Shown piece after piece: positions 1 through 64,000 of a stretch of 64,000 nucleotides of DNA. The translations under genes were made by a program, and so were the position numbers. Source of the stretch: Escherichia phage vB_EcoM_phAPEC6. The notes below the pieces were generated by a model. The model was not told the origin of the DNA, did not search any database, and saw only the letters and a program-made list of their open reading frames with translations. Numbering within the stretch: position 1 is the first letter of the stretch; every line of letters starts with the position of its first letter. The stretch is taken from the sequence record MK817115.1. One strand, written 5' to 3'.

Positions 1-308
1 ATTGTATCATTATTTCGCTCTATAGTAAAGCTCTTTTGACACAACTCTTCAGCTAAACCCTTTGCATAGTTTAATACATCTCGGTTGAGATATACTTCTT
101 CTTTTGGAAAGCGTGGGTACTGAATAATACGAGCACACATCCCACTTTCAAGACCGCCAGTGTAGATATATTCACAGGGAATTAATTGTACACAAAAGCC
201 ATGCTTAAACGCAAATTTTCTTGTGTACTCTCTTGCTGTTTGAATATCACCAGCAATATGGATATTCCAGTACTGTGTCTCCACTGTACCTTTATCGATG
301 TATTTCAT
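1..308 (-). CDS. hypothetical protein, partial (C-terminus beyond window start)
   Basis: ATG at 306-308 on minus strand opens a frame (MKYIDKGTVETQYWNIHIAGD...) that runs off the window edge without a stop; absent from ORF track for that reason. Confidence 0.4.
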   Translation of the reverse strand, partial: MKYIDKGTVETQYWNIHIAGDIQTAREYTRKFAFKHGFCVQLIPCEYIYTGGLESGMCARIIQYPRFPKEEVYLNRDVLNYAKGLAEELCQKSFTIERNNDT

Positions 309-337
309 ACTCATCTCCAATTATAGCACTAAAAATC

Positions 338-727
338 TCACTTTCCCAACTCTTCTATGATTCTTTTTATTGAATCATGGTTTTCCAGACATAAAGTACT
401 GTAATTTCTGCCAGTTTTTTCATTGATGTCGTCGATTTCAATCATAAGATATCCATATGTAATATCTTGAACCCTACTTCGTTTTACCCTTGAGTACAGC
501 TTGATTGGTACTGATACACGAGTATTCAAAAACAATTCAGATAAATCATAACGATACACCTGGTATTCATTCTTGGAACGCTTACGACTGTACGATGCTA
601 AACACTGCGGATAACGTCTATCAAAAATACTGGTCCTTAGCTGAAGATTCATCGGATCTAACTTATGTGAGTAATATTTTTTAATTATTTTGTCAAAACG
701 CTTAATGTGACGTTTCTTCCATCTCAT
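338..727 (-). CDS. hypothetical basic protein
   Basis: 129 aa ORF, Lys/Arg-rich; start overlaps stop of upstream gene. Confidence 0.4.
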   Translation of the reverse strand: MRWKKRHIKRFDKIIKKYYSHKLDPMNLQLRTSIFDRRYPQCLASYSRKRSKNEYQVYRYDLSELFLNTRVSVPIKLYSRVKRSRVQDITYGYLMIEIDDINEKTGRNYSTLCLENHDSIKRIIEELGK

Positions 728-1221
728 GTTCTAACTCCTTTCAATAATACAATAGGAAAATACTGTGTATCTGTATCAGAAATACTATTACAGTACTCAA
801 TTATTTCTTGATGGAGTGTGTTTATATAAATGCTAGGATATGGAATTGGTGTTTGTATTAGTCCAGAACTATAAACACAATCAGTTCTTTGACAATCAAT
901 ATAGTGTGTTGTTGGTATACCTTTACCACGTTCCTCAACTACAATTGAGTACGAGTCAGCAATAAAAATGAACGCATTGTTAATTGATACATATTGTAGG
1001 GAATACACATCATCATGAACTTCAATCAAAGGACCATCAAAATACATCAATACCGAACGGCGATAACCTAACACATCACTCATTGCATCGAACTGTTCTT
1101 GTGATGAAAGATAACAAAAACACGTATCACGACATACGTCAATAAAACGCTTAAATGTTGCTGTTTCTATAAGCATATAATTTTCCTTAAAAAAGACCCC
1201 ACATAGTGAGGTCAAATACAT
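724..1221 (-). CDS. hypothetical protein
   Basis: 165 aa ORF in tight minus-strand array. Confidence 0.45.
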   Translation of the reverse strand: MYLTSLCGVFFKENYMLIETATFKRFIDVCRDTCFCYLSSQEQFDAMSDVLGYRRSVLMYFDGPLIEVHDDVYSLQYVSINNAFIFIADSYSIVVEERGKGIPTTHYIDCQRTDCVYSSGLIQTPIPYPSIYINTLHQEIIEYCNSISDTDTQYFPIVLLKGVRT

Positions 1222-1446
1222 TTAATCGTTATCATCATCCAATGCGTCACGGTAAACATAATAAACATGTGCACCTAGCAGAGCAATAAGTACAATAAAG
1301 ATTAACCAGAATGGTACAAAATGCAGTACTAGTGAAAACGCCAGTACTGTAATAACCATTACAACTGAACTGAAAATAAGACTTGCTGCTTTTTCAAATC
1401 CAGATAGTAATTTTTTAAAGATTTTTTTCATAAATGAATCAACCAT
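1222..1446 (-). CDS. small membrane protein
   Basis: 74 aa, two hydrophobic helices (VVMVITVLAFSLVLHFVPFWLIFIVLIALLGAHVYYVY). Confidence 0.4.
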   Translation of the reverse strand: MVDSFMKKIFKKLLSGFEKAASLIFSSVVMVITVLAFSLVLHFVPFWLIFIVLIALLGAHVYYVYRDALDDDND

Positions 1447-1789
1447 TTTTAATCCTCAAGAAAGTATGCTTACATTTTAGTTTATTACCATAGAATGAAA
1501 TAGGAACATTAAACATTTCAATCTTATCTTCTTTCAACAAACGTAGAATATCAGGATCGTTTTTTGTTTGAATACAATGAAGACCATTAACCTGAATTTC
1601 TAAACCTTTCTTTAGATATTCATAAATTTTTTGACGACGCATCCCACCATAACTATCATTATGTACCACATCACATAATTCTTTATATTCTTGCTTCAAT
1701 GCTCGGTCTACAAGTGTTCCATCTTTCTTCTTGATCTCTGCAATACATTTATATTGATTTGAACCTCTAAGAGCCATGTTGTACCTCAT
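1439..1789 (-). CDS. hypothetical protein
   Basis: 116 aa ORF, overlapping start/stop with neighbours. Confidence 0.4.
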   Translation of the reverse strand: MRYNMALRGSNQYKCIAEIKKKDGTLVDRALKQEYKELCDVVHNDSYGGMRRQKIYEYLKKGLEIQVNGLHCIQTKNDPDILRLLKEDKIEMFNVPISFYGNKLKCKHTFLRIKNG

Positions 1790-2246
1790 TAGGGTATTTT
1801 TTCATCAATTCGTGTAAACGCTGAATCTCTTGTTCTTTTTTTCTATCACTCTCGTATTTTCGAGAAAGTTTCTTTTTTGTATTTGCTTCTTCTAATCTAA
1901 TATCAGTACAGAATTTGTCATTTTTAAAAAAATTGATACGCAATGCATCGAAAACAGACTTGAAATCGTTTCCTAATTCTTTAGACGTGTCAGTGTAATT
2001 ATGAAAATACATGTTATTTGTCATATTTACATGTTCAATAACTGCACCATTATGAGTTACGATAAACATTATATCTCCATACTGTTCACGTGGTTCAGTA
2101 CGATATAGATATATATGTTGACGTAAATAATCTTTTAATTCATGTTCAATGCCACTTTGTTCATAACTTTGATATACTAAAACCTCACCATCAGTTGAAC
2201 TGTTGTCAGATTCATATGGTTCGCGGATAATTATAAGATTATACAT
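1767..2246 (-). CDS. hypothetical protein
   Basis: 159 aa ORF. Confidence 0.4.
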   Translation of the reverse strand: MYNLIIIREPYESDNSSTDGEVLVYQSYEQSGIEHELKDYLRQHIYLYRTEPREQYGDIMFIVTHNGAVIEHVNMTNNMYFHNYTDTSKELGNDFKSVFDALRINFFKNDKFCTDIRLEEANTKKKLSRKYESDRKKEQEIQRLHELMKKYPNEVQHGS

Positions 2247-2254
2247 ATTACTCC

Positions 2255-2536
2255 TTATACCGGAGATACGGTACTCAACATTAGTAAAGCTGTATTTTCA
2301 TCAATTTCATGATAGTTGTCGCATACAAGTGTTTCCAACAAATCAGGATGATAATAATAATGTTCATAATCAGTATCATTAGGAATATGATGATATACAA
2401 ATACAATATCAAAAACATCATCATCATTTTCACACTTGAAACGCTTTAATTCATCGACACTTTCAACAAAGCCATATTCTTCAAAAGCAGTTGTACCATC
2501 TGGTAGTTTCATCCATGCACTTGCAACAATTTTCAT
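2255..2536 (-). CDS. hypothetical acidic protein
   Basis: 93 aa ORF. Confidence 0.4.
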   Translation of the reverse strand: MKIVASAWMKLPDGTTAFEEYGFVESVDELKRFKCENDDDVFDIVFVYHHIPNDTDYEHYYYHPDLLETLVCDNYHEIDENTALLMLSTVSPV

Positions 2537-2553
2537 AAATTTGTGAATCCTTA

Positions 2554-3138
2554 TTATTTTGTAATGTTTAGTTTAGAAACGAAGTATTCTTTGGCTTCTT
2601 CATATGTCATTGAAGTATACATAGGATTCCATTTATCGTCAATATCGATAAGTACTTTAACTTCCATTACATCTTCTGGTGTATAGAATTGCCATGTATT
2701 GTGATCTGGCTCATAGTTAGGGTCCAGTACAAAAACCGTACCATCCTGACCATAAACTTCTCCATCCTCTAATAGCTCACGGAAGAAATCTTCTCCAGTA
2801 GTTGGGTCTTCGTATGCATTATAAAAACGAAAAACAACATTCTCAACATCTGTTCGGGTAGTACCATCGTCTTCATCATATTCCACCAAACGGTCCTGAT
2901 GAAATACTAGGTCAATTGCACCAATGCGAGGTTTATTATGTGGAGTTTTGATTTCTTGCTGGGAATTGTAATCAATACGTTCAGTACTGATGAATACTCC
3001 ACTAGGGGTAATTTCAATACCAGACACATTTTCTGGTGAATAGTAAGCGTCACACATGTCATCAATGTGCATGTGCTCATTATACACTTCCATTTCAGGA
3101 TTCTGCAACAACAGTGCTGCTAAGTCTTTTGCTTTCAA
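2554..3138 (-). CDS. hypothetical protein, paralog of 3874..4491
   Basis: 194 aa; N-terminus MKAKDLAALLLQNPEMEVY matches MKSHDLAKLLLSQPNLEIY of 3874..4491; C-terminal TYEEAKEY vs SYDEAIEC. Confidence 0.5.
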   Translation of the reverse strand: MKAKDLAALLLQNPEMEVYNEHMHIDDMCDAYYSPENVSGIEITPSGVFISTERIDYNSQQEIKTPHNKPRIGAIDLVFHQDRLVEYDEDDGTTRTDVENVVFRFYNAYEDPTTGEDFFRELLEDGEVYGQDGTVFVLDPNYEPDHNTWQFYTPEDVMEVKVLIDIDDKWNPMYTSMTYEEAKEYFVSKLNITK

Positions 3139-3527
3139 TCTACAATCTCCATAGAATTATCATCATCATAATCATCACTGGTGTACTTAGTTTTTACCTC
3201 AATACCATTCTCATGTAGGTATGTGATAAAACCATTACCATAAACGAATTGATTATAATATGTATTTTCTTCTACATGTGCATCATAATCATCTTCATAA
3301 TATGTGGGTATTGTAACATCATGACCTACACTTTGCAAGTACTGGAACAATTCTTTCAGTACTACTTCGATATCACCTTCTTCTGTGCCATAACAATATG
3401 CAGGTTCACCGTGAGTGAATTTGAATCCTTTACAGGAAACTGTATAAATGTCACTCATGTTCATACCACAATCATCACATTCATGTATAGAACAATGCTG
3501 GTGGAATTTAATCTTTTTGATTTGCAT
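3135..3527 (-). CDS. hypothetical protein
   Basis: 130 aa ORF, several Cys/His near N-terminus. Confidence 0.4.
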   Translation of the reverse strand: MQIKKIKFHQHCSIHECDDCGMNMSDIYTVSCKGFKFTHGEPAYCYGTEEGDIEVVLKELFQYLQSVGHDVTIPTYYEDDYDAHVEENTYYNQFVYGNGFITYLHENGIEVKTKYTSDDYDDDNSMEIVD

Positions 3528-3867
3528 TTAGAAAATCCTGTAAAGATGTAGTAGACATTGGACTATCAGCACCATCATACCACAGTGATGTATATGGCTG
3601 AACTGAACTAATATCAATACACAACCCTTCACGCTCACATTTTTGAGCGAATTCTTCAGTAGTTAGTTTGTTACCAAAAGAAATCTCAAATTCATAACTA
3701 GACATATCAATATCAGTACTGTAAATCAATGCACCATCATATGTAATATGGAGTTTAGAATCTGCGTCAAAAAGACGATCTGAAATAGCTTCATAATCAT
3801 CTTCAGGAACTGCTTCAATAAGACGTGCCATTAGTCCAGATGTTACGCGGTAATCACTCATGTTCAA
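3508..3867 (-). CDS. hypothetical protein
   Basis: 119 aa ORF. Confidence 0.4.
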   Translation of the reverse strand: MNMSDYRVTSGLMARLIEAVPEDDYEAISDRLFDADSKLHITYDGALIYSTDIDMSSYEFEISFGNKLTTEEFAQKCEREGLCIDISSVQPYTSLWYDGADSPMSTTSLQDFLNANQKD

Positions 3868-3873
3868 CCTCTT

Positions 3874-4491
3874 TTATTTTTTAATTTTATCAATCATAGA
3901 AGGTGATACTTTTACATTGAATTCAGAATCAGGAAAATCTTTAGAAAATGAATCAATTTGTTCTTGTGAAAGTTCTTCTTTTTGTGGAAATAACATTTTA
4001 ACTAAATTTTTACCACATTCAATTGCTTCATCATACGACATAGTTTCCCATGTTCCATGCCAAGTACTAGGTTCATATTCTGTCAGTACAGAAATGAAAT
4101 CAATATCATCGGGTGTATACCAAACAGCATTTTGATTCCCTGATGGTGCTGATTGATTTTTACCTAATAAAACAATTGGCTTTTCATAAGGAATGTTAAA
4201 TATCAACCCAGATTCTAAGTTAAGAACAGTTTGAATAGATGAACCCTCCAATTTTGGAGTAATAGTACCATCCTTAAAGAAAATTTGTACATGACCCAAG
4301 AGCGGGGTTTCGTATGGTGTAAGTACATTTTCAGAAACTGATGTGGGTTTTACCGTTGTGAAAATGCCAGATGGGGTGACCATTAATTTATTATCAAAAT
4401 TCTGATAATGCAAGTCACTCTCTGCATCATAATGATAAATTTCTAGATTTGGTTGAGATAGTAGTAATTTTGCTAAATCATGAGATTTCAT
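3874..4491 (-). CDS. hypothetical protein, paralog of 2554..3138
   Basis: Track ORF extends to 4521 but that ATG lies inside the terminator hairpin; internal ATG at 4491 preceded by GGAG gives MKSHDLAKLLL... aligned with the paralog start. Confidence 0.5.
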   Translation of the reverse strand: MKSHDLAKLLLSQPNLEIYHYDAESDLHYQNFDNKLMVTPSGIFTTVKPTSVSENVLTPYETPLLGHVQIFFKDGTITPKLEGSSIQTVLNLESGLIFNIPYEKPIVLLGKNQSAPSGNQNAVWYTPDDIDFISVLTEYEPSTWHGTWETMSYDEAIECGKNLVKMLFPQKEELSQEQIDSFSKDFPDSEFNVKVSPSMIDKIKK

Positions 4492-4500
4492 TTTATTTCT

Positions 4501-4532
4501 CCAAAAGAAAAGGAGAGTCACAATGACTCTCC
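4501..4532 (-). terminator. rho-independent terminator (hairpin GGAGAGTCA/TGACTCTCC plus T-run on minus strand)
   Basis: 9-bp perfect stem 4512-4520/4524-4532, A-run 4504-4510 on plus = U-run after stem on minus; downstream of 4540..4980. Confidence 0.5.
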
Positions 4533-4539
4533 ATATATT

Positions 4540-4980
4540 TTATTGTAAAACTTTAAGTTTGTAAAGTGTTCCTTCAACAAAACTCATAATATCTTCTAAT
4601 GTGTTTACACTGCCGTAATCACCTGATTCTTCAAGCATATCATGAATTGCTCTACATTGCTCAACATATTCTTCAAGAATTGGTACACAATCTTCAATTG
4701 GTGTAAAACGATAACTATTACCAGTTCCAACTTGTAAAGCACCACGATTATTCATGATACCTTCAACAAATGCGTCTACATATTCTGGTAATTCTTTATA
4801 TAGTTCATCTAATTGTAAATGCTTTGTATAAAAATGACATTGTAAGTGCCAGTTATGTGCAGCAGAACTTAAAAACAAACTATTTTCAATAAAAGTTAAT
4901 AGTACTTCATCATACGAATTATCTTCTTCAGTACTTCCGATAAAGTCCATTACGTGTCGTAAATCATTAATATCTTCCAT
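4540..4980 (-). CDS. hypothetical protein
   Basis: 146 aa ORF. Confidence 0.45.
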   Translation of the reverse strand: MEDINDLRHVMDFIGSTEEDNSYDEVLLTFIENSLFLSSAAHNWHLQCHFYTKHLQLDELYKELPEYVDAFVEGIMNNRGALQVGTGNSYRFTPIEDCVPILEEYVEQCRAIHDMLEESGDYGSVNTLEDIMSFVEGTLYKLKVLQ

Positions 4981-5012
4981 AATATCTCTCCTTAGAGTTA
5001 TTCTCTTATTAT

Positions 5013-5441
5013 TTAGTTAATAATAAAGGTAATTTCAGGATTCATTTCAGAAACTGCATTGCGTTTACTTCTATCCCATAGTATTCTGTTATTATACAAA
5101 GAAGAATCACATACTACAAGTAAGCAATTTCTTAATCTACTTACAGTACTTTGATTATTTAAATCAGTTTCTGAAATAAAAAATACATTTTCAGGAACTA
5201 CTAAAGGAATAGATTTATCAAAAAACAAAACTACAATAGGTCTTGTTGTATGAACTGATTTAACGAAATCCAAAATACTATTATAAAAATTAGTTTCTTT
5301 AGTAATTACTGACGGATCTTTAATTCTTTTCAAATATTGCTGTGGTAATTGATGTTCGTCTTTTATCTGAAACTCAAAATATTCTTTGAATAACATTTGT
5401 GTTAATTCGGATTTATCGGATATTTTCGTTGTGTTACTCAT
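5013..5441 (-). CDS. hypothetical protein
   Basis: 142 aa ORF. Confidence 0.45.
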   Translation of the reverse strand: MSNTTKISDKSELTQMLFKEYFEFQIKDEHQLPQQYLKRIKDPSVITKETNFYNSILDFVKSVHTTRPIVVLFFDKSIPLVVPENVFFISETDLNNQSTVSRLRNCLLVVCDSSLYNNRILWDRSKRNAVSEMNPEITFIIN

Positions 5442-5526
5442 TCACTTCGTTCTCTCGTAACTCAAGAAGTCACTGCGTTTACTTCGTAAACTAGTTCCTT
5501 CTGAAAATGATAATGTACTTTAAAAA

Positions 5527-6096
5527 CTTGACGGGATTTGTTGAGGACTATTACATCCCCCCGCAGGGGAATGAAGGTAATAAAAAAGAGACAATTAAGT
5601 CTCTCTTGACGATGATGGCATCGGATATTATCGAATTGCGAATTTCTCAAATTTTGGACGGATCTTTCTTGTACCAAAATTTAGAGAGCGAAAGCGGGTT
5701 GCTCGGTTTCTCTCTATCGCAGTCATATGCAACGGTCGCTGGTCTTTTCATCAACAGCACTCAGTACTAACTCTATTCGATCAAAGTAGTACTTGTTCTC
5801 AAATTTTGGACGCAACTTTCTTGTAAAAATTGCGTCCGCTATCCTTGAACTCCCTTAGCAAATCTGGTAAGGTGCGAACCTTATACATCTATCTAGGAAC
5901 TCTCTGTATGCTTATCGGAGTTCTTTATACAGCCGTGTCGCCGTGATTCGTGGTCTTACATCGTGTTTGTTTGAATGCCAGTACTCTAACAGGTTTCTTC
6001 TGCTGTTCGCTACAACGGTAAAGCTCATCTATCCTTTACATTTTCAAGAGAAGTAGGTTCTCAGTGTCCATTTTTCAATGTCCGTTGTCATTTTCT
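5527..6096. ncRNA. candidate large structured non-coding element, copy A (paralog of 61208..61740)
   Basis: No conserved ORF; shares blocks with copy B (CATCCCCCCGCAGGGGA, GAAAGCGGGTTGCTC, GTTTCTCTCTATCGC, GCAACGGTCG, TGGTAAGGTGCGA, GGAGTTCTTTATACAGCCG, CTGCTGTTCG); hairpins with conserved stems and divergent loops; strand unresolved. Confidence 0.35.
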
Positions 6097-6103
6097 ATAT
6101 ACA

Positions 6104-6114
6104 TTATATCATTG
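6104..6114 (-). promoter_or_regulatory. extended -10 promoter-like motif TGATATAAT (minus strand), preceded by ATGGGACAT box
   Basis: Plus ATTATATCATT = minus AATGATATAAT; same 11-mer at 61748-61758 and TGATATAAT at 31238-31247. Confidence 0.3.
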
Positions 6115-6131
6115 GAACATATAATGTCCCA

Positions 6132-6530
6132 TTACATGTATACTTTTTTAAAATCCTTAGAACAACGATCAAAAATTGTGTTTATGAATTCAACATCTTC
6201 GATAATATTCGAATCGTTAGCAACATTTTCATTTCTTGTCGTGTTCCTATATGTGTGTTCAGGATGATTGTATACCACCTTGACTACATTATTTAGGTCT
6301 ATAAAATTTGACGTTTTTTGCGTATATGAAGCCTGAAGCTTGATGAGTTTACCATCATTCTCAAGATTGGTTTTATGAATTAGTTCTTCAATACCAGTTA
6401 AATGGCTATAGCTATCTTTTTCTTTTACAAAAGTAATAGTAACAAGAACTGCTTTCTCATCTCCCATATCGGAAATGTTTTTTACAGCACTGATAATTTC
6501 TAAGTTTGAAAAATCTAATTCTTTAAGCAT
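6132..6530 (-). CDS. hypothetical protein
   Basis: 132 aa ORF. Confidence 0.45.
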   Translation of the reverse strand: MLKELDFSNLEIISAVKNISDMGDEKAVLVTITFVKEKDSYSHLTGIEELIHKTNLENDGKLIKLQASYTQKTSNFIDLNNVVKVVYNHPEHTYRNTTRNENVANDSNIIEDVEFINTIFDRCSKDFKKVYM

Positions 6531-6531
6531 T

Positions 6532-6888
6532 TTACAAATATTTCCACAAAGTTCGATAAGTGATAATTTCTTCTCTGGTTACAGAAACTTCATTGCACTT
6601 AACACCATCAGTTTCATTACTGAATGGTTGTACTGGTCTATCTTCTGTTAAACCTCGTTCATAAGTACAATGATAAAACTTATTTGTACTCATGTCAAGA
6701 AATACGAGATCAAATTCTTCAGTCCATCTTCTGTGCCCTTTGCTTTCATTGCAGATGATTTTATATTTTACATCTGGTTTAAAAGTTTCAGTACTGTCAT
6801 CCCATGCACCATAGTCAGTATATTCATCATTTTCATCTAACTCTGCTAGATGCCACATTAATTGTGGTAAAAAGATTTTAGATTTCAT
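6532..6888 (-). CDS. hypothetical protein
   Basis: 118 aa ORF. Confidence 0.45.
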   Translation of the reverse strand: MKSKIFLPQLMWHLAELDENDEYTDYGAWDDSTETFKPDVKYKIICNESKGHRRWTEEFDLVFLDMSTNKFYHCTYERGLTEDRPVQPFSNETDGVKCNEVSVTREEIITYRTLWKYL

Positions 6889-6898
6889 TTATTTTCTC

Positions 6899-6929
6899 CA
6901 AAAAAAAGGACTTGAATACTCAAGTCCTT
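6899..6929 (-). terminator. rho-independent terminator
   Basis: Stem GGACTTGA/TCAAGTCC with loop ATAC, A-run on plus (U-run on minus) at 6901-6907; downstream of 6941..7597. Confidence 0.5.
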
Positions 6930-6940
6930 ATAATATCATA

Positions 6941-7597
6941 TCAATCATGTTTATTCAATTTCTTCTGTTCTTTTTTCAAAGCTTTCATATGACGACCAAA
7001 CTCTCGAACATGCCATAGATGATCAGTTTCCCATAATTCTTGACGTAACCTACGTTCTTCTAGTAGTTTCGACTTGTCAATGTTATTTTTCTTTTTTTGT
7101 ACATTAAAGAAATTATTCATATGTTCTTGGAGAAGATTACGACCTTTAACTTTCTCAAGAAACTCATCAACTGTTTCAGTTTTATTCGAACGTAGTTGAT
7201 TACATCTGGAGCACATAGTATTAAAGTTTGACTCTAAATCAGGTCCACCCTTAGATGCCAGATGATTATGGTCAACTGTCATTAAAACTTCATAAAGACC
7301 ACATACAGCATATACATTTAAATGTGGTTTACCATATACTGGATCAGAACATAATGAACGTTCAATGCGTACTTCAGTAGCTTCAATCCCACATGCCACG
7401 CATTTTGGATTCTTAACAAAAGTAAGAACTTTTTGTGGGAAATATCGAAAAGTAATACCATTTAAAGTGTAGCGTTTCATCTTAGTACTTCGTTGATTTA
7501 ATTCTTCAAGAAGTGATAATTTTGTCGTATAGTAAACATGATATTTGTTCATTTTATTCCTTGATATTGATTTTAATATCTTTACCTTGTAAATCAC
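6941..7597 (-). CDS. HNH-family endonuclease (free-standing, homing-endonuclease-like)
   Basis: 218 aa; Cys pair CVACG then DHNHLASKGGPDLESNFNTMCSRCN matching the HNH motif; bracketed by terminators. Confidence 0.55.
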   Translation of the reverse strand: MIYKVKILKSISRNKMNKYHVYYTTKLSLLEELNQRSTKMKRYTLNGITFRYFPQKVLTFVKNPKCVACGIEATEVRIERSLCSDPVYGKPHLNVYAVCGLYEVLMTVDHNHLASKGGPDLESNFNTMCSRCNQLRSNKTETVDEFLEKVKGRNLLQEHMNNFFNVQKKKNNIDKSKLLEERRLRQELWETDHLWHVREFGRHMKALKKEQKKLNKHD

Positions 7598-7862
7598 GAA
7601 TAGTTTTAATCAATGCGTCGTGTTTTAAAGCACATTCATTGTAGACTGCATCCCAACGAGTAAGTACTTTAAGAATTTCTGCACCATCATAACCTTTAAA
7701 ACCATTTTTGTCAATCATAATTTTTTGTGGTAGAGGTGTATCATCATCACATCTTTCTAACAGAATTTCTTGTTTAATTGGTGCGGGGGATTGTAGTTTT
7801 ACTTGCTCGGCACACCCACTTATAATTAAAAAAGAAATCATTGGAACTAATAATTTTTTCAT
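7554..7862 (-). CDS. outer-membrane spanin subunit (o-spanin lipoprotein)
   Basis: 102 aa; signal peptide with lipobox LIISGC; overlaps the upstream i-spanin-like gene, as in T4 pseT.3/pseT.2. Confidence 0.5.
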   Translation of the reverse strand: MKKLLVPMISFLIISGCAEQVKLQSPAPIKQEILLERCDDDTPLPQKIMIDKNGFKGYDGAEILKVLTRWDAVYNECALKHDALIKTIRDLQGKDIKINIKE

Positions 7863-8233
7863 TTGAATTTATTCCTCGCTGCTTGAGAATTTTGTTTTAG
7901 TTCATTCAGTACTTTTACACCATCTTCATCTAAACATACATTCTTATAAACTTCACGTTCTACAATAAAAGGAACCTTTGTTTCAATAACTTTAGCATTA
8001 TCTTCCATGATTTTTTTAGTTTCAAGGTAATTTTTTGCATTTTCTTGTTGCATTTTATCCAAGGCGGTATCAACTTTTTTAGCTATTTGTTGCTCTATGC
8101 TTTGTTGATATCCACTGTAATAAGTATTAGCTTCCCAACCAGCATAAGCTGAACCGCCAATTAATAATACAAAAGAAATTGGTTTCCAAAATGGAATAAG
8201 AATTTTTGAAACAATTATTTCTAACATACTCAT
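7859..8233 (-). CDS. inner-membrane spanin subunit (i-spanin)
   Basis: 124 aa; N-terminal TM helix then charged coiled-coil-like region; immediately upstream of and overlapping the lipoprotein gene. Confidence 0.5.
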   Translation of the reverse strand: MSMLEIIVSKILIPFWKPISFVLLIGGSAYAGWEANTYYSGYQQSIEQQIAKKVDTALDKMQQENAKNYLETKKIMEDNAKVIETKVPFIVEREVYKNVCLDEDGVKVLNELKQNSQAARNKFK

Positions 8234-8286
8234 AATAATATCTCCTATAGTTGATGATATTATTTAGAGTATACAATTGTATAGTT

Positions 8287-8706
8287 TTACAACATTTTTT
8301 GAATATGTTCTACTAGTTCATACAGCTTAGTTTCATTATTCTCGAACTTTTCATCAACTTCAACATTGAATTTTTCTTCTAGTTCCATTACCATTTCAAT
8401 CCAATCAAGCCAATCAAAATGGAATTTTTCTTCGACTTCCAATTTAGTAAGATTGAAGTTCGCTGATACATCATTCTCTGATGTATCACAATAACGAGTA
8501 GTGATGAATTTGACAATTTCTTTTTCAACATCGTTTAATTCACGAGTTTGATATTCGGGCTGAAGATACCACCACTCTCCCTTATTAATAGATTCCAATT
8601 CTTGTTTGATTTCATGCATTACTTTATAACGGTCAGTACTTTTATGAATAGAATTGACTTCTTGGTTCAATACATGTAGTGCATTTTTAATACGTTCATT
8701 TAACAT
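8287..8706 (-). CDS. acyl-carrier-protein-like protein lacking the phosphopantetheine serine
   Basis: C-terminus FDWLDWIEMVMELEEKFNVEVDEKFEN aligns with ACP helix II ([26 protein letters not shown]) but Ser is replaced by Trp. Confidence 0.4.
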   Translation of the reverse strand: MLNERIKNALHVLNQEVNSIHKSTDRYKVMHEIKQELESINKGEWWYLQPEYQTRELNDVEKEIVKFITTRYCDTSENDVSANFNLTKLEVEEKFHFDWLDWIEMVMELEEKFNVEVDEKFENNETKLYELVEHIQKML

Positions 8707-8718
8707 TTTATCACCTTA

Positions 8719-8750
8719 TAAAAAAAAGAGAACTCCATATGAAGTTCTCT
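8719..8750 (-). terminator. rho-independent terminator
   Basis: Stem AGAGAACT/AGTTCTCT, loop CCATATGA, A-run 8720-8727 on plus; downstream of 8782..11571. Confidence 0.5.
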
Positions 8751-8781
8751 GATTATACATAATTACTTTTTCTATGTCAAG

Positions 8782-11571
8782 TTATAAATCACGGAAACGA
8801 TTTGGTGTGTTTAAGCGGTACATTGAGTATAATCCCAATCCACGCATAATCTCACCTGCCCAGAAACCAAAAAACATACCATTATCAGTACCTTCTCTAA
8901 CTGCTGGACTCCATGAACCATTCATTGGTGAACCTGGATTTACAATAACATAATTCTTTTGAAGTTCGAGAACTAAGTTATCAGCGAGTGTTGTTAGACC
9001 TTCTATTTTACATCCAGCCAATCCAGCAGCACAAGCCCCAGCTAACCACAACCCACACATATGACCTGTAAAGTCCCAATCTGGACCTTCAACTGTGCCA
9101 TCTTTATTGAAGATTGTTGGTGAACGACCATCATTATCTTTTTGAAATTGAATTAAAAAGTGAATCCAATTCTCACAAAATTCAACAAGATCTGCTGGTG
9201 GTTCAATTCCTCTCTCTGCGAGTTCTTGCCATGCTCTGGCAGCCCCAAAGAACGCACGTGGTTCATACCCACTCCATGCTTGATCACCCCAATGTAGCAT
9301 AGTAAATGTATCTGGTTCACCATATTTTAAGTTATCCCAGCGGTTCCAAACATATGCTTGTGCACACGGACCAACAGTACCGAATTGTTGAGTAAACCAT
9401 GTTTGGGAATCTTTCATAAAGCTTAACATGTTTCCTAAGCGTGTGTTATCTACTGGCTGGTCTTTAAAACAATATATCACAGGATATTGATAACCTGGAT
9501 ACGGTAAACCACGCCATCCTGAATACTGGTTCGCATACGGGTCAGTGATGTTAGAAAATGGTATTGTTCCTGGTGTGTAATGCAATGAGTTTAACAAATA
9601 ATCCTTGATTACACAATCCCCTAACTGTGCAGTATATGGTGATTCACCTGCAATTGTTATTGAAAATGTCATAGTATAGTCATCACCGTCAGCATCCGTG
9701 TATAATTCTGGAATGTCATTAATACAATACCAATCAATTATTGCAGCAACACCATCTACTGGGGTTGTATCAGGTAAAATAGTAATATCTTCTAGTTCAC
9801 TATAAACTGGTGCATCTGGTCTTGGGTCAGAACTTGGATGATTTGGCTGATACCCAGATAAACGTAATGTATCGGAACTTAGTGTGATTGTAGTCCATTC
9901 CCCGTGTGTTGCAGGAATCATCCACCACCATCTCCAACCATTATCATCTACAATTCTTATATTGTAATCATCTTCATATGAACGATAGGTAAAAGATTTA
10001 ACTTCAGACTTATTTGTTGCTAATAGCCAAAATCCAATAACAGCACCATCATCTTCACCACAAACTAACTGATTAATGGTATCGCGGCGTGTAACTAATA
10101 TATCAGTACTATATATCATTTCGGACGTTGCTGCACCATAAGGAACAACAATTCTATTATCAGCAATTATATAAGGGGAACCATCTGCTTTCTTTTCTCT
10201 AACAAATGCACTTAAAGGTGTTAATGAATGTGTGATATTTTGGTCTTTACTTTCCGGTAAGCCACAACGATAACGAACAACATCATGGTCATTTTTTGTT
10301 TTTGACAATTCCAGTACTGGTTTAAATGATAACGGCTTACCATCATCACATACACCACCATAGTCTACAAGTAATTTAGAATCAGCATTGACCCTGAACC
10401 AAATAGCTTGTTGTTCCATAGTACTTTGTGCACTTTGGTCTTGCCTGATAGTAATATATCCTAGAGAATTTCTACCAAACTTAGCAATAGCATCACTAGG
10501 ATAAAAATATTCATAGGAAATACCATCAGTGAATGGTGTGGTTACAATTGTACTTTGTCTGAAAAATTTATCTCTGGAGTCAATATCACCATAAGCATAA
10601 CACGTTAGTAGTGAACATTTCCAACCCAAATAATGTTTTCTTTCTTTTGTTATTTTATATAACAAATAAGAAGCATCACTAAACCATAATTCTGCATCTG
10701 ATGCGTTATCAGCAAATTCCAAATCAATTGGAACATGAAGAGGGCGGTTGTGTTGCATTTCATTTCGTTGAATTATCACACCACCATATTCTACTGGTTG
10801 ACGATTTGCAAAATTTAATTTATATACACCATTAATTGTTGTATTCTTTAATTGAACAGTTCCTTTTTCAGATTCGTCAAAACCTTCTGCTAAAATATTA
10901 CCATCCCAGTCGATTTTTCTACCCATGAAATCGATAATCCAGTCAACATCATATTGTTCACCTGGTGTATCCCAATCAACACTACCATCTGGTAATAATG
11001 CTTTTACTGAAGCATTTATTTGGTTCCATGCTAACGCACCTTTGAATGCAAATGTCACTTTATCCAAGAACTGACCATAATATGGTGCACCATGTGGTAT
11101 TTTACATTGACCATTAGTAAATGTAAATTCTACTCCCTTGAAACCACCATGTGTGGGCCAGCCATCATCAGCTAAAGGCCAGTTAGCCAATATAGGTTCT
11201 TTGGCATTAACTATCCAGTTACATTGTAGTGGTGTAGGTGGATCTGGTAATTCACGTCCAGCATAAAAGTACTGATGATATGCGTCCCAATACCACTTTG
11301 CCTTATCTAAAAACATTGGATCATTTGTTGCCAGATACGCATAAATGTATCCTAAAATTAATAGACTTTGACCTTCTGTTGTCCCGTCACCGTTTGGTTG
11401 ACCTTCCATTGCAGAATAGTTAATAAAATGACGGTTGTTCGCCAAAACACCCTGATTATTCACCACATAATGTTGTACTGTTGGGTCTATTGTATCACCA
11501 GTATTTCTTTCAATAAATTTGTGATGCCCATAAAGAAGTTGTACAATATTATCAATATTATTGTTTAACAT
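8782..11571 (-). CDS. large virion-associated protein of unknown function
   Basis: 929 aa, Trp/Tyr/Gly-rich, lies in a cluster with tail-fiber genes; no catalytic motif recognised by eye. Confidence 0.5.
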   Translation of the reverse strand: MLNNNIDNIVQLLYGHHKFIERNTGDTIDPTVQHYVVNNQGVLANNRHFINYSAMEGQPNGDGTTEGQSLLILGYIYAYLATNDPMFLDKAKWYWDAYHQYFYAGRELPDPPTPLQCNWIVNAKEPILANWPLADDGWPTHGGFKGVEFTFTNGQCKIPHGAPYYGQFLDKVTFAFKGALAWNQINASVKALLPDGSVDWDTPGEQYDVDWIIDFMGRKIDWDGNILAEGFDESEKGTVQLKNTTINGVYKLNFANRQPVEYGGVIIQRNEMQHNRPLHVPIDLEFADNASDAELWFSDASYLLYKITKERKHYLGWKCSLLTCYAYGDIDSRDKFFRQSTIVTTPFTDGISYEYFYPSDAIAKFGRNSLGYITIRQDQSAQSTMEQQAIWFRVNADSKLLVDYGGVCDDGKPLSFKPVLELSKTKNDHDVVRYRCGLPESKDQNITHSLTPLSAFVREKKADGSPYIIADNRIVVPYGAATSEMIYSTDILVTRRDTINQLVCGEDDGAVIGFWLLATNKSEVKSFTYRSYEDDYNIRIVDDNGWRWWWMIPATHGEWTTITLSSDTLRLSGYQPNHPSSDPRPDAPVYSELEDITILPDTTPVDGVAAIIDWYCINDIPELYTDADGDDYTMTFSITIAGESPYTAQLGDCVIKDYLLNSLHYTPGTIPFSNITDPYANQYSGWRGLPYPGYQYPVIYCFKDQPVDNTRLGNMLSFMKDSQTWFTQQFGTVGPCAQAYVWNRWDNLKYGEPDTFTMLHWGDQAWSGYEPRAFFGAARAWQELAERGIEPPADLVEFCENWIHFLIQFQKDNDGRSPTIFNKDGTVEGPDWDFTGHMCGLWLAGACAAGLAGCKIEGLTTLADNLVLELQKNYVIVNPGSPMNGSWSPAVREGTDNGMFFGFWAGEIMRGLGLYSMYRLNTPNRFRDL

Positions 11572-11572
11572 A

Positions 11573-12109
11573 TCATACTCCTGCTCTAATTAATGCACCG
11601 TACCATGTAACTCCTTTATCATATGTTTCTAATGAAATAATATCTTTTTCACCAATTTCATAAGAAAGAACAACTGGTCTGTTATATGACCATTTAACAT
11701 TAGAACCCCAATTAACTAGGTTTGAACCTGTTTGTTGTGTTAATAGGATGGTAATTGAATAAACTTCAGTAGGAGCCGTACCAATCGAAATAGTAGTATT
11801 TCTATCAGATAAATTAATATTAAAAACAGAATTGCCCGACAGTGGATTAATTAAAATATTATTAGAACTTAATACATTATATAACTTATTACTTGCACTA
11901 TCATATAATGTTACCCATTCTGTTTCATGATTCTCGTTAGTAGCTTTAGCTTTTATCTTAACATTATTTTCAGAATCAGTCATTCCAGTCCATCCAGATA
12001 TAATAAAAGAACTGTTTTTATTAGTTCCGAATGATGCAATCACAGAATCACTAAGAGAACTATCTTCACCATCAATAGATCCGAGTACTGACAATGTTAA
12101 AACCATCAT
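11573..12109 (-). CDS. hypothetical Ser/Asn/Thr-rich protein
   Basis: 178 aa; overlaps 12072..12263 in another frame, possibly one gene with a frameshift. Confidence 0.4.
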   Translation of the reverse strand: MMVLTLSVLGSIDGEDSSLSDSVIASFGTNKNSSFIISGWTGMTDSENNVKIKAKATNENHETEWVTLYDSASNKLYNVLSSNNILINPLSGNSVFNINLSDRNTTISIGTAPTEVYSITILLTQQTGSNLVNWGSNVKWSYNRPVVLSYEIGEKDIISLETYDKGVTWYGALIRAGV

Positions 12110-12263
12110 TTTTAATGTCTACACCAGTAGCACCAGAAAAATTATTTTGAAATTTAATAACTCCGGTAGTGTGGATATCTGTGAAAATTTGTTGTGCCAT
12201 ACTTAATCCTTGTGTTAATTTATATTGAGTATTTATTGAGTGTAATGGCATTTTTAGTACCAT
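12072..12263 (-). CDS. hypothetical small protein (possibly N-terminal part of 11573..12109 via frameshift)
   Basis: 63 aa ORF overlapping the next ORF by 38 nt; similar composition. Confidence 0.3.
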   Translation of the reverse strand: MVLKMPLHSINTQYKLTQGLSMAQQIFTDIHTTGVIKFQNNFSGATGVDIKNDGFNIVSTRIY

Positions 12264-12277
12264 TACACTTGTATATG

Positions 12278-13510
12278 TTACTTATACCATTGCATTTCTC
12301 TAATATCAATGATAATTTTTGATGCTAACTTGATGTTTGGTTTTTTAGGAAGTACTGATTTCTTATATAGAACATCACGAATGTATTGTACTTTATCATC
12401 GAAATATTCTAATACTTCTTCATACTTCCATTTACCATTACGAATATCCATCAACATTTGTGCATCTGGTCGTTTAACTTGAATAATTCCACTTTGTAAC
12501 GCTTCTTCTGCACTATTCAAAAGTCGGATTGTGTGCATAGCATGTTTACAATCGTATCCGTGTTGTGATTCTAAAATAGCACGTTTGGCATTACGATTTT
12601 CTTTCCATTTATGATAACTTTTCCTATTCTCACTATTTTCCTGATATTCTTTTTCGTTAAATTTGACAATTAGTTCTGGTTTGGTTTTCAACTCTTCAGT
12701 ACTACGTTCTTTTGAAAAATAACGCAATGAACCATCATGGTTAATAGTGCTTTCATTAGGATTCTTAACAATCGCAAAAATGTTTTCTCCGTAATGAATT
12801 AGTTCATAACCATTATTAAAATTCAATAAATTGAAATCACGATCAAGAATTTTTTCAGTAGTGTAGTTATGCACTAATCTTACGAAATGATATTGCTTTA
12901 ATGGATTTTTCGAAACTAACTGCAATGATGTATCACGCATATATTTTTCAAAATCAATCTTTTTAGCATTAAATGGATGTAAGTTGGATGTATCTAAACG
13001 TTCAACAAGATACTGTGGGAATGAATCATACATCCACGCAAGAACCTCATCGACAGGGTGTTCTTCTAAAATCTCATTTAATCGTTTTTCAGCAATACGC
13101 TCTTTATCCATCCAACCGTGATGATTTGTCATACGCTTAATCTGATTATATGCATATCCAGTGTATGAAAATGCAATCTTGGAACTAAGAAGTTTTTGGT
13201 TAAATGAACGAAGATAGTCATAAATTTCAGTACTTTCCACAATGTGTTCAGGTTCAACCCAAAGTGATTCAAGAATATTAGGGTTAGCTTCAGTGTATAA
13301 TTTTAAATACTGATTCAACTCATAGAATTTAGTATCTTCTTCGCTTTTGTCAGCTACCTCGTTGACCTTATAGAAGGGTGTAAGAATAAATTCTTTATTA
13401 GCAAGAAAAATACCACGATAATCAGTATCACTTTCCGGTGTACTGGTTCCGTAGGCTTGTGACCCAGCCAAGTGTTTCACTATTGTTTGTTCAATATATT
13501 GGTTATTCAT
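12278..13510 (-). CDS. Pol-beta-superfamily nucleotidyltransferase-domain protein
   Basis: 410 aa; N-terminal GSQAYGTSTPESDTDYRG fits the minimal NTase motif GS-x10-DxD. Confidence 0.5.
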   Translation of the reverse strand: MNNQYIEQTIVKHLAGSQAYGTSTPESDTDYRGIFLANKEFILTPFYKVNEVADKSEEDTKFYELNQYLKLYTEANPNILESLWVEPEHIVESTEIYDYLRSFNQKLLSSKIAFSYTGYAYNQIKRMTNHHGWMDKERIAEKRLNEILEEHPVDEVLAWMYDSFPQYLVERLDTSNLHPFNAKKIDFEKYMRDTSLQLVSKNPLKQYHFVRLVHNYTTEKILDRDFNLLNFNNGYELIHYGENIFAIVKNPNESTINHDGSLRYFSKERSTEELKTKPELIVKFNEKEYQENSENRKSYHKWKENRNAKRAILESQHGYDCKHAMHTIRLLNSAEEALQSGIIQVKRPDAQMLMDIRNGKWKYEEVLEYFDDKVQYIRDVLYKKSVLPKKPNIKLASKIIIDIREMQWYK

Positions 13511-13908
13511 AGATAAATTGTTAACTCCTTTAAGAAACCATTATAATAACGATTAAAGTCATGTTCTAATGTTTTATAATCATCAAAACTAAAACCTAAA
13601 TTGATAATTGTATCTTCTTGAAAGAAAGTTTCTTCATTCATACATTCAATAGGTTCGTAATTAATTCCACCTTTGAAAACTTTTGTAAAAAACATTCCAT
13701 CATTATTAATTTCAACATACATAAAATTATTTTCTGGGTCACGAGGACAGACGATATTCAGTGAACTATTTCCACTTGTATTGTACTCATAAGAAATTAT
13801 ATCAAAAGAATCAATACCATAACACTTAGATTTTTCTTTATCGCCAAATACTTTTCTATCTGTACTCATATTGCGTATAGTGCTATAGATATCATCAACT
13901 GTAGTCAT
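13507..13908 (-). CDS. hypothetical protein
   Basis: 133 aa ORF. Confidence 0.4.
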   Translation of the reverse strand: MTTVDDIYSTIRNMSTDRKVFGDKEKSKCYGIDSFDIISYEYNTSGNSSLNIVCPRDPENNFMYVEINNDGMFFTKVFKGGINYEPIECMNEETFFQEDTIINLGFSFDDYKTLEHDFNRYYNGFLKELTIYL

Positions 13909-13910
13909 AG

Positions 13911-14420
13911 TTAACCACCATACTTTGACTTGTATGTTTCAAGTGATAAAGATATACGATTTTGCTTTTTAATTCTTTCATCAATATCCTTTGAATTCTT
14001 CACACTTCGGTATACGTCAGCTAATAAATTATAATCTTCTTTATTTGAGCTATGCTGTGTCCAACCTATGTCTGTTTTAATACGAACATTTGCTTTATTT
14101 GACGAGTAAAAGAAACTGAAACCATTTGACCCATCAAAAATATCAAAAGTATCTACCCAATCACCATAAGGAAAACTCATCGGGACTGACTCGTGGTCGA
14201 TTGTGATATCCGATAAATTTTTTGAACAGTACTTCGCAAAGTGATAAACAATTGGATCACATTTAGATAATTCATATTTGTATTCAATGATAGTTTTTCT
14301 ATTAGCATCATTGATAGCATATTCTTTCATCAATGGGCTTTTTTTGATGATAAGAGTCCACAGAAACGATTCTAATCCGGTTTCATCAACTTTTTGTTTC
14401 TTTTTGAAAAATGAAATCAT
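13911..14420 (-). CDS. hypothetical protein, member of tandem paralog triplet
   Basis: 169 aa; shares DANRKTIIEYKYELSK-type motif with 14417..14938 and 14945..15511. Confidence 0.45.
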   Translation of the reverse strand: MISFFKKKQKVDETGLESFLWTLIIKKSPLMKEYAINDANRKTIIEYKYELSKCDPIVYHFAKYCSKNLSDITIDHESVPMSFPYGDWVDTFDIFDGSNGFSFFYSSNKANVRIKTDIGWTQHSSNKEDYNLLADVYRSVKNSKDIDERIKKQNRISLSLETYKSKYGG

Positions 14421-14938
14421 TTATATAAACCCTTAATTTTCTGTCTATTATGTATATCATTTTGCTGGATTTTCAATTTAGTAAGGTTGTTTCTTACACC
14501 TTCAACTCCACGCATTATTTGTAACATAATTAGTGATTCGTCATATGTTAGTACATTGCTATTATTATCGATATATACTTTCACTCCACTTTCAAGATAA
14601 TCATTTTCTTTGGAGTTAAAGTTTCTAATAGCAAACTTAACGCCATTTGATGTATCACTGAAAACATATCGTTCCGCACCGTAGAATGTTTTTCCACGAA
14701 ATAAACCGCCGTCTTCCCACTTCCAACGACTAGATTCATAATCATTAACGTAATCAATGATTAAAGAAAGTAAAGGGTGTTTGCTCAATTTATATTTTGC
14801 ATCTAACAGGATACGTCTATCATTATCTGTGGTGATAATATCCTTTAGTGAGTAGCTTTTAGATATAATTTTAAAGATAATTTCATGCCAAATTAAAGTA
14901 CTGTTTTGTTTTCCAACTGATCCAAAAAACATATCCAT
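14417..14938 (-). CDS. hypothetical protein, member of tandem paralog triplet
   Basis: 173 aa; motif DNDRRILLDAKYKLSK. Confidence 0.45.
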   Translation of the reverse strand: MDMFFGSVGKQNSTLIWHEIIFKIISKSYSLKDIITTDNDRRILLDAKYKLSKHPLLSLIIDYVNDYESSRWKWEDGGLFRGKTFYGAERYVFSDTSNGVKFAIRNFNSKENDYLESGVKVYIDNNSNVLTYDESLIMLQIMRGVEGVRNNLTKLKIQQNDIHNRQKIKGLYK

Positions 14939-14944
14939 TCCTCA

Positions 14945-15511
14945 TTAGTATAAATCAGTAATGTCTTTGTATGCATTAATCTGTTTTTGTTGTAATGAAA
15001 GTTCATTGAGTTTAGTTACCATTTTATCTACACCAACACGTGTATAGAAAATAATAAATGAATCTAAATTGCCTAGAGTAATTCTTGAACTGTAATTTGA
15101 AAGTTTTCTTGCATAAACATAAATTTCTTCTTCACTTGGTAAACGTTTCTCAATCGGCCAGCTTTCCACACCATTCGGCTCATAATCGATTTCAAATTCA
15201 ACTCCCATCACTGTGTCTTGAATGAGATCCGTATATGAACCACCGTAAAAATACTCTCTTGGTTTGGCTCTCCAACGAGGACTAAATGGGTCAGATGCGT
15301 ATTCTTTTACAAATTTGTAAAAGGACATTTTACTGAGCATATACTTCATCTCAATTAGTGCTTTGCGGTCATCATCAGTTTTAAACTCTGCTTTGAGCGA
15401 TGGACTTTTACACAGTAACTTAACTAAATTGATGTACATCTTTAATGTACGTTGTTCTTTCATTTCTTTGATTTTGTGACGTTTTGGTGGCGGTAATAAA
15501 GATTTGACCAT
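14945..15511 (-). CDS. hypothetical protein, member of tandem paralog triplet
   Basis: 188 aa; motif DDDRKALIEMKYMLSK. Confidence 0.45.
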   Translation of the reverse strand: MVKSLLPPPKRHKIKEMKEQRTLKMYINLVKLLCKSPSLKAEFKTDDDRKALIEMKYMLSKMSFYKFVKEYASDPFSPRWRAKPREYFYGGSYTDLIQDTVMGVEFEIDYEPNGVESWPIEKRLPSEEEIYVYARKLSNYSSRITLGNLDSFIIFYTRVGVDKMVTKLNELSLQQKQINAYKDITDLY

Positions 15512-15544
15512 AATTTCCTCCTATTTTTATTCAATTATACACAT

Positions 15545-15573
15545 AAAAGAAAAGCCCGTCAATAGACGAGCTT
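15545..15573 (-). terminator. rho-independent terminator ending the tail-fiber operon
   Basis: Stem AGCCCGTC/GACGAGCT (one mismatch), A-run on plus 15547-15552; just downstream of 15579..18308. Confidence 0.45.
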
Positions 15574-15578
15574 TAAAT

Positions 15579-18308
15579 TTATTTCCAACGTGTACCTGGA
15601 CCTGATGGTACACCAGTACTGGCAGGTATCGCTGAACCACGTTTCGTTGTACTTGGACGATATGTCAAAAAACGAGTTACTTTTTCTGTATCAATTGAAG
15701 TTATTCCTGAAGTTCCAGTAACTATCTTACCAATGTAAGTGCTAGTTAAAGATTCATCAATTGTTTCAGTACTAATAACATATGACGCTTTCTTAGTATT
15801 CCTGTTCATTTGTATATACAAATAGAACGTAGTATTAGCTGGGTTACTTTTTACAGTACTTAAATCAACACTTTGTATAGGTAGTCTGTCGAAAATTCCA
15901 CCTAAAAACACCGGAACTTCACGTGTAAAGTACACTGAGAATCCTTGTGCAACGTCTTGTGATACTACCACAATCTTTTCTTTAACGCTACCATTTCCAC
16001 TAATTAAACCATCCATTTCAGCAGATGTTGTACCAAAAACGCTGAATACAGATTTGGTTTGATAGTCAGAATCTTGAAAATTGTAATATCCAAAACCAAC
16101 ACCAGGAATAACACCATGTTGATATGCTGCACCAAGTTGGATGTAACTAGATGATAAAAAACGATTTGATGTTATGACACCATCTACTGTTTTAGCTATC
16201 ATCATCTTAAATTGTGCATTACCTGGTTGTGAAAATTGATGAACAGCATCAACACCAATGTAACCAAATCCTGAATATTTTGCAACTGTTAGACCAGTAC
16301 AACGTTTCATATATGCTTCAGTAATAATTCCTGTAACAGAACTAAGTGTCTCATATCTAGTACTCACCAATGTAGCTGAAGTTATGTTAGTTCCAGATAA
16401 TACAACATCAACTTCGGCATAGATTGCATAACCTTGGTTATTGTTAAGATTATATGCTGAAACTACTGCGATGGATTTAGAAAAAGTATTATCAGGTACA
16501 TAATATAATACAATTTGTCCAGATAGTGTGCCAACAATGCCAGAGTTTCCTATATTAGCAAAAATATCTTGTTTTAATGATTCTAATACCGTTGGTTCTA
16601 TTGTATATGTTTCATCAAATTCTAAAGTATCTGGGTTTAATAATCCACCACTTGTTTTATATACACCTTCAATGAATGATGTTCCATAGCATCTAACACT
16701 ACCATCGGTATCAACAAGAGAAATCATAGCAGTGTATGTAAAATCATCGCCTATTTGTTTACGATTAGATTGTGGTGCAAAACCATTTAATGTAGTATTA
16801 TTTTGAACTGAGTTATATTGATATGTTGGTTGTGAACCTATTTCAGAAAAAACAGTATTATTATAATTATATGTTACATCATCATACGTACCAGAACATG
16901 CTAATAATATTTTTCTATTATCGATGAAACGTACACCTAAAAGGTTTGCACCAACAGCACTACCAAAAACTGGTAAAACGTTTGCATTTATAACGTTACT
17001 TGCGGTTCTAGTACTGGCAACCCATGAATCAAACGGTGTACCACTAACCTTATATCGTTGTAGACCATAAAATTCAGTTGAACTCCATCTAAATTTAGAT
17101 GCAAATACCAAACCATCTTTAGTTTGACATAAACCACCTGCGTTTCCTAATACACCAGCAGCAGTTGTCCCTGTGAAGTTGACCATATTAATTTCAAATG
17201 GGTTAGAAACTTGAAATCCATTATTATATGAAACAGTTGCAGGTGCACGAGCACTACCATCTAGTGACATAGATTTTGAGTTTATATTATAAACAAAACT
17301 TATTCCAGTACCATAAACTGTTGAAATATACAAAGGTGTAACCATTCGATGTGTTGGATATAAAGTTACACGTATTTTTGATAAATCAGTACTAACGTTG
17401 GCTTGAATGTTAAAGTCTGTATAGTCTGAAAATTCTACACGTGATACTGGTGATGTAACTTCGAATAATGAATCCGAGCTAGTACCAACACTATATAATT
17501 TATCGAACACTCTTATGTTATTAGATGCAGAATAACTTGTGTTTCGAACAGTTTGACCTGATAACCCAGTAACTTTTGTTAATGATGCCATTGAGCTTGC
17601 TTTCACATCACTTAGCTCTACTGTATAAATTGAAAGTGCTAATCCTAAATTAGAAACACTTTTATCTTTACACCAAATATAAACCTTTGTCCCAACAATA
17701 TGTGTATATATTGGCATATCATTACCAAAAGAAGTACTTGGCACTTTAGCATGAATATGTGATATTTCGTTAAATGTGCCATTGGTTATAGTAAAAATAT
17801 AATTATCTTCAGTACTTAAACATCCAAGCATCTCATAACCATTAGAGCCAATAAAATACTTAATATTTTCAGTACTACTCATAATTGAAGGTTTATACAT
17901 TGAATTGGTTGAAATAACACTTTCTTGTGAAATCATAGTTATATTTCGGAGTTCTCGTATAAATGAATAATAAAAACCTTTAGTACTACCATTGGTTCCG
18001 CTACGCAGAACAACGGCGGTTCCATCATCTTCAATAATTGTTGGCTGAACTACTTGGTCACTTGACATAGGTGTAGCACCTTCATACGACCCACTTACGT
18101 TTAATGGTAAGTAATCCATTTCTCCTACACGTGATATAGGCAACATATCTAAAATACTTTGAACTTCTGAACGCTTATATATTGGATATTGAACAATTCC
18201 AGTATTGGCATTCGGTGAGGTTCCATTAAAAGTACGCATAGCGTACCTTTGTCCAATTGCCAAGTTCCCAAGGATCTCGGCACTTCCTATAATTCGTTTT
18301 GATGACAT
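15579..18308 (-). CDS. tail fiber protein
   Basis: About 909 aa from ATG 18308 (RBS AAGGAAAAG); N-terminal LRSGTNGS and C-terminal VVSQDVAQGF...SRF.TYRPS module shared with 18924..21620 and 18325..18912; track ORF start 18398 is probably too long. Confidence 0.55.
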   Translation of the reverse strand: MSSKRIIGSAEILGNLAIGQRYAMRTFNGTSPNANTGIVQYPIYKRSEVQSILDMLPISRVGEMDYLPLNVSGSYEGATPMSSDQVVQPTIIEDDGTAVVLRSGTNGSTKGFYYSFIRELRNITMISQESVISTNSMYKPSIMSSTENIKYFIGSNGYEMLGCLSTEDNYIFTITNGTFNEISHIHAKVPSTSFGNDMPIYTHIVGTKVYIWCKDKSVSNLGLALSIYTVELSDVKASSMASLTKVTGLSGQTVRNTSYSASNNIRVFDKLYSVGTSSDSLFEVTSPVSRVEFSDYTDFNIQANVSTDLSKIRVTLYPTHRMVTPLYISTVYGTGISFVYNINSKSMSLDGSARAPATVSYNNGFQVSNPFEINMVNFTGTTAAGVLGNAGGLCQTKDGLVFASKFRWSSTEFYGLQRYKVSGTPFDSWVASTRTASNVINANVLPVFGSAVGANLLGVRFIDNRKILLACSGTYDDVTYNYNNTVFSEIGSQPTYQYNSVQNNTTLNGFAPQSNRKQIGDDFTYTAMISLVDTDGSVRCYGTSFIEGVYKTSGGLLNPDTLEFDETYTIEPTVLESLKQDIFANIGNSGIVGTLSGQIVLYYVPDNTFSKSIAVVSAYNLNNNQGYAIYAEVDVVLSGTNITSATLVSTRYETLSSVTGIITEAYMKRCTGLTVAKYSGFGYIGVDAVHQFSQPGNAQFKMMIAKTVDGVITSNRFLSSSYIQLGAAYQHGVIPGVGFGYYNFQDSDYQTKSVFSVFGTTSAEMDGLISGNGSVKEKIVVVSQDVAQGFSVYFTREVPVFLGGIFDRLPIQSVDLSTVKSNPANTTFYLYIQMNRNTKKASYVISTETIDESLTSTYIGKIVTGTSGITSIDTEKVTRFLTYRPSTTKRGSAIPASTGVPSGPGTRWK

Positions 18309-18324
18309 CTTTCTTTTCCTTAAT

Positions 18325-18912
18325 TTACCAACCAATTGTACCAGTTTCTGATGGTTTTCCAGTACTGACTGGGAATGAAGAACCTTTTTGTGTAACACTA
18401 GGTCTATATGTACTAAATCTGGATACTTTATTAATGTTTATATTTGTAATACCACTTGTACCAACGGTCAGTGTTCCAATAAACATTATAATTTCAGATT
18501 CTTGTATTTGTGTTGGTGATATTTTATAAATTGGTTCACCGAGAACTAACGTTGCATATACGTATTGTGTTTGTGTTCCAGATGAAACAGTTGAAGCAAA
18601 AATAGAAACTGCTGGAAATTTATAAAGATAACCACCAATAAATGATGGTATCTGTCTATTAAATGTAAGACTATAGCCTGATGAAGTAATATTTAGACTA
18701 GCGTCATCATACAATTCTCCGTATTGTGTAAGTGGTAATCCATTGACAATAAAGTTAACTTCATCTTTGGTAATAGAGGGGAATGTACATTCCCCATTTG
18801 AATTTGTTGGGTAATAAGTCATATTATTACCTAATACACCAAGACCAGTACTTTTACCCTGAACTGTAACTTGTTGCATTGCCTTAAGGTCTGCTCTTAT
18901 TTTATATGCCAT
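18325..18912 (-). CDS. small tail fiber-related protein carrying the shared C-terminal module
   Basis: 195 aa; C-terminus SRFSTYRPSVTQKGSSFPVSTGKPSETGTIGW matches the C-termini of both large fiber proteins. Confidence 0.5.
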   Translation of the reverse strand: MAYKIRADLKAMQQVTVQGKSTGLGVLGNNMTYYPTNSNGECTFPSITKDEVNFIVNGLPLTQYGELYDDASLNITSSGYSLTFNRQIPSFIGGYLYKFPAVSIFASTVSSGTQTQYVYATLVLGEPIYKISPTQIQESEIIMFIGTLTVGTSGITNININKVSRFSTYRPSVTQKGSSFPVSTGKPSETGTIGW

Positions 18913-18923
18913 TATGTAATCCT

Positions 18924-21620
18924 TTACCAGTTTATGGTTCCTGTTTGTGATGGTAGACCGTAGCTAACTGGGAACGATGAACCTGCTGATTCAAGTGAAG
19001 CACCAAATATATCTAAACGGGAACGTTTTTGTATATTAATTGTTTCGATTTGAATTGCATTAGTTTGAATTGTACCTATCCAAAAAATATTATATGCAGT
19101 TGTCCCTGTTTCAGAAATAACATCAGTAGTTATGTAATAGTTTGCCAATCCTTGTTCCAATTTAACATATACATAAAATGTTGTATTTGCTGGATTAGAC
19201 TTAATAGTTCTCAAATCAATATTTGAAACTGGTAGTGAAAATGACTTACCTGAAAGAATAACTGGTGTTTCCTCTGTAAAATATACAATAAACCCTTGAG
19301 CAACGTCCTGGGATACTACGTTAATTGGGCTACCTTGTGCAGTCCAGTTATTATAGTCTGCAATCGTTGTTCCATATTTTTTGAATGTCATTTTATTTGA
19401 GTAATCCATTGGTTCAAAAATTCCAAAACCAATACCAGGTAATGCTGCTGGTTGACTTCCTTGTTCATAACTGGCATGAGATCCAGTAATTATAAAACTT
19501 GTAAATTGTGCAGTTGATTTAGTTACATATGCTCTAAATTGATGAGTTGCAGTATTACCTATTGTTGGATGTGATAATGGGTCAGAACCACCAATGAAGT
19601 AGAATGAACCACCATCATATATGGTCAAACCAACAGAAGAAGATGCAATCGAACCATTCCCAGTTGGTGTAAAGTTATCACCATACGTATTCTCAAGTAC
19701 TAAACGCTTAAATGTAATAGATGTAATATTACCAACTCTAGTATTGACATTAACTTCAGCAATTCTAATATAGTTTCTATAATCATTAGTAATTGTACTC
19801 AACATAACAAAAGCTGGAATGTCTGTTTGTTGTGGAACAAATAGTGTCATATCACGGTATGCTTGTGCTGATAAATTCCAATCACTTAGAACTTTGGCAT
19901 ATTCAGTATTTCTAAAATTGTCCAGTACTGATTGTGTAACGCTTATAATTCCTGTGCCATTTAAGTTTTTATCATAGGATAATGATTGTGAATAACGTTG
20001 CCCAACCATAAAAATACCACCATTGGTTGTGACAGTTGACCCAGAAATACTACTAATAAAAATTCTATTATTTGCATTATCATCAACATTAGCACGTTCA
20101 ACTGTAGGTTCATAACCTTGTATTGTTCCTAAAGATAATGATTTAAATGTAAAATTAGGAGTACTTTTATGAACTGCATATGATGGTCTAAATCCACCAC
20201 TACCTGATGCACGTGAATATTGTTTAGTACTGTTATCTGGTAGTAATTCTACACCATTAATAAATGAACCAACCGCTGAACCAAAAGACGGGCGAACTAT
20301 ACCACCTTTGAAGTCAGTAGAAAGTACAGCACGGACATTCAGCATACTATAAACTATTTGAATAGGAAACTTAGCTTTTTGCATAAGTAATGGTTCTGCT
20401 AAGTTTGGACATGTAGTACAAAAAGCTTCACCAGAATTCAAATAAAAATATGAACTATAAATGTTTCTTGCATTTGCATGGTTATACAATGGATCGTTAT
20501 TTAAAACGTTACCAGTAGGAACTAATGCCGAACCAGTATTAGTTATAACTAATGGTGCTTGATATGAACCAATATCGTTACCCGCATCTAATGTACATTG
20601 TTTAGTACTCATATTGAACACAAAACTGTAACTATGCTGTGGACGTGTATTATATGTTGCCATTGTAAACCAAGCGTCCCCGTTCATTCTAAAGCGGAAA
20701 TTCTGCGTTCCTGGCTGCTGTGCAACATATAAATCAATTGATGTCATGTAAATCCCAATACCACGTAGATTTTGTGGAACATACACATAAGGTTTATCAG
20801 CAATATTTGTTGATGTTACCTGATTAGTAATAACCATATTATTTTGTGCAGAATATGTCGTGTTATAAAATGTTTTAGTAGTCCATCCAGTAATTCGAGT
20901 TGCAGTATAAGTACCATTGCTTATATTATAAACAACTTTTACAACAACTAATTGTAGTTGGTTATTTTCATTAAGTACGTTAAAAACATATATAGAACCA
21001 TCTTCTGCCATCATAGCATATTCAATACCACCTTCAGGTGATATATCTGCTTGGTTAACGAAAAAACCAGTATGCAATTTATCATCTAATGTACCATTGG
21101 TAATTGATATGAACAAACCATTAGTACTGTTAGAAGTATCAATATATCTACCGAGTAAAATATTTGGATCAGTATTGTATAAACCAATCGCAACTCTATT
21201 TGAACCAAAAAACCCAGGCTTGTATTGACGACTAGTGTTAATTGTACGGCTCATGTCATCAACTGATAATGCGTTAGCCAAATATGAATAAAATAATCCC
21301 TCAACACTACCGTTTGTCCCACTACGTAAAAGTACTAGTGTACCATCGTTTTCTAATAAAATTTTATTTCTACGTTGTGACTGGTTTTCTGATGCACCAT
21401 TGAAATCCCCAGAAACACCCGCAGGTAGATAGTTTTGTGAACCATAATGGGAGATTGGCATCATACTTACTATATCTAGTACTTCATCTCTGGAATAAGT
21501 ATCTAATTCCAAGTTACCGTTGGAATCAAAAACTTGTTCATTTATTCCTTGAATTGTTCTTTTACCATTAACTGTCACATTATGTGTGACATCTAAGCCA
21601 CCATATATTTTCTTTGACAT
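18924..21620 (-). CDS. tail fiber protein
   Basis: 898 aa; paralogous to 15579..18308; T4-type late promoter upstream. Confidence 0.55.
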   Translation of the reverse strand: MSKKIYGGLDVTHNVTVNGKRTIQGINEQVFDSNGNLELDTYSRDEVLDIVSMMPISHYGSQNYLPAGVSGDFNGASENQSQRRNKILLENDGTLVLLRSGTNGSVEGLFYSYLANALSVDDMSRTINTSRQYKPGFFGSNRVAIGLYNTDPNILLGRYIDTSNSTNGLFISITNGTLDDKLHTGFFVNQADISPEGGIEYAMMAEDGSIYVFNVLNENNQLQLVVVKVVYNISNGTYTATRITGWTTKTFYNTTYSAQNNMVITNQVTSTNIADKPYVYVPQNLRGIGIYMTSIDLYVAQQPGTQNFRFRMNGDAWFTMATYNTRPQHSYSFVFNMSTKQCTLDAGNDIGSYQAPLVITNTGSALVPTGNVLNNDPLYNHANARNIYSSYFYLNSGEAFCTTCPNLAEPLLMQKAKFPIQIVYSMLNVRAVLSTDFKGGIVRPSFGSAVGSFINGVELLPDNSTKQYSRASGSGGFRPSYAVHKSTPNFTFKSLSLGTIQGYEPTVERANVDDNANNRIFISSISGSTVTTNGGIFMVGQRYSQSLSYDKNLNGTGIISVTQSVLDNFRNTEYAKVLSDWNLSAQAYRDMTLFVPQQTDIPAFVMLSTITNDYRNYIRIAEVNVNTRVGNITSITFKRLVLENTYGDNFTPTGNGSIASSSVGLTIYDGGSFYFIGGSDPLSHPTIGNTATHQFRAYVTKSTAQFTSFIITGSHASYEQGSQPAALPGIGFGIFEPMDYSNKMTFKKYGTTIADYNNWTAQGSPINVVSQDVAQGFIVYFTEETPVILSGKSFSLPVSNIDLRTIKSNPANTTFYVYVKLEQGLANYYITTDVISETGTTAYNIFWIGTIQTNAIQIETINIQKRSRLDIFGASLESAGSSFPVSYGLPSQTGTINW

Positions 21621-21653
21621 TATATATCCCTTATAAATTAGATATTAGTTAAT

Positions 21654-21661
21654 GTATTTAT
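21654..21661 (-). promoter_or_regulatory. T4-type late promoter TATAAATA
   Basis: Plus TATTTATA = minus TATAAATA, about 34 nt upstream of the ATG at 21620. Confidence 0.45.
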
Positions 21662-21669
21662 ATACATAA

Positions 21670-21692
21670 TAAAAAAGCACCCAACGGGTGCT
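21670..21692 (-). terminator. rho-independent terminator after nrdG
   Basis: Stem AGCACCC/GGGTGCT, loop AAC, A-run 21671-21675 on plus. Confidence 0.5.
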
Positions 21693-21696
21693 TATG

Positions 21697-22167
21697 CTAA
21701 AAATCTTTATTTTTATATAGTATTCTTTGATTATTTGAACCACGGAAAGGTAATTTTAAATTCTTTTCGGACTCAATAAACTTACCATCAACTAATACAT
21801 CTAAGTACTGAAGTATATCTTTAGCATGATTTTTCATAATCTCATCTAAAGTATACCCACTCCAGCACCAAATAGTTTTACTAGGATAAGTTTCTTTAAC
21901 TACTTTGCATAGATTTAAAACTTCATCTATATTCTTTTTCATTAATGGATCGCCGCCTAGAAGTGACAAACCACTAACATATGGTTTTTTTAGTTCCTGT
22001 AGTATAATCTCAACTGTTTCAGTACTGAACAATTGACCACTTCTGTAATCCCATGCTTCTTCATTGAAGCAACCATCACATCCGTGCGAACACCCACTAA
22101 CAAATAAAGAGCAGCGAACGCCCTCTCCATTTACTAAATCATCCTTGATTATCGTCTGGTAATTCAT
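21697..22167 (-). CDS. nrdG: anaerobic ribonucleotide reductase activating protein (radical SAM)
   Basis: 156 aa; CSHGCDGC cluster; adjacent to nrdD. Confidence 0.85.
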   Translation of the reverse strand: MNYQTIIKDDLVNGEGVRCSLFVSGCSHGCDGCFNEEAWDYRSGQLFSTETVEIILQELKKPYVSGLSLLGGDPLMKKNIDEVLNLCKVVKETYPSKTIWCWSGYTLDEIMKNHAKDILQYLDVLVDGKFIESEKNLKLPFRGSNNQRILYKNKDF

Positions 22168-22471
22168 CTAATATTGCACTCACTATTTCGACAAGAACAT
22201 CGCCGTGACATGATTTTGGTTTACAGAAACAACCAAGGCGTTTCCCTGCGAGTTCAAGTAATTCATCAATCTTAACTTCTCCACAAGAAATACGTTCAAT
22301 AATGTATTCTCTGAATTTTTCAATTGATTCTTCTCTTGTACTAACAATGAACTCGGCTTTGGTTTGTTTATCTTTAATATGGGTAAATGGGTTTCCCCAT
22401 TTAGACCCACGTCCAATATACACATCATACGGTTCTTTGTATTTGTTAACCACAATTGGCTTTAAATCCAT
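22139..22471 (-). CDS. conserved phage protein (DUF4326-like)
   Basis: 110 aa; YDVYIGRGSKWGNPF motif; sits between nrdD and nrdG. Confidence 0.45.
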   Translation of the reverse strand: MDLKPIVVNKYKEPYDVYIGRGSKWGNPFTHIKDKQTKAEFIVSTREESIEKFREYIIERISCGEVKIDELLELAGKRLGCFCKPKSCHGDVLVEIVSAILDELPDDNQG

Positions 22472-22479
22472 AATTTACC

Positions 22480-24348
22480 TTATTTGTGCTGAATACGCTC
22501 ACAACACTCTTGTTGCTTGCCTTTATTGAAGCCACGCGAAGAAGGATTACCCAAGTACCCAGAAACACGACGAATCACTGAGATTGTCTTCTCATTACGA
22601 TTATCACATACAGGACAGTGGAAACCATGTTTATCTACACTGAACTCACCCTGGAAGCCACATTCATAACAATGGTCAACTGGTTGGTTAATACCAAAAT
22701 ATGGTATCTTAGTGTACGCATAGTTAACTAATGTTTCAAGTGCTTGAATGTTGTTTGCTAAGTTTGGAGATTCAACATAACTGATGTTTCCACCGTTACT
22801 TAGGTAAGCAAACCCTTCTTCATAACTCCATTTATCAAATGGAGAACTTTCTACCCATACTGGTTGATGGAAGGAATTTGTGATGTAATCACGTTTTAGT
22901 ACTGAAGGATATTTTGCTTCAATGCAACGTGCAAATTTATAACAAAGCGACTCTGCTGGAGTTCCATATAGACTAAAAGCAATATTACTTTCTTTTTTGA
23001 ACTCATCACATTTTACTTTCATATAATTCAGTACTGACATACAAAACTCCTTACTGATAGAACCAGTGAGGATTTCTGAACATTCAACAAGACCAACATA
23101 ACCAATACTAATACTAGCATAACCATTGTAAAATAGCTTGTCAATAGTTTCTTCTGCACCTAAACGTGCTAATGCACCTTCCATGAACAAAATTGGATTC
23201 TGCTTCGCTTTAGTGCCTTTTAAACGCTCCACACGGTTCATCTGAGCACGATATGCAATATTCATATGCTCGTCTATCTTATCAAAAAACTCTCCATCAG
23301 AATCACTCTCAAGAGCAATTAGAGGTAAATTGATAGAAACCACACCTAAATTGAAACGACCGTTGTATTGTTCATTTCCATTTGAATCTTCCCATTTTCC
23401 TAAGAATGAACGACATCCCATCGGTGTTACAGCAGTACTACTACTTCCCGTCACTTTGTGATTTAATGGAACTGAAACAAAGTCTGGGTAGATTCGTTTT
23501 GATGCACAACGCATAGCTAACTGTTTAAGGTCATAATTACTATCATTGGTATTCATGTTTATACCATCTTGTAAAAAGAAAATTACTTTAGGAAACACTG
23601 GAGTAATCTTATCTTTACCTAAACCATTCTCATGAACTTTTAAGTACTGTTCAGTGATTAATTTACCAAATTTAGAAGTATTAAGCCCTAAACTAAGAGA
23701 AATGAATGCAGCTTGTCCATTAGTGCTAATCATTGAATTAGTCTGGTAAAGTAATGTTTGACATCCATCGTATACTTCTTTTCGTAATTCTTCTTCAATG
23801 AACTCATCACTTAGATTATATTTCTTTTGTTTTTCTAACAGCTTATCCCATGACTTTTGAACGTAAGGTTCTAAACCGACATCAATGTGAGCCAACGATT
23901 GACCGCCGTATTGGGAACTAGCTACAGCTTGTACAATCTGTGTCAGTACTGTACATGCTACACTAAAACTCTTTGGTTCTTCAATTTTGGCACAACCAAT
24001 GGTAAATCCATTTTTTAGCATATCTGGGTAGTTAACTAAGCAACAGTTGGTTAATGGGCTGATATAGTAGTCTAAATCATGAATATGACCATAACCATCA
24101 TTATGCCACTGCATTAGCTCATTTGGAATAACATCTTGTGAATAATGCTTAGATAGGATACCTGCAAGTAAATCCCTGTGTGTATTGACGCATTTCGCAT
24201 CTTTGTTCGCATTTTCGTTGGTAAGATCAGTATTGCTCTGATTGAGGAAATTCGTTACGTCAGTATATAATTTATCTAATTGCATTGTACATTCCTTGTA
24301 TTTTGAAATCATCTGGGGGTGAAGATATTTAATATCACCAGACAACAT
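22480..24348 (-). CDS. nrdD: anaerobic ribonucleoside-triphosphate reductase
   Basis: 622 aa; C-terminal glycyl-radical motif RVSGYLG and Cys cluster CYECG...CPVC; uninterrupted (no intron). Confidence 0.9.
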   Translation of the reverse strand: MLSGDIKYLHPQMISKYKECTMQLDKLYTDVTNFLNQSNTDLTNENANKDAKCVNTHRDLLAGILSKHYSQDVIPNELMQWHNDGYGHIHDLDYYISPLTNCCLVNYPDMLKNGFTIGCAKIEEPKSFSVACTVLTQIVQAVASSQYGGQSLAHIDVGLEPYVQKSWDKLLEKQKKYNLSDEFIEEELRKEVYDGCQTLLYQTNSMISTNGQAAFISLSLGLNTSKFGKLITEQYLKVHENGLGKDKITPVFPKVIFFLQDGINMNTNDSNYDLKQLAMRCASKRIYPDFVSVPLNHKVTGSSSTAVTPMGCRSFLGKWEDSNGNEQYNGRFNLGVVSINLPLIALESDSDGEFFDKIDEHMNIAYRAQMNRVERLKGTKAKQNPILFMEGALARLGAEETIDKLFYNGYASISIGYVGLVECSEILTGSISKEFCMSVLNYMKVKCDEFKKESNIAFSLYGTPAESLCYKFARCIEAKYPSVLKRDYITNSFHQPVWVESSPFDKWSYEEGFAYLSNGGNISYVESPNLANNIQALETLVNYAYTKIPYFGINQPVDHCYECGFQGEFSVDKHGFHCPVCDNRNEKTISVIRRVSGYLGNPSSRGFNKGKQQECCERIQHK

Positions 24349-24423
24349 TATAGCGTCAGAACAGGTTATTTCTCTTGACCTATATCAAGGAAAAGTCACA
24401 TTGGTTTTTATTTGCACAAATAG

Positions 24424-24444
24424 AAAAAGCACCACTAGGGTGCT
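24424..24444 (-). terminator. rho-independent terminator-like hairpin
   Basis: Stem AGCACC/GGTGCT, loop ACTA, preceded on plus by A-run. Confidence 0.35.
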
Positions 24445-24561
24445 TTAAAGTACTGCTAATATAACAACTGCCCAAATTAACAGTAATACATTGGTTGGTG
24501 CGGAAAAAAGCATATATGCAGCAAGTGCACTACAACCTATGACAAGTTTAGCTAGTCTCAT
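24445..24561 (-). CDS. small hydrophobic peptide (38 aa)
   Basis: Unlisted ORF MRLAKLVIGCSALAAYMLFSAPTNVLLLIWAVVILAVL; start overlaps end of upstream ORF; below track size cutoff. Confidence 0.3.
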   Translation of the reverse strand: MRLAKLVIGCSALAAYMLFSAPTNVLLLIWAVVILAVL

Positions 24562-24733
24562 CTGGACTCCATGTAATAGTCACTGTGAAAGTGCCTTCCT
24601 GAAAACCAAACTCATCTTGTGGGATTTGTTCAGCTAATGGGTTAAATCTTGAATCGAAGGCTTCATGTACGTCTCTTTGAATATCATAGAGACTTTCACC
24701 ATCGTATTCTTTTTTGAAGATTTCATTCTGCAT
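24548..24733 (-). CDS. hypothetical protein
   Basis: 61 aa ORF. Confidence 0.35.
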   Translation of the reverse strand: MQNEIFKKEYDGESLYDIQRDVHEAFDSRFNPLAEQIPQDEFGFQEGTFTVTITWSPDETS

Positions 24734-25133
24734 TTAAACGTAACGACCCTCGGATTGTATATGGATAATTATCTAATAGATCGATTAGTCTATTAAATGT
24801 ATGAGTACTGATGAATGGATGTTTCTTAGCTAGTTCAATGCGTTTTTCAAAATCCATTATTGTAATCTCGGTTCTATTGAAACTACCTTTACGTCTGTAC
24901 GTTAGTAAACGCTCTTTATGTCCATCAAGCTGGAAATCAAAATATGTTGTTGCATTATAATCACTATCATCACTGATAGGCTTTGAAAGATCCAGATTAT
25001 ACGTAGTTCCAATCGCAAAAAAGTATCCACCATCTTCCAATGGAATATCTTTGTCGCTTAGATTGAAATCTGTTTCATCACCTAGTATATCAAATATCTT
25101 GATACTTAGTGACATAAATTCATCAGCTAACAT
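24723..25133 (-). CDS. hypothetical protein
   Basis: 136 aa ORF. Confidence 0.4.
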   Translation of the reverse strand: MLADEFMSLSIKIFDILGDETDFNLSDKDIPLEDGGYFFAIGTTYNLDLSKPISDDSDYNATTYFDFQLDGHKERLLTYRRKGSFNRTEITIMDFEKRIELAKKHPFISTHTFNRLIDLLDNYPYTIRGSLRLNAE

Positions 25134-25144
25134 TTCTTTTTACC

Positions 25145-25363
25145 TTATTTGATAACTCTACAGTAGTACTGAATAATGTAAGGAAATAAAGGATTATTTA
25201 CGTATGTTGCAAAATTAGCTATTGTAACTTTTTTATAGTACGAATTATGAATTGTTATAAGAGTGTGGGGGTCTATTGATTCTCTATTAGAGAGTTCAAC
25301 ATAACGCCCACACTTCATATAAGCCTTACCATAATAATCGTAAATTATCTCGTATTTTTCCAT
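25145..25363 (-). CDS. hypothetical protein
   Basis: 72 aa ORF. Confidence 0.35.
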   Translation of the reverse strand: MEKYEIIYDYYGKAYMKCGRYVELSNRESIDPHTLITIHNSYYKKVTIANFATYVNNPLFPYIIQYYCRVIK

Positions 25364-25768
25364 TTATTCAGGATCTTTATTTTTATCAACTGTGTTGTTT
25401 TTATTCAAATCAATTTGCAAAGCCATTGCAGCTTCAGCATTTTCTTCATGTGTGCCATTGAATTTATACCCATTCTTGATGAGATTCACGGTGTAGTACT
25501 TATTATAAAGAAATGCCCATACAACCATTGCAATTGTACCCACAATCCAAAATGACACTGCGTTGAGGATGAAGTAAATTACGAATGCACCGATGAACGT
25601 AATAAAGTCACCACGAAACAATGCAGGGAACGGTCCAAAGAATAATGTTGTCCAAGAAAAACCAAAGAAACCATCTTTGCGTTGTCCTACATTTTCATTT
25701 TTTAAAGAAATTGTTTTAGCCATTTTTAATCTCCTACTTTTTATTTGGGTTTGGTATACAGTACACAA
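25364..25768 (-). CDS. membrane protein
   Basis: 134 aa; hydrophobic segments FFGPFPALF and FIGAFVIYFILNAVSFWIVGTIAMVVWAFL. Confidence 0.4.
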   Translation of the reverse strand: MCTVYQTQIKSRRLKMAKTISLKNENVGQRKDGFFGFSWTTLFFGPFPALFRGDFITFIGAFVIYFILNAVSFWIVGTIAMVVWAFLYNKYYTVNLIKNGYKFNGTHEENAEAAMALQIDLNKNNTVDKNKDPE

Positions 25769-26003
25769 ATACTAAATGATTAAAATGTTCTGTATTCGCA
25801 TACTTTGCTAAGTCGGTTATGAGGAAGTTTGTATCTTTAAATCTGCCATCATTGTATGTTGTGATTTGAAAACGTAGTTCCGGTGCAAAAATATAATAAT
25901 AGAATATATCATTTACACACCCAACAGTATGCTTAGCATATCTTTCAATTTTCATGTGTGGATAATCTCTTTCACCCCATATTCTTTTATTGCTAATGAG
26001 CAA
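25734..26003 (-). CDS. hypothetical protein
   Basis: 89 aa ORF. Confidence 0.35.
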   Translation of the reverse strand: MLISNKRIWGERDYPHMKIERYAKHTVGCVNDIFYYYIFAPELRFQITTYNDGRFKDTNFLITDLAKYANTEHFNHLVFVYCIPNPNKK

Positions 26004-26320
26004 ATTTCACATGGTTTAGCCGGAACAGGAATTCCATCTTTACTTATCCGTGCAATCAGTAAAGTATGAACATCAGCACGAGCAGCCAGTAAACATGAAA
26101 TTTCAGCATGAAGAAACTCACCTTGCGGTCGCCCAGCACGAATGGCGAAACCCTTCTGTACTGGGTGAGTCTGTGTATAAGAATTTGTGCGAGTTGCCAG
26201 TACTCTACCTTTTTTATCAAGTGCACGAGCAATAACACGATACCGTTTGTAATTTCCTACTTGTTCAATAGGTGGCATCTGGCGTAATTCTTCGATTAGT
26301 TTCTCCAATTTACTATTCAT
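25952..26320 (-). CDS. cytidine/deoxycytidylate deaminase-fold zinc enzyme
   Basis: 122 aa; HAEISCL and PCEICS zinc-binding motifs of the CDA fold. Confidence 0.5.
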   Translation of the reverse strand: MNSKLEKLIEELRQMPPIEQVGNYKRYRVIARALDKKGRVLATRTNSYTQTHPVQKGFAIRAGRPQGEFLHAEISCLLAARADVHTLLIARISKDGIPVPAKPCEICSLAIKEYGVKEIIHT

Positions 26321-26943
26321 AAGTCTAAGTCTATACCCTTTTCAATAGATTTCTCTAGAACCCAAAGTTTACATTCTTCACTCTCCAAATGTATCTTTGC
26401 CTCTTTCTGTTGTTCTATTGTACAAGACATTATGAATTCACGCAAGGCTTCTATCGTATTTTTTAAATTTTTTATATCATCGATGATTTTTTCTTTGGTT
26501 TCTTCATCGATTACACATGAACTCCAACTGTGTCGTTCCTCCCAAACAGTTTTAGTAGGATTAAAAATTGATGGAGTAGATTTGAATGCATGGATCTTAT
26601 TAAATGTGTTATCTGCTTCTTGTTGGGTGTAATCACCATATGTGTTTAGCACATTTTTGTATAATTTATCAATCGCCTCTTCATACGTATCACCACCACA
26701 ATCCAATTGATAATCATGTGCTTGTACCCATTCGTCGTCTTGCTCAATATACATTGGTGAAAGAAATTCTACCCAAAATTGAGTCTTTGTATTCAATGCT
26801 TTGAAATCTTCAATTCGATTTGTCATTGGACACACATCATGAGGTTCTATATCAATCCTAGCTGGAACCATATCTTTGTTTATGAATTTAGGATGAGCCA
26901 AAATCCACCAGTACTTTTCAGATGTAGTCATAGTAATCTCCAA
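26317..26943 (-). CDS. hypothetical protein
   Basis: 208 aa ORF. Confidence 0.45.
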   Translation of the reverse strand: MEITMTTSEKYWWILAHPKFINKDMVPARIDIEPHDVCPMTNRIEDFKALNTKTQFWVEFLSPMYIEQDDEWVQAHDYQLDCGGDTYEEAIDKLYKNVLNTYGDYTQQEADNTFNKIHAFKSTPSIFNPTKTVWEERHSWSSCVIDEETKEKIIDDIKNLKNTIEALREFIMSCTIEQQKEAKIHLESEECKLWVLEKSIEKGIDLDL

Positions 26944-26977
26944 TTAAAAAGTACTGCCCACTGTGGTAGTACTGATA

Positions 26978-27337
26978 TTAAATGTAACGTTTCTTTTTAT
27001 AATCATACCCTACTGCTTTGTAAAAATCAAACAAAGAAGCATGTTCAAATGTAGGTAATAAGTCATATGGGTGCTGATAGTTCGCAATACCAACAATAGC
27101 CAGCATTGATTCAGCAGTTCTTACGTTCTCACTATCCCATTCATCCAAACGCCACAGTGAGCAAAGTACCTCTCGTTCATGTTGCTTACCCAGAAAGAAT
27201 CCAGCTTCACGGTCACGAAATGCACCTACACTTATAGTACTTTTGTACCAGTCTTTTTCACCATATAATGGCATACGGATAATATGTTTTTCTTTAGCTT
27301 CTCCAAAGCGATGAAGAAATGCTACATAATCACTCAT
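26978..27337 (-). CDS. hypothetical protein
   Basis: 119 aa ORF. Confidence 0.4.
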   Translation of the reverse strand: MSDYVAFLHRFGEAKEKHIIRMPLYGEKDWYKSTISVGAFRDREAGFFLGKQHEREVLCSLWRLDEWDSENVRTAESMLAIVGIANYQHPYDLLPTFEHASLFDFYKAVGYDYKKKRYI

Positions 27338-27504
27338 AATTTATAACCCATTACAGGTTTGGTATGTTCCGGTTCGTAAGACTTTTCAGTACTGAACCCG
27401 CTGAAATTACCACGATCTGGATTCGGGCAAGCCATCCCTTGTACTGAATGCTTACCCTTATCTTTGCCACAATTTTTACATTTGTAGTCAATTACTTCTT
27501 TCAT
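27334..27504 (-). CDS. small Cys-containing protein (56 aa)
   Basis: Unlisted ORF MKEVIDYKCKNCGKDKGKHSVQGMACPNPD...; ATGA-type overlaps with both neighbours. Confidence 0.35.
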   Translation of the reverse strand: MKEVIDYKCKNCGKDKGKHSVQGMACPNPDRGNFSGFSTEKSYEPEHTKPVMGYKL

Positions 27505-27734
27505 TGTGCATCCTTCGGAACAGTATTAAGACGTTTGCGATTCACAATCTTCCTGCACATGAGATTAAGATCTTGCCCATGACGCATAGTATGACATGCG
27601 TATAGTGTTCCTTGGTGATTTAGTTTTGTTAAACCTTGACGGATGATTTCAGCATCCATCTCATCAACTTTAGGAGCACAACCACAGAGAATAATGGATA
27701 CAAATATTGTTAATGTAATGAATATATTTTTCAT
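27501..27734 (-). CDS. lipoprotein
   Basis: 77 aa; signal peptide with lipobox ILCGC. Confidence 0.45.
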   Translation of the reverse strand: MKNIFITLTIFVSIILCGCAPKVDEMDAEIIRQGLTKLNHQGTLYACHTMRHGQDLNLMCRKIVNRKRLNTVPKDAQ

Positions 27735-27746
27735 GATATTTTTTTC

Positions 27747-28127
27747 TCATTTAGTAAAACACGAATTATTACTGATAAGTTCATCAAGTACGTTTTGTAC
27801 TTCGATAGAATTAATATCAACTTTGTAATAATTATAGTTTTTAACTCTAAAATGTTCTTTTGATATATCAACTTTAAATTCAATAATATCAAGATTACCA
27901 ATAAAATCAGACTTATCAGTTCTTAAATCCAAAATACCTAATTCCGGTTTTTGTGGTTTACATAAAATCAAACCAAATTTATTTTCTTCAAATGCCTGAT
28001 TAAACATATCATAATAATCACTAATAACAAATCTAATATTATCAGTGCTTAACTTTCCTGATTTTCCTTTTTTATAAACAGAAACAATGTTTAGTTCAAA
28101 GGTTTTACCAAAGCGTGTGATTTTCAT
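27747..28127 (-). CDS. hypothetical protein
   Basis: 126 aa ORF. Confidence 0.4.
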   Translation of the reverse strand: MKITRFGKTFELNIVSVYKKGKSGKLSTDNIRFVISDYYDMFNQAFEENKFGLILCKPQKPELGILDLRTDKSDFIGNLDIIEFKVDISKEHFRVKNYNYYKVDINSIEVQNVLDELISNNSCFTK

Positions 28128-29095
28128 TTTGGGCTATAACCACTTTTAATTTTGGAAATTACTTTCTTCTCGAAGAACTTACGTGCTTCTTCAATAGTTT
28201 CGAATTCTTCACCATCAGTAGTACTGGTTTTACCAATAGCACCGTACTCAATAATTACTTCACACACTGGAGCATTCAATTCAATATTATAGAATTTGTT
28301 TGAAGAACCGTGAACATATTCCAAATGAACATTATCAGGAATGTTCTGTACATAATCATAGTTCTTGAAGATAATATCAATCATATTTTCTTCGCCGCGA
28401 TCAGGAAATAGTTCAGTATTATTCAGTACTAAACGCTGTGCAGCACGGAACATATCAAAATATTGTTCGCCTTTTTTCAGTTCTTTTGTATCAGAACAGA
28501 AATGACCATAATATTCTACATAATCATTCCAAGGATAAATTCCTTCATCAGCAGTTTCAAAAACGTAAGTTTCATCTTGTGGAACTTTAAAACCACGAGT
28601 TTTTGGATGAGAAATTAAGCACAGTGAAATATTATGACCGATATCTGAATCATCAGTAATACTACCACCAACCATATGAACAACATTTTTAATACGTTCA
28701 AAATCTACATCTTCAATTTCATGATACATTAAATGTTCTTCAATATTACTTACTAGTAATGAATTACCATTTCCGGCATCGAATTCAAAAATGAAAAGTT
28801 CTACACAATCTTCTTCTTTCATTTCAATAGTATCACTGAGTTTAATATACTCATTTTTTAATTGTTCAATATTTTCATGAGAACCAAAACTATAACGTGA
28901 ACTGATATAACTACTACCGTCCAACCATCCCATATCCCAAGGTTCTTCTGACATGTATTCTGAGCTATAGAAATGAGTCAAATCATCTCTCTGAGTACAA
29001 ACCGTAAGAGAGCGAACATTATTAAGACCTTGAACTTCAAGATTCAGTACTGTAGTATTGCCAATTTTTTGTTCAGAAATAATTTTAGTTTTCAT
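28124..29095 (-). CDS. hypothetical protein
   Basis: 323 aa ORF. Confidence 0.5.
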   Translation of the reverse strand: MKTKIISEQKIGNTTVLNLEVQGLNNVRSLTVCTQRDDLTHFYSSEYMSEEPWDMGWLDGSSYISSRYSFGSHENIEQLKNEYIKLSDTIEMKEEDCVELFIFEFDAGNGNSLLVSNIEEHLMYHEIEDVDFERIKNVVHMVGGSITDDSDIGHNISLCLISHPKTRGFKVPQDETYVFETADEGIYPWNDYVEYYGHFCSDTKELKKGEQYFDMFRAAQRLVLNNTELFPDRGEENMIDIIFKNYDYVQNIPDNVHLEYVHGSSNKFYNIELNAPVCEVIIEYGAIGKTSTTDGEEFETIEEARKFFEKKVISKIKSGYSPK

Positions 29096-29139
29096 TTAAA
29101 ATACCTATTGAATTGATTTACGCCATTTGGCTAGTTTAA

Positions 29140-29185
29140 CATTCATGTAAGTAAGGAACTCACGTTCCATCTCTTCTGAACTCAT
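29140..29185 (-). repeat. degenerate duplicate of the 3' end of gene 29227..29877
   Basis: About 75 percent identity to 29255..29300; encodes SSEEMEREFLTYMNVKLAKWRKS vs gene C-terminus SAEEVEREFITRVQIALFQSKK. Confidence 0.4.
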
Positions 29186-29226
29186 ATTATCGCATTGCAA
29201 AGCGAACATGTCAAGTGTACATCATC

Positions 29227-29877
29227 CTACTTTTTCGATTGGAACAATGCAATCTGTACGCGTGTAATGAACTCACGCTCTACTTCTTCAGCACTGTGTC
29301 CTTCATATTGTGTCTTGAAAAGTTCCATTGCTTTTAGTGCCATCTGTACAGAAATGTCTGTAATACTTTCAGTACTGGTACTTTCAAATACATTTTTGAG
29401 GCTTAGTTCATCATCACTAACAACATTAACTTCAACTGGGGTGTTGTTTTGTTCATCAATGTAACGTAAAGCTTTGTACTCTGCTTTTGTTAGATTTTCA
29501 TACCAACGTGGGTGGTGGAACAAATCATGCATTGTAACTTTTGCTGCTTCCATGAGAAGTAATAGCTCTTCATTTCGGCGAATATGTTTTTCTTCACCTT
29601 TATGATTTTTGTAAGTATATGCACAACGCATAATGGCTAATCGAACTTCACCTGCTTTGGTGATAGTGTATGAATGTATTGCATTATCATAATCACTTTC
29701 CCATTTCTGACCAGCATATTCGTACCAAAGTTCATTAGTTTCCCATTTAATGAAATCAAATTCTAACAAACTGTCAATCAACTTAGCCAAATTACCACTG
29801 TACTCACGGCTAATGATATTGAAACCACCATTGTACTTTGCAAGGTACAGAATCTTTTCTTGAGTTACATTTTTCAT
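29227..29877 (-). CDS. hypothetical protein
   Basis: 216 aa ORF. Confidence 0.45.
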   Translation of the reverse strand: MKNVTQEKILYLAKYNGGFNIISREYSGNLAKLIDSLLEFDFIKWETNELWYEYAGQKWESDYDNAIHSYTITKAGEVRLAIMRCAYTYKNHKGEEKHIRRNEELLLLMEAAKVTMHDLFHHPRWYENLTKAEYKALRYIDEQNNTPVEVNVVSDDELSLKNVFESTSTESITDISVQMALKAMELFKTQYEGHSAEEVEREFITRVQIALFQSKK

Positions 29878-30215
29878 TACATGTAATCCTTGATGTATTT
29901 TAGCAGTTTAGATTTCTCTTCGGTACTTAATGATTTCTTGTTCATTAAGTGTTTCATTTCTTGACGTTCAATTTCTTCACATCTTTTAGATTCAGCTTCA
30001 ATTCGTGTATTATATTCTTCGTCAGTTTCTTCTCTGGTCCAAATTACATTGTATCCATGAAAACCGCCGTAACCACCGTCGGGGGAAAGACTAATGGGAC
30101 CGTTATATTCAGCACGATACTTATTAAGAGTGTCAATAAAGGTATCAATGCCACACGGTTCAATTTCAATATAACCAATCACTACAGTAACGTCAATTTT
30201 GTTCATAAAGTTCAC
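29877..30215 (-). CDS. hypothetical protein
   Basis: 112 aa ORF. Confidence 0.4.
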   Translation of the reverse strand: MNFMNKIDVTVVIGYIEIEPCGIDTFIDTLNKYRAEYNGPISLSPDGGYGGFHGYNVIWTREETDEEYNTRIEAESKRCEEIERQEMKHLMNKKSLSTEEKSKLLKYIKDYM

Positions 30216-30233
30216 CTATAAAATTAGGGAGCA

Positions 30234-30791
30234 TTAGCTCCCTTTGTATTGATGTTTACGTTTAGTACTGTATTTCCAGCCAGTACTGTGTCTTGTTCTG
30301 ATATCGTCCCAATACGATGGTAATGAACGCATCTTACGTCTTCCACGTATTTCAGGTTCCCCCTCATCCTTCAGTACTGCACAAGCCATACGACGCTCTT
30401 GCTGAGTCTTAGGACGCTTGTATCGGGAGTGGTTATGTTTGTACATATACGAACGCTTATGTCGCCATTCCTTATCACGAGCTTTACGTTTATGTTCCCA
30501 GTACTCATTATAGAGTATCATGTATTCACCCATAAGTAAATCAGGAGATACAAGTAATCCTTTTTCAGTACAAAGATAATAACCCACAAACTTTTCTGGA
30601 AACATTTCGTAATAGAAACGGTTCTTCCAAAATGTTTCACGATTCTTTTTGTTGAATTCAGCTAAATCGAATTTCATCTTACTGTGGAAACGGTCTATAC
30701 CGTCATGTTCCGCAATGTACTCTAACAGATTATCAATAATCTCAACTTTACCAGAATCGTGATACAACGTAAATGTTTGGTCAAAAAACAT
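30234..30791 (-). CDS. hypothetical protein with basic C-terminus
   Basis: 185 aa ORF; Arg/Lys-rich C-terminal third. Confidence 0.45.
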   Translation of the reverse strand: MFFDQTFTLYHDSGKVEIIDNLLEYIAEHDGIDRFHSKMKFDLAEFNKKNRETFWKNRFYYEMFPEKFVGYYLCTEKGLLVSPDLLMGEYMILYNEYWEHKRKARDKEWRHKRSYMYKHNHSRYKRPKTQQERRMACAVLKDEGEPEIRGRRKMRSLPSYWDDIRTRHSTGWKYSTKRKHQYKGS

Positions 30792-30885
30792 ATGAAATCT
30801 CCTTTAAGTTAAAATAACCTAATGGAAAGTCATTCTTCCTTTAATACATGTTCTCATGATTTGTTCCTTTTGTCAAGATATAGAT

Positions 30886-30913
30886 ATAAAAAATCCCTGC
30901 CAAAAGACAGGGA
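30886..30913 (-). terminator. terminator-like hairpin
   Basis: Stem CCCTG/CAGGG flanked by A-runs on both sides; downstream of 31018..31206. Confidence 0.3.
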
Positions 30914-31017
30914 CGAAAAACTGAAATAACACATGGAGTTCTTTTTAATTTAATAAAAAGTATTATTATTCTTATAAAAGTATTTATTAAGAACTCCACA
31001 ATATGGCTTCAAATGAA

Positions 31018-31206
31018 TCAAAAACCTTTCTGAGCTACTAGTTCACGGTACTGTGCACGAGTTAGTACACCTTGTTTGCGTAGAGCTTGTAGACCGGATA
31101 GGGTTTCACTCTTACGTTGTTCGTACATACGTTGTTCTTTAGATTGAATAACTTTCTCTTTCTTAACTTTTGCTACTGGTTCTTTTTTCTTAGGTTGTTT
31201 AGCCAT
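31018..31206 (-). CDS. small basic protein
   Basis: 62 aa, Lys-rich N-terminus. Confidence 0.4.
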   Translation of the reverse strand: MAKQPKKKEPVAKVKKEKVIQSKEQRMYEQRKSETLSGLQALRKQGVLTRAQYRELVAQKGF

Positions 31207-31237
31207 TTTATATCTCCTTCTGTATTATGATAACAAC

Positions 31238-31271
31238 ATTATATCATGTATGGGACATTATGTCCCATACA
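31238..31271 (-). promoter_or_regulatory. perfect 12-bp palindrome abutting an extended -10 element (operator-promoter candidate)
   Basis: TGTATGGGACAT-T-ATGTCCCATACA at 31247..31271; minus-strand TGATATAAT at 31238..31247, about 30 nt upstream of ATG 31206 with GGAG RBS. Confidence 0.35.
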
Positions 31272-31274
31272 ATA

Positions 31275-32714
31275 TTACATATTTTCTTCAGCAAATTCTG
31301 CAAGTGGTGAACGAACAACACCTTCTAGTTCGATGACACGACAACCTGCCCAATCTTTAAACTTCTCAGTTACATATGTCAAACCACTGTTAACAGGACT
31401 AATAAACTTACTGTCAATCTGACTCAAGTTACCCATAATTACTACTTTACAGTTTAATCCTGCTCGTGTCAAGATTGTTTTGGCTTGTGCAGGTGTAATG
31501 TTTTGGAATTCATCAACTACTAGAATAGTGTTGGTGAATGAACGTCCACGTACAAAGTTTAGTGCTTTAAATTGAATAACATTACGTTTCATAATCTCTT
31601 CAATACTACCTTGAGGGTTAGCATCATCTTTATGAAGAAACTCTAACGCGTCAATTGCGGCTCCACAGAATGGAATCACTTTTTCTGCTTCTGAACCTGG
31701 CAAGAAACCAATATCTTCAAACTGTGAGTCTTGAGTTTTAGAGAAGATGATTCGGTCGTATTTACGTTTTTCCAGTACTAATTCTAATGCAGTAGCAATC
31801 GTAATTAGTGTTTTACCAGTACCAGCAGAACCTAGCAGTACTGTTAGATGTACATCAGGATCGAGAATACTGTTGATGGCGAGTGCTTGTTGGATATTCT
31901 TTGCTTTAATATCCCATACTTTAGCACGTAAAGCTACTGATTGTCCAATATCTTGGAATACCAAAATATCTTCTGGTGTTAGTGTTCCATCATCTTCCTC
32001 AATTGCTGATTGACCTTCGTACACAAATAATACGTCTGCATCATCATATAGATAATCACCGATGCATAGATTTTGTGGGAGCAAATGCTCAATCAAGCTT
32101 TTGGAAATGTAATGATACAAACGACGACCAACTTGTTCGGATTGAATATTAGTATTGGTTAAGTTGCTGTATACTTCCCAAAAATTGATTTCCAAATGGT
32201 GTTGACCAATGTGAATCAAATCACTATCACCAATAACAATATCATGGCGATAATCTTGTACCTCGACACCATAACTTAGTGCTTTGATACGCATGTTGAT
32301 ATCACGAGTTACCAGTACTGATTCTGTTGCTAAAGCTACCAGAATGATTTTATCATCAGGTACTGTGCTTTTGAGAAGGGTTTGAACTTTCTCTTCTGAA
32401 CCTTTAGTACGAATTAGTGCTTCAGCTTCTTCGTTTGTAATAACAAACAATTTGCTATCAGGATTCATATTGGTATGAACATCAGCAATATTAACACCAG
32501 TACTACTAATCTCATCATGTGATGCATCTGCAATAATTGCTTCAATGTTACGAATAGCAACACGAGCATCGCGTGAAACATCTACATTACGACTCTTAAT
32601 TGAATCCAATTCTTCCAGTACTGTAAATGGTAGAATGATTGCAGCACCATCAAAAGCAATAGATGCATTAGGGTCAGATAGTAGTACGTTTGTGTCAATT
32701 GTATATTTTTTCAT
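31275..32714 (-). CDS. phoH: PhoH-like ATPase with N-terminal PIN domain
   Basis: 479 aa; Walker A LGSAGTGKT, Walker B VVDEFQN; N-terminal PIN-like acidic residues. Confidence 0.8.
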   Translation of the reverse strand: MKKYTIDTNVLLSDPNASIAFDGAAIILPFTVLEELDSIKSRNVDVSRDARVAIRNIEAIIADASHDEISSTGVNIADVHTNMNPDSKLFVITNEEAEALIRTKGSEEKVQTLLKSTVPDDKIILVALATESVLVTRDINMRIKALSYGVEVQDYRHDIVIGDSDLIHIGQHHLEINFWEVYSNLTNTNIQSEQVGRRLYHYISKSLIEHLLPQNLCIGDYLYDDADVLFVYEGQSAIEEDDGTLTPEDILVFQDIGQSVALRAKVWDIKAKNIQQALAINSILDPDVHLTVLLGSAGTGKTLITIATALELVLEKRKYDRIIFSKTQDSQFEDIGFLPGSEAEKVIPFCGAAIDALEFLHKDDANPQGSIEEIMKRNVIQFKALNFVRGRSFTNTILVVDEFQNITPAQAKTILTRAGLNCKVVIMGNLSQIDSKFISPVNSGLTYVTEKFKDWAGCRVIELEGVVRSPLAEFAEENM

Positions 32715-32774
32715 AAAACATCCTTGAGTTATGAGTACATCCTTGTACTCGACTAATGTTATTGACTCGGATTA

Positions 32775-33077
32775 TTACATATTTGGTTCGTATTCAACAT
32801 AGCAACGTGAACCTCGAACCTTTTCTTCCCAGCACTCCTGGTAAACAAGTTGACCAATTGAAACTGGTTCTCTTGATAGTCCATTACGTACTTCACCATT
32901 TTGGGTTTTATACATAAATGAACATTTGGACTCGCTACATTGTCCTAAACTAACAACTTCTGCGGTATTGTAGTGAATGTTGGTACGCTTAGTGTTCTCG
33001 TGATACTGTCCGAACCAAAGAACTCCTGCACCTAACAGAACAGTACAAATAAGACTTTTGATGTGTGTTTGAATCAT
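32775..33077 (-). CDS. hypothetical secreted/membrane protein
   Basis: 100 aa; N-terminal hydrophobic segment LICTVLLGAGVLWF. Confidence 0.4.
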   Translation of the reverse strand: MIQTHIKSLICTVLLGAGVLWFGQYHENTKRTNIHYNTAEVVSLGQCSESKCSFMYKTQNGEVRNGLSREPVSIGQLVYQECWEEKVRGSRCYVEYEPNM

Positions 33078-33394
33078 AATGAGTTAAATCCATTGTTTAA
33101 GTATGTTTCAATATTAATTTTACCAACAGGATTACTACTGTGAACAAAGTACTCAAACGGTTCTTTAATATTATTATCAAACATATAATCAATAAGAAAC
33201 TTAGCAAAAGAATATCCAGTCTTTTCGTCTTCGCTCACATCACCCAAGTCATGGTCGAATGATACAAATGCTGGAATTCCATTTTCAATAACATATTCAC
33301 ATGCACTTTTAAAGTCACGACATACCACCATATCTTGGTTTGGATAATATAGATTTGCATCACGAATATCATCCAAAAACATTGAGTAAGACAT
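33074..33394 (-). CDS. hypothetical protein
   Basis: 106 aa; FLDDIR...SFDHDLG motifs, function not identified by eye; co-oriented with Nudix and Sir2. Confidence 0.4.
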   Translation of the reverse strand: MSYSMFLDDIRDANLYYPNQDMVVCRDFKSACEYVIENGIPAFVSFDHDLGDVSEDEKTGYSFAKFLIDYMFDNNIKEPFEYFVHSSNPVGKINIETYLNNGFNSL

Positions 33395-33403
33395 GTTAAA
33401 CTC

Positions 33404-33955
33404 CTATAGATAACTAATTAGTAAGTTTTCTTTTTGAACCAGATACTCCAATTCTTGTCTTGCTGTACCGATGAAGTTCTGTGTCATAAGATTATTATAT
33501 CCCGCTTCTCGATTTTGTCCCTTAGAATAACGAGAAATATGACATAAATTTACACCAGCAACTTCTGCACTTGCATGTTTAGCATTAGTGTATCCATCTC
33601 TAATGTGTTTCAACTCGTCATAGGTTACTTCATAGCTAAAACTGTGACTGTTTGCACCTGGGTAAATTTCAAAAGTTTTGAGTGGTCGAAGATGGGAAAC
33701 AAAAATATTGTAATCCATTTCTTCTTGAACTTCACGACGCAACGCATCTTCTAGTGAGATATCAGTACTTTCTACGGTTCCACCACATCCACCAAGAAGA
33801 CCATCCCATCGTAATTGCAGTAATACTAAATTTACTTCTGGTATATCATTCAACTCATAGTTTTTGTAAGGGTTGCATTTTCTTGCAAAGAAATAACAAA
33901 ATACAAAATTTGCACGTGTGCCATATTCACCAAAGGGAACTTCTTTAACACTCAT
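33404..33955 (-). CDS. Nudix hydrolase
   Basis: 183 aa; Nudix-box-like GGTVESTDISLEDALRREVQEEMDY (REUxEE core present, spacing and final Gly atypical). Confidence 0.55.
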   Translation of the reverse strand: MSVKEVPFGEYGTRANFVFCYFFARKCNPYKNYELNDIPEVNLVLLQLRWDGLLGGCGGTVESTDISLEDALRREVQEEMDYNIFVSHLRPLKTFEIYPGANSHSFSYEVTYDELKHIRDGYTNAKHASAEVAGVNLCHISRYSKGQNREAGYNNLMTQNFIGTARQELEYLVQKENLLISYL

Positions 33956-34710
33956 TTCATACGTTCCTTAATTATAGTCTCTAGATGCGGTATTGCTTTG
34001 GTTGCTGGCTTGATAACTTTTTCATTAAACAAAAAATCATTATCATTTTTACGAATGTTAACATTAACACTATAACATGGTAATGCTGCTGCTAATCTCG
34101 ACCATACCAGTACTGTATCGCTACTACCAATTACAATAACTGTATCATTTTCATTAAGAGATTTCAACACATTATTTCGTTCTTCGTAAATTGGTAAGCG
34201 AATACCATCAACATAACGATGATATTCTCCAATCATTACTACATTTGGTTTAGCAAAAACATCATGTTTTGGTATGTATGGTTCGTATCCGCAGTTAATA
34301 ACATTATAATCATCGGAATTGATACTATAATTTTCAATAACTTCGCACAAGTTTCCATGAAGTTTAAGCTCATGACCACCAATACGAGTATAAAGATCGT
34401 CCATGTTAGAAGTCATATGAAGGAAGCAATCACCATATTGATCTTCTAACGATTTTATAAAATAATGCATTGCATTCGGTTCGCATTGTCCCAATTTTAC
34501 ACGTAATGTATTATAGAAAGAATGAACAACATGATATTTTGTAGTTAAACTAGCAATGTTACATACATCATTAATTTTAAATGTATCCCACAAACCATCA
34601 TCAAATCGAAAAGGTTCCATACCACTTTCAACAGAAAGTCCTGCACCTGATATAATCAGTAATCGCTTTTTACCTTCATTGCTTATAAATTTTTCTGATA
34701 TCATATTCAA
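33952..34710 (-). CDS. Sir2-family NAD-dependent protein
   Basis: 252 aa; sirtuin motifs GAGLSVESGMEPFR, HG, GSS; no obvious Zn ribbon. Confidence 0.55.
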   Translation of the reverse strand: MNMISEKFISNEGKKRLLIISGAGLSVESGMEPFRFDDGLWDTFKINDVCNIASLTTKYHVVHSFYNTLRVKLGQCEPNAMHYFIKSLEDQYGDCFLHMTSNMDDLYTRIGGHELKLHGNLCEVIENYSINSDDYNVINCGYEPYIPKHDVFAKPNVVMIGEYHRYVDGIRLPIYEERNNVLKSLNENDTVIVIGSSDTVLVWSRLAAALPCYSVNVNIRKNDNDFLFNEKVIKPATKAIPHLETIIKERMK

Positions 34711-34907
34711 TCCTTATAAAAAACAATTAAATATATTGATAATAACAGAATGATTCCAATATGATAGGCATACATAAAATTATTATCTTTGTGATAACCA
34801 TTGGATTTCAAGTCCCTATATAAGCATTTAGCATTGTTATAAATTACAACAATAGAAAAAACTATAAAAAAACTCAAAACCCATTCATAAATTGTGTATG
34901 CCATCAT
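34707..34907 (-). CDS. small membrane protein
   Basis: 66 aa, two hydrophobic helices. Confidence 0.35.
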   Translation of the reverse strand: MMAYTIYEWVLSFFIVFSIVVIYNNAKCLYRDLKSNGYHKDNNFMYAYHIGIILLLSIYLIVFYKD

Positions 34908-34934
34908 CTATTCTCTCTTATAATATTAGTACTT

Positions 34935-35528
34935 TTAATATTTTAAAACATCAAACTCTTCGCTTACGCTTGTTACATTATCACTAACAATTTTAAAAAT
35001 TGATTTGATACGTTCGTGTAGTGGTTTTTTAGATTCGTTCTCAACTTCAATATATGCTTGCATTGCTGCAATTGCATGATATGTCCCACTACCTACTGCG
35101 GTAATTCTTGTTTTAGGTTGTAGTACTGAAAAGTCTTCTTGAACTTCATAGATTGTATGATTGTGGAGAATGATAAATTGTCCACCTCCTACATCTTGTG
35201 ATGCATCTCGTGCACCCCATTCTTCTTTAAACATTTGACGAATAATTGGAATAACTTTAAGAACCAAATATTGTGAAAATGTTTGACTAGCATCTTGTTC
35301 AGGTAAATTAAGGTTATAATTTAACAACTGACCCATACGAAATGATGTAGTATAACCCAATGCCATTACTTCTTTAGTTCTAGTTAGTCCATCATCATGT
35401 AACTTGATAAATTCTTTCTCGAATACCTTTGGCTCAGTTTGAACAGTTTTTGTAAATCCATTGCTTCCTAACTTATCCCCAGCAATAAAAGAACTTACTC
35501 CGTCAGTGTGTGCAATAATACAGGTCAT
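34935..35528 (-). CDS. HslV-like Ntn-hydrolase peptidase
   Basis: Start moved to ATG 35528 (MTCIIAHTDGVSSFIAGDKLGSNG resembles HslV MTTIVSV...VIAGDGQATLGN); AVGSGTYHAIAA resembles HslV GSGSPYALGAA. Confidence 0.45.
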   Translation of the reverse strand: MTCIIAHTDGVSSFIAGDKLGSNGFTKTVQTEPKVFEKEFIKLHDDGLTRTKEVMALGYTTSFRMGQLLNYNLNLPEQDASQTFSQYLVLKVIPIIRQMFKEEWGARDASQDVGGGQFIILHNHTIYEVQEDFSVLQPKTRITAVGSGTYHAIAAMQAYIEVENESKKPLHERIKSIFKIVSDNVTSVSEEFDVLKY

Positions 35529-35785
35529 AAAATAGCTCCAATTGCAAATAATGTTGTGTATAAGATATAAATTAGTGCTCCTAACAACATTAGGCACACC
35601 AAGTATGAAGTTGATAGTACATAATAAATTATTGCTTCGAATTTTGAATTGAACTTCATTGTAGTTGAATCAATAAAGCCATTACGATAATCTTTGTAAA
35701 TGAAAACTGTTAGAAAAATAACTGTAGCATACATTACTACAGTAGCATAAAAAATAATAGATGTCAAGTTTTGGATGTTTGTCAT
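35525..35785 (-). CDS. membrane protein
   Basis: 86 aa, three hydrophobic segments. Confidence 0.4.
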   Translation of the reverse strand: MTNIQNLTSIIFYATVVMYATVIFLTVFIYKDYRNGFIDSTTMKFNSKFEAIIYYVLSTSYLVCLMLLGALIYILYTTLFAIGAIL

Positions 35786-35855
35786 AGTTATATAATCTCA
35801 ATATAATTAATAACAAAGGAAGTACATCATAATCATCCTGTTATTTTAATTATTT

Positions 35856-36479
35856 TTATTGTTTGACTGAACCGTAAAAAACCAGTTCTGGTTTTGTTAA
35901 TATTACAACATCTTCACCACGAGAACGACTAACTCTAAATAGAACTTCTGGTGGGATTCCATTTGCTGCATATAGTGAAAAAAGGAAACCTACCTTTGTT
36001 GCCATTTCTTCGGTAAAAGTTGATAACTGTCTTACAGACACAAATGAATTATCACCATCAGTAACATTACTTTTAATCGAAATGTTATGAAGACCCAGTA
36101 CTGAGCGATTTGTCATATATCGCTTTTCGGGAGATACACTAAAGAATACCACAGTACATGCTGAATTGCAATACCTAGAAACAATTAAATTTATCCCATT
36201 GTCTCTAACAAAGTTTGCCATTCGAATACCTGCATCAAAATCACCACCAGGAGATGTAATTGTGATGGTATCATAGTGTTCTTTATCATACAACTCTATC
36301 ATACGCTTGAGTGACCCATCTGTAATATCTGATATGAAATATACATTTCGGGTTTCAGGATTATACTTTATCACATTTTTACTTTCAATACCAGCACTGG
36401 CTGGAAAATTTATTAACAATAGAAACATTGCTGCTTGTATCACTTCAAGCCATAGTCTTTTCATATAACAAGTCCTCAA
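35856..36479 (-). CDS. secreted ClpP/SppA-fold serine peptidase-like protein
   Basis: 207 aa; signal peptide; ITSPGGDFDAGIRMANFV matches the ClpP-fold SPGG motif; start may be the internal ATG (MKRLWLEV). Confidence 0.45.
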   Translation of the reverse strand: MRTCYMKRLWLEVIQAAMFLLLINFPASAGIESKNVIKYNPETRNVYFISDITDGSLKRMIELYDKEHYDTITITSPGGDFDAGIRMANFVRDNGINLIVSRYCNSACTVVFFSVSPEKRYMTNRSVLGLHNISIKSNVTDGDNSFVSVRQLSTFTEEMATKVGFLFSLYAANGIPPEVLFRVSRSRGEDVVILTKPELVFYGSVKQ

Positions 36480-36500
36480 TTTTGTTTAGGAAGATATAAA

Positions 36501-36529
36501 TAATATAGTACTTAAACACTTAAGTCAAA
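36501..36529 (-). promoter_or_regulatory. sigma70-like promoter (TTGACT-N17-TATTAT) for 35856..36479
   Basis: Reverse complement of 36501-36529 reads TTGACT, 17-nt spacer, TATTAT. Confidence 0.3.
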
Positions 36530-36689
36530 CTTTTTCTGTACTTAACTCAAATTTTTAAAAATAAAACTTAAGGTGTACAGTTTATAACAGATCATATCAT
36601 ACCACTGATGTTTTGTCAACTAGTTCATGGTGCATCTGATGTAAAAAACAAATATATTTCATACTTATATTTAAAAAAGGAAATAAAAT

Positions 36690-37067
36690 ATGAAAGCTAT
36701 CGCAGCACAAGGTAAACTACCATTCAATATCGGCGGGTTTTGTGTAACCGCAGCTAATATAAACGGTGAATTGAAATATAACTTGAACATCTTTAATCAA
36801 CGTTCTAGTTGTGTTTACGATCTCATTGATACTGATTTTAATGTTTATCGTTTTGTAACTATCACTAGTTATGATAAAGATAAAATTAGATTAGATGCAT
36901 CTAAAACAGCATTGGAAATTGCACCAACTCTAGCCAAAAATACTTTTTGTATTAAGATTGACGATAGTGCATTTGCTGAATCATTCCAGTTTCATAAAAT
37001 TAAATTGAGTACTGGGGCGATGAAATATCACCCTTGGGATTTGTATTATTGCAACCTCCCAGGTTAA
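36690..37067 (+). CDS. hypothetical protein; only convincing plus-strand gene in the window
   Basis: 125 aa; RBS AAGGAAATAAAATATG; followed on plus by hairpin and T-run. Confidence 0.5.
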   Translation: MKAIAAQGKLPFNIGGFCVTAANINGELKYNLNIFNQRSSCVYDLIDTDFNVYRFVTITSYDKDKIRLDASKTALEIAPTLAKNTFCIKIDDSAFAESFQFHKIKLSTGAMKYHPWDLYYCNLPG

Positions 37068-37098
37068 CAAAAAAGGAGCCTTGTGGCTCCTTTTTTTA
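37066..37098. terminator. bidirectional rho-independent terminator
   Basis: Stem AGGAGCC/GGCTCCT, loop TTGT, A-run before and T-run after on plus; sits between the plus gene and the convergent minus gene. Confidence 0.55.
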
Positions 37099-37353
37099 TT
37101 CTACAGTATTAAGCTTCTGACAAATCATATCAGCTTCTACTCGGTCTTTATAATAAATGGTAAATCCAAATCTACTTGTTACCCTTTTCTCACTACGGTG
37201 TATACAGTTTACAATATAGTACTTATTATTTTGTGCAGAAAAACGAACTTCATAATTTCGAAAAGAAGTATTAGGTTCATCCATAGCAACTATATATAAC
37301 ATAAAAATAAAAAACACTGTTATTAGAAAAGCAATAATAATTATTACTGTCAT
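37096..37353 (-). CDS. small membrane protein
   Basis: 85 aa; N-terminal TM helix. Confidence 0.4.
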   Translation of the reverse strand: MTVIIIIAFLITVFFIFMLYIVAMDEPNTSFRNYEVRFSAQNNKYYIVNCIHRSEKRVTSRFGFTIYYKDRVEADMICQKLNTVE

Positions 37354-37841
37354 TTATCAAGACCCTTATCATAAATGCAATTAACAATAATTCCAGCATC
37401 TTCCAGTACTTTAATAGCTTCTGGTGGTGTACGAGGATAATTTTTGAGATAAATTACACGTGAAATCCCACTACCTGCGATCAACTTAGAACAAGTATAA
37501 CATGGTTGTAGTGTTGTGTAAAGAGTAGCACCTTGACGTTCAGTAGGAGAACTATAGAGTAAAGCGTTCATTTCAGCATGGATTTCATGAATATTACTCC
37601 ACTCATGATGTTCATGCTTTGCTTCATCACTAACCCAGTCTTGAAAACGTCCATCATTGACTAAGTGTTGATTCACATCACAACAATTTGGTTGTTTTGA
37701 TGGAGTACCATTGTATCCAGTACTCAATACTCGGTTATTTTTAACAATAACACAACCAACTTTTTGTGAAATACATTTACTTTCCTCAGCAACTACTTCT
37801 GCTATCTTCAACCAAGTCGTATGTTTCATTATAAGCTCCAA
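37350..37841 (-). CDS. dCMP deaminase
   Basis: 163 aa; HAEMNAL and PCYTCSKLI zinc-binding motifs. Confidence 0.75.
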   Translation of the reverse strand: MELIMKHTTWLKIAEVVAEESKCISQKVGCVIVKNNRVLSTGYNGTPSKQPNCCDVNQHLVNDGRFQDWVSDEAKHEHHEWSNIHEIHAEMNALLYSSPTERQGATLYTTLQPCYTCSKLIAGSGISRVIYLKNYPRTPPEAIKVLEDAGIIVNCIYDKGLDK

Positions 37842-38310
37842 TACTTAACAATGCGTTTTTACACAAATCATGAATTTTCATAACTCGAATATAGTTTAAC
37901 ACATCTGTTTCATTAATTTCAAATGGTTTATCTGCATATGTGGACCACGTTTGATTTAATTCAATAACAAATGTAATTTTATCTGTATCCATAATATTAT
38001 CACAAAATCTACGAAAATCTTGCTCTTCATCGGAAAGTCTGAAATTTAAATCATTTTTTAAACCATTAACTGTGAAGCAAATACCAGTACTGTAACCGAT
38101 GCAAATATCTTCAATATCATATAATCCATAAATTAATTTAGAGATAAACGTGCTATATTTGTTTCTATGATAATAGTTTAATATTTCTTGTTTAATATTA
38201 ATTTCAATATCAGTAGTTTTTTGTAATGTAAGTTTAATTAATTCTAATGTCTTGATTATGTTATCTAACCAGATATTAGTATCATCTATACTTAGGTGTG
38301 TGTATTTCAT
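37786..38310 (-). CDS. hypothetical protein
   Basis: 174 aa ORF. Confidence 0.4.
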   Translation of the reverse strand: MKYTHLSIDDTNIWLDNIIKTLELIKLTLQKTTDIEINIKQEILNYYHRNKYSTFISKLIYGLYDIEDICIGYSTGICFTVNGLKNDLNFRLSDEEQDFRRFCDNIMDTDKITFVIELNQTWSTYADKPFEINETDVLNYIRVMKIHDLCKNALLSIGAYNETYDLVEDSRSSC

Positions 38311-38836
38311 TATGTCCCTCTAGATTCCAATCATCAACGAGTTTAGAACAAACTTCCATATGATTATAGTACTTTTCATCCAATACATACGGTTTATTAT
38401 GATATTGTCGTACATCAGTGAATATATCATAATTTCTATATATGAATGACATATTTTTATGCATTAATTCTATAGTTTTCCAAATTTTCTCAATATCATA
38501 TAGAATTGTTTCTAATGACAAACCTGTTAACTTGGAAATTCTTTCAACTTTAAACCCTGATAACATCATAGTACTGTTGTGTTTAGTTAAGTAACTATAT
38601 CCAATAGAACTATGTATTAACTCAATACTATCAGTGTATGTGATTGTTTTTAGAAATGATTTTATATTTCTATTAAACCAATACCACTTTTTGTTTTTAT
38701 TATAACAACTATACCATTTCTTCAATATATCAATTGCTTCAGAATTAATTTTTAAAGCAAATTCATCAATTAAAAACATATGATGGTAAAAAATATCACT
38801 TTGTTCTTCAGTTAAATTATATTGCTGCATATTCAC
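38282..38836 (-). CDS. hypothetical protein
   Basis: 184 aa ORF. Confidence 0.4.
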   Translation of the reverse strand: MNMQQYNLTEEQSDIFYHHMFLIDEFALKINSEAIDILKKWYSCYNKNKKWYWFNRNIKSFLKTITYTDSIELIHSSIGYSYLTKHNSTMMLSGFKVERISKLTGLSLETILYDIEKIWKTIELMHKNMSFIYRNYDIFTDVRQYHNKPYVLDEKYYNHMEVCSKLVDDWNLEGHNEIHTPKYR

Positions 38837-38914
38837 CTACCCTAGTAACAATGATTCCTTGGGTATTTAGCTCATATAGATCAAAATATGATCAATGGAA
38901 AATTGATATACAGC

Positions 38915-38945
38915 AATAAAAATAGGAATCCCATGATAGGATTCC
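38915..38945 (-). terminator. rho-independent terminator
   Basis: Stem GGAATCC/GGATTCC, loop CATGATA, A-run 38915-38924 on plus. Confidence 0.45.
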
Positions 38946-38956
38946 TTTTCACAATA

Positions 38957-39403
38957 TTATTTTTGATATGGGGTGTACTGATATTTTTCACAATCAGCGA
39001 CAGTTAGAACACCTTCATCATAACCATATTGAAGTACAAGGTCAAATGCTTTATCAACCATAGCAACAACATCTTTATAACGAACAATCTTATGAGATTG
39101 ATTCTCAACTGCTTTCATAATCCCCATTAGCAACCAGCGACCTTCATCGGTGTGTAATTTAGCAAAGCGTGGACGCTTTGTCGCTGCCATAATATCAGTC
39201 CATTCAGCTTTAAAAATGTGTGGACGTTTTGGAATATCATATAGTGTAGTAGGGAAAGTTACATTATTTTTCTTCATTGCTTCTGCTTGTGCTGCACGAT
39301 AGCCCTGACGATATAATGGATGCTGCATTTTTAGCTGTTCAGCACTTAGAACTACTTTTGCTTTGTATGCGTCATAACCATCTTTATATTGTGCATTGGA
39401 CAT
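38957..39403 (-). CDS. hypothetical protein
   Basis: 148 aa ORF. Confidence 0.45.
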   Translation of the reverse strand: MSNAQYKDGYDAYKAKVVLSAEQLKMQHPLYRQGYRAAQAEAMKKNNVTFPTTLYDIPKRPHIFKAEWTDIMAATKRPRFAKLHTDEGRWLLMGIMKAVENQSHKIVRYKDVVAMVDKAFDLVLQYGYDEGVLTVADCEKYQYTPYQK

Positions 39404-39404
39404 A

Positions 39405-39722
39405 TTATTCTTTTACCTCATCAGTTTGAATGTATTTTTTGTCAGAGAATGTACCGTGTTCTTTACGCACAGCTTCTGCATGTTGAACCGCATCAACTGG
39501 ATTAATGTTCTTTTTAATTAGTACTTCCTTCATTAATTCAAGTACAATTGCAAAACCATTCAGCACACGCTCAGATTCATCTACATTTTTTAATTCAAGT
39601 GCTACTGCACTAATTTGATCGAACGCAACATTAATAAAATCGGAATCTTCTAATACATTTGCAACTTCAGTATTATTACGCACTAGTACTTTCATATAAT
39701 CTCCACAAAGATGATGCCCCAT
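39405..39722 (-). CDS. hypothetical protein
   Basis: 105 aa ORF. Confidence 0.4.
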   Translation of the reverse strand: MGHHLCGDYMKVLVRNNTEVANVLEDSDFINVAFDQISAVALELKNVDESERVLNGFAIVLELMKEVLIKKNINPVDAVQHAEAVRKEHGTFSDKKYIQTDEVKE

Positions 39723-39743
39723 ATTGAGGCATCAAAATCTATC

Positions 39744-40439
39744 TTACACCCACTCTTCCACGCCACCGCGACGCTTAACTAAGTACTTGCCTTCTTCGTT
39801 ACGTGGTCCAAGAATAATACCATCAATGAAACCATGTTCACCATATTCAAGAGCTTCTTCTGCATTTAACCACAAATCACGGTCAGCATCTTTAAGTAGT
39901 TGTTCGTGTGTTACACCAACTGCTTCTGCAATTTCTTTAGTCAATAGAGTGTTTAGGGCATCAGAATGTTTAAGTGAAATCTTCTGGTCAGTAATTAGAC
40001 CTTGTGTACCAGAACTTACTTGGTGACACATGAAATAAGAACGCTTACCACCTAAACGGAAACCTTTAGTACCAATTACAGATTGTGTATAGCAACCCAT
40101 TGATGCTGCATAGCCCATTACTACAGTGCGAATTGGAGAAATACAAGACTTAGCAACATCTGCAATACCCAAACCTGCGTGTACTGAACCACCCGGTGAA
40201 CTAATGTAGAATGTAATAGGGGAATCACCTTGTGAGTCTAACCATACCAATTGTTGTTTGATGATATGTGCCATTTGATCATTGAAATCAGTATCAAGGA
40301 AAATGATACGGTCTTGCATCATACGAGATGCTAGATCATATGTACGTTCTGAACCATTAACTTTCTCAACTACGTAAGGAATAGAAATGTTACGTACTTC
40401 GCCATTAGCATAACCACCAAACATGAATTGTTCAACCAT
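39744..40439 (-). CDS. clpP: ClpP-family serine protease
   Basis: 231 aa; SSPGGSVHAG and GYAASMG active-site region, His in FMCHQVSSG. Confidence 0.8.
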   Translation of the reverse strand: MVEQFMFGGYANGEVRNISIPYVVEKVNGSERTYDLASRMMQDRIIFLDTDFNDQMAHIIKQQLVWLDSQGDSPITFYISSPGGSVHAGLGIADVAKSCISPIRTVVMGYAASMGCYTQSVIGTKGFRLGGKRSYFMCHQVSSGTQGLITDQKISLKHSDALNTLLTKEIAEAVGVTHEQLLKDADRDLWLNAEEALEYGEHGFIDGIILGPRNEEGKYLVKRRGGVEEWV

Positions 40440-40503
40440 TATTAATTTCCTCTATTATTTCGTTGTTGTGAGTATTATATCACTAAGATTTAAAATGTCC
40501 AAA

Positions 40504-40944
40504 CTATTTTACTGGAATATTTGAAAAGAAATCAGTCATCCAATACGCCGTCTCTTTGTTGAATAATACTGGATCAAACTTAAGTAACTCAACATGACTT
40601 GTATCATACACGCTTGTATCGGTAATGTCAAACAAAGTTTTAGTACTGAATAGTGGATTACTCACTAGAAAGTAGTAATCAGCAGTAGTGCTAATGTCAT
40701 CATAAAACACACCGTCATACCATCCATCATCATATACATAAACAGAATCGTCATGAAGATAGTAAACTTCTATATGTAAACTCAAGTTCTTCATGGTTTC
40801 AATCATTTTTGCCGTATGAGGATTTAACTTATTGACATTTTCAAACACATAAGAGTGTTTTTTATTCATATCAACAAATGAAAATATTCGTACTGAACGT
40901 ATATTCATATTACTCCAAATAAACAAGTGAATTAATGAAATCAT
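40504..40944 (-). CDS. hypothetical protein
   Basis: 146 aa ORF. Confidence 0.4.
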   Translation of the reverse strand: MISLIHLFIWSNMNIRSVRIFSFVDMNKKHSYVFENVNKLNPHTAKMIETMKNLSLHIEVYYLHDDSVYVYDDGWYDGVFYDDISTTADYYFLVSNPLFSTKTLFDITDTSVYDTSHVELLKFDPVLFNKETAYWMTDFFSNIPVK

Positions 40945-41293
40945 ATTTCAATTTATCATCAACATAATTCAAATCAACTTTAATCATCGGAGCATGGGAA
41001 CGTATAGACAGTGTTTCCATAAAGTACTGATTAAGTTTGTATGTATGGAAAAGATGAATATCTCGTTTCAACACCACCATTACTTCCCCGAACAGATCAC
41101 AGAGTTCAACTTCAGTGTTAGTTGGGTCAAACCCATAACGATTCTTTAATGTACGTGGTTCTTTATTTCGATAATAATGCACAGCTTTATTACTATTCAC
41201 TAACAAGTGATGATATGCATTACTATAAACTGAGCAAATAACTCGGCTTGGATAATTGGTATATTCTGGTAGTTCAAAATAAATTAATGACAC
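40910..41293 (-). CDS. hypothetical protein
   Basis: 127 aa ORF. Confidence 0.4.
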   Translation of the reverse strand: MSLIYFELPEYTNYPSRVICSVYSNAYHHLLVNSNKAVHYYRNKEPRTLKNRYGFDPTNTEVELCDLFGEVMVVLKRDIHLFHTYKLNQYFMETLSIRSHAPMIKVDLNYVDDKLKYDFINSLVYLE

Positions 41294-41305
41294 AATATCC
41301 TCTCA

Positions 41306-42097
41306 TTAAATTTCAAATACAAATTTAGGATTGTAATCAAAATTCTCACAAGCTCCACTGTATGATTCATAGCCTCGTGGATTACAAATGATACGTGTCT
41401 TACCAATGTGGTAGTCAAAACTACTATGAACATGACCATGAATCCAAACATCAGCACCCAAATCTTCAATGTACTGATCCATATCGGAACAGTAACAACC
41501 ATTCAGTGAATCATTTTTATATTTTGGTGAAACACTTTGATAACTTGGTGCGTGATGGGTAACCACGATTACCTTGAAATCATTATCATGCATAAAGCGA
41601 ACTGTGTCAATAGAATTTTTGATAAATTGTTTATCTTTGTGATGCATAAACTCAGTATCATCTGGTGTCAGTTTCTTACGCCAAGGCTCTGATGTTGTTC
41701 CATGACGGATATGTTTGTAATCGTTCATCTTCAGACGAGCATCAAACTTCGTCAAAGAATTACCTTTATCGAAGTCTGTCCACAGAGTACTACCAACAAG
41801 CAGTACTCCATCCAGCCATACAAATTTGTTTTGCAAAAAGATGAAATTAGGAATCTCATCTTGCATATCGGACAGTACTTTATGCGTTTTGTGGATATTG
41901 GAACCATAATATTCATGATTGCCAGGAACCAGTACTACATTCTTAAACTGCTTACATAGTGATTCTATACCAGTACGGTAACGACTGCGTTTAACTTCAT
42001 CGAAGTCCCCAGCAATAATCAGTACTGTATCACTGTAATCACCACTATGGAGGTAATCAGTACCACCGTGTACGTCAGACGTTACAACAAATTTCAT
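41306..42097 (-). CDS. calcineurin-like metallophosphoesterase
   Basis: 263 aa; motifs SDVHGG, GDFDE, GNHEY, VTHHAP, IHGHVH. Confidence 0.7.
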   Translation of the reverse strand: MKFVVTSDVHGGTDYLHSGDYSDTVLIIAGDFDEVKRSRYRTGIESLCKQFKNVVLVPGNHEYYGSNIHKTHKVLSDMQDEIPNFIFLQNKFVWLDGVLLVGSTLWTDFDKGNSLTKFDARLKMNDYKHIRHGTTSEPWRKKLTPDDTEFMHHKDKQFIKNSIDTVRFMHDNDFKVIVVTHHAPSYQSVSPKYKNDSLNGCYCSDMDQYIEDLGADVWIHGHVHSSFDYHIGKTRIICNPRGYESYSGACENFDYNPKFVFEI

Positions 42098-42116
42098 AAT
42101 TACCTCCTATAAGTGT

Positions 42117-43535
42117 TTAGCCAAGTGATTCAATGATACTGTTTGAGAACACCTCAACAGCACTATCACGAATTTCTAAAATACGAGTATAGTCGTCACA
42201 AGTGTTTTTGTCAAATCTAAATTCAATAAACACTGGTAAGAACAGTGATGGCTCACCAGTACGCTTGTCGAATACAATGTCATTACACTCAACTGTAACC
42301 ACTTTACCAATAAGTTCTTGCATTCTTTCCCAAATGGTTTTAAATGTCCATTCAGCATCTTTCTCTTTGATACCAGTACCCACATTAACTTTCAATGAAC
42401 CACAAGCACTTTCCAGTTGTAAAGAACCTAGGCTTCCTTTACGTTTACCTTCACCTTCATTGAAACCAACAATACGCAAGTCTAGTTGCATTTTCAATTT
42501 CATTTTCAACTGCTTCGGAGAAGTGTGAGATTTCCAGATACCATCTTCACATTTCAGTACTGAACCCTCTTCACCTTCGTTCATTAGTTCACTATTGTAC
42601 TCAAATGCTTCTTTGATGTTTAGAACTTTACGGAATCCAACCATACGAACAAAATCACTATTGAGTTCGTTAATTGCATCTACTAAGATCTCGCGACGTT
42701 CTTTACGTTTTACATCCCATACACCTTCACAAAATGCATCATATGGAACAACATCCCATAGAACGAATACAGTACGCATTGCTTCATTCTGACTGATGCT
42801 ATCTTTACCAGCTTTCTGAATTATACCGTTGCCAGTAGTGCGTGGGAGAATGGTTTCCCCATCATTGTCCAGTACTACACCTTCCCCCATAAAGACCACA
42901 CCACTACTAAAACGTTCATCTTTACTTTGGATGATGTGAGCAAGACCTGCCATCTCACCATCACGACAACCCAGGAAGTCGTATAGTTTACCATTACGGG
43001 ATGTAGAAGTTAATGAACCATTAATAACAACGTGGTTCAAGTACTGACCATCCATTTTCACTTCTGATATAGCGTAACCATAATCTTTGAAGTTGATGTT
43101 CTTTGCAGTCTTTTTGTCAATCAAAGAACAACGCATATATGGTTCGTCTTTAATAAAGCCTTTACCAAATACATCATTGCAGTTCTTTTCTTGAATACCA
43201 CAATCAAGGTTTTTAGTAAGCATTTTACGGAGAACTTCCTGATCATCTTCAGATACAGAACCCAGTACTGAAGCAATGAAATCACGCCCCGCATTTCCTG
43301 TCACATCACGCTTGTAAATGCATTCTAGCTTATCAATTGCTTCATCTAACGTCATATGTTGATATACGTCATCAGCGGCAGGGAGCTTCTTATAGCCACT
43401 AACGATAGAAGGGTCTAGAGTATATTTCAGTACTTTTTGTAAAGTTACATTATCTTTATTTTGTTCAAGAATAGCTTTTTTGCCTAGTGTACTGCTAGTA
43501 TTTTTAATGCTTTCAAGAATTGCTAAAATGCTCAT
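42117..43535 (-). CDS. ATP-dependent DNA ligase (T4 gp30-like)
   Basis: 472 aa; adenylation motif EVKMDGQ (KxDG); N-terminus MSILAILESIKNTSSTLGKKAILEQNKDN resembles T4 DNA ligase N-terminus. Confidence 0.85.
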   Translation of the reverse strand: MSILAILESIKNTSSTLGKKAILEQNKDNVTLQKVLKYTLDPSIVSGYKKLPAADDVYQHMTLDEAIDKLECIYKRDVTGNAGRDFIASVLGSVSEDDQEVLRKMLTKNLDCGIQEKNCNDVFGKGFIKDEPYMRCSLIDKKTAKNINFKDYGYAISEVKMDGQYLNHVVINGSLTSTSRNGKLYDFLGCRDGEMAGLAHIIQSKDERFSSGVVFMGEGVVLDNDGETILPRTTGNGIIQKAGKDSISQNEAMRTVFVLWDVVPYDAFCEGVWDVKRKERREILVDAINELNSDFVRMVGFRKVLNIKEAFEYNSELMNEGEEGSVLKCEDGIWKSHTSPKQLKMKLKMQLDLRIVGFNEGEGKRKGSLGSLQLESACGSLKVNVGTGIKEKDAEWTFKTIWERMQELIGKVVTVECNDIVFDKRTGEPSLFLPVFIEFRFDKNTCDDYTRILEIRDSAVEVFSNSIIESLG

Positions 43536-43546
43536 TGTATATTCCT

Positions 43547-44749
43547 TTATAGATAATACTTTCCAATATAAAGTGGATTACTAATTGATAGTTGAACGTG
43601 ACACGGCTTATCTTGGTAGTAACGAGAACTTGATGTTTTGCGTTCATTTGGTGGGAAGAATGGGGAACGATAGCCATTCCATGTACTAAATGATGAGTGT
43701 TCATTAATATCAACATCCATTACCATAATCCCATTATCATCAATTTGAACTGGATATGCACTAAAGCGTTCAAATTTATCATTATAATGGATATTATAAT
43801 CTCCACTACGCCCATAATAACTACGCGTTGTATTATTACTTACACCAAAAAATACGCGATATGTTTGTTCATTATCTTTAGTCATAAATGGTACGTTCTC
43901 GTTGAAACGTCCATTATTCATAAGATCATCAACATTTATTTCTTCATATTTAATTTTTAGGTCTTTTGCTTTAAATGATTTATTGTGTACCAGTACTGGA
44001 ATGTTAGATTCACCTAATGGGTTATGTCTGTTTGTTCTATAGCTTTGCCAAAAATCATTAGCAAGTTTAATTTCTTCATCTGCCGTAGTCTTCTTATTCA
44101 AGAGTGCACGAGGTTCCAGATTGTAATTATCCAAACGTTGATTCAATGCATAAGTTCCACGAGTACTGTTGAAAAGTAAATGATAAACAGAACTTTTGTC
44201 GGGGTATGCAAATTCTTTAGTTTTCTTTATACAAATTGCATGAACTTTACCGCAGTAATAGTAATCTTCTTTGAGATAAGTGAAACCATCACCAACTTTA
44301 AGACCTGCTACAGTTTCTTTTTGTTGTTCTTTTTTATTTTCTTTTTCAACTAACTTAGCAAACGTTTTTGTTTTACCATTAATTAATTCTAAGTTATTGT
44401 TGAAAAACATTGGGTCTACAAAAACACCTTTGATTATATCGTTATTGATAATTAAATCATTCATGTTTTTGGCACTAATCATAAATTCAAATCCTTCTGG
44501 GTGACGGATCGTGAAATATGTTTCTCGTGCATGAGTTGTTAATTTATCAACTACACAAAATCCCGTAGTTGGAACGTTGTCAATATATAACGATGGAAGA
44601 TTGTTCTTCTTTGCCCAGTACTCTGCTCTCTCTTTCTTTGTTTCAAACGCTTTTGTATGTGATTTTGTTGCATCGATAATAAAACCATCAACTTGGTTGT
44701 GGTTTACATAGGAACGTGCAACAAATAACTTCTCTGGAAAATCCATCAA
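43547..44749 (-). CDS. hypothetical protein
   Basis: 400 aa ORF. Confidence 0.5.
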   Translation of the reverse strand: MMDFPEKLFVARSYVNHNQVDGFIIDATKSHTKAFETKKERAEYWAKKNNLPSLYIDNVPTTGFCVVDKLTTHARETYFTIRHPEGFEFMISAKNMNDLIINNDIIKGVFVDPMFFNNNLELINGKTKTFAKLVEKENKKEQQKETVAGLKVGDGFTYLKEDYYYCGKVHAICIKKTKEFAYPDKSSVYHLLFNSTRGTYALNQRLDNYNLEPRALLNKKTTADEEIKLANDFWQSYRTNRHNPLGESNIPVLVHNKSFKAKDLKIKYEEINVDDLMNNGRFNENVPFMTKDNEQTYRVFFGVSNNTTRSYYGRSGDYNIHYNDKFERFSAYPVQIDDNGIMVMDVDINEHSSFSTWNGYRSPFFPPNERKTSSSRYYQDKPCHVQLSISNPLYIGKYYL

Positions 44750-45165
44750 ATAGTCCTCATTGTGCTGATTGCTTTTAATGTGTCAAACAATGCACCATAT
44801 TTTACTTGCATTAGTTGATCACCAGCAGGAAGATTCATACGCATAACAGCCATGTCTTCAATCATTTCAGACGTACACAGTACTGCTACACAGGTAATAG
44901 CATCATTCAATCCAGCTTCATTGAATTTGGCAAACGGAACTTTTCCCTGTTTGCTAAGGTTGTTATAATAAGAATTTAACTTATCATGTCCACCAGCATT
45001 TAGTACTACAATAGTTTCGTGTTCATAGTACCATTCATCAATAATAGTACTGAAAGCAGTACCTTCATATTCTTTAATTAGTTTAACACCAGCATGGAAT
45101 GCTTGAATACCAGCTTGGACACCTTGGCAGTACATATTAGTTAAACAATACAATTTCATTTCCAT
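44746..45165 (-). CDS. hypothetical protein
   Basis: 139 aa ORF. Confidence 0.4.
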   Translation of the reverse strand: MEMKLYCLTNMYCQGVQAGIQAFHAGVKLIKEYEGTAFSTIIDEWYYEHETIVVLNAGGHDKLNSYYNNLSKQGKVPFAKFNEAGLNDAITCVAVLCTSEMIEDMAVMRMNLPAGDQLMQVKYGALFDTLKAISTMRTI

Positions 45166-45383
45166 ACCTCTTGTTTTTCTACGTAGCCTTTCCCATCACA
45201 GTGTGGACAAGCATAAAAGCTGCGGTAATCTTCTGACGGTACTTGTTGTGTTCCATTACATGTAGGACATACTTTACGTGCACCCGAAATAATACGTTCA
45301 TGGTGTTCAGCTTGTTTAGCTGAATCAAAAATACGACCATCTTCAGTTTGGTATTTTTCTACCATAACTTGAATTACTTTCAT
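45156..45383 (-). CDS. zinc-ribbon protein
   Basis: 75 aa; CPTCNG...CPHCDG. Confidence 0.4.
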   Translation of the reverse strand: MKVIQVMVEKYQTEDGRIFDSAKQAEHHERIISGARKVCPTCNGTQQVPSEDYRSFYACPHCDGKGYVEKQEVWK

Positions 45384-45393
45384 TTCTATTTCC

Positions 45394-45663
45394 TTATAAA
45401 AATGTTAAATCTTCAGTACTTAATTGTGATAATTTACCATCATATTCAATTTCAACATATACATTTTGGTCATAAACAGCAACTACACGTTTAATAACTC
45501 CAATCTTCACGACATTCTTTTTGTAGTTGAACTCAACTGAACAACCAATAAGTTTATTTGATAGAATCTCACGTATTTGATTAGCATGGTCTTTTAGGAT
45601 AGAATTAATAGATTTTTTCATAATATATCTATCATTCAAATATTTTTTAACTACATCATGCAT
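45394..45663 (-). CDS. small protein, dispersed paralog family
   Basis: 89 aa; motif LSNKLIGCSV like the family's DL..KY.G..V. Confidence 0.4.
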   Translation of the reverse strand: MHDVVKKYLNDRYIMKKSINSILKDHANQIREILSNKLIGCSVEFNYKKNVVKIGVIKRVVAVYDQNVYVEIEYDGKLSQLSTEDLTFL

Positions 45664-45668
45664 AATTA

Positions 45669-46427
45669 TTACCTTTTGAAACGATTGAATGAGTACTCAT
45701 CTTTTTCTTTACGTAAGTATCTCATTCCACCACTTTGTGGAGTAGCGAGAGTTAAGTCACCCGTCAAGAACTGACTATCAATCCAAATGCGATTACCGTA
45801 AATTAGTGGATCTGTAACTGCTGTATGTCCACTAAAGACACAATGCACTCCATCTAACTTAGGTGCATAATATGTATTATTAGTTCTACAATAATCGAAT
45901 GTTTTTCTATCCCACAAGCACTTATCAATTATATCAGCACTAAGTGATTTTGTCCCATTAACAAATCGTTCCCATGTTGTATATTCCAACGGAACTCCAG
46001 CATGAACTAACCCAATCTTCAATCCTCGGTGATTGATTTGGATAATCATAGGGAGATCCTTTAAGTACTGACGAAAGAATTGAATGCCTGTTCCTCCAAC
46101 TTCATCAAGGAATTTATCACCACCATTACTTATCCAACAATGATACCAATCTCGAAGTGTTTCCGAATCAACGCACATCATCTCATGATTACCCGCAATC
46201 ATGTAACGATTTTCTCCGAACAAAAATTCAAAAAGGAGCTTTGAATTTTGTTCTCCACGGTCGATAATATCACCTACACTGAAAACATAATCATTGTGTG
46301 TAATACCAAATTCTTTCACTGTAGCATCCCATAGTTTACCATTACCATGCAAATCACCTACAATGTATAAATCTTTATCATCAGGTACGGTTACTTCTAA
46401 GAAGTGTTTCATTATTACTCCAACCAT
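45669..46427 (-). CDS. PPP-family Ser/Thr protein phosphatase
   Basis: 252 aa; GDLHGN, GDIIDRG, GNHE motifs. Confidence 0.75.
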   Translation of the reverse strand: MVGVIMKHFLEVTVPDDKDLYIVGDLHGNGKLWDATVKEFGITHNDYVFSVGDIIDRGEQNSKLLFEFLFGENRYMIAGNHEMMCVDSETLRDWYHCWISNGGDKFLDEVGGTGIQFFRQYLKDLPMIIQINHRGLKIGLVHAGVPLEYTTWERFVNGTKSLSADIIDKCLWDRKTFDYCRTNNTYYAPKLDGVHCVFSGHTAVTDPLIYGNRIWIDSQFLTGDLTLATPQSGGMRYLRKEKDEYSFNRFKR

Positions 46428-46666
46428 ATAATATTAGTGTGTTTAGTAACTTGTGTTCCAGCAAAAGAACCATCTTTAAGATAAGTATTAATTTTAAAAC
46501 GCCATTCACCACCACTAATATACATATCAGTAATAATATACTTTCCATACCCTCTGGAGTTTATTAATCGTACTTCTTGACCAATATATTTTGGCTTCAG
46601 ATCATTTATAAAATCATCAGCCAAAGACATAAGATATCGCAGATGTGATAAGTCAGTGTTGAACAT
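46415..46666 (-). CDS. small protein, dispersed paralog family
   Basis: 83 aa; motif INDLKPKYIGQEV. Confidence 0.4.
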   Translation of the reverse strand: MFNTDLSHLRYLMSLADDFINDLKPKYIGQEVRLINSRGYGKYIITDMYISGGEWRFKINTYLKDGSFAGTQVTKHTNIIWLE

Positions 46667-46881
46667 TATTTCTTTCTCTTATATTTGTTAATAATATCTT
46701 GGGTAAGTGAAATAAAAATATATACTAATGTTACAGGCCAAATAATAGCCATCAGTGCTGCTGTTTGGAGATTCATGATAATCATGATTTCATCTTTAAA
46801 ACAACCCCAATTGAGTACTAGAAAGTTGGTTATAAATGTAACAAATGCTACAAATCCATATATTGCAAAAAATGTTATCAT
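46666..46881 (-). CDS. small membrane protein
   Basis: 71 aa, two TM helices. Confidence 0.35.
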   Translation of the reverse strand: MITFFAIYGFVAFVTFITNFLVLNWGCFKDEIMIIMNLQTAALMAIIWPVTLVYIFISLTQDIINKYKRKK

Positions 46882-46883
46882 AA

Positions 46884-47213
46884 TTATTCCTCATCATCCA
46901 CTAAAACAAGATAATCCAAACTCAACTCGGTATCTATGTAACAATCACAATTCAAGTACTCAATTTCAGCACCTATAGTTCTCCCATTCTTAAATATCTC
47001 AATGATTTTCATTCTAGTATTGGGATTAATGTGTTCAATGTCGTATTCGTATTCAGGGTCAATATACTCACTTGTCATACGTTTGATGTATTGTTCCGAA
47101 TATCGTACAGTTTTACCTATAAGATCATTACTCAACGTCTGATAAAAATCATCTTGAATTTTGAATAATGACCTATAAAAAATATTATGTTGAATTAGTG
47201 GTTTCATTGACAT
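46884..47213 (-). CDS. small protein, dispersed paralog family
   Basis: 109 aa; motif LSNDLIGKTV. Confidence 0.4.
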   Translation of the reverse strand: MSMKPLIQHNIFYRSLFKIQDDFYQTLSNDLIGKTVRYSEQYIKRMTSEYIDPEYEYDIEHINPNTRMKIIEIFKNGRTIGAEIEYLNCDCYIDTELSLDYLVLVDDEE

Positions 47214-47830
47214 TAATCACAACTTCCAGACGATGAACTTGAATCAGAACTAGAGCTATCATAGGAACAAGAATCAGAGGAAGAACTGCTGTGACGGCTA
47301 TAATCACTGTAATCATCATTGTTGTAGATTGGTGATGTTACGATTGCTGCTGCGGTCGCTGCCGTTGCAATTTGTGCAGTATGGTCATGAACATCTAGTT
47401 TTGGTTCATCCTTAGATTTACCTTTGTTCTTACCTTTAGTGTAACGAGCTTTCTTTGCAGTTTTAGTATTTTTCTGTACTTTAGGAGCTTTTGGTTTCAC
47501 ATCTTCAACTACTGGAACTACATTCACTACAACTTTAGGATCAGTTTCTTCAAGTGTATTATACACTTTAACTTGCATTTGAACTTCAACTTCTTTAACT
47601 TCTGGAATAACTGTTTCTGGTGCTGGAGTGATTTTATCAAGTTCTTTAGTAATAAAGAAGCTTGTATTTTTCTCACCTAGCATAACAAGAAGACCAATGG
47701 CAATCACTGGACTTAGTACTGTACCAAGTACTACATAACCTAGAACACTTCTGTTATAGTTATATGCAAGCATACCAGAAATAATAATACCGATTACATA
47801 TGCACTGCTAAGAATAATTGGGGTTAACAT
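47213..47830 (-). CDS. membrane-anchored protein with Lys-rich and Ser-rich low-complexity tail
   Basis: 205 aa; N-terminal TM helices, KPKAPKVQKNTKTAKKARYTKGKNKGK, C-terminal SSSSSDSCSYDSSSSDSSSSSGSCD. Confidence 0.45.
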   Translation of the reverse strand: MLTPIILSSAYVIGIIISGMLAYNYNRSVLGYVVLGTVLSPVIAIGLLVMLGEKNTSFFITKELDKITPAPETVIPEVKEVEVQMQVKVYNTLEETDPKVVVNVVPVVEDVKPKAPKVQKNTKTAKKARYTKGKNKGKSKDEPKLDVHDHTAQIATAATAAAIVTSPIYNNDDYSDYSRHSSSSSDSCSYDSSSSDSSSSSGSCD

Positions 47831-48134
47831 ATTCTACTCCTTTGTATATAAATTTACTAACTTCTTCGATGTATAAAGACAACCCTGAACGTTCATTTAG
47901 AACTAACCAAGCACCAAAACCACATCGAATCTCGGATATACGAAACTCTTCTACACTATAAATTGAATACGCGTTAAATGGACATATTTCATCAGATATA
48001 CTTACCACATAGTTATTATTAATTGAATCTAACACCTGGGTATTGTATAAATTATTAGTACTGAAAATCTGCATTAACGAGCTAGAAAGCATCTCGGTTG
48101 TCTTTTCTAATATTGTTAAAAACGAACCATTCAC
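47808..48134 (-). CDS. hypothetical protein
   Basis: 108 aa ORF. Confidence 0.35.
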   Translation of the reverse strand: MNGSFLTILEKTTEMLSSSLMQIFSTNNLYNTQVLDSINNNYVVSISDEICPFNAYSIYSVEEFRISEIRCGFGAWLVLNERSGLSLYIEEVSKFIYKGVEYVNPNYS

Positions 48135-48191
48135 TTCAACTTCTCCCTATTGGTGATGTAATCAAATTATATCACCGAATTCTGATACGTC

Positions 48192-48497
48192 TCATGATAT
48201 TCGCATTTCATCTATATATAATGAACATGATTCAGAATTATCGTCTAAACTTAAACCTAAATCGACCATCAAACCGCAATGCGTTCCCCAGAATTTCTTT
48301 ATGTATAGTTTTTTGCTACTATTACCTAAATCATAAACATATTCATTTTTAAATATACTTTTTAATTCTTCACATATACATTTTATTATCTTCATTACTT
48401 GATTATGATATTCGTATGGTATTCCATCAAGTTCGTTAATTATTAATGCAAAACCATTATCATAGTACTTAAGTTTATTGAATGTTTGTATATCCAT
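48192..48497 (-). CDS. hypothetical protein
   Basis: 101 aa ORF. Confidence 0.4.
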   Translation of the reverse strand: MDIQTFNKLKYYDNGFALIINELDGIPYEYHNQVMKIIKCICEELKSIFKNEYVYDLGNSSKKLYIKKFWGTHCGLMVDLGLSLDDNSESCSLYIDEMRIS

Positions 48498-48794
48498 TTA
48501 ATATATAATCTCACTAGCTTCTATTGTGTAGACACCATCATCAGTCATTAATCTTACTGCAACTTTAATATTACTAGACATTCGTGTAACTATCAATCCA
48601 ATAATTATACCATTCTTTAAAGTACCATTATGGTATCTAACTTTTACTTCAGTTTTATTATCAATTAAGTATCTTCTAATTATGTGTATTTCATTTCTGA
48701 ATAATTCTAAAAAAGCTTCACTATTTTCTTTATCTGACCCGTCTGAACACCAGTACAATAAATTTACTTGTTCAAATAATTTTTTTATATTCAT
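48498..48794 (-). CDS. small protein, possible member of dispersed paralog family
   Basis: 98 aa. Confidence 0.4.
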   Translation of the reverse strand: MNIKKLFEQVNLLYWCSDGSDKENSEAFLELFRNEIHIIRRYLIDNKTEVKVRYHNGTLKNGIIIGLIVTRMSSNIKVAVRLMTDDGVYTIEASEIIY

Positions 48795-49150
48795 AAAAAT
48801 CTCACAGATTTAATATTACTGGTTACATGATTTACCCAAGTGTTATCGAACTTGTAAACAATTGTATTAAGTGATTTATGAAAATTAACCTCGCACACTA
48901 AAGCCTTGGAACCATTGATTGTACAGACCGTGGATGGTAAGTTGTTTGCTAATATCTCTTTTTCATCTAAACATAGTGAACTAATACAATCATAATAGAG
49001 AGGTTCAAGAACTTTTTCAGTACTGAGAAAGTCAAAAGAAAGATCATCTATTAGTTTTATGTAATCGAATAAATTATGATAATATTCATTCATTGTAGAT
49101 CCTTTTAAATTTAGCATTATTAGAATATGTATATGAATGACCAAAATCAT
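48791..49150 (-). CDS. hypothetical protein
   Basis: 119 aa ORF; 3' end overlaps next ORF, start uncertain. Confidence 0.35.
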   Translation of the reverse strand: MILVIHIHILIMLNLKGSTMNEYYHNLFDYIKLIDDLSFDFLSTEKVLEPLYYDCISSLCLDEKEILANNLPSTVCTINGSKALVCEVNFHKSLNTIVYKFDNTWVNHVTSNIKSVRFL

Positions 49151-49337
49151 TTACACCATGTACATTTAGTACACCGTCACTGAAATAAATTCGATCAATA
49201 GTGAGTTCACGTTTATAATCCCAATCATCATACCAGCACAGAACACGAATGCCTTTGTACTTTGTAGTTAAATCATTTTCTAATATAGTCAAGTAATCAA
49301 TATGACTTTTGAATATCTCTAAGTCCTGCTCAAACAT
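49086..49337 (-). CDS. small protein, dispersed paralog family
   Basis: 83 aa; motif ENDLTTKYKGIRV. Confidence 0.4.
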   Translation of the reverse strand: MFEQDLEIFKSHIDYLTILENDLTTKYKGIRVLCWYDDWDYKRELTIDRIYFSDGVLNVHGVNDFGHSYTYSNNAKFKRIYNE

Positions 49338-49597
49338 TATTGTTCCTCGTATAATTCTATATCATCAACTCCAACTTGGCGAATTGCAGTACTTCTGATG
49401 AATGTATTTTTTTCAAACAAACATACTGTTAAACGTATTTCACACTTCAATGCACTGTAATAAATCATATCAATAACACCATATGTTTCATACATTTCTA
49501 CGTATACATTTCGACCTAAGTACTTTTCTTCTAAATCAGTAATTAGACTATTGATAAGATTACCTATCTGTGTTATATCTGTGTGAAATTTATCCAT
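49337..49597 (-). CDS. small protein, dispersed paralog family
   Basis: 86 aa; motif ITDLEEKYLGRNV. Confidence 0.4.
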   Translation of the reverse strand: MDKFHTDITQIGNLINSLITDLEEKYLGRNVYVEMYETYGVIDMIYYSALKCEIRLTVCLFEKNTFIRSTAIRQVGVDDIELYEEQ

Positions 49598-49842
49598 TAT
49601 AATAAACCTCTCACATAAAACATTGATGAAAATAGATAATCATCAGTACTTGTGTTTAGATGTTTAGAAAAGCTATATTTTTTATGTTTTTTTTCGTATA
49701 AAGACAATCTATAGAACATTTCTATATTTTCTAAGTATTCTTTTTGTAATAACATCTGTGTTTTTACATTCATTATAATATTCCTTAAAAGAAAAAGGGA
49801 CCAACATATGATCCCTTTTGTATTAGAAATTTCCTTCTGCAA
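49597..49842 (-). CDS. hypothetical protein
   Basis: 81 aa ORF overlapping the pnk 3' region; uncertain. Confidence 0.3.
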   Translation of the reverse strand: MQKEISNTKGIICWSLFLLRNIIMNVKTQMLLQKEYLENIEMFYRLSLYEKKHKKYSFSKHLNTSTDDYLFSSMFYVRGLL

Positions 49843-50755
49843 CTTGAAAAACTTTCAAGCCAAGTAGCTTACGCCACATGAATACGACTTGTGTTCGGTC
49901 ATCATATACCTTTTTAACATCGTAATGATCAACCACATTTTTCATGTACAGGTCGAATTTTACAACATCATCAGGACGTTTATCATCGATATCTCGCATA
50001 AACAATGCATCGTAAGGAACACCCCAATTCTTAAGCCACTGTTCGGTATCCGCACGACACCCTTCAGTACGCCCACTCATGACGATAATCTTGCGTTTAT
50101 GAAAAACTGCTTCAGCGATAATAGACAAAATAACTTCTTCATCAGGTGTATCCTGAAGAACAGTACTTTCATCGTAAGGATTACGACCCCATTTATGAGC
50201 AAGAGTTCCATCGATATCAACGATGATAGCAGCTTCGCGTGAATTACCATAGTAACCAATGTGTAATGCTTTACTATAATAGTACGTATCTGCCATTTTG
50301 TCAATGATATCATCTGGTACTGAACGCTCACGCTGGAGGTTATATTTCTTACAAAGTTTTACGAACTCTTTAATCTTAAAGAATTCATGAACATCTGCAC
50401 CACGGTCTTCATTAGGTACAAAATCATCATAGAAGTTCTTTTCTTTGTAATCATAACCATTATCTGTAGCCCATACTTTCCAGAGATTACGGAAATGTGG
50501 TTTAAGGTTTGTATCGGATACTATGATGTTCCAACCATTCTCTGCTGCTGAATTTGCTGCACTGAACTGTAAATTATCTACGTACTGCTCATTAGCATCG
50601 TTGAATTTGTAAGCATCATGTGACCCAGCCATAGATTCACGAATATCATCACGGTTGATGTTGATAGTCTTGGATTTGGCTTTTTTAATCTCTTGCACTG
50701 CCCATGTAGTTTTACCACACCCAGGCAATCCAACTGTTAGTGTGATAGTTGGCAT
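49823..50755 (-). CDS. pseT: polynucleotide 5'-kinase / 3'-phosphatase (T4 PseT-like)
   Basis: 310 aa; P-loop GLPGCGKTT; HAD phosphatase motif DIDGTL; C-terminus DDRTQVVFMWRKLLGLKVFQVAEGNF matches T4 Pnk C-terminus. Confidence 0.85.
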   Translation of the reverse strand: MPTITLTVGLPGCGKTTWAVQEIKKAKSKTININRDDIRESMAGSHDAYKFNDANEQYVDNLQFSAANSAAENGWNIIVSDTNLKPHFRNLWKVWATDNGYDYKEKNFYDDFVPNEDRGADVHEFFKIKEFVKLCKKYNLQRERSVPDDIIDKMADTYYYSKALHIGYYGNSREAAIIVDIDGTLAHKWGRNPYDESTVLQDTPDEEVILSIIAEAVFHKRKIIVMSGRTEGCRADTEQWLKNWGVPYDALFMRDIDDKRPDDVVKFDLYMKNVVDHYDVKKVYDDRTQVVFMWRKLLGLKVFQVAEGNF

Positions 50756-50758
50756 CCT

Positions 50759-51088
50759 TTAATCCTCTAAAAATTTAACATGCTCTATATTATGATAGGT
50801 GAGCCATTCCTGTGGTGTTCCCTTTCGTATTAAAACACCAATATACGCAATACCATTAATTAGACCATTACTATCAGTATTCACATCAACTTTCACAATC
50901 TCGGAATCGTACCAGTGTTTAAATGTGTAATCCCAACATCTGACTTTCTTCCCAATAAGATTGCTCTTGTATTTGTCAATCATTTCATCGACGATAGTTT
51001 GTACTGAATTTTTAATTTCAGCTTCTACTGACTTTATATATAGTAAATTACTTTGTGCATTGTTTATCATTATATTTCCCAACTCCAA
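50759..51088 (-). CDS. small protein, dispersed paralog family
   Basis: 109 aa; motif KYKSNLIGKKV. Confidence 0.4.
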   Translation of the reverse strand: MELGNIMINNAQSNLLYIKSVEAEIKNSVQTIVDEMIDKYKSNLIGKKVRCWDYTFKHWYDSEIVKVDVNTDSNGLINGIAYIGVLIRKGTPQEWLTYHNIEHVKFLED

Positions 51089-51284
51089 ATCGCTTGGAGA
51101 TTTTCACAAGTACAGATTCATCACAACGAATACTAGCAGTATCATTGGATGAACTGTACTTTAATGGGGTCCACTGTAATTGAGATTCTTCTAGGAACTT
51201 GATACATCTGAAATAATCTTTCAAGGAAAGAAATTTAACTACTGACATATCCTGAACAATACTATGCTGAACTTCAACTTTCAT
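51048..51284 (-). CDS. hypothetical protein
   Basis: 78 aa ORF. Confidence 0.35.
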   Translation of the reverse strand: MKVEVQHSIVQDMSVVKFLSLKDYFRCIKFLEESQLQWTPLKYSSSNDTASIRCDESVLVKISKRFGVGKYNDKQCTK

Positions 51285-51293
51285 ATGAACTCC

Positions 51294-51551
51294 TTATAGT
51301 GGGTCAAATTTATTTTCACGTTTCGATGTATAGCGAGTTACATCATGTATTCTCGGCTTAACACCTTTTGGTTTCCTTTTCTTCTTGTATTCAGTACTAC
51401 TACATCCGAAGGTATTCTCGATTCGTTTCTTACTTATCTTCACACCTTTCATTGAGCGTTTGTGCTGTAATTCATCGATTTCTTCTTGTATTTTCCTGAA
51501 CTCAGTCGGAGAAAGGGAACCGTCATTTTTATACTTAGGTTTAGCCATCAC
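51294..51551 (-). CDS. small basic protein
   Basis: 85 aa, Lys/Arg-rich. Confidence 0.4.
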   Translation of the reverse strand: MMAKPKYKNDGSLSPTEFRKIQEEIDELQHKRSMKGVKISKKRIENTFGCSSTEYKKKRKPKGVKPRIHDVTRYTSKRENKFDPL

Positions 51552-51578
51552 TTCTCCTTGTGCTTAGGCTAGATAGTA

Positions 51579-52721
51579 CTAAAAATCCTTTAGTACAATT
51601 TTCATGTATTTTATAAGAGTCTCTTTGTAATCAACTTTCTTATTGTTATACATTGCAAAGGCCAAGCCCTGACGATTCAGTTCATTAGTTAAACACTCCT
51701 GAACCTTCATTGCGAATTCCTTTCGCTCCAAGTGCTTGTGTTCCTTGACGAAGCTTTCTACTTCATCTTGTAATGCATTATAGCACGAAAATACCAATTG
51801 TTCCATTCTTAATATCTTTTGCATAGCATATTCATCAGTACTGAACAATTGTTTTAAATCATCACTTGAACCATTTAATACTGCTTCATATAAATGAGAA
51901 TCAATAATAATACTATCTTTTGTAAGATGTAATGAACTGTACCAGTCAGTCTTTATTTTACACATTGTCCCATTATTTAGGATGCACACAAAACCCTCAA
52001 TATCAAGCATTTTATGAACTTCCTCCACGCTTTCACGGAAGGTATTTCGTACCGGAAAAGTGTGATGAATATCTTTTCCAGTCATATTAGTACTGTACTG
52101 TGCAAGACATGGAAACTTATCACGTAGTGCTTTACCACATAGCAACTCACCACTCACACGATGACGAACGTTCAGTACAAACAGTTGTTCTACCTGATAT
52201 GGTAATACAATTCGGTACTCTGGGCTTGTATACTCCATATTAACTGTGTAACCTAAACGTTCCGCTTCGTCGATGTACTGATACAAATTCTGGTTCTCGT
52301 TAATAAGTCGAGTACTGTTAATCGCATGGTCAGAATACAATGCAGTATGTGATTTACAACGAATCTCACCATCATTATCACGGTAAGTACTGATAATCGA
52401 ACCATCCAACTTAGGCATCACTACCGCAATGTCATCGCATGTGGTGTTAGCAGGGAACATTGTAGCAGGATTCTCGTAAGCATTGAAGAACTTTTTCATT
52501 GTACGTGCTGCACAACGTATCATTTCACCTTCTTCATCAATTTCCCACATAGAGCCACGGGTTTCCAACGCATTTGGTTGCATGAAATCAGTGTATGATG
52601 CTAGACGATAACTGAATACACGATACGTGCCACCAGCAGGACTTTTATGATCCACATAAAAGAATGCATCGTTTGTATTACATAAGTGCATTAAATCTTC
52701 ATATATTTGCAAAAGGGTCAT
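51579..52721 (-). CDS. rnlA: RNA ligase 1 (T4 Rnl1/gp63-like)
   Basis: 380 aa; adenylation motif KLDGS; YRVFSYRLASY, KIKTDWYSSLH and GSSDDLKQLFSTDEY align with T4 Rnl1 segments. Confidence 0.85.
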   Translation of the reverse strand: MTLLQIYEDLMHLCNTNDAFFYVDHKSPAGGTYRVFSYRLASYTDFMQPNALETRGSMWEIDEEGEMIRCAARTMKKFFNAYENPATMFPANTTCDDIAVVMPKLDGSIISTYRDNDGEIRCKSHTALYSDHAINSTRLINENQNLYQYIDEAERLGYTVNMEYTSPEYRIVLPYQVEQLFVLNVRHRVSGELLCGKALRDKFPCLAQYSTNMTGKDIHHTFPVRNTFRESVEEVHKMLDIEGFVCILNNGTMCKIKTDWYSSLHLTKDSIIIDSHLYEAVLNGSSDDLKQLFSTDEYAMQKILRMEQLVFSCYNALQDEVESFVKEHKHLERKEFAMKVQECLTNELNRQGLAFAMYNNKKVDYKETLIKYMKIVLKDF

Positions 52722-53026
52722 TTTATTACCTCTATATCTACATCAGTTCCATAATATGATATTAATCCATCATCAGATTCACACTGAATAGACAACTCAG
52801 ATTCATAGTATGTTACTTTATTCACTGTTAGTACTTGTTCTTCAATTACTCCAGAAAAATAATTCATCTCACGTACACGAACTTTAGTTCCTTTAGGTAG
52901 TTCATCTGAGATTTTTCGAACAAGATCATAAGCAGCCTGTTCAAGTGTGTACAGTAATTGTAATCTATCTTGAATATTCATATTATTTCCACCAACTGGT
53001 ATCACGTCCATTAGACAAAGATTCAT
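52718..53026 (-). CDS. small protein, dispersed paralog family
   Basis: 102 aa; motif ISDELPKGTKV. Confidence 0.4.
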   Translation of the reverse strand: MNLCLMDVIPVGGNNMNIQDRLQLLYTLEQAAYDLVRKISDELPKGTKVRVREMNYFSGVIEEQVLTVNKVTYYESELSIQCESDDGLISYYGTDVDIEVIK

Positions 53027-53672
53027 TGTACTGATGCCTAAAATTAGTTTTTGGATTATTGTTCATAGTACTAATAAAATCAAATTTAACATTCTCTTGA
53101 ATATATTTTTTAACACTATCTTTAAATTTAATAGTACTGAAGTCTAAATCTAGATGTTCATACAATACCGGATGACAAAACTCATGTGTACGCAACGCTG
53201 GCATGGTATCCTTAATGTATTGCACAGTGTTAATCATTGCATTGTATTCCGGCATAGCACGCATCATCATTAGCTGAAAGTGTTCTTCCTCTGACATTGA
53301 CTCATCCAAATCAATAACGACTTCATCATTTTTAGAGTCATAAACTTTAATGGTACTCTTGGTTGGATCAAGCATAGCCCACTCTGGATACAGGCATGTT
53401 TTCCAAAAAGGATTATTGCACTGAAACATACTAATGAGATTTTGATCTTTATCAAAAATAGCAAATCCAAGATCCGAACTTGGTTGTACTTCACATACAC
53501 AAATATCGTAAGACGAGTCTTCAGTACTGAGTGAACCAACTACATTTGATATATGTGAATATGGAGTTTCTCTTGACTCCAACTGAAATGTACTTTCAAT
53601 TCGATTGATTTGTGGATGTAATGTAATTACACCCCTTAGTACATATAAAATTCTATCTAAATCTTTAATCAA
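52983..53672 (-). CDS. hypothetical protein
   Basis: 229 aa ORF. Confidence 0.45.
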   Translation of the reverse strand: MIKDLDRILYVLRGVITLHPQINRIESTFQLESRETPYSHISNVVGSLSTEDSSYDICVCEVQPSSDLGFAIFDKDQNLISMFQCNNPFWKTCLYPEWAMLDPTKSTIKVYDSKNDEVVIDLDESMSEEEHFQLMMMRAMPEYNAMINTVQYIKDTMPALRTHEFCHPVLYEHLDLDFSTIKFKDSVKKYIQENVKFDFISTMNNNPKTNFRHQYNESLSNGRDTSWWK

Positions 53673-54247
53673 AATTCTATCCCCGTATCAGTTAATTTCG
53701 TTCCGTCCATGTACTTAACAGTTATTTCAATGCGTCGATCAGTACTCAATTTTTGAAGATCATTGTAGTACAATTTAAATTCTTCAAAGAACTCAAGTGG
53801 TGGAATATCGTATAAAGTACTAATCTGGAAGTGCTCAGGTAATCCAAATTCCAATATATCAATCTTAGGCATAAGTCCATCGGCTGCTGCACCTTCTGGA
53901 GTACTGCTATCTGCTACATAAAACATAGAATTACCATGACGCTGGATAACGAATATGCAATCATCTTCACTTACATAAATCATATTTCCAAGGTATGGAT
54001 CGTTATCACACCAATTATCATGGACGAGTTGTTCAACTTGAAGTAAATCTTTTATAATTCCCTGACCACTATCGTCAACTAGAATATGTAAACCAGAACA
54101 ATCTTTGCTCAACCAGCGGTATCTTGCATCACATCCTGATTCCATAAATGGATATTTTGAAAAATCCATATCAGTACCATTATAAAACCAATCGTACCAC
54201 TCATTACGCATACTAATCAGCTTAGTACTTAATTCTAATACATTCAT
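53669..54247 (-). CDS. hypothetical protein
   Basis: 192 aa ORF. Confidence 0.45.
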   Translation of the reverse strand: MNVLELSTKLISMRNEWYDWFYNGTDMDFSKYPFMESGCDARYRWLSKDCSGLHILVDDSGQGIIKDLLQVEQLVHDNWCDNDPYLGNMIYVSEDDCIFVIQRHGNSMFYVADSSTPEGAAADGLMPKIDILEFGLPEHFQISTLYDIPPLEFFEEFKLYYNDLQKLSTDRRIEITVKYMDGTKLTDTGIEF

Positions 54248-54254
54248 TTTAGTT

Positions 54255-54557
54255 TTATCCTCTTAATTTAATAGTACTGGCTGGATATTCTACAAAAGTA
54301 TTATCTGGTAATCCTATACAGTAATAAGGTAAATACCCCATCTTTATATTAATACCAATTAAAATTCCTGTTTTATATGAAGTATTAATTCCATAGTAAT
54401 CGTCTATATCAACAGCAAGTCCATATAATGATATGTTACAATCCTTGATGTATCGGTCAAACATTTTATACATTGATGGATATAAAGTTCCATTGGATTG
54501 TCTCACCAAATCAGCCAACATTTTGATAGTACTGTTAATTAAATCTATACTGAACAT
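54255..54557 (-). CDS. hypothetical protein
   Basis: 100 aa ORF. Confidence 0.4.
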   Translation of the reverse strand: MFSIDLINSTIKMLADLVRQSNGTLYPSMYKMFDRYIKDCNISLYGLAVDIDDYYGINTSYKTGILIGINIKMGYLPYYCIGLPDNTFVEYPASTIKLRG

Positions 54558-54570
54558 CTTTGTACCTGCG

Positions 54571-54594
54571 AAAAAAGACCAGCAAACGCTGGCC
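54571..54594 (-). terminator. rho-independent terminator-like hairpin
   Basis: Stem CCAGC/GCTGG, loop AAAC, A-run 54571-54576 on plus. Confidence 0.35.
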
Positions 54595-54601
54595 TAAGAA
54601 T

Positions 54602-54883
54602 TTAAATTATTTCATAAAGACAATATACACCATCAACGCCAGCATCAGGAAAATCAACATAGAAATTCACACTAACAGTGTCGTAATCTATATCAGTGAT
54701 TCGTCCGGTTTTACCTACACTTTTTACAAATATATCAGACCCAAGATACACAAACTCGAACTCGTCAGCATACTCTTTTATGATATCTGCGAACCTACAA
54801 CCACACCTAGGTTCTGTGTTAATAATTTCAAGATATAATGTAATATATTGTTCGTATGTCCATGTGTGTAGATAAAAATCCAT
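54602..54883 (-). CDS. hypothetical protein
   Basis: 93 aa ORF. Confidence 0.4.
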   Translation of the reverse strand: MDFYLHTWTYEQYITLYLEIINTEPRCGCRFADIIKEYADEFEFVYLGSDIFVKSVGKTGRITDIDYDTVSVNFYVDFPDAGVDGVYCLYEII

Positions 54884-54893
54884 AGAAGTTTCC

Positions 54894-55631
54894 TTAGAAA
54901 TATATCATACCCATCAATTCAGAATCGGCGGGGCGAGTATAACCTTGCTTCTTAACTTTAAAATAGAATGATTCATGCTCTTCTAAATTATAACGTTTTT
55001 TCAAGCAACGAGTGTATGTCTGACAATTTGGGTGAACCCATTCATAAATGTGAATGCCATTTTCGTCATAACCATTTATACTACAACGATTTCCTTCATG
55101 CTTCATAAAGTTTTTACTTTTTTCAGTAAATTCTTTCACTGTAGTTGTATATGGAGATTTGTATTCAAAAGGAACTTCAGTCATACGAAAATAATAGTAT
55201 TCTTCGTCTTCATCATATCCCAAGAGCACTGTGTTAGTTTCACGTACATTGTAATGATTCTTACTTTTTAATTCATTTTCGTATATATCTTTCAGTACTT
55301 CTGCAAAAACTTCATCGCTTGATGCATTAGGATTAGATACACCTGATACTCGGCGTTCAATAATAAAATCAGTGAATTTGCGGTCTTCGGCAATATCTTC
55401 GTTCATATAAAGACTAACAAACTTATCCTTATATGTCTTTACACTATATTGCTTACTTTGTACTTCACTATAAACATCTGCTAACATATTCTCCTGACCA
55501 CACTGCACACCACTTACAGAATAAGCACATGCATGTTCAGCCATTACTGATGTTAACATTTGGAAATTTGCCATGTTTAATTCATTCGCCATCTCTGTAG
55601 CGAAACGGATACGGTCAAGCATTTCACACAC
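54894..55631 (-). CDS. hypothetical protein
   Basis: 245 aa ORF. Confidence 0.45.
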   Translation of the reverse strand: MCEMLDRIRFATEMANELNMANFQMLTSVMAEHACAYSVSGVQCGQENMLADVYSEVQSKQYSVKTYKDKFVSLYMNEDIAEDRKFTDFIIERRVSGVSNPNASSDEVFAEVLKDIYENELKSKNHYNVRETNTVLLGYDEDEEYYYFRMTEVPFEYKSPYTTTVKEFTEKSKNFMKHEGNRCSINGYDENGIHIYEWVHPNCQTYTRCLKKRYNLEEHESFYFKVKKQGYTRPADSELMGMIYF

Positions 55632-55680
55632 TCCTTGTGTTAATTATTGTTCCTTACCCATTATTATATCATGAATTAGA

Positions 55681-55959
55681 CTATTGTCCCTGTTTATAGC
55701 AATAAAGATTCTCTAATTTAAAATCTACTAGATCACATTCAGAACGTACTCGATTCTTGTTCCAGAATAAAATACGAATCCTTTCATAATCACGATAAAC
55801 ACTAATAATGCTTCTGTGCTTGGATTTGTAGTACTCCTGTACTATCCCCAGATACACAGTCCTCAATAAAGACTTAGTTGGATATGGCATATTCTGTGCT
55901 GACGTGATATCGTAAATCATCTTCATTGTTTCAGCAACAAGTACTTCATTTGTTCTCAT
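55681..55959 (-). CDS. hypothetical protein
   Basis: Track ORF starts at GTG 55977; ATG at 55959 (MRTNEVLV) overlaps the stop of the upstream small ORF. Confidence 0.4.
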   Translation of the reverse strand: MRTNEVLVAETMKMIYDITSAQNMPYPTKSLLRTVYLGIVQEYYKSKHRSIISVYRDYERIRILFWNKNRVRSECDLVDFKLENLYCYKQGQ

Positions 55960-56122
55960 TGTAATCCTTACATACACTATGTAAAGTAAATCCTAATCCA
56001 ACACCGACAAATGGAAATAGTAAATTGATATACCAAGTATTAATTGTTGAAAGGAAACAAATCCCACATACTGTCAGTACTGCCAATGAAAAAAGACTCC
56101 AGATAAAAAATACTGTTCTCAT
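55952..56122 (-). CDS. small membrane protein (56 aa)
   Basis: Unlisted ORF MRTVFFIWSLFSLAVLTVCGICFLSTINTWYINLLFPFVGVGLGFTL...; ATGA overlap with upstream gene. Confidence 0.3.
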
Positions 56123-56409
56123 AAAAATGTTACCTCATCAAATGAAAAGTTTAAGTACGTTGTTGAATCTTGGTCTAAACTATGAATAGTAATATGACCA
56201 TTGAAATAAAAAGAAACATCAACTATTTGAAGTTTTGGGTATTTTCTAGTACTGAAATACCTTCCTACTACTAAGTCAGAAAACATATTTCTGTATTCTT
56301 GTGTTACGTTTTTGTATAGGTTATGTAGAGCACTTTCTTGTGAATCGAAAGTAATGGAATAATCTTTCACCAATATAGCATATGTTTTCTGCATTAAAAT
56401 GATATTCAT
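56119..56409 (-). CDS. small protein, tandem paralog array
   Basis: 96 aa. Confidence 0.4.
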   Translation of the reverse strand: MNIILMQKTYAILVKDYSITFDSQESALHNLYKNVTQEYRNMFSDLVVGRYFSTRKYPKLQIVDVSFYFNGHITIHSLDQDSTTYLNFSFDEVTFL

Positions 56410-56666
56410 AAATCTCCTAATATCTCAAAAATTATTGATATTGGGTATACTGGGTTATCAGATGAAGTAACACATACTATTAGTACGTTTTTTCCAGGTG
56501 CTACATCCTTTACCGTGAAATTAATATTATTAAGAATCAGTGATTTACCAATATAATGCTCTTTCAATAATTCAACAAAATAATCCAGTACTGGATTATC
56601 TGCACTATATGATAACTCAGTACTTGATATCATTTTATATGTATGAACTATTAGTTCAGCTTTAGT
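56406..56666 (-). CDS. small protein, tandem paralog array
   Basis: Track ORF runs to 56792 but overlaps the zinc-ribbon ORF; internal ATG at 56666 (MTKAELIV) preferred; motif LKEHYIGKSL. Confidence 0.35.
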   Translation of the reverse strand, partial: TKAELIVHTYKMISSTELSYSADNPVLDYFVELLKEHYIGKSLILNNINFTVKDVAPGKNVLIVCVTSSDNPVYPISIIFEILGDL

Positions 56667-56862
56667 CATGAACACGCTCACAATTAAGGCAATAAATGCA
56701 CTCAATGTCAGGTCGCCATGATTTATCAAAATCTTTGTGCTGTTCTTCGGTGTATTCTGCATCATCATTAATAGGGAAGAAATCACCAGCACCAGTCGCC
56801 CAGTCTGAATCTAAACGGAAACGAGCTAATTGAGTACTGTTACAATATGGACATTTATTCAA
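56662..56862 (-). CDS. zinc-ribbon protein
   Basis: 66 aa; CPYCNS...CIYCLNC. Confidence 0.4.
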   Translation of the reverse strand: MNKCPYCNSTQLARFRLDSDWATGAGDFFPINDDAEYTEEQHKDFDKSWRPDIECIYCLNCERVHD

Positions 56863-57139
56863 AATTTATTCCTTCTAACTGATATACGTTTAATGAAAAT
56901 GACCCATTATTATTATCGCATCTGAAACACAGTGTTAAAGAACCATTAAAACTAACAACATCAGTACATATACATTTTTCACCATTGGATATGATAGATT
57001 TTCCTATATATAAATCTCTTACTATAGTACGGTAATGTTGCCATAAAAAATAATACACACTTTCATAGTACTCATCTTTTACATATGACAAGTATAAGAA
57101 TTTATAAAATACTTGTATTTCCTTTAAGTTGTTTTTCAT
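56855..57139 (-). CDS. small protein, tandem paralog array
   Basis: 94 aa; VRDLYIGKSI. Confidence 0.4.
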   Translation of the reverse strand: MKNNLKEIQVFYKFLYLSYVKDEYYESVYYFLWQHYRTIVRDLYIGKSIISNGEKCICTDVVSFNGSLTLCFRCDNNNGSFSLNVYQLEGINFE

Positions 57140-57413
57140 TCTCCAACTCCAGTAAATTTACACCAATCCAATCAACATCACTATCAGTACTTAATTCCAA
57201 TCGTAGCTTACCGCTATGACTAACAATATCGCGGAATTTGTATATTTTATTATCACGAACTATACACAAATCATGGTAATATTCATGTAATTCATCCAAA
57301 AACTTTATCCATACCGAACGATAGATTTCACCGTAGAGATATTCTCCAGCATCAACCGTAGCGTATTGGATATACAAAAATTTGTATGTGAATTGTATAT
57401 CATTTAATAACAT
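57102..57413 (-). CDS. small protein, tandem paralog array
   Basis: 103 aa; N-terminus LNDIQFTYKFLY shared with 57424..57735. Confidence 0.45.
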   Translation of the reverse strand: MLLNDIQFTYKFLYIQYATVDAGEYLYGEIYRSVWIKFLDELHEYYHDLCIVRDNKIYKFRDIVSHSGKLRLELSTDSDVDWIGVNLLELENEKQLKGNTSIL

Positions 57414-57423
57414 ATGTAACCTC

Positions 57424-57735
57424 TTATAAATTCACCAACTTCACAACTTTAATCTCGATAAATCCCCTATCGGTTATTTCAAGAAATTCAACATGGATAA
57501 TCCCATTGTATGATTTAACTCCAGAGAACTCGAATATATCATTTCCGTCGATAAAAGTACTGTAATTCTTTTTTATATATTCACCTACTGAATCTAAGTA
57601 CTCAATATATAAATCAATAAATGGTTGTTCTTTGTATGGGTTATGTGAACCTATTTTGTTACTAACAAGGTATACATCATACAAATCATATAGGATCTTA
57701 TAAGTGAATTGTATATCATTTAAATTTAATCCCAA
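57424..57735 (-). CDS. small protein, tandem paralog array
   Basis: 103 aa; N-terminus LNDIQFTYKILY. Confidence 0.45.
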   Translation of the reverse strand: MGLNLNDIQFTYKILYDLYDVYLVSNKIGSHNPYKEQPFIDLYIEYLDSVGEYIKKNYSTFIDGNDIFEFSGVKSYNGIIHVEFLEITDRGFIEIKVVKLVNL

Positions 57736-57992
57736 GGGAATATCTCCAACGGAATACTGGTAAATCCAAAATCAGTGTAGTACTGAACCTCAACTTTACC
57801 ATCACGTCTAATGATTATATCAGAAAATTCTGCATGGTCATCACCAATAATAACAGTACTGAATTTTTTTTTAATCTTACCACGAATTGTATGAATCATT
57901 TCAGTGCATGTGTCTTCTAGACTAGGGCTATCATTGTCGTGTGCTAAATCTCGAATAATCTTGTATGTTAGTAGGAAATCTTTATAATTCAT
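57726..57992 (-). CDS. small protein, tandem paralog array
   Basis: 88 aa; MNYKDFLLTYK. Confidence 0.4.
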   Translation of the reverse strand: MNYKDFLLTYKIIRDLAHDNDSPSLEDTCTEMIHTIRGKIKKKFSTVIIGDDHAEFSDIIIRRDGKVEVQYYTDFGFTSIPLEIFPWD

Positions 57993-58264
57993 ATGTCCAC
58001 CAAATCTATACTATATCTTTCATTAGTATTACTATCTATAAATGATAGTACTAATTTACCACCAAAACTATTAACTTGTTCTATCTTCTGTTTTTTACCA
58101 CGAATGATTATCTCACTATTAACAAAATATTCACGTATCATTATTAAGTGATTAATCCAGATAGTATGAGTGAATGTGTTTTCTCGTATTGTATTGAGAT
58201 ATCTTCCATTGTGATGTAAATCAAACAAAACACTGTATGTATATTGTAGAACTTTATAATTCAT
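57989..58264 (-). CDS. small protein, tandem paralog array
   Basis: 91 aa; MNYKVLQYTY. Confidence 0.4.
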   Translation of the reverse strand: MNYKVLQYTYSVLFDLHHNGRYLNTIRENTFTHTIWINHLIMIREYFVNSEIIIRGKKQKIEQVNSFGGKLVLSFIDSNTNERYSIDLVDI

Positions 58265-58274
58265 ATATCCCCTT

Positions 58275-58305
58275 ACAAAAATAGCCCGAACTTATGTCGG
58301 GCTAT
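58275..58305 (-). terminator. rho-independent terminator
   Basis: Stem ATAGCCCGA/TCGGGCTAT (9 bp), A-run 58275-58280 on plus. Confidence 0.5.
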
Positions 58306-58310
58306 GTACA

Positions 58311-58925
58311 TTATTCATCGTCGTCATCGTCATCTAGATCGATATAGATACTATCATCACCATCATCAAAGTACTCCACAATAACTCCTGGAATATTAAG
58401 AGCAGTAAACATTGCATCATATTTCTCATCAGATGGAATCAAAACAAATTCATCAATGTTTTGAACTTCTGGCATTTTATCTTCGGGGATACCCATATCA
58501 ACAAGTGACTGAATAATCTTTTCTTTGAATTCTAAAAACTTCTCTTCAGATTCAAAATCCATAATAAGCTGTGCAACATATCCTTCATCGTTACCGAATG
58601 AAATTGACATTTGTGCATCAGTACCGACATAGCACCAAACACGTTTACCTGTGTGCTGCTCAATAAAGTTTTGAATCTGTAACACAATGTCATGGCGAGA
58701 ACTGTTAGCAATGTTGTTAAGATTTTCTACACCAGCATTAATTCCAGTACTGTCATTTGTTTCTTCAAATTCACCATAATCACCCAATACATACTGTACA
58801 CCTTCATGATGTAATGCATATGCATAGTCAAGGTCAGCGAGTGAATCGCACTTTCCACGGATCGGACGTAGGGAAAGACCTAAGCGAAGATAACGGAAGT
58901 ATGTATTAGTATTTGTATTTGTCAA
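58311..58925 (-). CDS. hypothetical protein with poly-acidic C-terminus
   Basis: Ends DDGDDSIYIDLDDDDDDE; track ORF (to 58997) overlaps upstream gene, real start uncertain (possibly TTG 58925 or a later ATG). Confidence 0.4.
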   Translation of the reverse strand: MTNTNTNTYFRYLRLGLSLRPIRGKCDSLADLDYAYALHHEGVQYVLGDYGEFEETNDSTGINAGVENLNNIANSSRHDIVLQIQNFIEQHTGKRVWCYVGTDAQMSISFGNDEGYVAQLIMDFESEEKFLEFKEKIIQSLVDMGIPEDKMPEVQNIDEFVLIPSDEKYDAMFTALNIPGVIVEYFDDGDDSIYIDLDDDDDDE

Positions 58926-59205
58926 CGTAATGCTCCTTAACAATATAAAAGTAGTTGCTGTTATTGTCAAAAAAGATAACCATCCCTTTATAGACATTTA
59001 CACCAATTTTGATTTCACATATGTTATTTGATTTACTCGCTTCAGTCAATAACATTTTGTGCTCTTTACTGAAAGTGTGGAACAGTGGTTTGACATGCCA
59101 CATTTCGATACCATCCAGTACTGAAAATTTTTCACTAAATTTAATCATTGATTCTTGTAAAAAATATCCTGTAAGATTTATTTCATCACACATGCAAGTT
59201 TCCAA
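58906..59205 (-). CDS. hypothetical protein
   Basis: 99 aa ORF. Confidence 0.4.
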   Translation of the reverse strand: METCMCDEINLTGYFLQESMIKFSEKFSVLDGIEMWHVKPLFHTFSKEHKMLLTEASKSNNICEIKIGVNVYKGMVIFFDNNSNYFYIVKEHYVDKYKY

Positions 59206-59479
59206 GAAAATTAATCACATCTGCATGTGATAATGTATCATTACCTTCTAGTACATTAATGATAAACGGCACTTGGCGATATAGTTCAGCCAGGAATTGT
59301 ACCTCATCAGATGTGTAAGAATATCCCATAGGAACAACCTGTGCAGTCCAGTTTCCTAGAGTTTTGTTAGCAATAATTGCAACTACAGTATTACCTTTGT
59401 ATTCAACATGGATGGAACGAAATCCTGATTGCTCATTTTGATCCCAAAGTACTGGATTGGTTTTGAACAGTACTGACAT
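59186..59479 (-). CDS. hypothetical protein
   Basis: 97 aa ORF. Confidence 0.4.
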   Translation of the reverse strand: MSVLFKTNPVLWDQNEQSGFRSIHVEYKGNTVVAIIANKTLGNWTAQVVPMGYSYTSDEVQFLAELYRQVPFIINVLEGNDTLSHADVINFLGNLHV

Positions 59480-59481
59480 AA

Positions 59482-60015
59482 TTATTTCCTCATGTATTTT
59501 ATAACGTCTTCAAATAATTGTATTTTTAAGTCCTCGTCATTTCCAGGTAAAAACTCACGAAAACTATCAAAATCTTCATTTTTTGCGAAGTTACGCATTT
59601 GTGTTGAGCTATATTGACTTACATTACGGTCAATACCTGCCTGAATTGCTTTTATACTACAAAAATTATACAACTTACCATTGTACATGTCAAGAGTTTT
59701 TTGAAAAGAATCAATACGGTCAGAACCACAAATGAAAAGAACATCTAAGTACTTTCCATCCAGTTCTCTCATTATATCAAATAGATTGTCTTCTGTGTAG
59801 ATGTTCTCTTGCACTGAAGGATAGAATCCCTCTGTATAATACATTTTTAGTTCAGGTGGGAGTGGGTTTTTTATATTGTCAGTACTGGTGCTTAGATATA
59901 TTTTTAAATCAGCATTGTACTGTTCTTGTAATGTTTTGGCCTTTTCAAAAACTAAACCATGTCCACGATGTACAGGATTAATACGACCAAACGTTAATAC
60001 ACATGTTTCTTTCAT
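59482..60015 (-). CDS. HxGH-type nucleotidyltransferase, likely NMN adenylyltransferase-like
   Basis: 177 aa; FGRINPVHRGH (HxGH) near N-terminus and SSTQMR (ISSTxxR-like) near C-terminus. Confidence 0.5.
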   Translation of the reverse strand: MKETCVLTFGRINPVHRGHGLVFEKAKTLQEQYNADLKIYLSTSTDNIKNPLPPELKMYYTEGFYPSVQENIYTEDNLFDIMRELDGKYLDVLFICGSDRIDSFQKTLDMYNGKLYNFCSIKAIQAGIDRNVSQYSSTQMRNFAKNEDFDSFREFLPGNDEDLKIQLFEDVIKYMRK

Positions 60016-60533
60016 AAATTCTTCATCACCAACCCAAGAGATTTAAGATAATTGATTTTAGCAGTGGTTAAGTACTTATCCAGTACTATCAGACACGAAG
60101 GAAATGGTGCTGAATCTGTTTTCTTATCGGGTTCTTCTGGTATACCAAATCGTAATCTTCCCTTAATAAAACAAATACAATCACATATTTTAGCAGCATA
60201 ATCCTGAAAAGCAATTGTGTCGGTTCTTGAGGGTACAAGAATAACTACAGTTGCCCCGTTATTATATGCATCTACTGCTTTAGATAACCAAGTTTTCAAG
60301 TCACTGTATGGTGGATTCAACCAAACTATATTATTTCCCCAATCCTGTGATAGTGAATCATCTTCTGGAGTGAAAAAATTATCACACAATGCAGTCTCAT
60401 CAACACAAGCAGCATCAAGTGTAAATCCCCATAACTCATCCAAATCTTCAAAGAAATCTTTGGGAGTTGTCCAGTTATCTTTTCCAGTACTGAAATGTAC
60501 TGAATGTTTTTTCGAAGCATCCTTCTTCGACAT
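60012..60533 (-). CDS. phage-type DNA N6-adenine methyltransferase (Dam-like)
   Basis: 173 aa; WGFTLDAAC and NPPY motifs. Confidence 0.5.
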   Translation of the reverse strand: MSKKDASKKHSVHFSTGKDNWTTPKDFFEDLDELWGFTLDAACVDETALCDNFFTPEDDSLSQDWGNNIVWLNPPYSDLKTWLSKAVDAYNNGATVVILVPSRTDTIAFQDYAAKICDCICFIKGRLRFGIPEEPDKKTDSAPFPSCLIVLDKYLTTAKINYLKSLGLVMKNL

Positions 60534-60549
60534 TATATAATTCCTTTTG

Positions 60550-61170
60550 TTAGAGACAGTTGTGTACTATCTTATCAAAAGTACTACTGTCAATGTTATA
60601 TTCATATAAAAATTTAAAATGTGAACCGTAACGCATCATCAGATTAAACTCTTCTTCAGTATTGAACTTGTAATCATGAATAGTCTCAGGGGTACATTTT
60701 AAACCCAAGAACTCTATAATTTCAGATGTTACATCATATCCTGAATTGAAGTATTTAACCCAAACACATTTTCCTTGTGGGTTGTATTTTCTATATTCTC
60801 CTTCTAGTTCTCCTTTAATAATATGAGCCTTAACACTTATTGAATTATTACTATATCTTTCTTCAAAATAATTACCATACTGGGCTTTTGATATTGTTGG
60901 TTTTTGAGTAGGAAGTAATTTAACTGAAGTCACTTCAATTCCATTTTGTAATTCCTTTATATAAGAAATGCATCCTTTTTCTTTAATAACCACATATCCA
61001 GTAAAGATATCTTCGTCTTGTGATTGATTAATGCAATCATCAAAATTCAAAGTTTTATAAGTAACAGTTTTTTCTTTTCTAATAAATGCCATCATTATTC
61101 CTATGGAAACATCAATGAATATACGTGACGTTGATTGCATCAACATCAGTAGAATTATCATGCTACGCAT
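60550..61170 (-). CDS. hypothetical protein
   Basis: 206 aa track ORF; N-terminal 26 codons hydrophobic, true start may be ATG near 61092. Confidence 0.4.
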   Translation of the reverse strand: MRSMIILLMLMQSTSRIFIDVSIGIMMAFIRKEKTVTYKTLNFDDCINQSQDEDIFTGYVVIKEKGCISYIKELQNGIEVTSVKLLPTQKPTISKAQYGNYFEERYSNNSISVKAHIIKGELEGEYRKYNPQGKCVWVKYFNSGYDVTSEIIEFLGLKCTPETIHDYKFNTEEEFNLMMRYGSHFKFLYEYNIDSSTFDKIVHNCL

Positions 61171-61207
61171 GTCTAATTCTACAAGTACTATTTTCTTTTA
61201 ATTAATA

Positions 61208-61740
61208 TTGACGGGGTTTGCTTGAGCATATTTCATCCCCCCGCAGGGGAAAGAACAAAAAAATTTGACGCTGGTGGCCTTCACATAGTTCATATCACGA
61301 ATTCTCTTACGAGACGAAAGCGGGTTGCTCTGTTTCTCTCTATCGCGGTTCTTGTAGCAACGGTCGTCGGTCTTAAACATCCCGACACATAATACAAATA
61401 CCATATGACCAGTACTTGTATTTGATTTCACAAAATTTGGACGCAACTATATTGTATAATTCCGACCGCATATTTCTTATGAAATCTCCCTTAGATAATT
61501 GGTAAGGTGCGATCCTTATATGTCTATCGAGGAACTCTCTTTATCCTATTGGAGTTCTTTATACAGCCGCATTGCCGTGAGTGGTTCAAACTATGCCATC
61601 ATCTAACGGGTTTCATCTGCTGTTCGTACTGAAAGGACTACTCATCTACCCTCTACATTTTCGAGTGGATTAGGCTTTTAATCATTTCCTTATGGGAACC
61701 TTTCAGGATTAAAAAAAGGTGACTAACATATTATGTTGTC
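61208..61740. ncRNA. candidate large structured non-coding element, copy B (paralog of 5527..6096)
   Basis: Same conserved blocks and hairpins as copy A; no conserved ORF; strand unresolved. Confidence 0.35.
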
Positions 61741-61743
61741 ACC
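61711..61743 (-). terminator. rho-independent terminator (long bulged hairpin)
   Basis: GGTGACTAACAT-ATT-ATGTTGTCACC, A-run 61711-61717 on plus. Confidence 0.45.
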
Positions 61744-61747
61744 TTAT

Positions 61748-61758
61748 ATTATATCATT
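61748..61758 (-). promoter_or_regulatory. extended -10 promoter-like motif TGATATAAT (minus strand)
   Basis: Plus ATTATATCATT identical to 6104-6114; directly followed on minus by the hairpin (PeSL-like arrangement). Confidence 0.3.
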
Positions 61759-61773
61759 AACTTATCATTTGTC

Positions 61774-62661
61774 TCAGTTATATTCGGTTTTTTCTGTGAA
61801 ATTTGTTAGTATATCAACACTAAAACTTCGAATAACCTCAATCCTGCTTGGCATGAAACGATGTTTATTTTTAATATACAACTCATCATCTTCAATAAAA
61901 GACGTAAAAATAAATGTCATATCTTCACGTGGAATTTGTAAAATATCACACATTTCATTTGCCGATGCTACTGGTGAATCGTTGTAGTACTGAGAGTATG
62001 CACTAGATTGGCGACCGATTATAATAGAATTTCTGATTAGAAAATTACTACAGTACTGAAAATCTTTGTAGTACTTTTCAATAATGTACGGCATAAGTGC
62101 TTCTTTCACGTCTTCATAACCATTAGTACTATCAATTGCTATACAGTAATCTTCACGTTCTTTTTTCTCATGATGGTAATCATAAACATACTCAAAGAAT
62201 GAATTTTTATTTAATGAATCATTTAAACCAACTGACCCACTATAGTATGATTTTCTATCATTCATTCGATCATCTGGGCATGATGCATACATAGAAGTGT
62301 CATGTGATGATGTACCAATATAAATTTTCTTAGTAATATGATTATACGCTATGTAATCATAATCTTGAACTCCAGTCAGCATTAACTGGAACATTAAATC
62401 ATCAGGAACATCAATTAACGGGTACTCAAACTTCGAATATCTACTGCGGCAGAAGTTCTTTTCAAATGCTCGGTATGCGATAAAATCTTTTAGATTTTTA
62501 CAAGATTCATGCTCATGAGCACTACTGCTACGTACATTGACATTAGTCGATGTGCAATATCCATCCGAATCTTCGGTGAAGTTACCAGCATAATCCTTAT
62601 TGTAGTCAACGATTAGATAAAGTTTCATACATCTCCAGACAAAAAAAGGACGAGATAACAA
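61774..62661 (-). CDS. hypothetical protein
   Basis: 295 aa ORF. Confidence 0.5.
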   Translation of the reverse strand: MLSRPFFVWRCMKLYLIVDYNKDYAGNFTEDSDGYCTSTNVNVRSSSAHEHESCKNLKDFIAYRAFEKNFCRSRYSKFEYPLIDVPDDLMFQLMLTGVQDYDYIAYNHITKKIYIGTSSHDTSMYASCPDDRMNDRKSYYSGSVGLNDSLNKNSFFEYVYDYHHEKKEREDYCIAIDSTNGYEDVKEALMPYIIEKYYKDFQYCSNFLIRNSIIIGRQSSAYSQYYNDSPVASANEMCDILQIPREDMTFIFTSFIEDDELYIKNKHRFMPSRIEVIRSFSVDILTNFTEKTEYN

Positions 62662-62679
62662 ATCCCGTCCTTTGGTTTA

Positions 62680-62985
62680 TTAGTGACTTGCCCAGCAGTA
62701 AACAGGACGTAGATTTTCCATTGGATTTACTTCAGGCTTCAGTACTGTTACACGTACTTCATATGGAGTTCCATCTGCATGATGGAATGTTTCATAATGA
62801 ATACTTTCAATAAATGTTTCGTATTCTTCTTGTGAACGTGAACGTACTGCTGATGAATATTTCTTCTTAGAATCTGCTTTAAGTGTAACACTGACTAGTT
62901 CTGATTCCTCACCTTCTTCAAGTTTGTTGAAATCGAACTCTGGTACACCTTCAAACATATCAAATTTCATTCCATTGTCTTCCAT
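62680..62985 (-). CDS. hypothetical protein
   Basis: 101 aa ORF; terminator-like hairpin downstream at 62650-62678. Confidence 0.45.
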   Translation of the reverse strand: MEDNGMKFDMFEGVPEFDFNKLEEGEESELVSVTLKADSKKKYSSAVRSRSQEEYETFIESIHYETFHHADGTPYEVRVTVLKPEVNPMENLRPVYCWASH

Positions 62986-63034
62986 TTTTAAATTCCTTTT
63001 ATATAATGTTAATTAGATATTTTTAATAAGCAGA

Positions 63035-63421
63035 TTAGATTGTGTCATACTGTAGTGTTCCGTGACGGAATTTTTCAAGTCGTGCTAGAACTTCTTTTCG
63101 TTCAACAATTTCTGGAACATCTTCTTGTAGTTGATCACAAACTTCAACAATGAAGTCCCAATCACTCTCACAACTTTGTCGTACCGCCTCAATTGTTTTC
63201 CAATCAGTACTGATATCACCATCAGCATTTTGATATACAGGCCAAACTTTTCCATAATCAGCAATGGATTTGTCATTTAGAATACGAATGGCATTGAAAA
63301 TCTGACCAGTACTGAAGTGTTTTGTATTCTTCATATCTTCTAAACAGCATAGCTTTGGCTCACCTTTTACTTCAATGAGTAAAACACCACCAATTGCTTT
63401 TAGGACTGAACTTGTATTCAT
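63035..63421 (-). CDS. hypothetical protein
   Basis: 128 aa ORF. Confidence 0.45.
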   Translation of the reverse strand: MNTSSVLKAIGGVLLIEVKGEPKLCCLEDMKNTKHFSTGQIFNAIRILNDKSIADYGKVWPVYQNADGDISTDWKTIEAVRQSCESDWDFIVEVCDQLQEDVPEIVERKEVLARLEKFRHGTLQYDTI

Positions 63422-63492
63422 CTATATCTCCGTTATCAAAAAAAGATGTGAACATTATATCACAAGAATCTAATATGTTCACATTATTTTCA

Positions 63493-63786
63493 TTAGATTT
63501 TAATAATATTGTACCAGTTATCAAAATCCTCAATTGCTAGAATGAACATATTTTCATCATTGAAATCTAAAATATGTTCATTGTATAGGTAACTAATGTA
63601 CTTGTTTTTGCATAGTCTAGCATTCATTAGTAACATTTCTACTGCACGTTCATAAGAACAAGGAACAAGGTATAACTTAGTACCATCTTGGTGAATAATT
63701 TCCTCAGCACCATGTGGTATAAAACGTTCTGCTGTATGTGGAATATACGGCTTAGTTTTAAAAATAATTTTGAATTTAGTATCCAT
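63493..63786 (-). CDS. hypothetical protein
   Basis: 97 aa ORF; GGAGG RBS 8 nt upstream. Confidence 0.45.
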   Translation of the reverse strand: MDTKFKIIFKTKPYIPHTAERFIPHGAEEIIHQDGTKLYLVPCSYERAVEMLLMNARLCKNKYISYLYNEHILDFNDENMFILAIEDFDNWYNIIKI

Positions 63787-63808
63787 ACCAAATCCTCCAG
63801 ATTTATAA

Positions 63809-64000
63809 TGTTTCTTTTATGTTATGTAACATAGTATTAACTATGCACATCTTACCACCTAACTTGTAGTAATATTCTAACTTATTAATAATATTACTTT
63901 TTAATATATCAAATATTTGATATTCATTTGGATCGAAACTAAGTTCGAATTGGAATGTATATAAATTGTTAAAGAGGTGAACTAATGATGCATCTGGTGA
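63809..64000 (-). CDS. hypothetical protein, partial (N-terminus beyond window end)
   Basis: Open frame from window edge to stop at 63809 (...KLEYYYKLGGKMCIVNTMLHNIKETL). Confidence 0.35.

Follow-up and report, generated by a model that had tools for sequence, protein, structure and literature searches.

The window analysed here, a stretch of 64,000 nucleotides, is 99.9% identical to the phages G17, BF17, and Sharanji and 99.4% identical to 121Q, and the locus belongs to an Asteriusvirus (Rak2-like) jumbo phage. It carries three consecutive genes, here called paralogues C, B, and A, whose ORFs lie on the minus strand exactly where the original prediction had placed them (Table 1). C opens a putative early operon and is the homologue of 121Q gp502, of G17_00421, and, by our own mapping, of phAPEC6 gp320c. 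B is the homologue of 121Q gp503, and its product has 171 aa if counted from the ATG at 14932, the start annotated in G17 and 121Q. A is the homologue of 121Q gp504 and falls into one orthologous group with GAP32_148, Muenster 236, and Munch 174. The stop codon of B and the start codon of A overlap by 4 nt (ATGA), and the two genes are translationally coupled. The gp505 homologue, which is conserved in Muenster, Munch, and the metagenomic locus L011, follows A in the same operon after a 2-nt gap and overlaps the nucleotidyltransferase gene by 4 nt. The three genes are annotated as hypothetical in the deposited Asteriusvirus genomes.

Table 1. Features of the three-paralogue locus and its flanks; positions refer to the window.
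Feature	Position	Strand	Description	Basis or remark
Three paralogous structural 'fibre-like' genes	15579-21620	minus	898, 195, 939 aa	121Q gp499-501
T4-type late promoter TATAAATA	21655-21662	minus	35 nt upstream of ATG 21620	
Rho-independent terminator hairpin AAAGCTCGTCTATTGACGGGCTTT plus T-run	15551-15574	minus	ends the upstream late structural operon	
Sigma-70-type promoter TTGACG-17-TATAAT	15534-15562	minus	11/12 matches	
Shine-Dalgarno AGGAGG	15517-15522	minus	5 nt 5' of the ATG of C	sequence reading
Paralogue C, type I	14945-15511	minus	188 aa, pI 9.2	ORF list, phrog_18641, tree position
Paralogue B, type I	14417-14938	minus	173 aa, pI 9.2-9.4	ORF list, phrog_18641
Paralogue A, type II	13911-14420	minus	169 aa, pI 8.7	ORF list, phrog_7868, tree
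gp505 homologue	13507-13908	minus	133 aa, acidic pI 4.4	unknown function
RlaP-family (Pol-beta) nucleotidyltransferase	12278-13510	minus	410 aa	PF10127 E=8e-16, phrog_388

Homology, distribution, and divergence of the family

The three proteins form one paralogous family and are homologous over their full length. The original prediction had described a segment shared by three consecutive and otherwise diverged genes, and this is borne out: the conserved peptides are found as NDANRKTIIEYKYELSK in A, TDNDRRILLDAKYKLSK in B, and TDDDRKALIEMKYMLSK in C, and the similarity is significant in every pairwise alignment. In BLASTP, B and C are 30% identical over their full length (E=7e-16), and the matches of A to B (E=3e-4) and to C (E=1e-4) cover the N-terminal ~40 residues only. 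Among PHROG profiles, B and C match phrog_18641 (3e-85 and 8e-80, respectively) and A matches phrog_7868 (6e-58), with cross-matches of phrog_7868 to B (6e-12) and C (5e-6) and of phrog_18641 to A (5e-5). When the type I and type II alignments are compared with each other in hhalign, they match end to end over 157 aligned columns (98.9% probability, E=3.4e-17), which together with the cross-matches supports a single family, whose profile matches C at E=8e-46. The phylogenetic tree separates two old subtypes, type I (C and B) and type II (A), and both are present in every Rak2-like phage examined, with two to four family copies per genome; the 64-kb window holds no fourth copy. The array is thus made of three paralogues in tandem, as predicted, and the tree replaces the proposed triplication by an ancient duplication plus a single later one, an extra duplication of type I in Asteriusvirus.

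The family is small and confined to one clade. Word-indexed searches returned close relatives only, and an exhaustive HMMER scan was needed to recover its just 31 clusters at 50% identity among 1.84 billion representatives. Their lengths range from 139 to 209 aa, except for two short fragments (50 and 74 aa), and all the genetic contexts examined are Rak2-like and syntenic. Known members, all hypothetical proteins, are 121Q gp502-504, GAP32_146/148/150/151, CBB_150/153/155/156, and RaK2 gp001, and RaK2 gp002 is probably a further one; the CBB members are missing from the BLASTP paralogue table of the CBB authors. Pfam gave no match at E<=0.1 for C, B, or A and, for 30 family members, scattered single-member matches with E>=0.015 in all cases. 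Searches of NCBIfam, PADLOC, and PDB sequences with the three proteins and the 30-member alignment returned no credible match, a PADLOC match to DUF2290 (E=0.003) being at chance level, and no annotated PHROG was matched beyond single-member, chance-level cases. One of these, an 'HNH endonuclease' match to A (E=0.005), was dismissed because only one of the 30 family members matches it.

The family diverges much faster than its neighbours in all comparisons but the closest. Relative to locus L011, identities are 30-37% for the family, 75% for RlaP, 62% for gp505, and 87% for gp509h; relative to Muenster, they are 26-41% for the family and 74% for RlaP. In the close relative Ecwhy_1, the three paralogues are 92% identical to ours, above their neighbours (72-88%). 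The rapid divergence could stem from relaxed constraint.

The proteins are small (19-22 kDa) and basic (pI 8.7-9.4). AlphaFold gave a pLDDT of 48 with seven sequences and of 86 with 30, the resulting AlphaFold2 model of B having a pLDDT of 86.2 and a pTM of 0.76. The predicted structure starts with a disordered tail that is rich in Lys and often reads M-x-x-F-F-K-K-K; it is followed by a four-helix N-terminal part bearing a conserved polar stripe (D38, R41, K48, Y49, S52, and K53 in the numbering of B), a small four-stranded sheet whose length varies among members, and a C-terminal helix of 40 residues with a 3-4 hydrophobic repeat, giving a heptad-like stripe at 141-172. The terminal peptides are conserved, with F4/F5, Lys 6-10, and an invariant last Tyr at the end of this helix. 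We found no relative of the model in the PDB, and comparison with the XRCC4-superfamily fold gave no significant structural superposition with matching topology.

A promoter embedded in the terminator of a late operon

The array begins past a terminator, as the original prediction had it: the 939-aa gene upstream ends with a stop codon at 15579, and the hairpin at 15574-15551, which is also annotated as a terminator in G17, follows it directly. That this is the terminator of a tail-fibre operon can be said less firmly, the upstream genes being structural or late and their identity as fibres presumed. The late promoter TATAAATA has a single minus-strand copy in the window, found upstream of the gene at 18924-21620, and its motif is depleted in the window (2 found vs 13.4 +/- 3.8 expected). 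Three promoter classes have been published for the relatives CBB and GAP32, for which ATAAATA late promoters and a gp55-like sigma factor were described (PMC5259590).

The -35 box of the promoter upstream of C sits within the stem of this terminator. Its score is the highest of the region 11000-22500, and the window contains just two other exact TTGACN-17-TATAAT sites, both likewise on the minus strand. With one mismatch allowed, such sites are enriched in the window (22 vs 5.3 +/- 2.1 expected), and 19 of the 22 are on the coding strand. The junction of terminator and promoter recurs in each of the ten other Rak2-like loci read, from several genera (Munch, Muenster, GAP32, CBB, and six metagenomic contigs), with a weaker -10 hexamer in L008 and L011 than in the others. 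Near-consensus -35 and -10 hexamers at 17-nt spacing, conserved in relatives, are what an early sigma-70 gene is expected to have, and they suggest that C, B, and A lead an early operon that host RNA polymerase transcribes. This operon would run in the order C, B, A, gp505, RlaP, with gaps of 2-6 nt or overlaps of 4 nt down to RlaP, its last gene; we define it by gene packing because no terminator was found between RlaP and the next late-promoter-like site. A search of the literature returned no transcriptome of Asteriusvirus, Alcyoneusvirus, or Mimasvirus, nor essentiality data for Asteriusvirus or RaK2-like phages. The compact terminator with its embedded promoter illustrates how these genomes keep late structural islands insulated from early operons.

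Published virion proteomes separate the family from its structural neighbours. Entries of the phAPEC6 proteome were assigned to genes of the window by exact molecular mass, which gave matches at 8782-11571, 12072-12200, and 18924-21620; the 98.62-kDa upstream product is, by mass, phAPEC6 gp323c, detected in virions. Among the 62 proteins of this list, none corresponds to any of the seven genes between 12072-12200 and 18924-21620. The list of RaK2 (54 proteins) includes gp526-534 and lacks gp001 and gp002, and the MS lists of CBB are positive for 148 and 149, counterparts of the upstream genes, and negative for 150 and 153. The family is thus absent from three published proteomes that include its structural neighbours. 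Such absence is negative evidence. It rules out a role as structural adhesins, and it does so for that role alone, since a non-virion chaperone would be expected to be missing as well.

What the paralogues might do

Our best reading, which we consider to have about an even chance of being right, is that these genes encode early, non-structural host-takeover or counter-defence proteins of the Rak2-like clade. Early in infection, they would act as host-directed or counter-defence accessory factors. Going by the helix pattern only, the family would probably work as type I/type II oligomers, with the long C-terminal helix joining the subunits. A conserved partner would be bound through the conserved stripe of helix 3, and a variable one would be met by the sheet region, which evolves fast. 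One of the roles first proposed for the array, a diversified effector set, is compatible with the early-type promoter, the non-virion status, the fast divergence, the clade-restricted paralogues, and the unsolved fold.

The neighbourhood with RlaP is conserved, and in a specific version of our reading, weighed here as a rival, both types of these basic proteins would be accessory subunits of the phage RNA-repair set, which we regard as rather unlikely. Their ligands would be tRNA or RNA ends or the enzymes; they would present substrates to RlaP and, in Mimasvirus-type phages, also to Thg1, and so help to restore tRNAs cut by host anticodon nucleases. RlaP and Thg1 have been assigned to RNA repair in jumbo phages, the role of RlaP being a predicted one (PMC7824862). 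RlaP lies downstream and co-oriented in all 14 loci that reach far enough, a count whose independence is limited because all of them come from one broadly syntenic clade. The distance to the family is 8 nt to about 1.2 kb, a family gene directly adjoins RlaP in one locus (L015), and the linkage extends to the most diverged members, although many genes have been inserted or lost locally. In GAP32, CBB, and five metagenomic contigs, the end of Thg1 and the start of the type II gene overlap by 35 nt, as counted over the Mimasvirus-type loci close to GAP32 with a called Thg1. The basic character of the proteins and the presence of pseT and rnlA in the window also fit; however, the distance to the phage RNA ligase and kinase is 35 kb, and no RNA-binding fold, domain, or motif is recognised in the family. 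Very fast divergence would be odd for a partner of conserved enzymes and tRNAs, and conserved position is weak evidence of a functional link because synteny is high across Rak2-like phages in general. Furthermore, RlaP and Thg1 occur without the family in very many phages and bacteria (164 phage records contain Thg1, and the Rak2-like phages that appear there are of the Mimasvirus type only), and the family, being confined to the clade, co-occurs with neither outside of it. A general link to Thg1 was considered and rejected, as Asteriusvirus, Alcyoneusvirus, and Munch-type phages lack Thg1 and it is often found elsewhere where the family is missing.

Counter-defence and RNA repair could also be combined. 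A type I/II hetero-oligomeric early effector might neutralise a host nuclease that targets tRNA or RNA, or escort damaged tRNA to RlaP/Thg1. We think it unlikely that this exact proposal is correct; if it were, the family would be an unrecognised RNA-repair or counter-defence component specific to Rak2-like jumbo phages, with no solved fold relative. A functional link to RlaP would make the family an entry point to the organisation of tRNA repair or counter defence in jumbo phages.

The original suggestion that the genes are fibre-associated, as chaperones or adhesin accessory proteins, finds no support here. If they were chaperones that stay out of the virion and help to assemble the large fibre-like proteins encoded directly upstream, with a role like that of T4 gp57A or gp38, or of Tfa of lambda and Mu, their classical site right after the distal fibre gene, kept in all genera, would be accounted for, and fibre specificity could come from the variable middle region. 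Yet in every lineage the terminator and the sigma-70 promoter uncouple the family from the late fibre operon, and these signals do not point to co-transcription with a cognate fibre from a late promoter. In favour of a chaperone, expression of T4 gene 57 is itself not strictly late. The family also fails to co-vary with the fibres it would serve. First, the depolymerase fibres of RaK2 and Muenster and the gp499-501 type are non-homologous between genera and the family persists, Muenster retaining it despite unrelated fibres. Second, the fibre of L011 is 64% identical to ours (89% at its C-terminal end) vs 30-37% for the family. Third, the fibres of Ecwhy_1 are 72-85% identical vs 92% for the family. 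The chaperone idea does draw some support from RaK2 gp534, a fibre-tip protein encoded directly upstream of the RaK2 copy, which was insoluble when expressed alone and whose repetitive beta-structure is said to be of a type requiring chaperones (PMC10253068). The family itself has no similarity to Caudo_TAP, gp38, gp57A, or annotated PHROG chaperones in Pfam, PHROGs, or NCBIfam, and its Mimasvirus-type copies alternate with the genes of Thg1, DUF4326, and a DNA methyltransferase rather than with structural genes. We therefore judge a chaperone role to be quite improbable. The tail-fibre genes downstream (8782-12200) were rejected as partners as well: this cassette is missing in Ecwhy_1, where the three paralogues are still present.

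Finally, it is very improbable that the proteins target transcription or replication, of host or phage, in the course of takeover. Their role would resemble that of small early proteins of T4 with RNA polymerase or the nucleoid as binding partner, and the N-terminal FF-KKK peptide and the C-terminal tail with its invariant Tyr would serve for docking. The early-type promoter, the basic charge, and the conserved termini are purely circumstantial support, no similarity to known RNA polymerase-binding, clamp-binding, or nucleoid proteins was seen, and core regulators of this kind are usually single-copy and slow to evolve. In favour of the idea, the CBB authors report a gp55-like late sigma factor and found no gp33 or gp45 homologues, which leaves partners unassigned in this clade (PMC5259590).

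Significance and comparison with known systems

The overall finding is a modest one. It moves two to four 'hypothetical' genes per Rak2-like jumbo phage from a possible association with fibres to one non-structural and putatively early family, with two obligatory subtypes and a fold without a solved relative. The three genes are probably outside the host-recognition apparatus of 121Q, PBECO4, and RaK2-type phages, and they should therefore not be swapped along with fibre cassettes in engineering or therapy.

The direct relatives of these proteins are in phrog_18641 and phrog_7868, both of 'unknown function', to which B, C, and A belong. Databases keep these as two unrelated families, whereas our profile comparison joins them into one and shows that type I and type II constantly occur as a pair. 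Compared with tail-fibre chaperones (T4 gp38 and gp57A, Tfa of lambda and Mu, Caudo_TAP), the family is likewise small, encoded after a fibre gene, and absent from virions; unlike them, it has its own early-type promoter behind a terminator and no co-variation with fibres, and there is no likeness in sequence or fold. There is also a resemblance to the early accessory arrays of large virulent phages, such as T4 early genes and anti-defence clusters, a class that is held together by circumstance and has no sequence definition. The features shared with these arrays are 1) a sigma-70-type promoter; 2) small proteins; 3) tandem paralogues that are restricted to a clade and diverge faster than their neighbours; and 4) a position beside the counter-defence enzymes RlaP, Thg1, and N4-cytosine methyltransferase. 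Unlike many early accessory genes, the pair of type I and type II has been kept in every genus of the clade examined.

Three paralogues and their relatives

Over 13000-16500, which holds the minus-strand ORFs C, B and A, the DNA shares 99.9% identity with Escherichia phages BF17, vB_EcoM_G17 and Sharanji and 99.4% with 121Q, of the genus Asteriusvirus ('Rak2-like' jumbo myoviruses of ~350 kb). The ORFs correspond to 121Q gp502, gp503 and gp504 (G17_00421 to G17_00419), all labelled 'hypothetical protein' in those records. Several results bear out the original prediction that these consecutive genes share a segment. First, BLASTP is significant for all three pairs: B and C match over their whole length (E=7e-16, 30% identity), and A aligns with B (E=3e-4) and C (E=1e-4) over the N-terminal ~40 residues only. 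Second, independent PHROG profiles cross-match among the three. Third, profile-profile comparison aligns type I, the subtype of C and B, with type II, the subtype of A (98.9% probability, E=3.4e-17, 157 columns). These comparisons confirm the observation and show that A is homologous to B and C along its full length. No further copy was found in the 64-kb window.

Coordinates of the array and associated features
Feature	Position	Strand	Remarks
C	14945-15511	minus	188 aa ORF
B	14417-14938	minus	173 aa ORF
A	13911-14420	minus	169 aa ORF
Upstream operon	21620-15579	minus	three genes (898, 195, 939 aa)
T4-type late motif TATAAATA	21662-21655	minus	35 nt 5' of the upstream operon's ATG
Hairpin and T-run	15574-15551	minus	ends the upstream operon
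Exact promoter TTGACG-17-TATAAT	15562-15534	minus	-35 box in the hairpin's descending arm
Late-like motif TATAAATT	12224-12217	minus	next late-like motif; 5' of 42-aa ORF and tail-fibre genes (12200-8782)
Downstream cassette	8782-12200	minus	ORFs of 42 aa (12072-12200), 178 aa (11573-12109), 929 aa (8782-11571)
Exact promoter TTGACA-17-TATAAT with hairpin AGAGAACTTCATATGGAGTTCTCT	8728-8780	minus	hairpin directly after the promoter, then 8 T
DUF4326 ORF	22139-22471		between nrdD and nrdG
pseT	49823-50755		polynucleotide kinase/phosphatase (G17 annotation, identical DNA)
rnlA	51579-52721		RNA ligase A (same annotation)
Pth2-like ORF	44746-45165		weak (same annotation)
Thg1/type II gene region	6256-7510 of locus L003		equivalent positions in L006, L007, L008, L009, L010, L013

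HMMER, run exhaustively against 1.84 billion representative proteins, returned only 31 clusters, of 139-209 aa except for two short fragments (50 and 74 aa). Every member examined, placed by tblastn and contig look-ups, sits in Rak2-like phages: Asteriusvirus, Alcyoneusvirus (RaK2, K64-1, Muenster), Salmonella phage Munch and relatives, Mimasvirus-type phages (GAP32, CBB, Yersinia fHe-Yen9, Erwinia and Serratia phages) and metagenomic relatives, with 2-4 copies per genome at the same position throughout. The neighbour-joining tree splits type I (C, B, Muenster 235, Munch 172) from type II (A, Muenster 236, Munch 174, GAP32_148); every genome in it has at least one copy of each, and the C/B split is confined to the Asteriusvirus lineage. 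What had been called a tandem triplication is thus a paralogue array produced by an ancient duplication and one later duplication.

The AlphaFold2 model of B (30-sequence alignment; pLDDT 86.2, pTM 0.76) predicts a disordered N-terminus (1-16), helices 17-25, 31-34, 38-52 and 57-65, strands 72-75, 89-95, 100-106 and 119-123, and one long helix (132-171). Near-invariant residues of the family are D38, R41, K48, Y49 and S52, all on predicted helix 38-52, as well as D95 and the C-terminal Y172; along the long helix, hydrophobic residues recur with 3-4 spacing (141-172), and Gln 159 is conserved. M-x-x-F-F-K-K-K opens many of the family's sequences, and C, B and A are basic (pI 8.7-9.4). Searches of Pfam, NCBIfam, PADLOC and PDB sequences gave no credible match. 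Family identity is 30-37% to the metagenomic Asteriusvirus-like contig L011 (RlaP 75%, gp505 62%, HNH 67%, gp509h 87%), 26-41% to Muenster (RlaP 74%, gp505 59%), and at most 25% or undetectable to Munch (RlaP 59%). The family thus ranks with the fastest-evolving genes of its surroundings, with a handful of residues fixed.

Transcription signals around the array

All genes of the array region are on the minus strand. As predicted, the array starts directly after the terminator of the upstream operon: hairpin and T-run are followed by the overlapping promoter, AGGAGG and the ATG of C. Munch, Muenster, GAP32, CBB and six metagenomic loci have this terminator-promoter junction in front of their first family gene as well, and in most of these loci TTGAC again lies within the hairpin. 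TTGACN-17-TATAAT sites with at most one mismatch are enriched in the window (22 vs 5.3 +/- 2.1 expected; 19 of the 22 on the coding strand), and only three are exact. The motif TATAAATA is strongly depleted, with two copies (21655-21662, 36495-36502) vs 13.4 +/- 3.8 in dinucleotide shuffles, the former being the only coding-strand copy; this scarcity suggests selection against stray late promoters. RpoD-like early promoters, a gp55-like sigma factor and ATAAATA late promoters 5' of structural genes have been described for CBB and GAP32 (PMC5259590). From C through B, A and gp505 to the RlaP nucleotidyltransferase gene, neighbours follow one another with gaps of 2-6 nt or with 4-nt overlaps. 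Given this packing and the layout of signals, we read C, B and A as the head of a putative early operon inserted between late structural islands. Literature searches turned up no transcriptome of an Asteriusvirus, Alcyoneusvirus or Mimasvirus.

A transcript from the promoter at 8728-8780 would start within the left arm of hairpin AGAGAACTTCATATGGAGTTCTCT, so that this terminator may stop only read-through from the fibre gene and spare transcripts of its own promoter. The layout matches the -35-inside-terminator design at 15534-15574.

Proximity to RNA-repair genes

Each of the 14 loci that reach far enough has an RlaP-family gene (PF10127, E=8e-16 in the window) downstream of the family in the same orientation, 8 nt to about 1.2 kb away, even where Thg1, DUF4326, an N4-cytosine methyltransferase or small ORFs have been gained locally. 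In every Mimasvirus-type locus close to GAP32, the Thg1 gene runs 35 nt into the start of the type II gene, and a DUF4326 gene directly follows; in the window the DUF4326 ORF lies elsewhere, between nrdD and nrdG. RlaP and Thg1 of jumbo phages have been assigned to RNA repair (PMC7824862), and pseT and rnlA lie 35 kb from the array. A specific accessory role in RNA repair is nonetheless doubtful: Asteriusvirus has no Thg1, the enzyme is widespread in other groups that lack the family, and gene order is broadly conserved across the clade, so a functional link to these enzymes stays hypothetical.

The G17 annotation of identical DNA also places Sir2, Nudix, WGR, ClpP and PhoH genes in the window; with pseT, rnlA and the weak Pth2-like ORF, they form a region rich in RNA-repair and NAD-related counter-defence genes. 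In one diverged metagenomic relative (L017, 10929-11411), the gene right after RlaP in the family's operon encodes a protein with an S1 RNA-binding domain.

Fibres, virions and the likely role of the family

The suggestion that these genes are fibre accessories fared poorly, and we consider fibre chaperones quite unlikely. RaK2 gp534, encoded just upstream of the RaK2 copy, belongs to a structural type reported to be chaperone-dependent, and gp534 itself was insoluble when expressed alone (PMC10253068), which would favour such a role. Several observations argue against it. First, the family keeps its position although the fibre genes upstream of it are not related from one genus to the next: Muenster fibres are SP6/phi92/P1-like, and tblastn found no match there to gp499-501, the presumed-fibre genes of 121Q. 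Second, divergence is uncoupled, the fibre being 64% identical to that of L011 (89% at its C-terminal end) vs 30-37% for the family, and fibres 72-85% identical to those of Asteriusvirus Ecwhy_1 vs about 92%. Third, the downstream cassette is present in 121Q, G17 and L011 and absent from Ecwhy_1, where RlaP abuts the gp510 homologue; the cassette is thus an insertion/deletion polymorphism of a receptor-binding module.

Virion lists that hold structural neighbours also lack the family. The phAPEC6 structural proteome includes gp314c (105.34 kDa), gp315c (4.66 kDa) and gp323c (98.62 kDa), assigned by equal mass to the products of 8782-11571, 12072-12200 and 18924-21620; the seven gene numbers between gp315c and gp323c, all undetected there, are those of RlaP, gp505, A, B, C and the homologues of gp501 and gp500. 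The RaK2 list has gp526-534 and neither gp001 nor gp002 (its type I copy lies at nt 41-514), and in CBB 148 and 149 are MS-positive and 150 and 153 are not.

Just 5' of the fibre genes, the 42-aa ORF (calculated 4.66 kDa, as gp315c; 69% coverage in phAPEC6 virions) encodes a very small component of the virion. The three upstream structural genes, of which only the first matches a phAPEC6 virion protein, are paralogues with a common C-terminal domain of ~120 aa (phrog_26864), and their ends are conserved between strains around a variable middle. The start of the 939-aa ORF (15579-18398) is uncertain: the called GTG at 18398 overlaps the preceding gene, G17 annotates 909 aa from ATG 18308, and 121Q has a shorter product.

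An action on the transcription or replication machinery is very improbable. The best-supported reading is that of an early, non-virion accessory family in which type I and type II form an obligatory pair, joined by an extra type I copy, and which heads an operon that ends in RlaP. That its products would act more generally as early host-directed or counter-defence factors is a proposal for which we judge the balance about even. The paralogue array is real, yet nothing out of the ordinary for the genome of a jumbo phage: about 10% of RaK2 genes are paralogues according to its authors (PMC3622015).

Follow-up and report, generated by a model that had tools for sequence, protein, structure and literature searches.

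Three consecutive genes, here termed A, B and C, lie on the minus strand of the window, the 64,000-nucleotide stretch of DNA analysed. The reading we favour, with a confidence somewhat above even, is that they make up a late operon of ancient origin in Rak2-like jumbo phages, encoding a co-assembling adhesin, in which split-shoulder anchors carry propeller heads in A and C, B being headless. The presence of two headed paralogs and one headless one suggests that the three products join into one tail assembly that holds on to the host.

Layout, transcription and genomic position of the operon

Gene A (18924..21620, minus strand) encodes a virion protein of 898 aa (98.62 kDa) with a predicted split shoulder domain and central β-propeller region, gene B (18325..18912, minus strand) a shoulder-only, headless paralog of 195 aa, and gene C (15579..18308, minus strand) a full-length paralog of A with 909 aa and 98.8 kDa, in agreement with the original prediction of three genes in a row. 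Gene C starts with an ATG preceded by an AAGGA ribosome-binding site; an alternative GTG start at 18398 gives a longer open reading frame that would overlap the 195-aa gene. Phage BF17 (Asteriusvirus) matches the window at 100% identity, and the comparison of BF17 with G17 revealed gene A as a sharply bounded divergence hotspot. Such hotspots are common for host-range genes.

The T4-type late promoter motif TATAAATA with its core ATAAATAC (21655..21662, minus strand) is located 35 nt upstream of the gene A ATG. Within the 64-kb window TATAAATA occurs twice against 13.4 occurrences expected, and the core ATAAATA four times against 45.8, an approximately ten-fold depletion; two of the three minus-strand sites precede genes with products in phAPEC6 virions. 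The core ATAAATAC was found at the matching position in eight related phages, including 7t3, GAP32, CBB, Serratia BF, Yersinia fHe-Yen9-04, UE-S1 and EC.P1. The CBB paper describes ATAAATA before structural genes together with an encoded gp55-like sigma factor, a phage sigma factor has been reported for phAPEC6, and promoter information was not found in the RaK2 paper. An intrinsic terminator with a GCACCC..GGGTGC hairpin and a T run (21675..21693, minus strand) ends the upstream nrdD–nrdG unit, and a further one (15551..15574, minus strand) closes the operon 5 nt past the gene C stop; the G17 record annotates a terminator in both cases, and the hairpin upstream of the promoter and gene A is kept in all genera examined. 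The predicted promoter in front and terminator behind are thus both in place, and the conservation of the motif across genera, with terminators on both sides, supports the proposed self-contained unit, which as judged from sequence would be transcribed late from the T4-type promoter.

The order nrdD..nrdG followed by A, B and C is kept in four lineages (Asteriusvirus, phage 7t3, Mimasvirus and Eneladusvirus), and every Rak2-like genus examined has the operon flanked by nrdG on one side and early-type genes on the other, outside the baseplate cluster. The position beside nrdDG, away from the main structural cluster, was therefore recognised correctly in the original prediction; its apparent oddity did not hold up, as this is the ancestral, conserved position. 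Three consecutive module-bearing genes are also present in Agricanvirus, Proteus phage 10 and pEa_SNUABM_37, where a baseplate gene adjoins, and EL carries only two such genes in the stretch examined. The tblastn matches in Proteus phage 10 and pEa_SNUABM_37, considered as additional mini proteins, turned out to be the C-termini of proteins of 1000–1150 aa. Neither RaK2 nor K64-1 (Alcyoneusvirus) appeared among the tblastn matches listed, an evenly sampled part of the total, and the Sharanji and fEgEco12 papers make no mention of the operon's genes. Some database records automatically label relatives as 'minor tail protein' or 'tail fiber'.

A module shared at both termini

The C-terminal module postulated for all three proteins was recovered at 43% identity between B and C (120 aa, E 1e-23) and 36% between B and A (125 aa, E 1e-16). 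The claim that the N-terminal and central parts differ proved wrong: A and C align end to end (27.7% identity, E 1e-63), and the N-terminal ~65 aa of B are also shared with the large proteins (to A: E 1e-6). As B shares both termini, the common element comprises the N-terminus and the C-terminus and not the C-terminus alone. Likewise, the motif VVSQDVAQGF, which the original prediction gave for all three, is common to the two large proteins only and missing from B. A, B and C are paralogs, as had been proposed, on the evidence of the full-length homology of A and C and the two shared termini of B.

Based on an HMM profile of the module, its N-terminal part in A spans residues 1–75 (21396..21620, minus strand; profile positions 1–75), with a helix at 44–52 and a strand at 56–59; this segment is conserved, yet shows low pLDDT in the monomer model. 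The C-terminal part covers residues 762–898 (18927..19337, minus strand; profile positions 66–192) and consists of a predicted β-sandwich and a tail of ~26 aa, which is conserved, ends in an invariant Trp and is predicted to be disordered. In between, residues ~80–760 (19341..21383, minus strand) form the predicted all-β propeller region, which has no counterpart in the 195-aa protein. The C-terminal part of the module in C corresponds to residues 772–909 (15582..15995, minus strand; profile positions 60–192).

The large proteins match nearly the whole profile of PHROG 3573, a phage family of unknown function (A, E 1.7e-274; C, E 8e-266), and B matches PHROG 26864, a family of 195-aa proteins, over positions 1–195 (E 4e-115). 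Scans of Pfam (E up to 1) and NCBIfam returned zero matches, and sequence and profile searches of PDB chains with A, B, the family profile and two EL relatives gave no meaningful match, so that no sequence homology to curated shoulder or TssK families was found by these searches. A profile search of 1.84 billion proteins yielded, among its best 148 matches, 62 proteins of at most 260 aa and 72 of 701–1250 aa in which the module sits at the very C-terminal end. In public data the module family amounts to 426 representative clusters, yet it has no Pfam or NCBIfam model.

Predicted fold of anchor and head

The AlphaFold2 model of gene A (pLDDT 86.4, pTM 0.80) retrieved only β-propellers in the fold search, among them lectins, GH130 and GH43 enzymes, sialidases and the phi11 receptor-binding protein (RBP); the propeller matches also include GH32 and an ulvan lyase. 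This search assigns a propeller fold to the central ~700 residues; the matches are generic, with identities of 5–12%, and point to no ligand or specific family. For the shared module the fold search returned a β-sandwich of the RBP shoulder/TssK N-domain type. Together, the models define the fold class as a shoulder-type β-sandwich combined with a propeller. The proteins had been described as fibres, a description that these globular propeller(s) and sandwich do not support, and no coiled-coil or β-helical fibre segments were present.

We infer that the anchor is composed of the N-terminal ~70 and C-terminal ~125 residues, with the ~700-residue propeller inserted between them and the N-terminal helix packed against the C-terminal sandwich. 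In Deimos-Minion the module profile matches gp18 contiguously, and its N and C parts are ~750 aa apart in gp19.

Origin and retention of gene B

Against the full-length middle paralogs of Serratia BF, CBB and GAP32, the C-terminal module of B scored 102–110 bits and its N-terminus 48–56 bits, both termini being closer to these proteins than to either large paralog of the same genome. Sequence comparison thus identifies B as orthologous to the full-length middle paralog found in Mimasvirus and Eneladusvirus, minus ~730 central residues. B clearly goes back to such a full-length gene; we propose that its head was lost by in-frame deletion and that the product has since been held by purifying selection.

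Could B instead be a functionless, decaying remnant of the deleted paralog? Its derivation by loss of ~730 internal residues and its absence from the proteins detected in phAPEC6 virions would fit. Against this, B orthologs retain a steady length of 195–202 aa down to 46% identity, the C-terminal tail is almost invariant among them, B carries its own ribosome-binding-site spacing within the operon, and its dN/dS values (0.12 and 0.19) are comparable to those of A and C. Moreover, Goslar and metagenomes contain further, independent headless forms, of which that of Goslar is found in virions. Decay is thus highly improbable, and the dN/dS selection analysis in particular already largely refutes it.

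Detection in virions

Virion proteins of phAPEC6 were mapped by three exact molecular-mass matches and gene order: A, the 929-aa protein and the 42-aa protein have exactly the masses of gp323c, gp314c and gp315c, respectively. A, corresponding to gp323c, was detected in phAPEC6 virions by 4 peptides (5.6% coverage); neither B nor C was among the proteins detected. None of the three paralogs of CBB is present in its mass-spectrometry table, and the label 'structural protein' of CBB_148 and CBB_149 is not backed by that table and was probably transferred from GAP32. The mass spectrometry of RAY and Deimos-Minion was performed on crude lysates.

In Goslar, the homolog gp26 was found in CsCl-purified virions, as were gp27 and gp28. 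The genes are adjacent, with gp26 the long form, gp28 a headless shoulder protein and gp27 a 161-aa protein with a gp28-like N-terminus, whose match to the shoulder profile is at noise level (E 0.12); according to its record, the neighbouring fibre protein gp25 has an S74 domain. Label-free estimates amount to 12.8 (gp26), 14.3 (gp28) and 13.8 (gp27) copies per virion; the estimates span about 8.5 to 22 and also fit three separate homotrimers at 18 copies each. The predicted virion association is thus established for A and for the Goslar relatives, and it did not extend to B and C in the phAPEC6 data.

Discussion

In the assembly we propose, the three shoulder domains would co-assemble. An A:B:C heterotrimer is plausible by analogy with the shoulders of the p2 RBP and TssK, which are trimeric, and the complex would be located at the tail or baseplate periphery. 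The propeller heads, of the lectin or glycosidase type, would bind host surface carbohydrate, and the headless subunit would have been kept because the anchor would otherwise be incomplete. Oligomeric state, exact location in the virion and ligand are what we infer from the data above; the A:B:C heterotrimer is an extrapolation by analogy, and the known shoulder domains, those of the p2 RBP and TssK, are homotrimers. The indirect support for trimerisation and baseplate attachment consists of the Goslar stoichiometry and the baseplate gene neighbouring the Agricanvirus genes. A wider version, which we put forward tentatively and hold to be well short of even probability, is that Rak2-like phages and chimalliviruses, two very distant clades of jumbo myophages, share an obligate hetero-oligomeric, probably heterotrimeric, three-paralog split-shoulder adhesion device, in which evolution tunes the number of heads and headless subunits are purely assembly partners, and which might also form the base of the 'hairy' appendages of phAPEC6 and CBB. 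Each complex would have three heads in Mimasvirus and Eneladusvirus and two in Asteriusvirus and 7t3; Agricanvirus would have two and a short form in addition, and Goslar a single head.

The closest competitor holds that each paralog forms its own homotrimer at a different site of the virion, for example at the 'hairy' fibre bases at three annular positions of the phAPEC6 tail or as collar or distal-tail decoration proteins, with the 195-aa protein a separate small adaptor or cap. The homotrimeric state of the structurally closest domains speaks for it, and neither the phAPEC6 fibre bases at three tail levels nor the decoration proteins have an assigned gene. CBB, likewise hairy, has three paralogs and no gene assigned to its hairs, and the Goslar estimates of up to ~20 permit 18 copies, that is, six homotrimers of each protein. 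However, globular propellers are predicted where filaments of ~119 nm would have to be explained, and GAP32 has all three paralogs although the CBB authors deem it possibly whisker-less. The near-equal abundance of three adjacent Goslar proteins would have to be coincidence, and a headless homotrimer would have no obvious function, yet the form is conserved and recurrent in many lineages. We therefore regard separate homotrimers as rather improbable, if worth keeping in view.

Clearly less probable still is that the proteins serve mainly as enzymes (glycosidases or lyases, for example, with capsule, LPS or biofilm as substrate) or are no stable part of the virion structure, in which case their detection in virions would be adventitious. 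The propeller matches include GH130, GH43, GH32, sialidases and ulvan lyase, the phAPEC6 coverage is low, the RAY and Deimos-Minion data stem from crude lysates, and the genes sit among nucleotide-metabolism genes; on the other hand, the operon has its own late promoter of the type found before structural genes, the three Goslar proteins are present at ~13 copies each in CsCl-purified virions, and an anchor-type shoulder fold suggests attachment. A virion-attached enzymatic head, as in tailspikes, is compatible with the co-assembling adhesin and not truly a rival to it. At a slightly lower level still we place tail fibres akin to T4 gp10/gp11/gp12, with the C-terminal module as a receptor-binding tip or an auto-cleaved intramolecular chaperone. 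Three consecutive late genes with a common module and the automatic tail labels on relatives are in line with this, and TssK-like shoulder proteins have been discussed as functional counterparts of T4 gp10. The models, however, contain propeller(s) and a sandwich in place of coiled-coil or β-helical segments, gp10, gp11 and gp12 are absent among the fold-search matches listed for two models, and Pfam gives neither Peptidase_S74 nor any other match. As the module includes the N-terminus and by itself makes up the 195-aa protein, an anchor domain fits and a distal tip or discarded chaperone does not; the chaperone role considered in the original prediction is likewise unsupported by the fold.

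For about 83% of Asteriusvirus proteins no function has been assigned, and the same largely holds for the genes of their unusual tail and capsid appendages and of their host-recognition apparatus (PMC7247149, PMC5259590). The co-assembling adhesin offers a concrete structural reading of this family, an RBP/TssK-type anchor into which a propeller head is set and which is accompanied by headless partners that recur. It would explain why a 195-aa open reading frame is conserved between two 900-aa genes and would tie Rak2-like phages to chimalliviruses via a common tail component. Furthermore, it makes testable predictions on stoichiometry, co-assembly and host range that bear on the engineering of jumbo phages considered for E. 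coli therapy.

Among known systems, T4 gp10/gp11/gp12 are likewise encoded by three adjacent late genes and are peripheral tail proteins with a common structural element. The analogy drawn with them fails in other respects: no sequence (Pfam) or fold similarity appeared among the matches listed, the operon is outside the baseplate cluster and the architecture differs. The phiKZ gp131 family (gp131, gp133–135) resembles A, B and C in consisting of consecutive jumbo-phage paralogs with a common attachment segment and a propeller head for which host binding has been proposed, and its paralogs co-assemble into hetero-hexameric peripheral baseplate fibres with β-propeller heads (PMC13250141); membership in that family is not supported. 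The chimallivirus DUF7941 filament proteins (Goslar gp22/gp23) are also virion-associated paralogs, some complete and some truncated, for which a part in recognising the host has been proposed, and in both families conserved segments are disordered in monomer models. They form filaments of hundreds to thousands of copies, in contrast to ~13 each of Goslar gp26, gp27 and gp28, and membership is not supported, given the absent Pfam match and the absence of gp26 from the listed DUF7941 proteins (bioRxiv 10.64898/2026.04.21.720040). The T6SS proteins TssK (5Y0E, 6N38, 5M30) and IglD (8DQL) share the shoulder fold type, and our family has no Pfam or NCBIfam TssK match; TssK lacks a propeller and uses its C-terminal head to bind the membrane complex. 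The lactococcal RBP shoulders (p2 ORF18, 2WZP; phage 1358 RBP, 4L92) and SPP1 gp22 (2XC8) have no detectable sequence similarity to the module. In these proteins the head is appended after the shoulder and a single gene provides a homotrimer, whereas here a large β-propeller region is apparently inserted as the head inside a split domain, and a jumbo myovirus encodes a set of three diverged paralogs that includes a headless one.

Results

The window was identical (100%) to the DNA of Escherichia phage BF17 and shared 99.4–99.8% identity with PBECO4, SP27, UB, slurp01 and further Asteriusvirus jumbo phages of ~350 kb. We assigned the three consecutive minus-strand ORFs beside nrdDG as genes A (18924..21620, 898 aa), B (18325..18912, 195 aa) and C (15579..18308, 909 aa), the latter starting at an ATG preceded by AAGGA; an alternative GTG start at 18398 overlaps gene B. 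The C-terminal module noted in the original prediction is indeed common to all three proteins, with 43% identity across 120 aa between B and C (E 1e-23) and 36% across 125 aa between B and A (E 1e-16). The remaining parts, said to differ, turned out to be related as well: A and C align over their entire length (27.7% identity, E 1e-63) and both match the PHROG 3573 profile over its full length, and the two large proteins also resemble B in its N-terminal ~65 residues (E 1e-6 for B against A). When the 64-kb window was scanned with an HMM made from 72 N-terminal and 122 C-terminal residues, no ORF other than A, B and C matched, and the family had no sequence relatives in Pfam, NCBIfam or the PDB.

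The late promoter motif TATAAATA (21655..21662, minus strand) lies 35 nt 5′ of the gene A ATG, directly after the terminator hairpin closing nrdD–nrdG (21693..21675, minus strand), and a second terminator (15574..15551, minus strand) follows the gene C stop codon; both are annotated in the record of phage G17. The latter overlaps a near-consensus sigma-70-like promoter (TTGACG-17-TATAAT, 11/12 matches; 15562..15534, minus strand) facing the next genes. With its own late promoter, terminators on both sides and a separate promoter for the following genes, the trio is thus a self-contained late unit amid early-type genes. The order hairpin, ATAAATAC, RBS 5′ of gene A is kept in G17, UE-S1, EC.P1 and 7t3 and also in GAP32, CBB, Serratia BF and Yersinia fHe-Yen9-04; the CBB study independently reported a gp55-like sigma factor and ATAAATA motifs ahead of structural genes (PMC5259590).

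The late-promoter core is strongly counter-selected across the whole window, with 4 ATAAATA sites against 45.8 expected (sd 6.4) and 2 occurrences of TATAAATA against 13.4. One of the three minus-strand ATAAATA sites is that 5′ of gene A; another, CAATAAATAC (12230..12236, minus strand), stands 30 nt 5′ of a 42-aa ORF (12072..12200, minus strand) that heads an operon with a 178-aa ORF and a 929-aa 'tail fiber' (8782..11571, minus strand) that had no Pfam or NCBIfam match. The third (30981..30987) is separated by ~190 nt from the 185-aa ORF downstream of it (30234..30791). The sole plus-strand ATAAATA/TATAAATA (36496..36502) is followed after ~190 nt by a 125-aa ORF on the same strand (36690..37067), where all other surrounding coding is on the minus strand.

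Directly downstream of the operon, and faced by the sigma-70 promoter, are three minus-strand small paralogs in tandem of 188 aa (14945..15511), 173 aa (14417..14938) and 169 aa (13911..14420), all without a Pfam match; the first two match each other with E 2e-15, the third matches both more weakly. They are followed by an RlaP-like (RNA repair pathway) nucleotidyltransferase (12278..13510, minus strand; E 8e-16), and between nrdD and nrdG there is a gene for a DUF4326 protein (22139..22471, minus strand; E 6e-24).

The AlphaFold2 model of A was confident and all-beta (pLDDT 86.4, pTM 0.80), with low confidence for residues 1–70 and 873–898 despite their conservation. The predicted fold of the shared module is of the RBP shoulder/TssK N-domain type, with lower-scoring matches to Mtd, IglD and baseplate proteins of phi812 and an Anabaena CIS. 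In characterised systems, domains of this type form trimers that attach a host-binding head to a baseplate. Within the models, the strand order of A residues 778–869 mirrors that of B residues 75–166, and helix 44–52 of A mirrors helix 49–58 of B. We infer a single domain, composed of the N- and C-terminal segments and interrupted by the inserted propeller region; B would consist of this domain only. Deimos-Minion supports this independently, as its gp18 shows a contiguous profile match (profile positions 41–192 at residues 271–423), whereas the N and C parts of the profile lie ~750 residues apart in gp19.

Searching 1.84 billion representative proteins with the profile yielded 426 family members. 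Lengths among the top 148 were bimodal (≤260 aa in 62, 701–1250 aa in 72), the module occupying the extreme C-terminus in the 72 long members. Runs of three consecutive module-bearing genes are present in pEa_SNUABM_37, in Proteus phage 10 and in Agricanvirus (Deimos-Minion gp18, gp19, gp20). Deimos-Minion and Proteus phage 10 both have a gene annotated as baseplate protein next to the set, and at least two module-bearing genes occur in Pseudomonas phage EL.

In Asteriusvirus, Salmonella phage 7t3, Mimasvirus (sampled as GAP32 and CBB) and Eneladusvirus (Serratia BF and Yersinia fHe-Yen9-04), the trio occupies the same site, right behind nrdD..nrdG. Mimasvirus and Eneladusvirus have full-length versions of all three genes (895–946 aa); the middle gene has 195 aa in Asteriusvirus and 7t3. 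The N-terminal 80 and C-terminal 125 aa of B each best match the full-length middle paralogs of Serratia BF, CBB and GAP32, with lower similarity to A or C from the same genome as B, indicating that the three paralog lineages are older than these genera. B is the ortholog of the middle paralog, minus about 730 central residues. A mere remnant was rejected given the retained length (195–202 aa among orthologs, even at 46% identity), the low dN/dS (0.12 vs UE-S1, 0.19 vs EC.P1; comparable to A and C) and the conserved C-terminal tail, NKVSRFxTYRPSxTQKGSSFPVSTGxPxQTGTIxW, the most conserved part of B.

Comparing BF17 with G17 and 121Q, gene A forms a sharply bounded divergence hotspot (within 19000..21700) of 87–93% nucleotide identity (dS 0.51, dN/dS 0.04), gene B and the flanks remaining at 99–100%; a smaller dip (93–95%, BF17 vs G17) is seen at 16900..17800, in the N-terminal half of gene C. 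The hotspot suggests allelic exchange through recombination, a pattern typical of exchanged host-range modules.

Exact mass and gene order equate A (98.62 kDa calculated) with gp323c of the phAPEC6 virion proteome (PMC7247149), showing that A was detected in virions (4 peptides, 5.6% coverage). Virion association is hence borne out for A, and B (21.16 kDa) and C (98.80 kDa) are not in that list. The same match identifies the 929-aa protein (105.34 kDa calculated) as gp314c and the 42-aa protein (4.66 kDa calculated; 69% coverage) as gp315c. CBB_148 and CBB_149 (CBB locus 9321..14834) carry the label 'structural protein' in GenBank, but the mass-spectrometry table for CBB virions does not list them; this label seems to have been carried over by homology.

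The most informative virion data are those of the chimallivirus Goslar, whose cluster gp28-gp27-gp26 encodes three proteins: gp28 (169 aa, E 1e-13) is a headless shoulder protein, lacking the propeller, gp27 (161 aa) has an N-terminus resembling gp28, and gp26 (867 aa) is a homolog of A. Label-free copy estimates from CsCl-purified virions were 14.3, 13.8 and 12.8 for gp28, gp27 and gp26, respectively (bioRxiv 10.64898/2026.04.21.720040), nearly equimolar, low-copy values compatible with multiples on a six-fold baseplate. The three proteins (locus 4872..8487) have an N-terminal segment in common, and its NPxxVT-type motif is repeated within gp25 and gp29, which are neighbouring tail-fibre proteins (BLAST matches weak, E 1e-3 to 1e-4).

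Discussion

The best-supported reading of the trio is a late-expressed, virion-attached host-adhesion set, an RBP/TssK-shoulder-anchored adhesin in which the anchor domains would bear lectin- or glycosidase-like propeller heads, one subunit being headless. The three chains would co-assemble, plausibly as a heterotrimer. This is favoured by the three diverged lineages kept in fixed order, the headless members retained and recurring in several lineages, the terminal segments that are conserved yet disordered in monomer models, and the equimolar Goslar trio. The main rival, also compatible with the data, holds that A, B and C form three separate homotrimers at different sites, possibly as the as yet unassigned fibre bases or decoration proteins of phAPEC6.

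The observation behind the original prediction was partly confirmed and its interpretation partly supported. Fold searches revealed no fibre-like fold, so the assignment as tail fibers did not hold, and the Pfam scan gave no match to a Peptidase_S74 chaperone domain. Neither the Pfam scan nor the fold searches detected similarity to T4 gp10/gp11/gp12; the analogy survives only loosely, as TssK-type shoulder proteins are peripheral baseplate connectors. Compared with known RBP/TssK-shoulder adhesins, the anchor here would be split by its head, and the set is encoded by three paralogs, one of them headless.

Follow-up and report, generated by a model that had tools for sequence, protein, structure and literature searches.

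A perfect palindrome among early-type genes in the genome of an Asteriusvirus jumbo phage is probably a PeSL-type composite promoter/stem-loop cassette. PeSLs, or promoter-early stem-loops, are composite promoter/terminator cassettes reported in RB49/phi1, T4/PST and KVP40/nt-1 (Arbiol et al. 2010, PMC2839356; Comeau et al. 2014, PMC4122927). A PeSL combines a sigma-70-like promoter and a stem-loop with an AT-rich stretch and a Shine-Dalgarno sequence (PMC2839356, PMC4122927). The stem-loop can be placed in the stretch that separates the -35 box from the -10 box, over either box, or up- or downstream of them, and G-T pairs are allowed in it (PMC2839356). In RB49/phi1, one PeSL stem-loop cut the expression of lacZ as a strong terminator does, and strong promoter activity was shown by whole cassettes (PMC2839356, PMC4122927). 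Such an arrangement is already known in T4-like phages, and the present case is one more example of it, with no new mechanism.

The window, that is, the whole stretch of 64,000 nucleotides that was analysed, comes from an Asteriusvirus jumbo coliphage of the PBECO4/121Q type. The 5 kb around the palindrome share 99.5% identity with the Escherichia phages ECO103 4-12-1, SP27, G17, Sharanji and PBECO4, and 97% identity with phage 121Q. Asteriusvirus comprises jumbo myoviruses of ~350 kb, with Klebsiella phage RaK2, Cronobacter phage GAP32 and Pectobacterium phage CBB as kin. Coding in the window is mostly on the minus strand (62.8 kb vs 10.4 kb on the plus strand, for ORFs of at least 60 aa), with 105 non-overlapping minus-strand ORFs. 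Since the coding sequence is largely minus-strand, a replication origin or strand-switch signal at the palindrome was considered unlikely. The elements of the junction are as follows.

31275..32714, minus strand: gene for a PIN-PhoH ATPase with PIN_4 and PhoH domains
31247..31271, minus strand: perfect 25-nt palindrome (12+1+12), TGTATGGGACAT-T-ATGTCCCATACA, a stem-loop in the minus-sense RNA, with 5' arm 31271-31260, centre 31259 and 3' arm 31258-31247
31261..31266, minus strand: GGGACA, -35-like hexamer within the 5' arm, 17 nt upstream of TATAAT
31238..31246, minus strand: extended -10 box TGATATAAT, abutting the 3' arm, with TATAAT at 31243-31238
31214..31219, minus strand: Shine-Dalgarno sequence AAGGAG, read from the sequence, 7 nt ahead of the ATG at 31206
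31018..31206, minus strand: gene for a 62-aa lysine-rich protein, served by the promoter (phrog_24119, without assigned function)
30893..30914, minus strand: canonical intrinsic terminator GTCCCTGTC-tttt-GGCAGGGAT, then TTTTT, from the ARNOLD annotation in G17 and a terminator scan

Read along the minus strand, the PhoH/PIN stop codon TAA (31277-31275) is followed by TAT (3 nt), the palindrome, TGATATAAT, 18 nt, AAGGAG, 7 nt and the ATG. The gap from this TAA to ATG 31206, and hence between the PhoH/PIN gene and the 62-aa gene, is 68 nt, and the 23 nt upstream (GAAGAAAATATGTAATATTGTAT) are A or T at 19/23 positions. The terminator at 30893..30914 closes the one-gene unit of the 62-aa gene. When the 62-aa protein was searched against IMG/VR, 121Q itself was the sole match. 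Between this gene and its terminator, at 30935-30997, we observed an inverted repeat of 9 bp, GGAGTTCTT/AAGAACTCC, around an AT-rich loop of 45 nt. Its GAGTTCT/AGAACTC motif recurs as the stem of the terminator at ~8730 and as a hairpin in the non-coding elements described below.

The perfect 12-bp inverted repeat reported in the first-pass annotation is present at 31247-31271 on the minus strand and directly abuts TGATATAAT. It was the longest inverted repeat found in the window. In the minus-sense RNA it is predicted to form a hairpin of about -15.7 kcal/mol with an 11-bp stem, a 3-nt loop and 5 G-C pairs, and the 91-nt region folded with z = -3.05 against shuffles. In the DNA, the stem covers the -35 box and the whole promoter spacer. 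No second match to the palindrome was found in the window with up to 3 mismatches allowed (0/100 shuffles matched), and a blastn-short search for paralogues of the cassette found none, the 2 places per record being the palindrome matching itself on both strands. Rfam gave no known RNA family at the palindrome or elsewhere in the window. The centre at 31259 is A in the minus-sense window and T in G17 and in the metagenome contig OEQX01000020.1, which are otherwise near-identical; the base may simply have undergone a transversion, or the tip of the hairpin may have flipped.

The stem-loop is G+C-rich, as in an intrinsic terminator, but it lacks a T-run right after the stem, the tail TGATATAA having 3 T in its first 8 nt. 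The hairpin was missing from the terminator scan of the window and is unmarked in the ARNOLD-based annotation of G17 and in the annotation of UE-S1; many canonical terminators with T-runs exist in the window phage. Given the missing T-run and the absence from the scan and both annotations, efficient intrinsic termination here is unlikely. We also rejected an RNase III site, since this enzyme needs a stem longer than 11 bp.

Within the same DNA, the promoter scored 10/12 in the consensus scan with TG present at -15/-14, and its -35 hexamer matches TTGACA at 4/6 positions (GACA). Standard sigma-70 geometry would place the transcription start near 31231. Counted alone with at most 1 mismatch, ATGGGACAT was not enriched in the window (18 found vs 18.2 expected). 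The complete pattern GGGACA-N16/17-TATAAT occurred 5 times in the window against 0.00 expected, all on the coding strand, and 12 times, all on one strand, in the full genome of ECO103 4-12-1, which is near-identical to the window phage. The earlier reading of a promoter for the small basic protein gene is supported, with GGGACA 17 nt before TATAAT and the motif class enriched. TGATATAAT was found 12 times in the window against 3.1 expected, 11 of them on the minus strand, and 47 times in ECO103 4-12-1, ~40 of them on the strand of the GGGACA motif; the looser pattern xxGACR-N16/17-TAnAAT gave 11 minus-strand and 0 plus-strand hits in the window.

In 8/12 TGATATAAT copies, upstream alignment placed one of the boxes GGGACA, GAGACA, TGGACA and GTGAACA where a -35 element would be. 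TTGAC[AG] promoters lack the TG extension, whereas GGGACA-type boxes almost always have TG. This pattern fits the usual trade-off between the quality of a -35 box and an extended -10 box. Likewise, the junction promoter resembles extended -10 (TGnTATAAT) promoters with a weak -35 in its TG at -15/-14, perfect TATAAT and 17-nt spacer, but differs from them in that its two non-consensus bases (GG) are non-random. The presence of this GG in the 5 window and 12 genome sites suggests a phage-specific preference. Because GGGACA stands exactly 17 nt before TATAAT, we regard it as the -35-like hexamer itself and not as a separate operator, and its recurrence is that of a putative promoter class, not of an operator. 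An antisense promoter starting from the plus-strand GGGACA was rejected, as the hexamers 16-18 nt downstream (ATTACA, TTACAT, TACATA) are poor -10 boxes. The other copies in the window are the following.

6103..6130, minus strand: second GGGACA promoter, with the short stem-loop GGGACAT-TAT-ATGTTCC (6130-6114, one G.U pair), then TGATATAAT (6111-6103)
33494..33521, minus strand: GGGACA-N16-TATAAT promoter-like site in the 3' part of a Nudix hydrolase gene, ~100 nt before the next gene
45928..45956, minus strand: GGGACA-N17-TATAAT with TGA before TATAAT, the -10 box flanked by a 6-bp inverted repeat CACTTA/TAAGTG
55663..55690, minus strand: GGGACA-N16-TATAAT with TGA before TATAAT, followed downstream by a Shine-Dalgarno sequence and start codon

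The second GGGACA promoter begins 1 nt after a stop codon, ahead of a long non-coding stretch. The box had been said to recur there at the same distance upstream of a TGATATAAT motif at 6104-6114; ATGGGACAT does recur, at 6124-6132, with TGATATAAT at 6103-6111, and the spacing is equal only to within one base (16 nt to TATAAT vs 17). The site at 33494..33521 is a probable internal promoter. In ECO103 4-12-1, one GGGACA-N17-TATAAT copy with TGA before TATAAT lies directly upstream of a tRNA-like GGTGAAGTGGCAGAGCGG... (34075-34175, record ~34.1 kb), so the class would also serve RNA genes, and other copies precede small ORFs and the non-coding "element A". At 1990-2170 of the same genome (record ~101.9 kb), two GGGACA promoters stand in tandem ahead of one gene, at a distance of 76 nt from each other, and the inverted repeat TTTGTC...GACAAA separates the two.

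A phage-encoded RpoD-like sigma is mentioned in PMC11895373, and RpoD-like, TGAAACG-type and ATAAATA-type promoters were predicted in the jumbo phage CBB (PMC5259590). Our literature search found no published description of a GGGACA promoter class or of PeSLs in Asteriusvirus. We give a low probability to the idea that GGGACA-N13/14-TGATATAAT is a dedicated class read by a phage RpoD-like sigma, or by a phage factor retargeting region 4, and not by unmodified sigma-70. Such a class would drive small early proteins, a tRNA gene and two paralogous non-coding RNAs, and the palindrome would make the PhoH-junction promoter topology- or factor-responsive.

To describe conservation within the genus, nine distinct Asteriusvirus versions were compared, namely window/121Q, G17, ph0011, UE-S1, JP4, Ecwhy_1, WPEC5, TH47 and CMSTMSU. 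Across these versions no change occurs in the 3' arm GTCCCATACA or in the -10 box, and only 2 positions of the 5' arm differ, while the five central bases vary freely (ATAAT, ATTAT, AATAT, GTACT, ATATC and the 1-nt-shorter AT-TC). The palindrome measures 24 nt in Ecwhy_1, WPEC5 and TH47, and 22 nt in CMSTMSU, where one arm is shorter by 2 nt; the arm cores are kept. Compared with Ecwhy_1, 0/20 arm positions had changed against 19/31 in the 31-nt leader (p = 3e-6). Two A-to-G stem changes in relatives yield G.U pairs in the minus-sense RNA, and so does the sole mismatch of the hairpin at 6103. Variants with a stem of at least 10 bp fold at -15.2 to -15.7 kcal/mol, and the truncated CMSTMSU version at -11.6 kcal/mol. 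Two-sided compensatory changes within the clade amounted to 0 pairs, and covariation is uninformative. We read the element at the RNA level because of its conservation, the direction of the G.U changes and the positional analogy described below, not because of covariation.

Two further members of the genus, A4 and Turkey5, keep the small gene without the GGGAC palindrome and have a canonical TTGACA promoter at the same place. There, an inverted repeat lies over the -10 box, GTGTTCA...TGAACAC in A4 and GCGTCCAT...ATGGACGC in Turkey5. No donor copy of either cassette was found in one full relative genome. A scan of metagenomes that took the 3' end of PhoH as its anchor returned one contig with a G17-type palindrome and one chance match, with no new variants, and an IMG/VR scan for ATGGGAC-N3-6-GTCCCAT gave >120 unrelated chance matches.

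In all relatives examined, a hairpin is found a few nt 3' of the PhoH stop codon. In the more distant phages RaK2, EJP2, CBB, 7t3 and Yen9-04 it lies 5-8 nt past the stop and apart from any promoter, and clear T-runs follow it in 3/5 of them (CBB, 7t3 and Yen9-04). RaK2 has TTTCGGTACTGA-acaacac-TCAGTACCGAAA followed by TTTAAAA, a separate TTGACA-N17-TATAAT promoter and a homologous small gene. In EJP2, where the PhoH locus has extra sequence and a different next gene, GGGGGAGT-ttcaat-ACTCCCCC is followed by ATTCATTT, and the next promoter is 250 nt on. CBB has GGGGATAC-ttag-GTATCCCC and then TTTTTAA, Salmonella phage 7t3 has TGGGGCA-gtac-TGCCCCA and then TTTCTTTT, and Yersinia phage fHe-Yen9-04 has GGGGATA-tttcgg-TATCCC and then TTTTT. 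Since hairpins of differing sequence occupy the same position 3' of PhoH, the stem-loop is conserved as a structure while its sequence has been replaced. The palindrome shares with the PhoH terminators of CBB, 7t3 and fHe-Yen9-04 the position and a similar GGG...CCC core, the stability being similar or higher in those phages, but it lacks a T-run and is followed by TGATATAAT. In the 121Q clade, the PhoH 3' stem-loop appears to have merged with the next promoter. In 7t3 itself, at 1205-1225 past the PhoH terminator, TGATATAAT runs right up to the ATG that is annotated as the start of the next gene, so that either this start codon is mis-annotated or TGATATAAT has another role there.

Stem-loops also accompany other promoters of the window. 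When all 19 promoter-like sites were compared with coding background, folding energy was no different (p = 0.41), a comparison confounded by base composition; we therefore replaced it with per-site shuffles at the 10 intergenic promoter sites, where the mean z was -1.84 (p = 0.006). By dinucleotide shuffles, 6/10 of these sites fold significantly better than expected (z <= -2.1). At 63492-63422 (minus strand), both the spacer and the -10 box lie inside a 10-bp stem, ATGTGAACAT/ATGTTCACAT, after which comes T7. The 5' arm of this stem holds the -35-like box and its 3' arm overlaps TATAAT, with CTTTTTTT, a Shine-Dalgarno sequence and ATG beyond. At 15578-15512 (minus strand), the hairpin AGCTCGTC-tatt-GACGGGCT overlaps a TTGACG -35 box, and its T-run TTTTCTTTT is the spacer before TATAAT. 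These two sites are clear candidates for terminator-promoter fusions. At 8781-8707 (TTGACA-N17-TATAAT) and 61779-61720 (GAGACA-N16-TATAAT), both strong promoter-like sites on the minus strand, a hairpin follows within 1-3 nt and then 7-8 T, so that the start of the transcript would coincide with a terminator-like structure or fall slightly within its 5' side. A terminator-then-promoter order is found in the full relative genome as well, with AGGGACTC-ttcg-GAGTCCCT, TTTCTTTTTT and then TTGACA.

Two paralogous minus-strand stretches, 5678-6131 (454 nt) and 61447-61773 (327 nt), contain no minus-strand ORF of at least 40 aa, and both start right after a GGGACA/GAGACA-TGATATAAT promoter. They have long, conserved blocks in common, e.g. 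GAAAATGTARAGGRTAGATGAG, CGAACAGCAGAWGAAACCYGTTAGA, GCGGCTGTATAAAGAACTCC and TCGCACCTTACCA. Neither gave an Rfam match at the gathering threshold, and the first copy gave none at E <=1 either. Together, these stretches ("element A") look like an undescribed structured RNA.

Compared with the T4-like PeSLs, the junction follows the same order, from an upstream stop codon through an AT-rich stretch and -35/-10 boxes spaced by ~17 nt to a Shine-Dalgarno sequence and a small ORF's start codon. The short stop-to-start gap is occupied, the boxes are sigma-70-like although the -35 box agrees with consensus at only 4/6 positions, and the stable stem-loop sits at the promoter as in the -35-overlap and spacer subclasses of PMC2839356. 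In both cases G-T pairs are tolerated and stems with a G-run and a C-run are common. The candidate cassettes here also seem to be frequent among small genes without known function, as PeSLs are, and they may likewise be exchanged at a given locus between related phages. The differences are that the host is an Asteriusvirus jumbo phage, only distantly T4-like, that the -35 box is GGGACA, compensated by the extended -10, in place of the TTGACA or TTTACW of PeSLs, and that a perfect 12-bp palindrome takes up the -35 box and the entire spacer. Unlike in RB49, the candidate cassettes of the window do not form a repeated sequence family and their stems differ. With no repeated family and no donor copy, the recombination role of PeSLs is not supported here, and a mini-circle role is not evident.

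If the element works as such a cassette, polymerase arriving from the PhoH operon would transcribe the palindrome, whose RNA would fold into the 11-bp hairpin at or near the 3' end of the PhoH/PIN transcripts, the stop codon lying 3 nt before it. There the hairpin would attenuate or leakily terminate the upstream transcript, protect its 3' end, or do both, and would thereby insulate the small gene from read-through. Since the extended -10 box stands here in place of the T-run seen in several relatives, termination is probably weak, and partial termination or 3'-end protection is the likely effect on upstream transcripts. GGGACA and TGATATAAT in the same DNA would recruit a sigma-70-family holoenzyme, and the new transcript from ~31231 would not contain the hairpin. 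The first-pass annotation had offered an RNA processing hairpin as one of its two readings; a hairpin is indeed what comes closest to the evidence, given that one follows the PhoH stop in all relatives examined, but nothing points to processing.

Its other reading, an operator or activator site, is not supported by the present data. A dimeric phage or host protein, perhaps the 62-aa basic protein, would cover the -35 box and spacer and in this way repress or activate the promoter, and the perfect 25-bp dyad symmetry over this part of the core promoter is indeed the classical position for a repressor. Both arms are conserved around a variable centre, as in some operators, and the product of the next gene is small and very basic. 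However, the 62-aa protein gave no HTH, RHH or other DNA-binding domain match in Pfam or PHROGs, its C-terminus showing only a weak, sub-threshold SHOCT-like match. The palindrome is unique in the window and in the full relative genome, where GGGAC...GTYCC occurs at only five places, which include the palindrome site, the 6103-type promoter, one ordinary terminator and one place without promoter-like flank. Half-site spacing is not kept either: a centre shortened by 1 nt between preserved arms is tolerated by a hairpin but usually not by a dimeric operator, and the CMSTMSU arm is 2 nt shorter. A4 and Turkey5 retain the gene but swap the palindrome for unrelated inverted repeats over the -10 box, and in the five distant relatives the hairpin stands apart from the promoter, three times with a clear T-run. 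We therefore consider an operator distinctly unlikely.

A cruciform extruded under negative supercoiling, switching the promoter off or on, is the least probable of the readings, and we regard it as highly improbable. Perfect palindromes with an A/T centre in AT-rich DNA can extrude, and the present 25-bp palindrome is of this type and spans the -35 box and spacer; several other window promoters also have inverted repeats bracketing the -10 box. If the cruciform were real, the small gene would be sensitive to the topology of injected or replicating phage DNA. Against it, G.U pairs can accommodate the imperfections in relatives and at 6103 in the transcribed sense only, loops of 4-5 nt and of 21 nt (63459) disfavour cruciforms and suit RNA, and the equivalent hairpins with clear T-runs in three distant relatives are RNA terminators. 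It is also unlikely that the palindrome has no present function, being either a decayed ancestral PhoH terminator hairpin or a template-switch product that persists because the 5' arm is needed for the -35 box and the phages are closely related. The missing T-run, which makes classical termination doubtful, the lack of two-sided covariation and the >97% identity of most palindrome-bearing sequences agree with such a remnant. Yet a sigma-70 promoter normally leaves its spacer unconstrained, and the 3' arm, although part of that spacer, stayed invariant where loop and leader diverged; moreover, lineages that lost the palindrome gained another hairpin at the same promoter.

As a PeSL-type cassette, the junction would indicate that the T4-type packing of stem-loop and early promoter in a single short cassette reaches as far as a distant jumbo-phage lineage. 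At present, Asteriusvirus annotations are almost without regulatory features, and the promoter consensus obtained here (an a/t-rich stretch, GGGACA, 16-17 nt and TATAAT, usually with TGA before it) may be used for annotating the transcription units of these phages.
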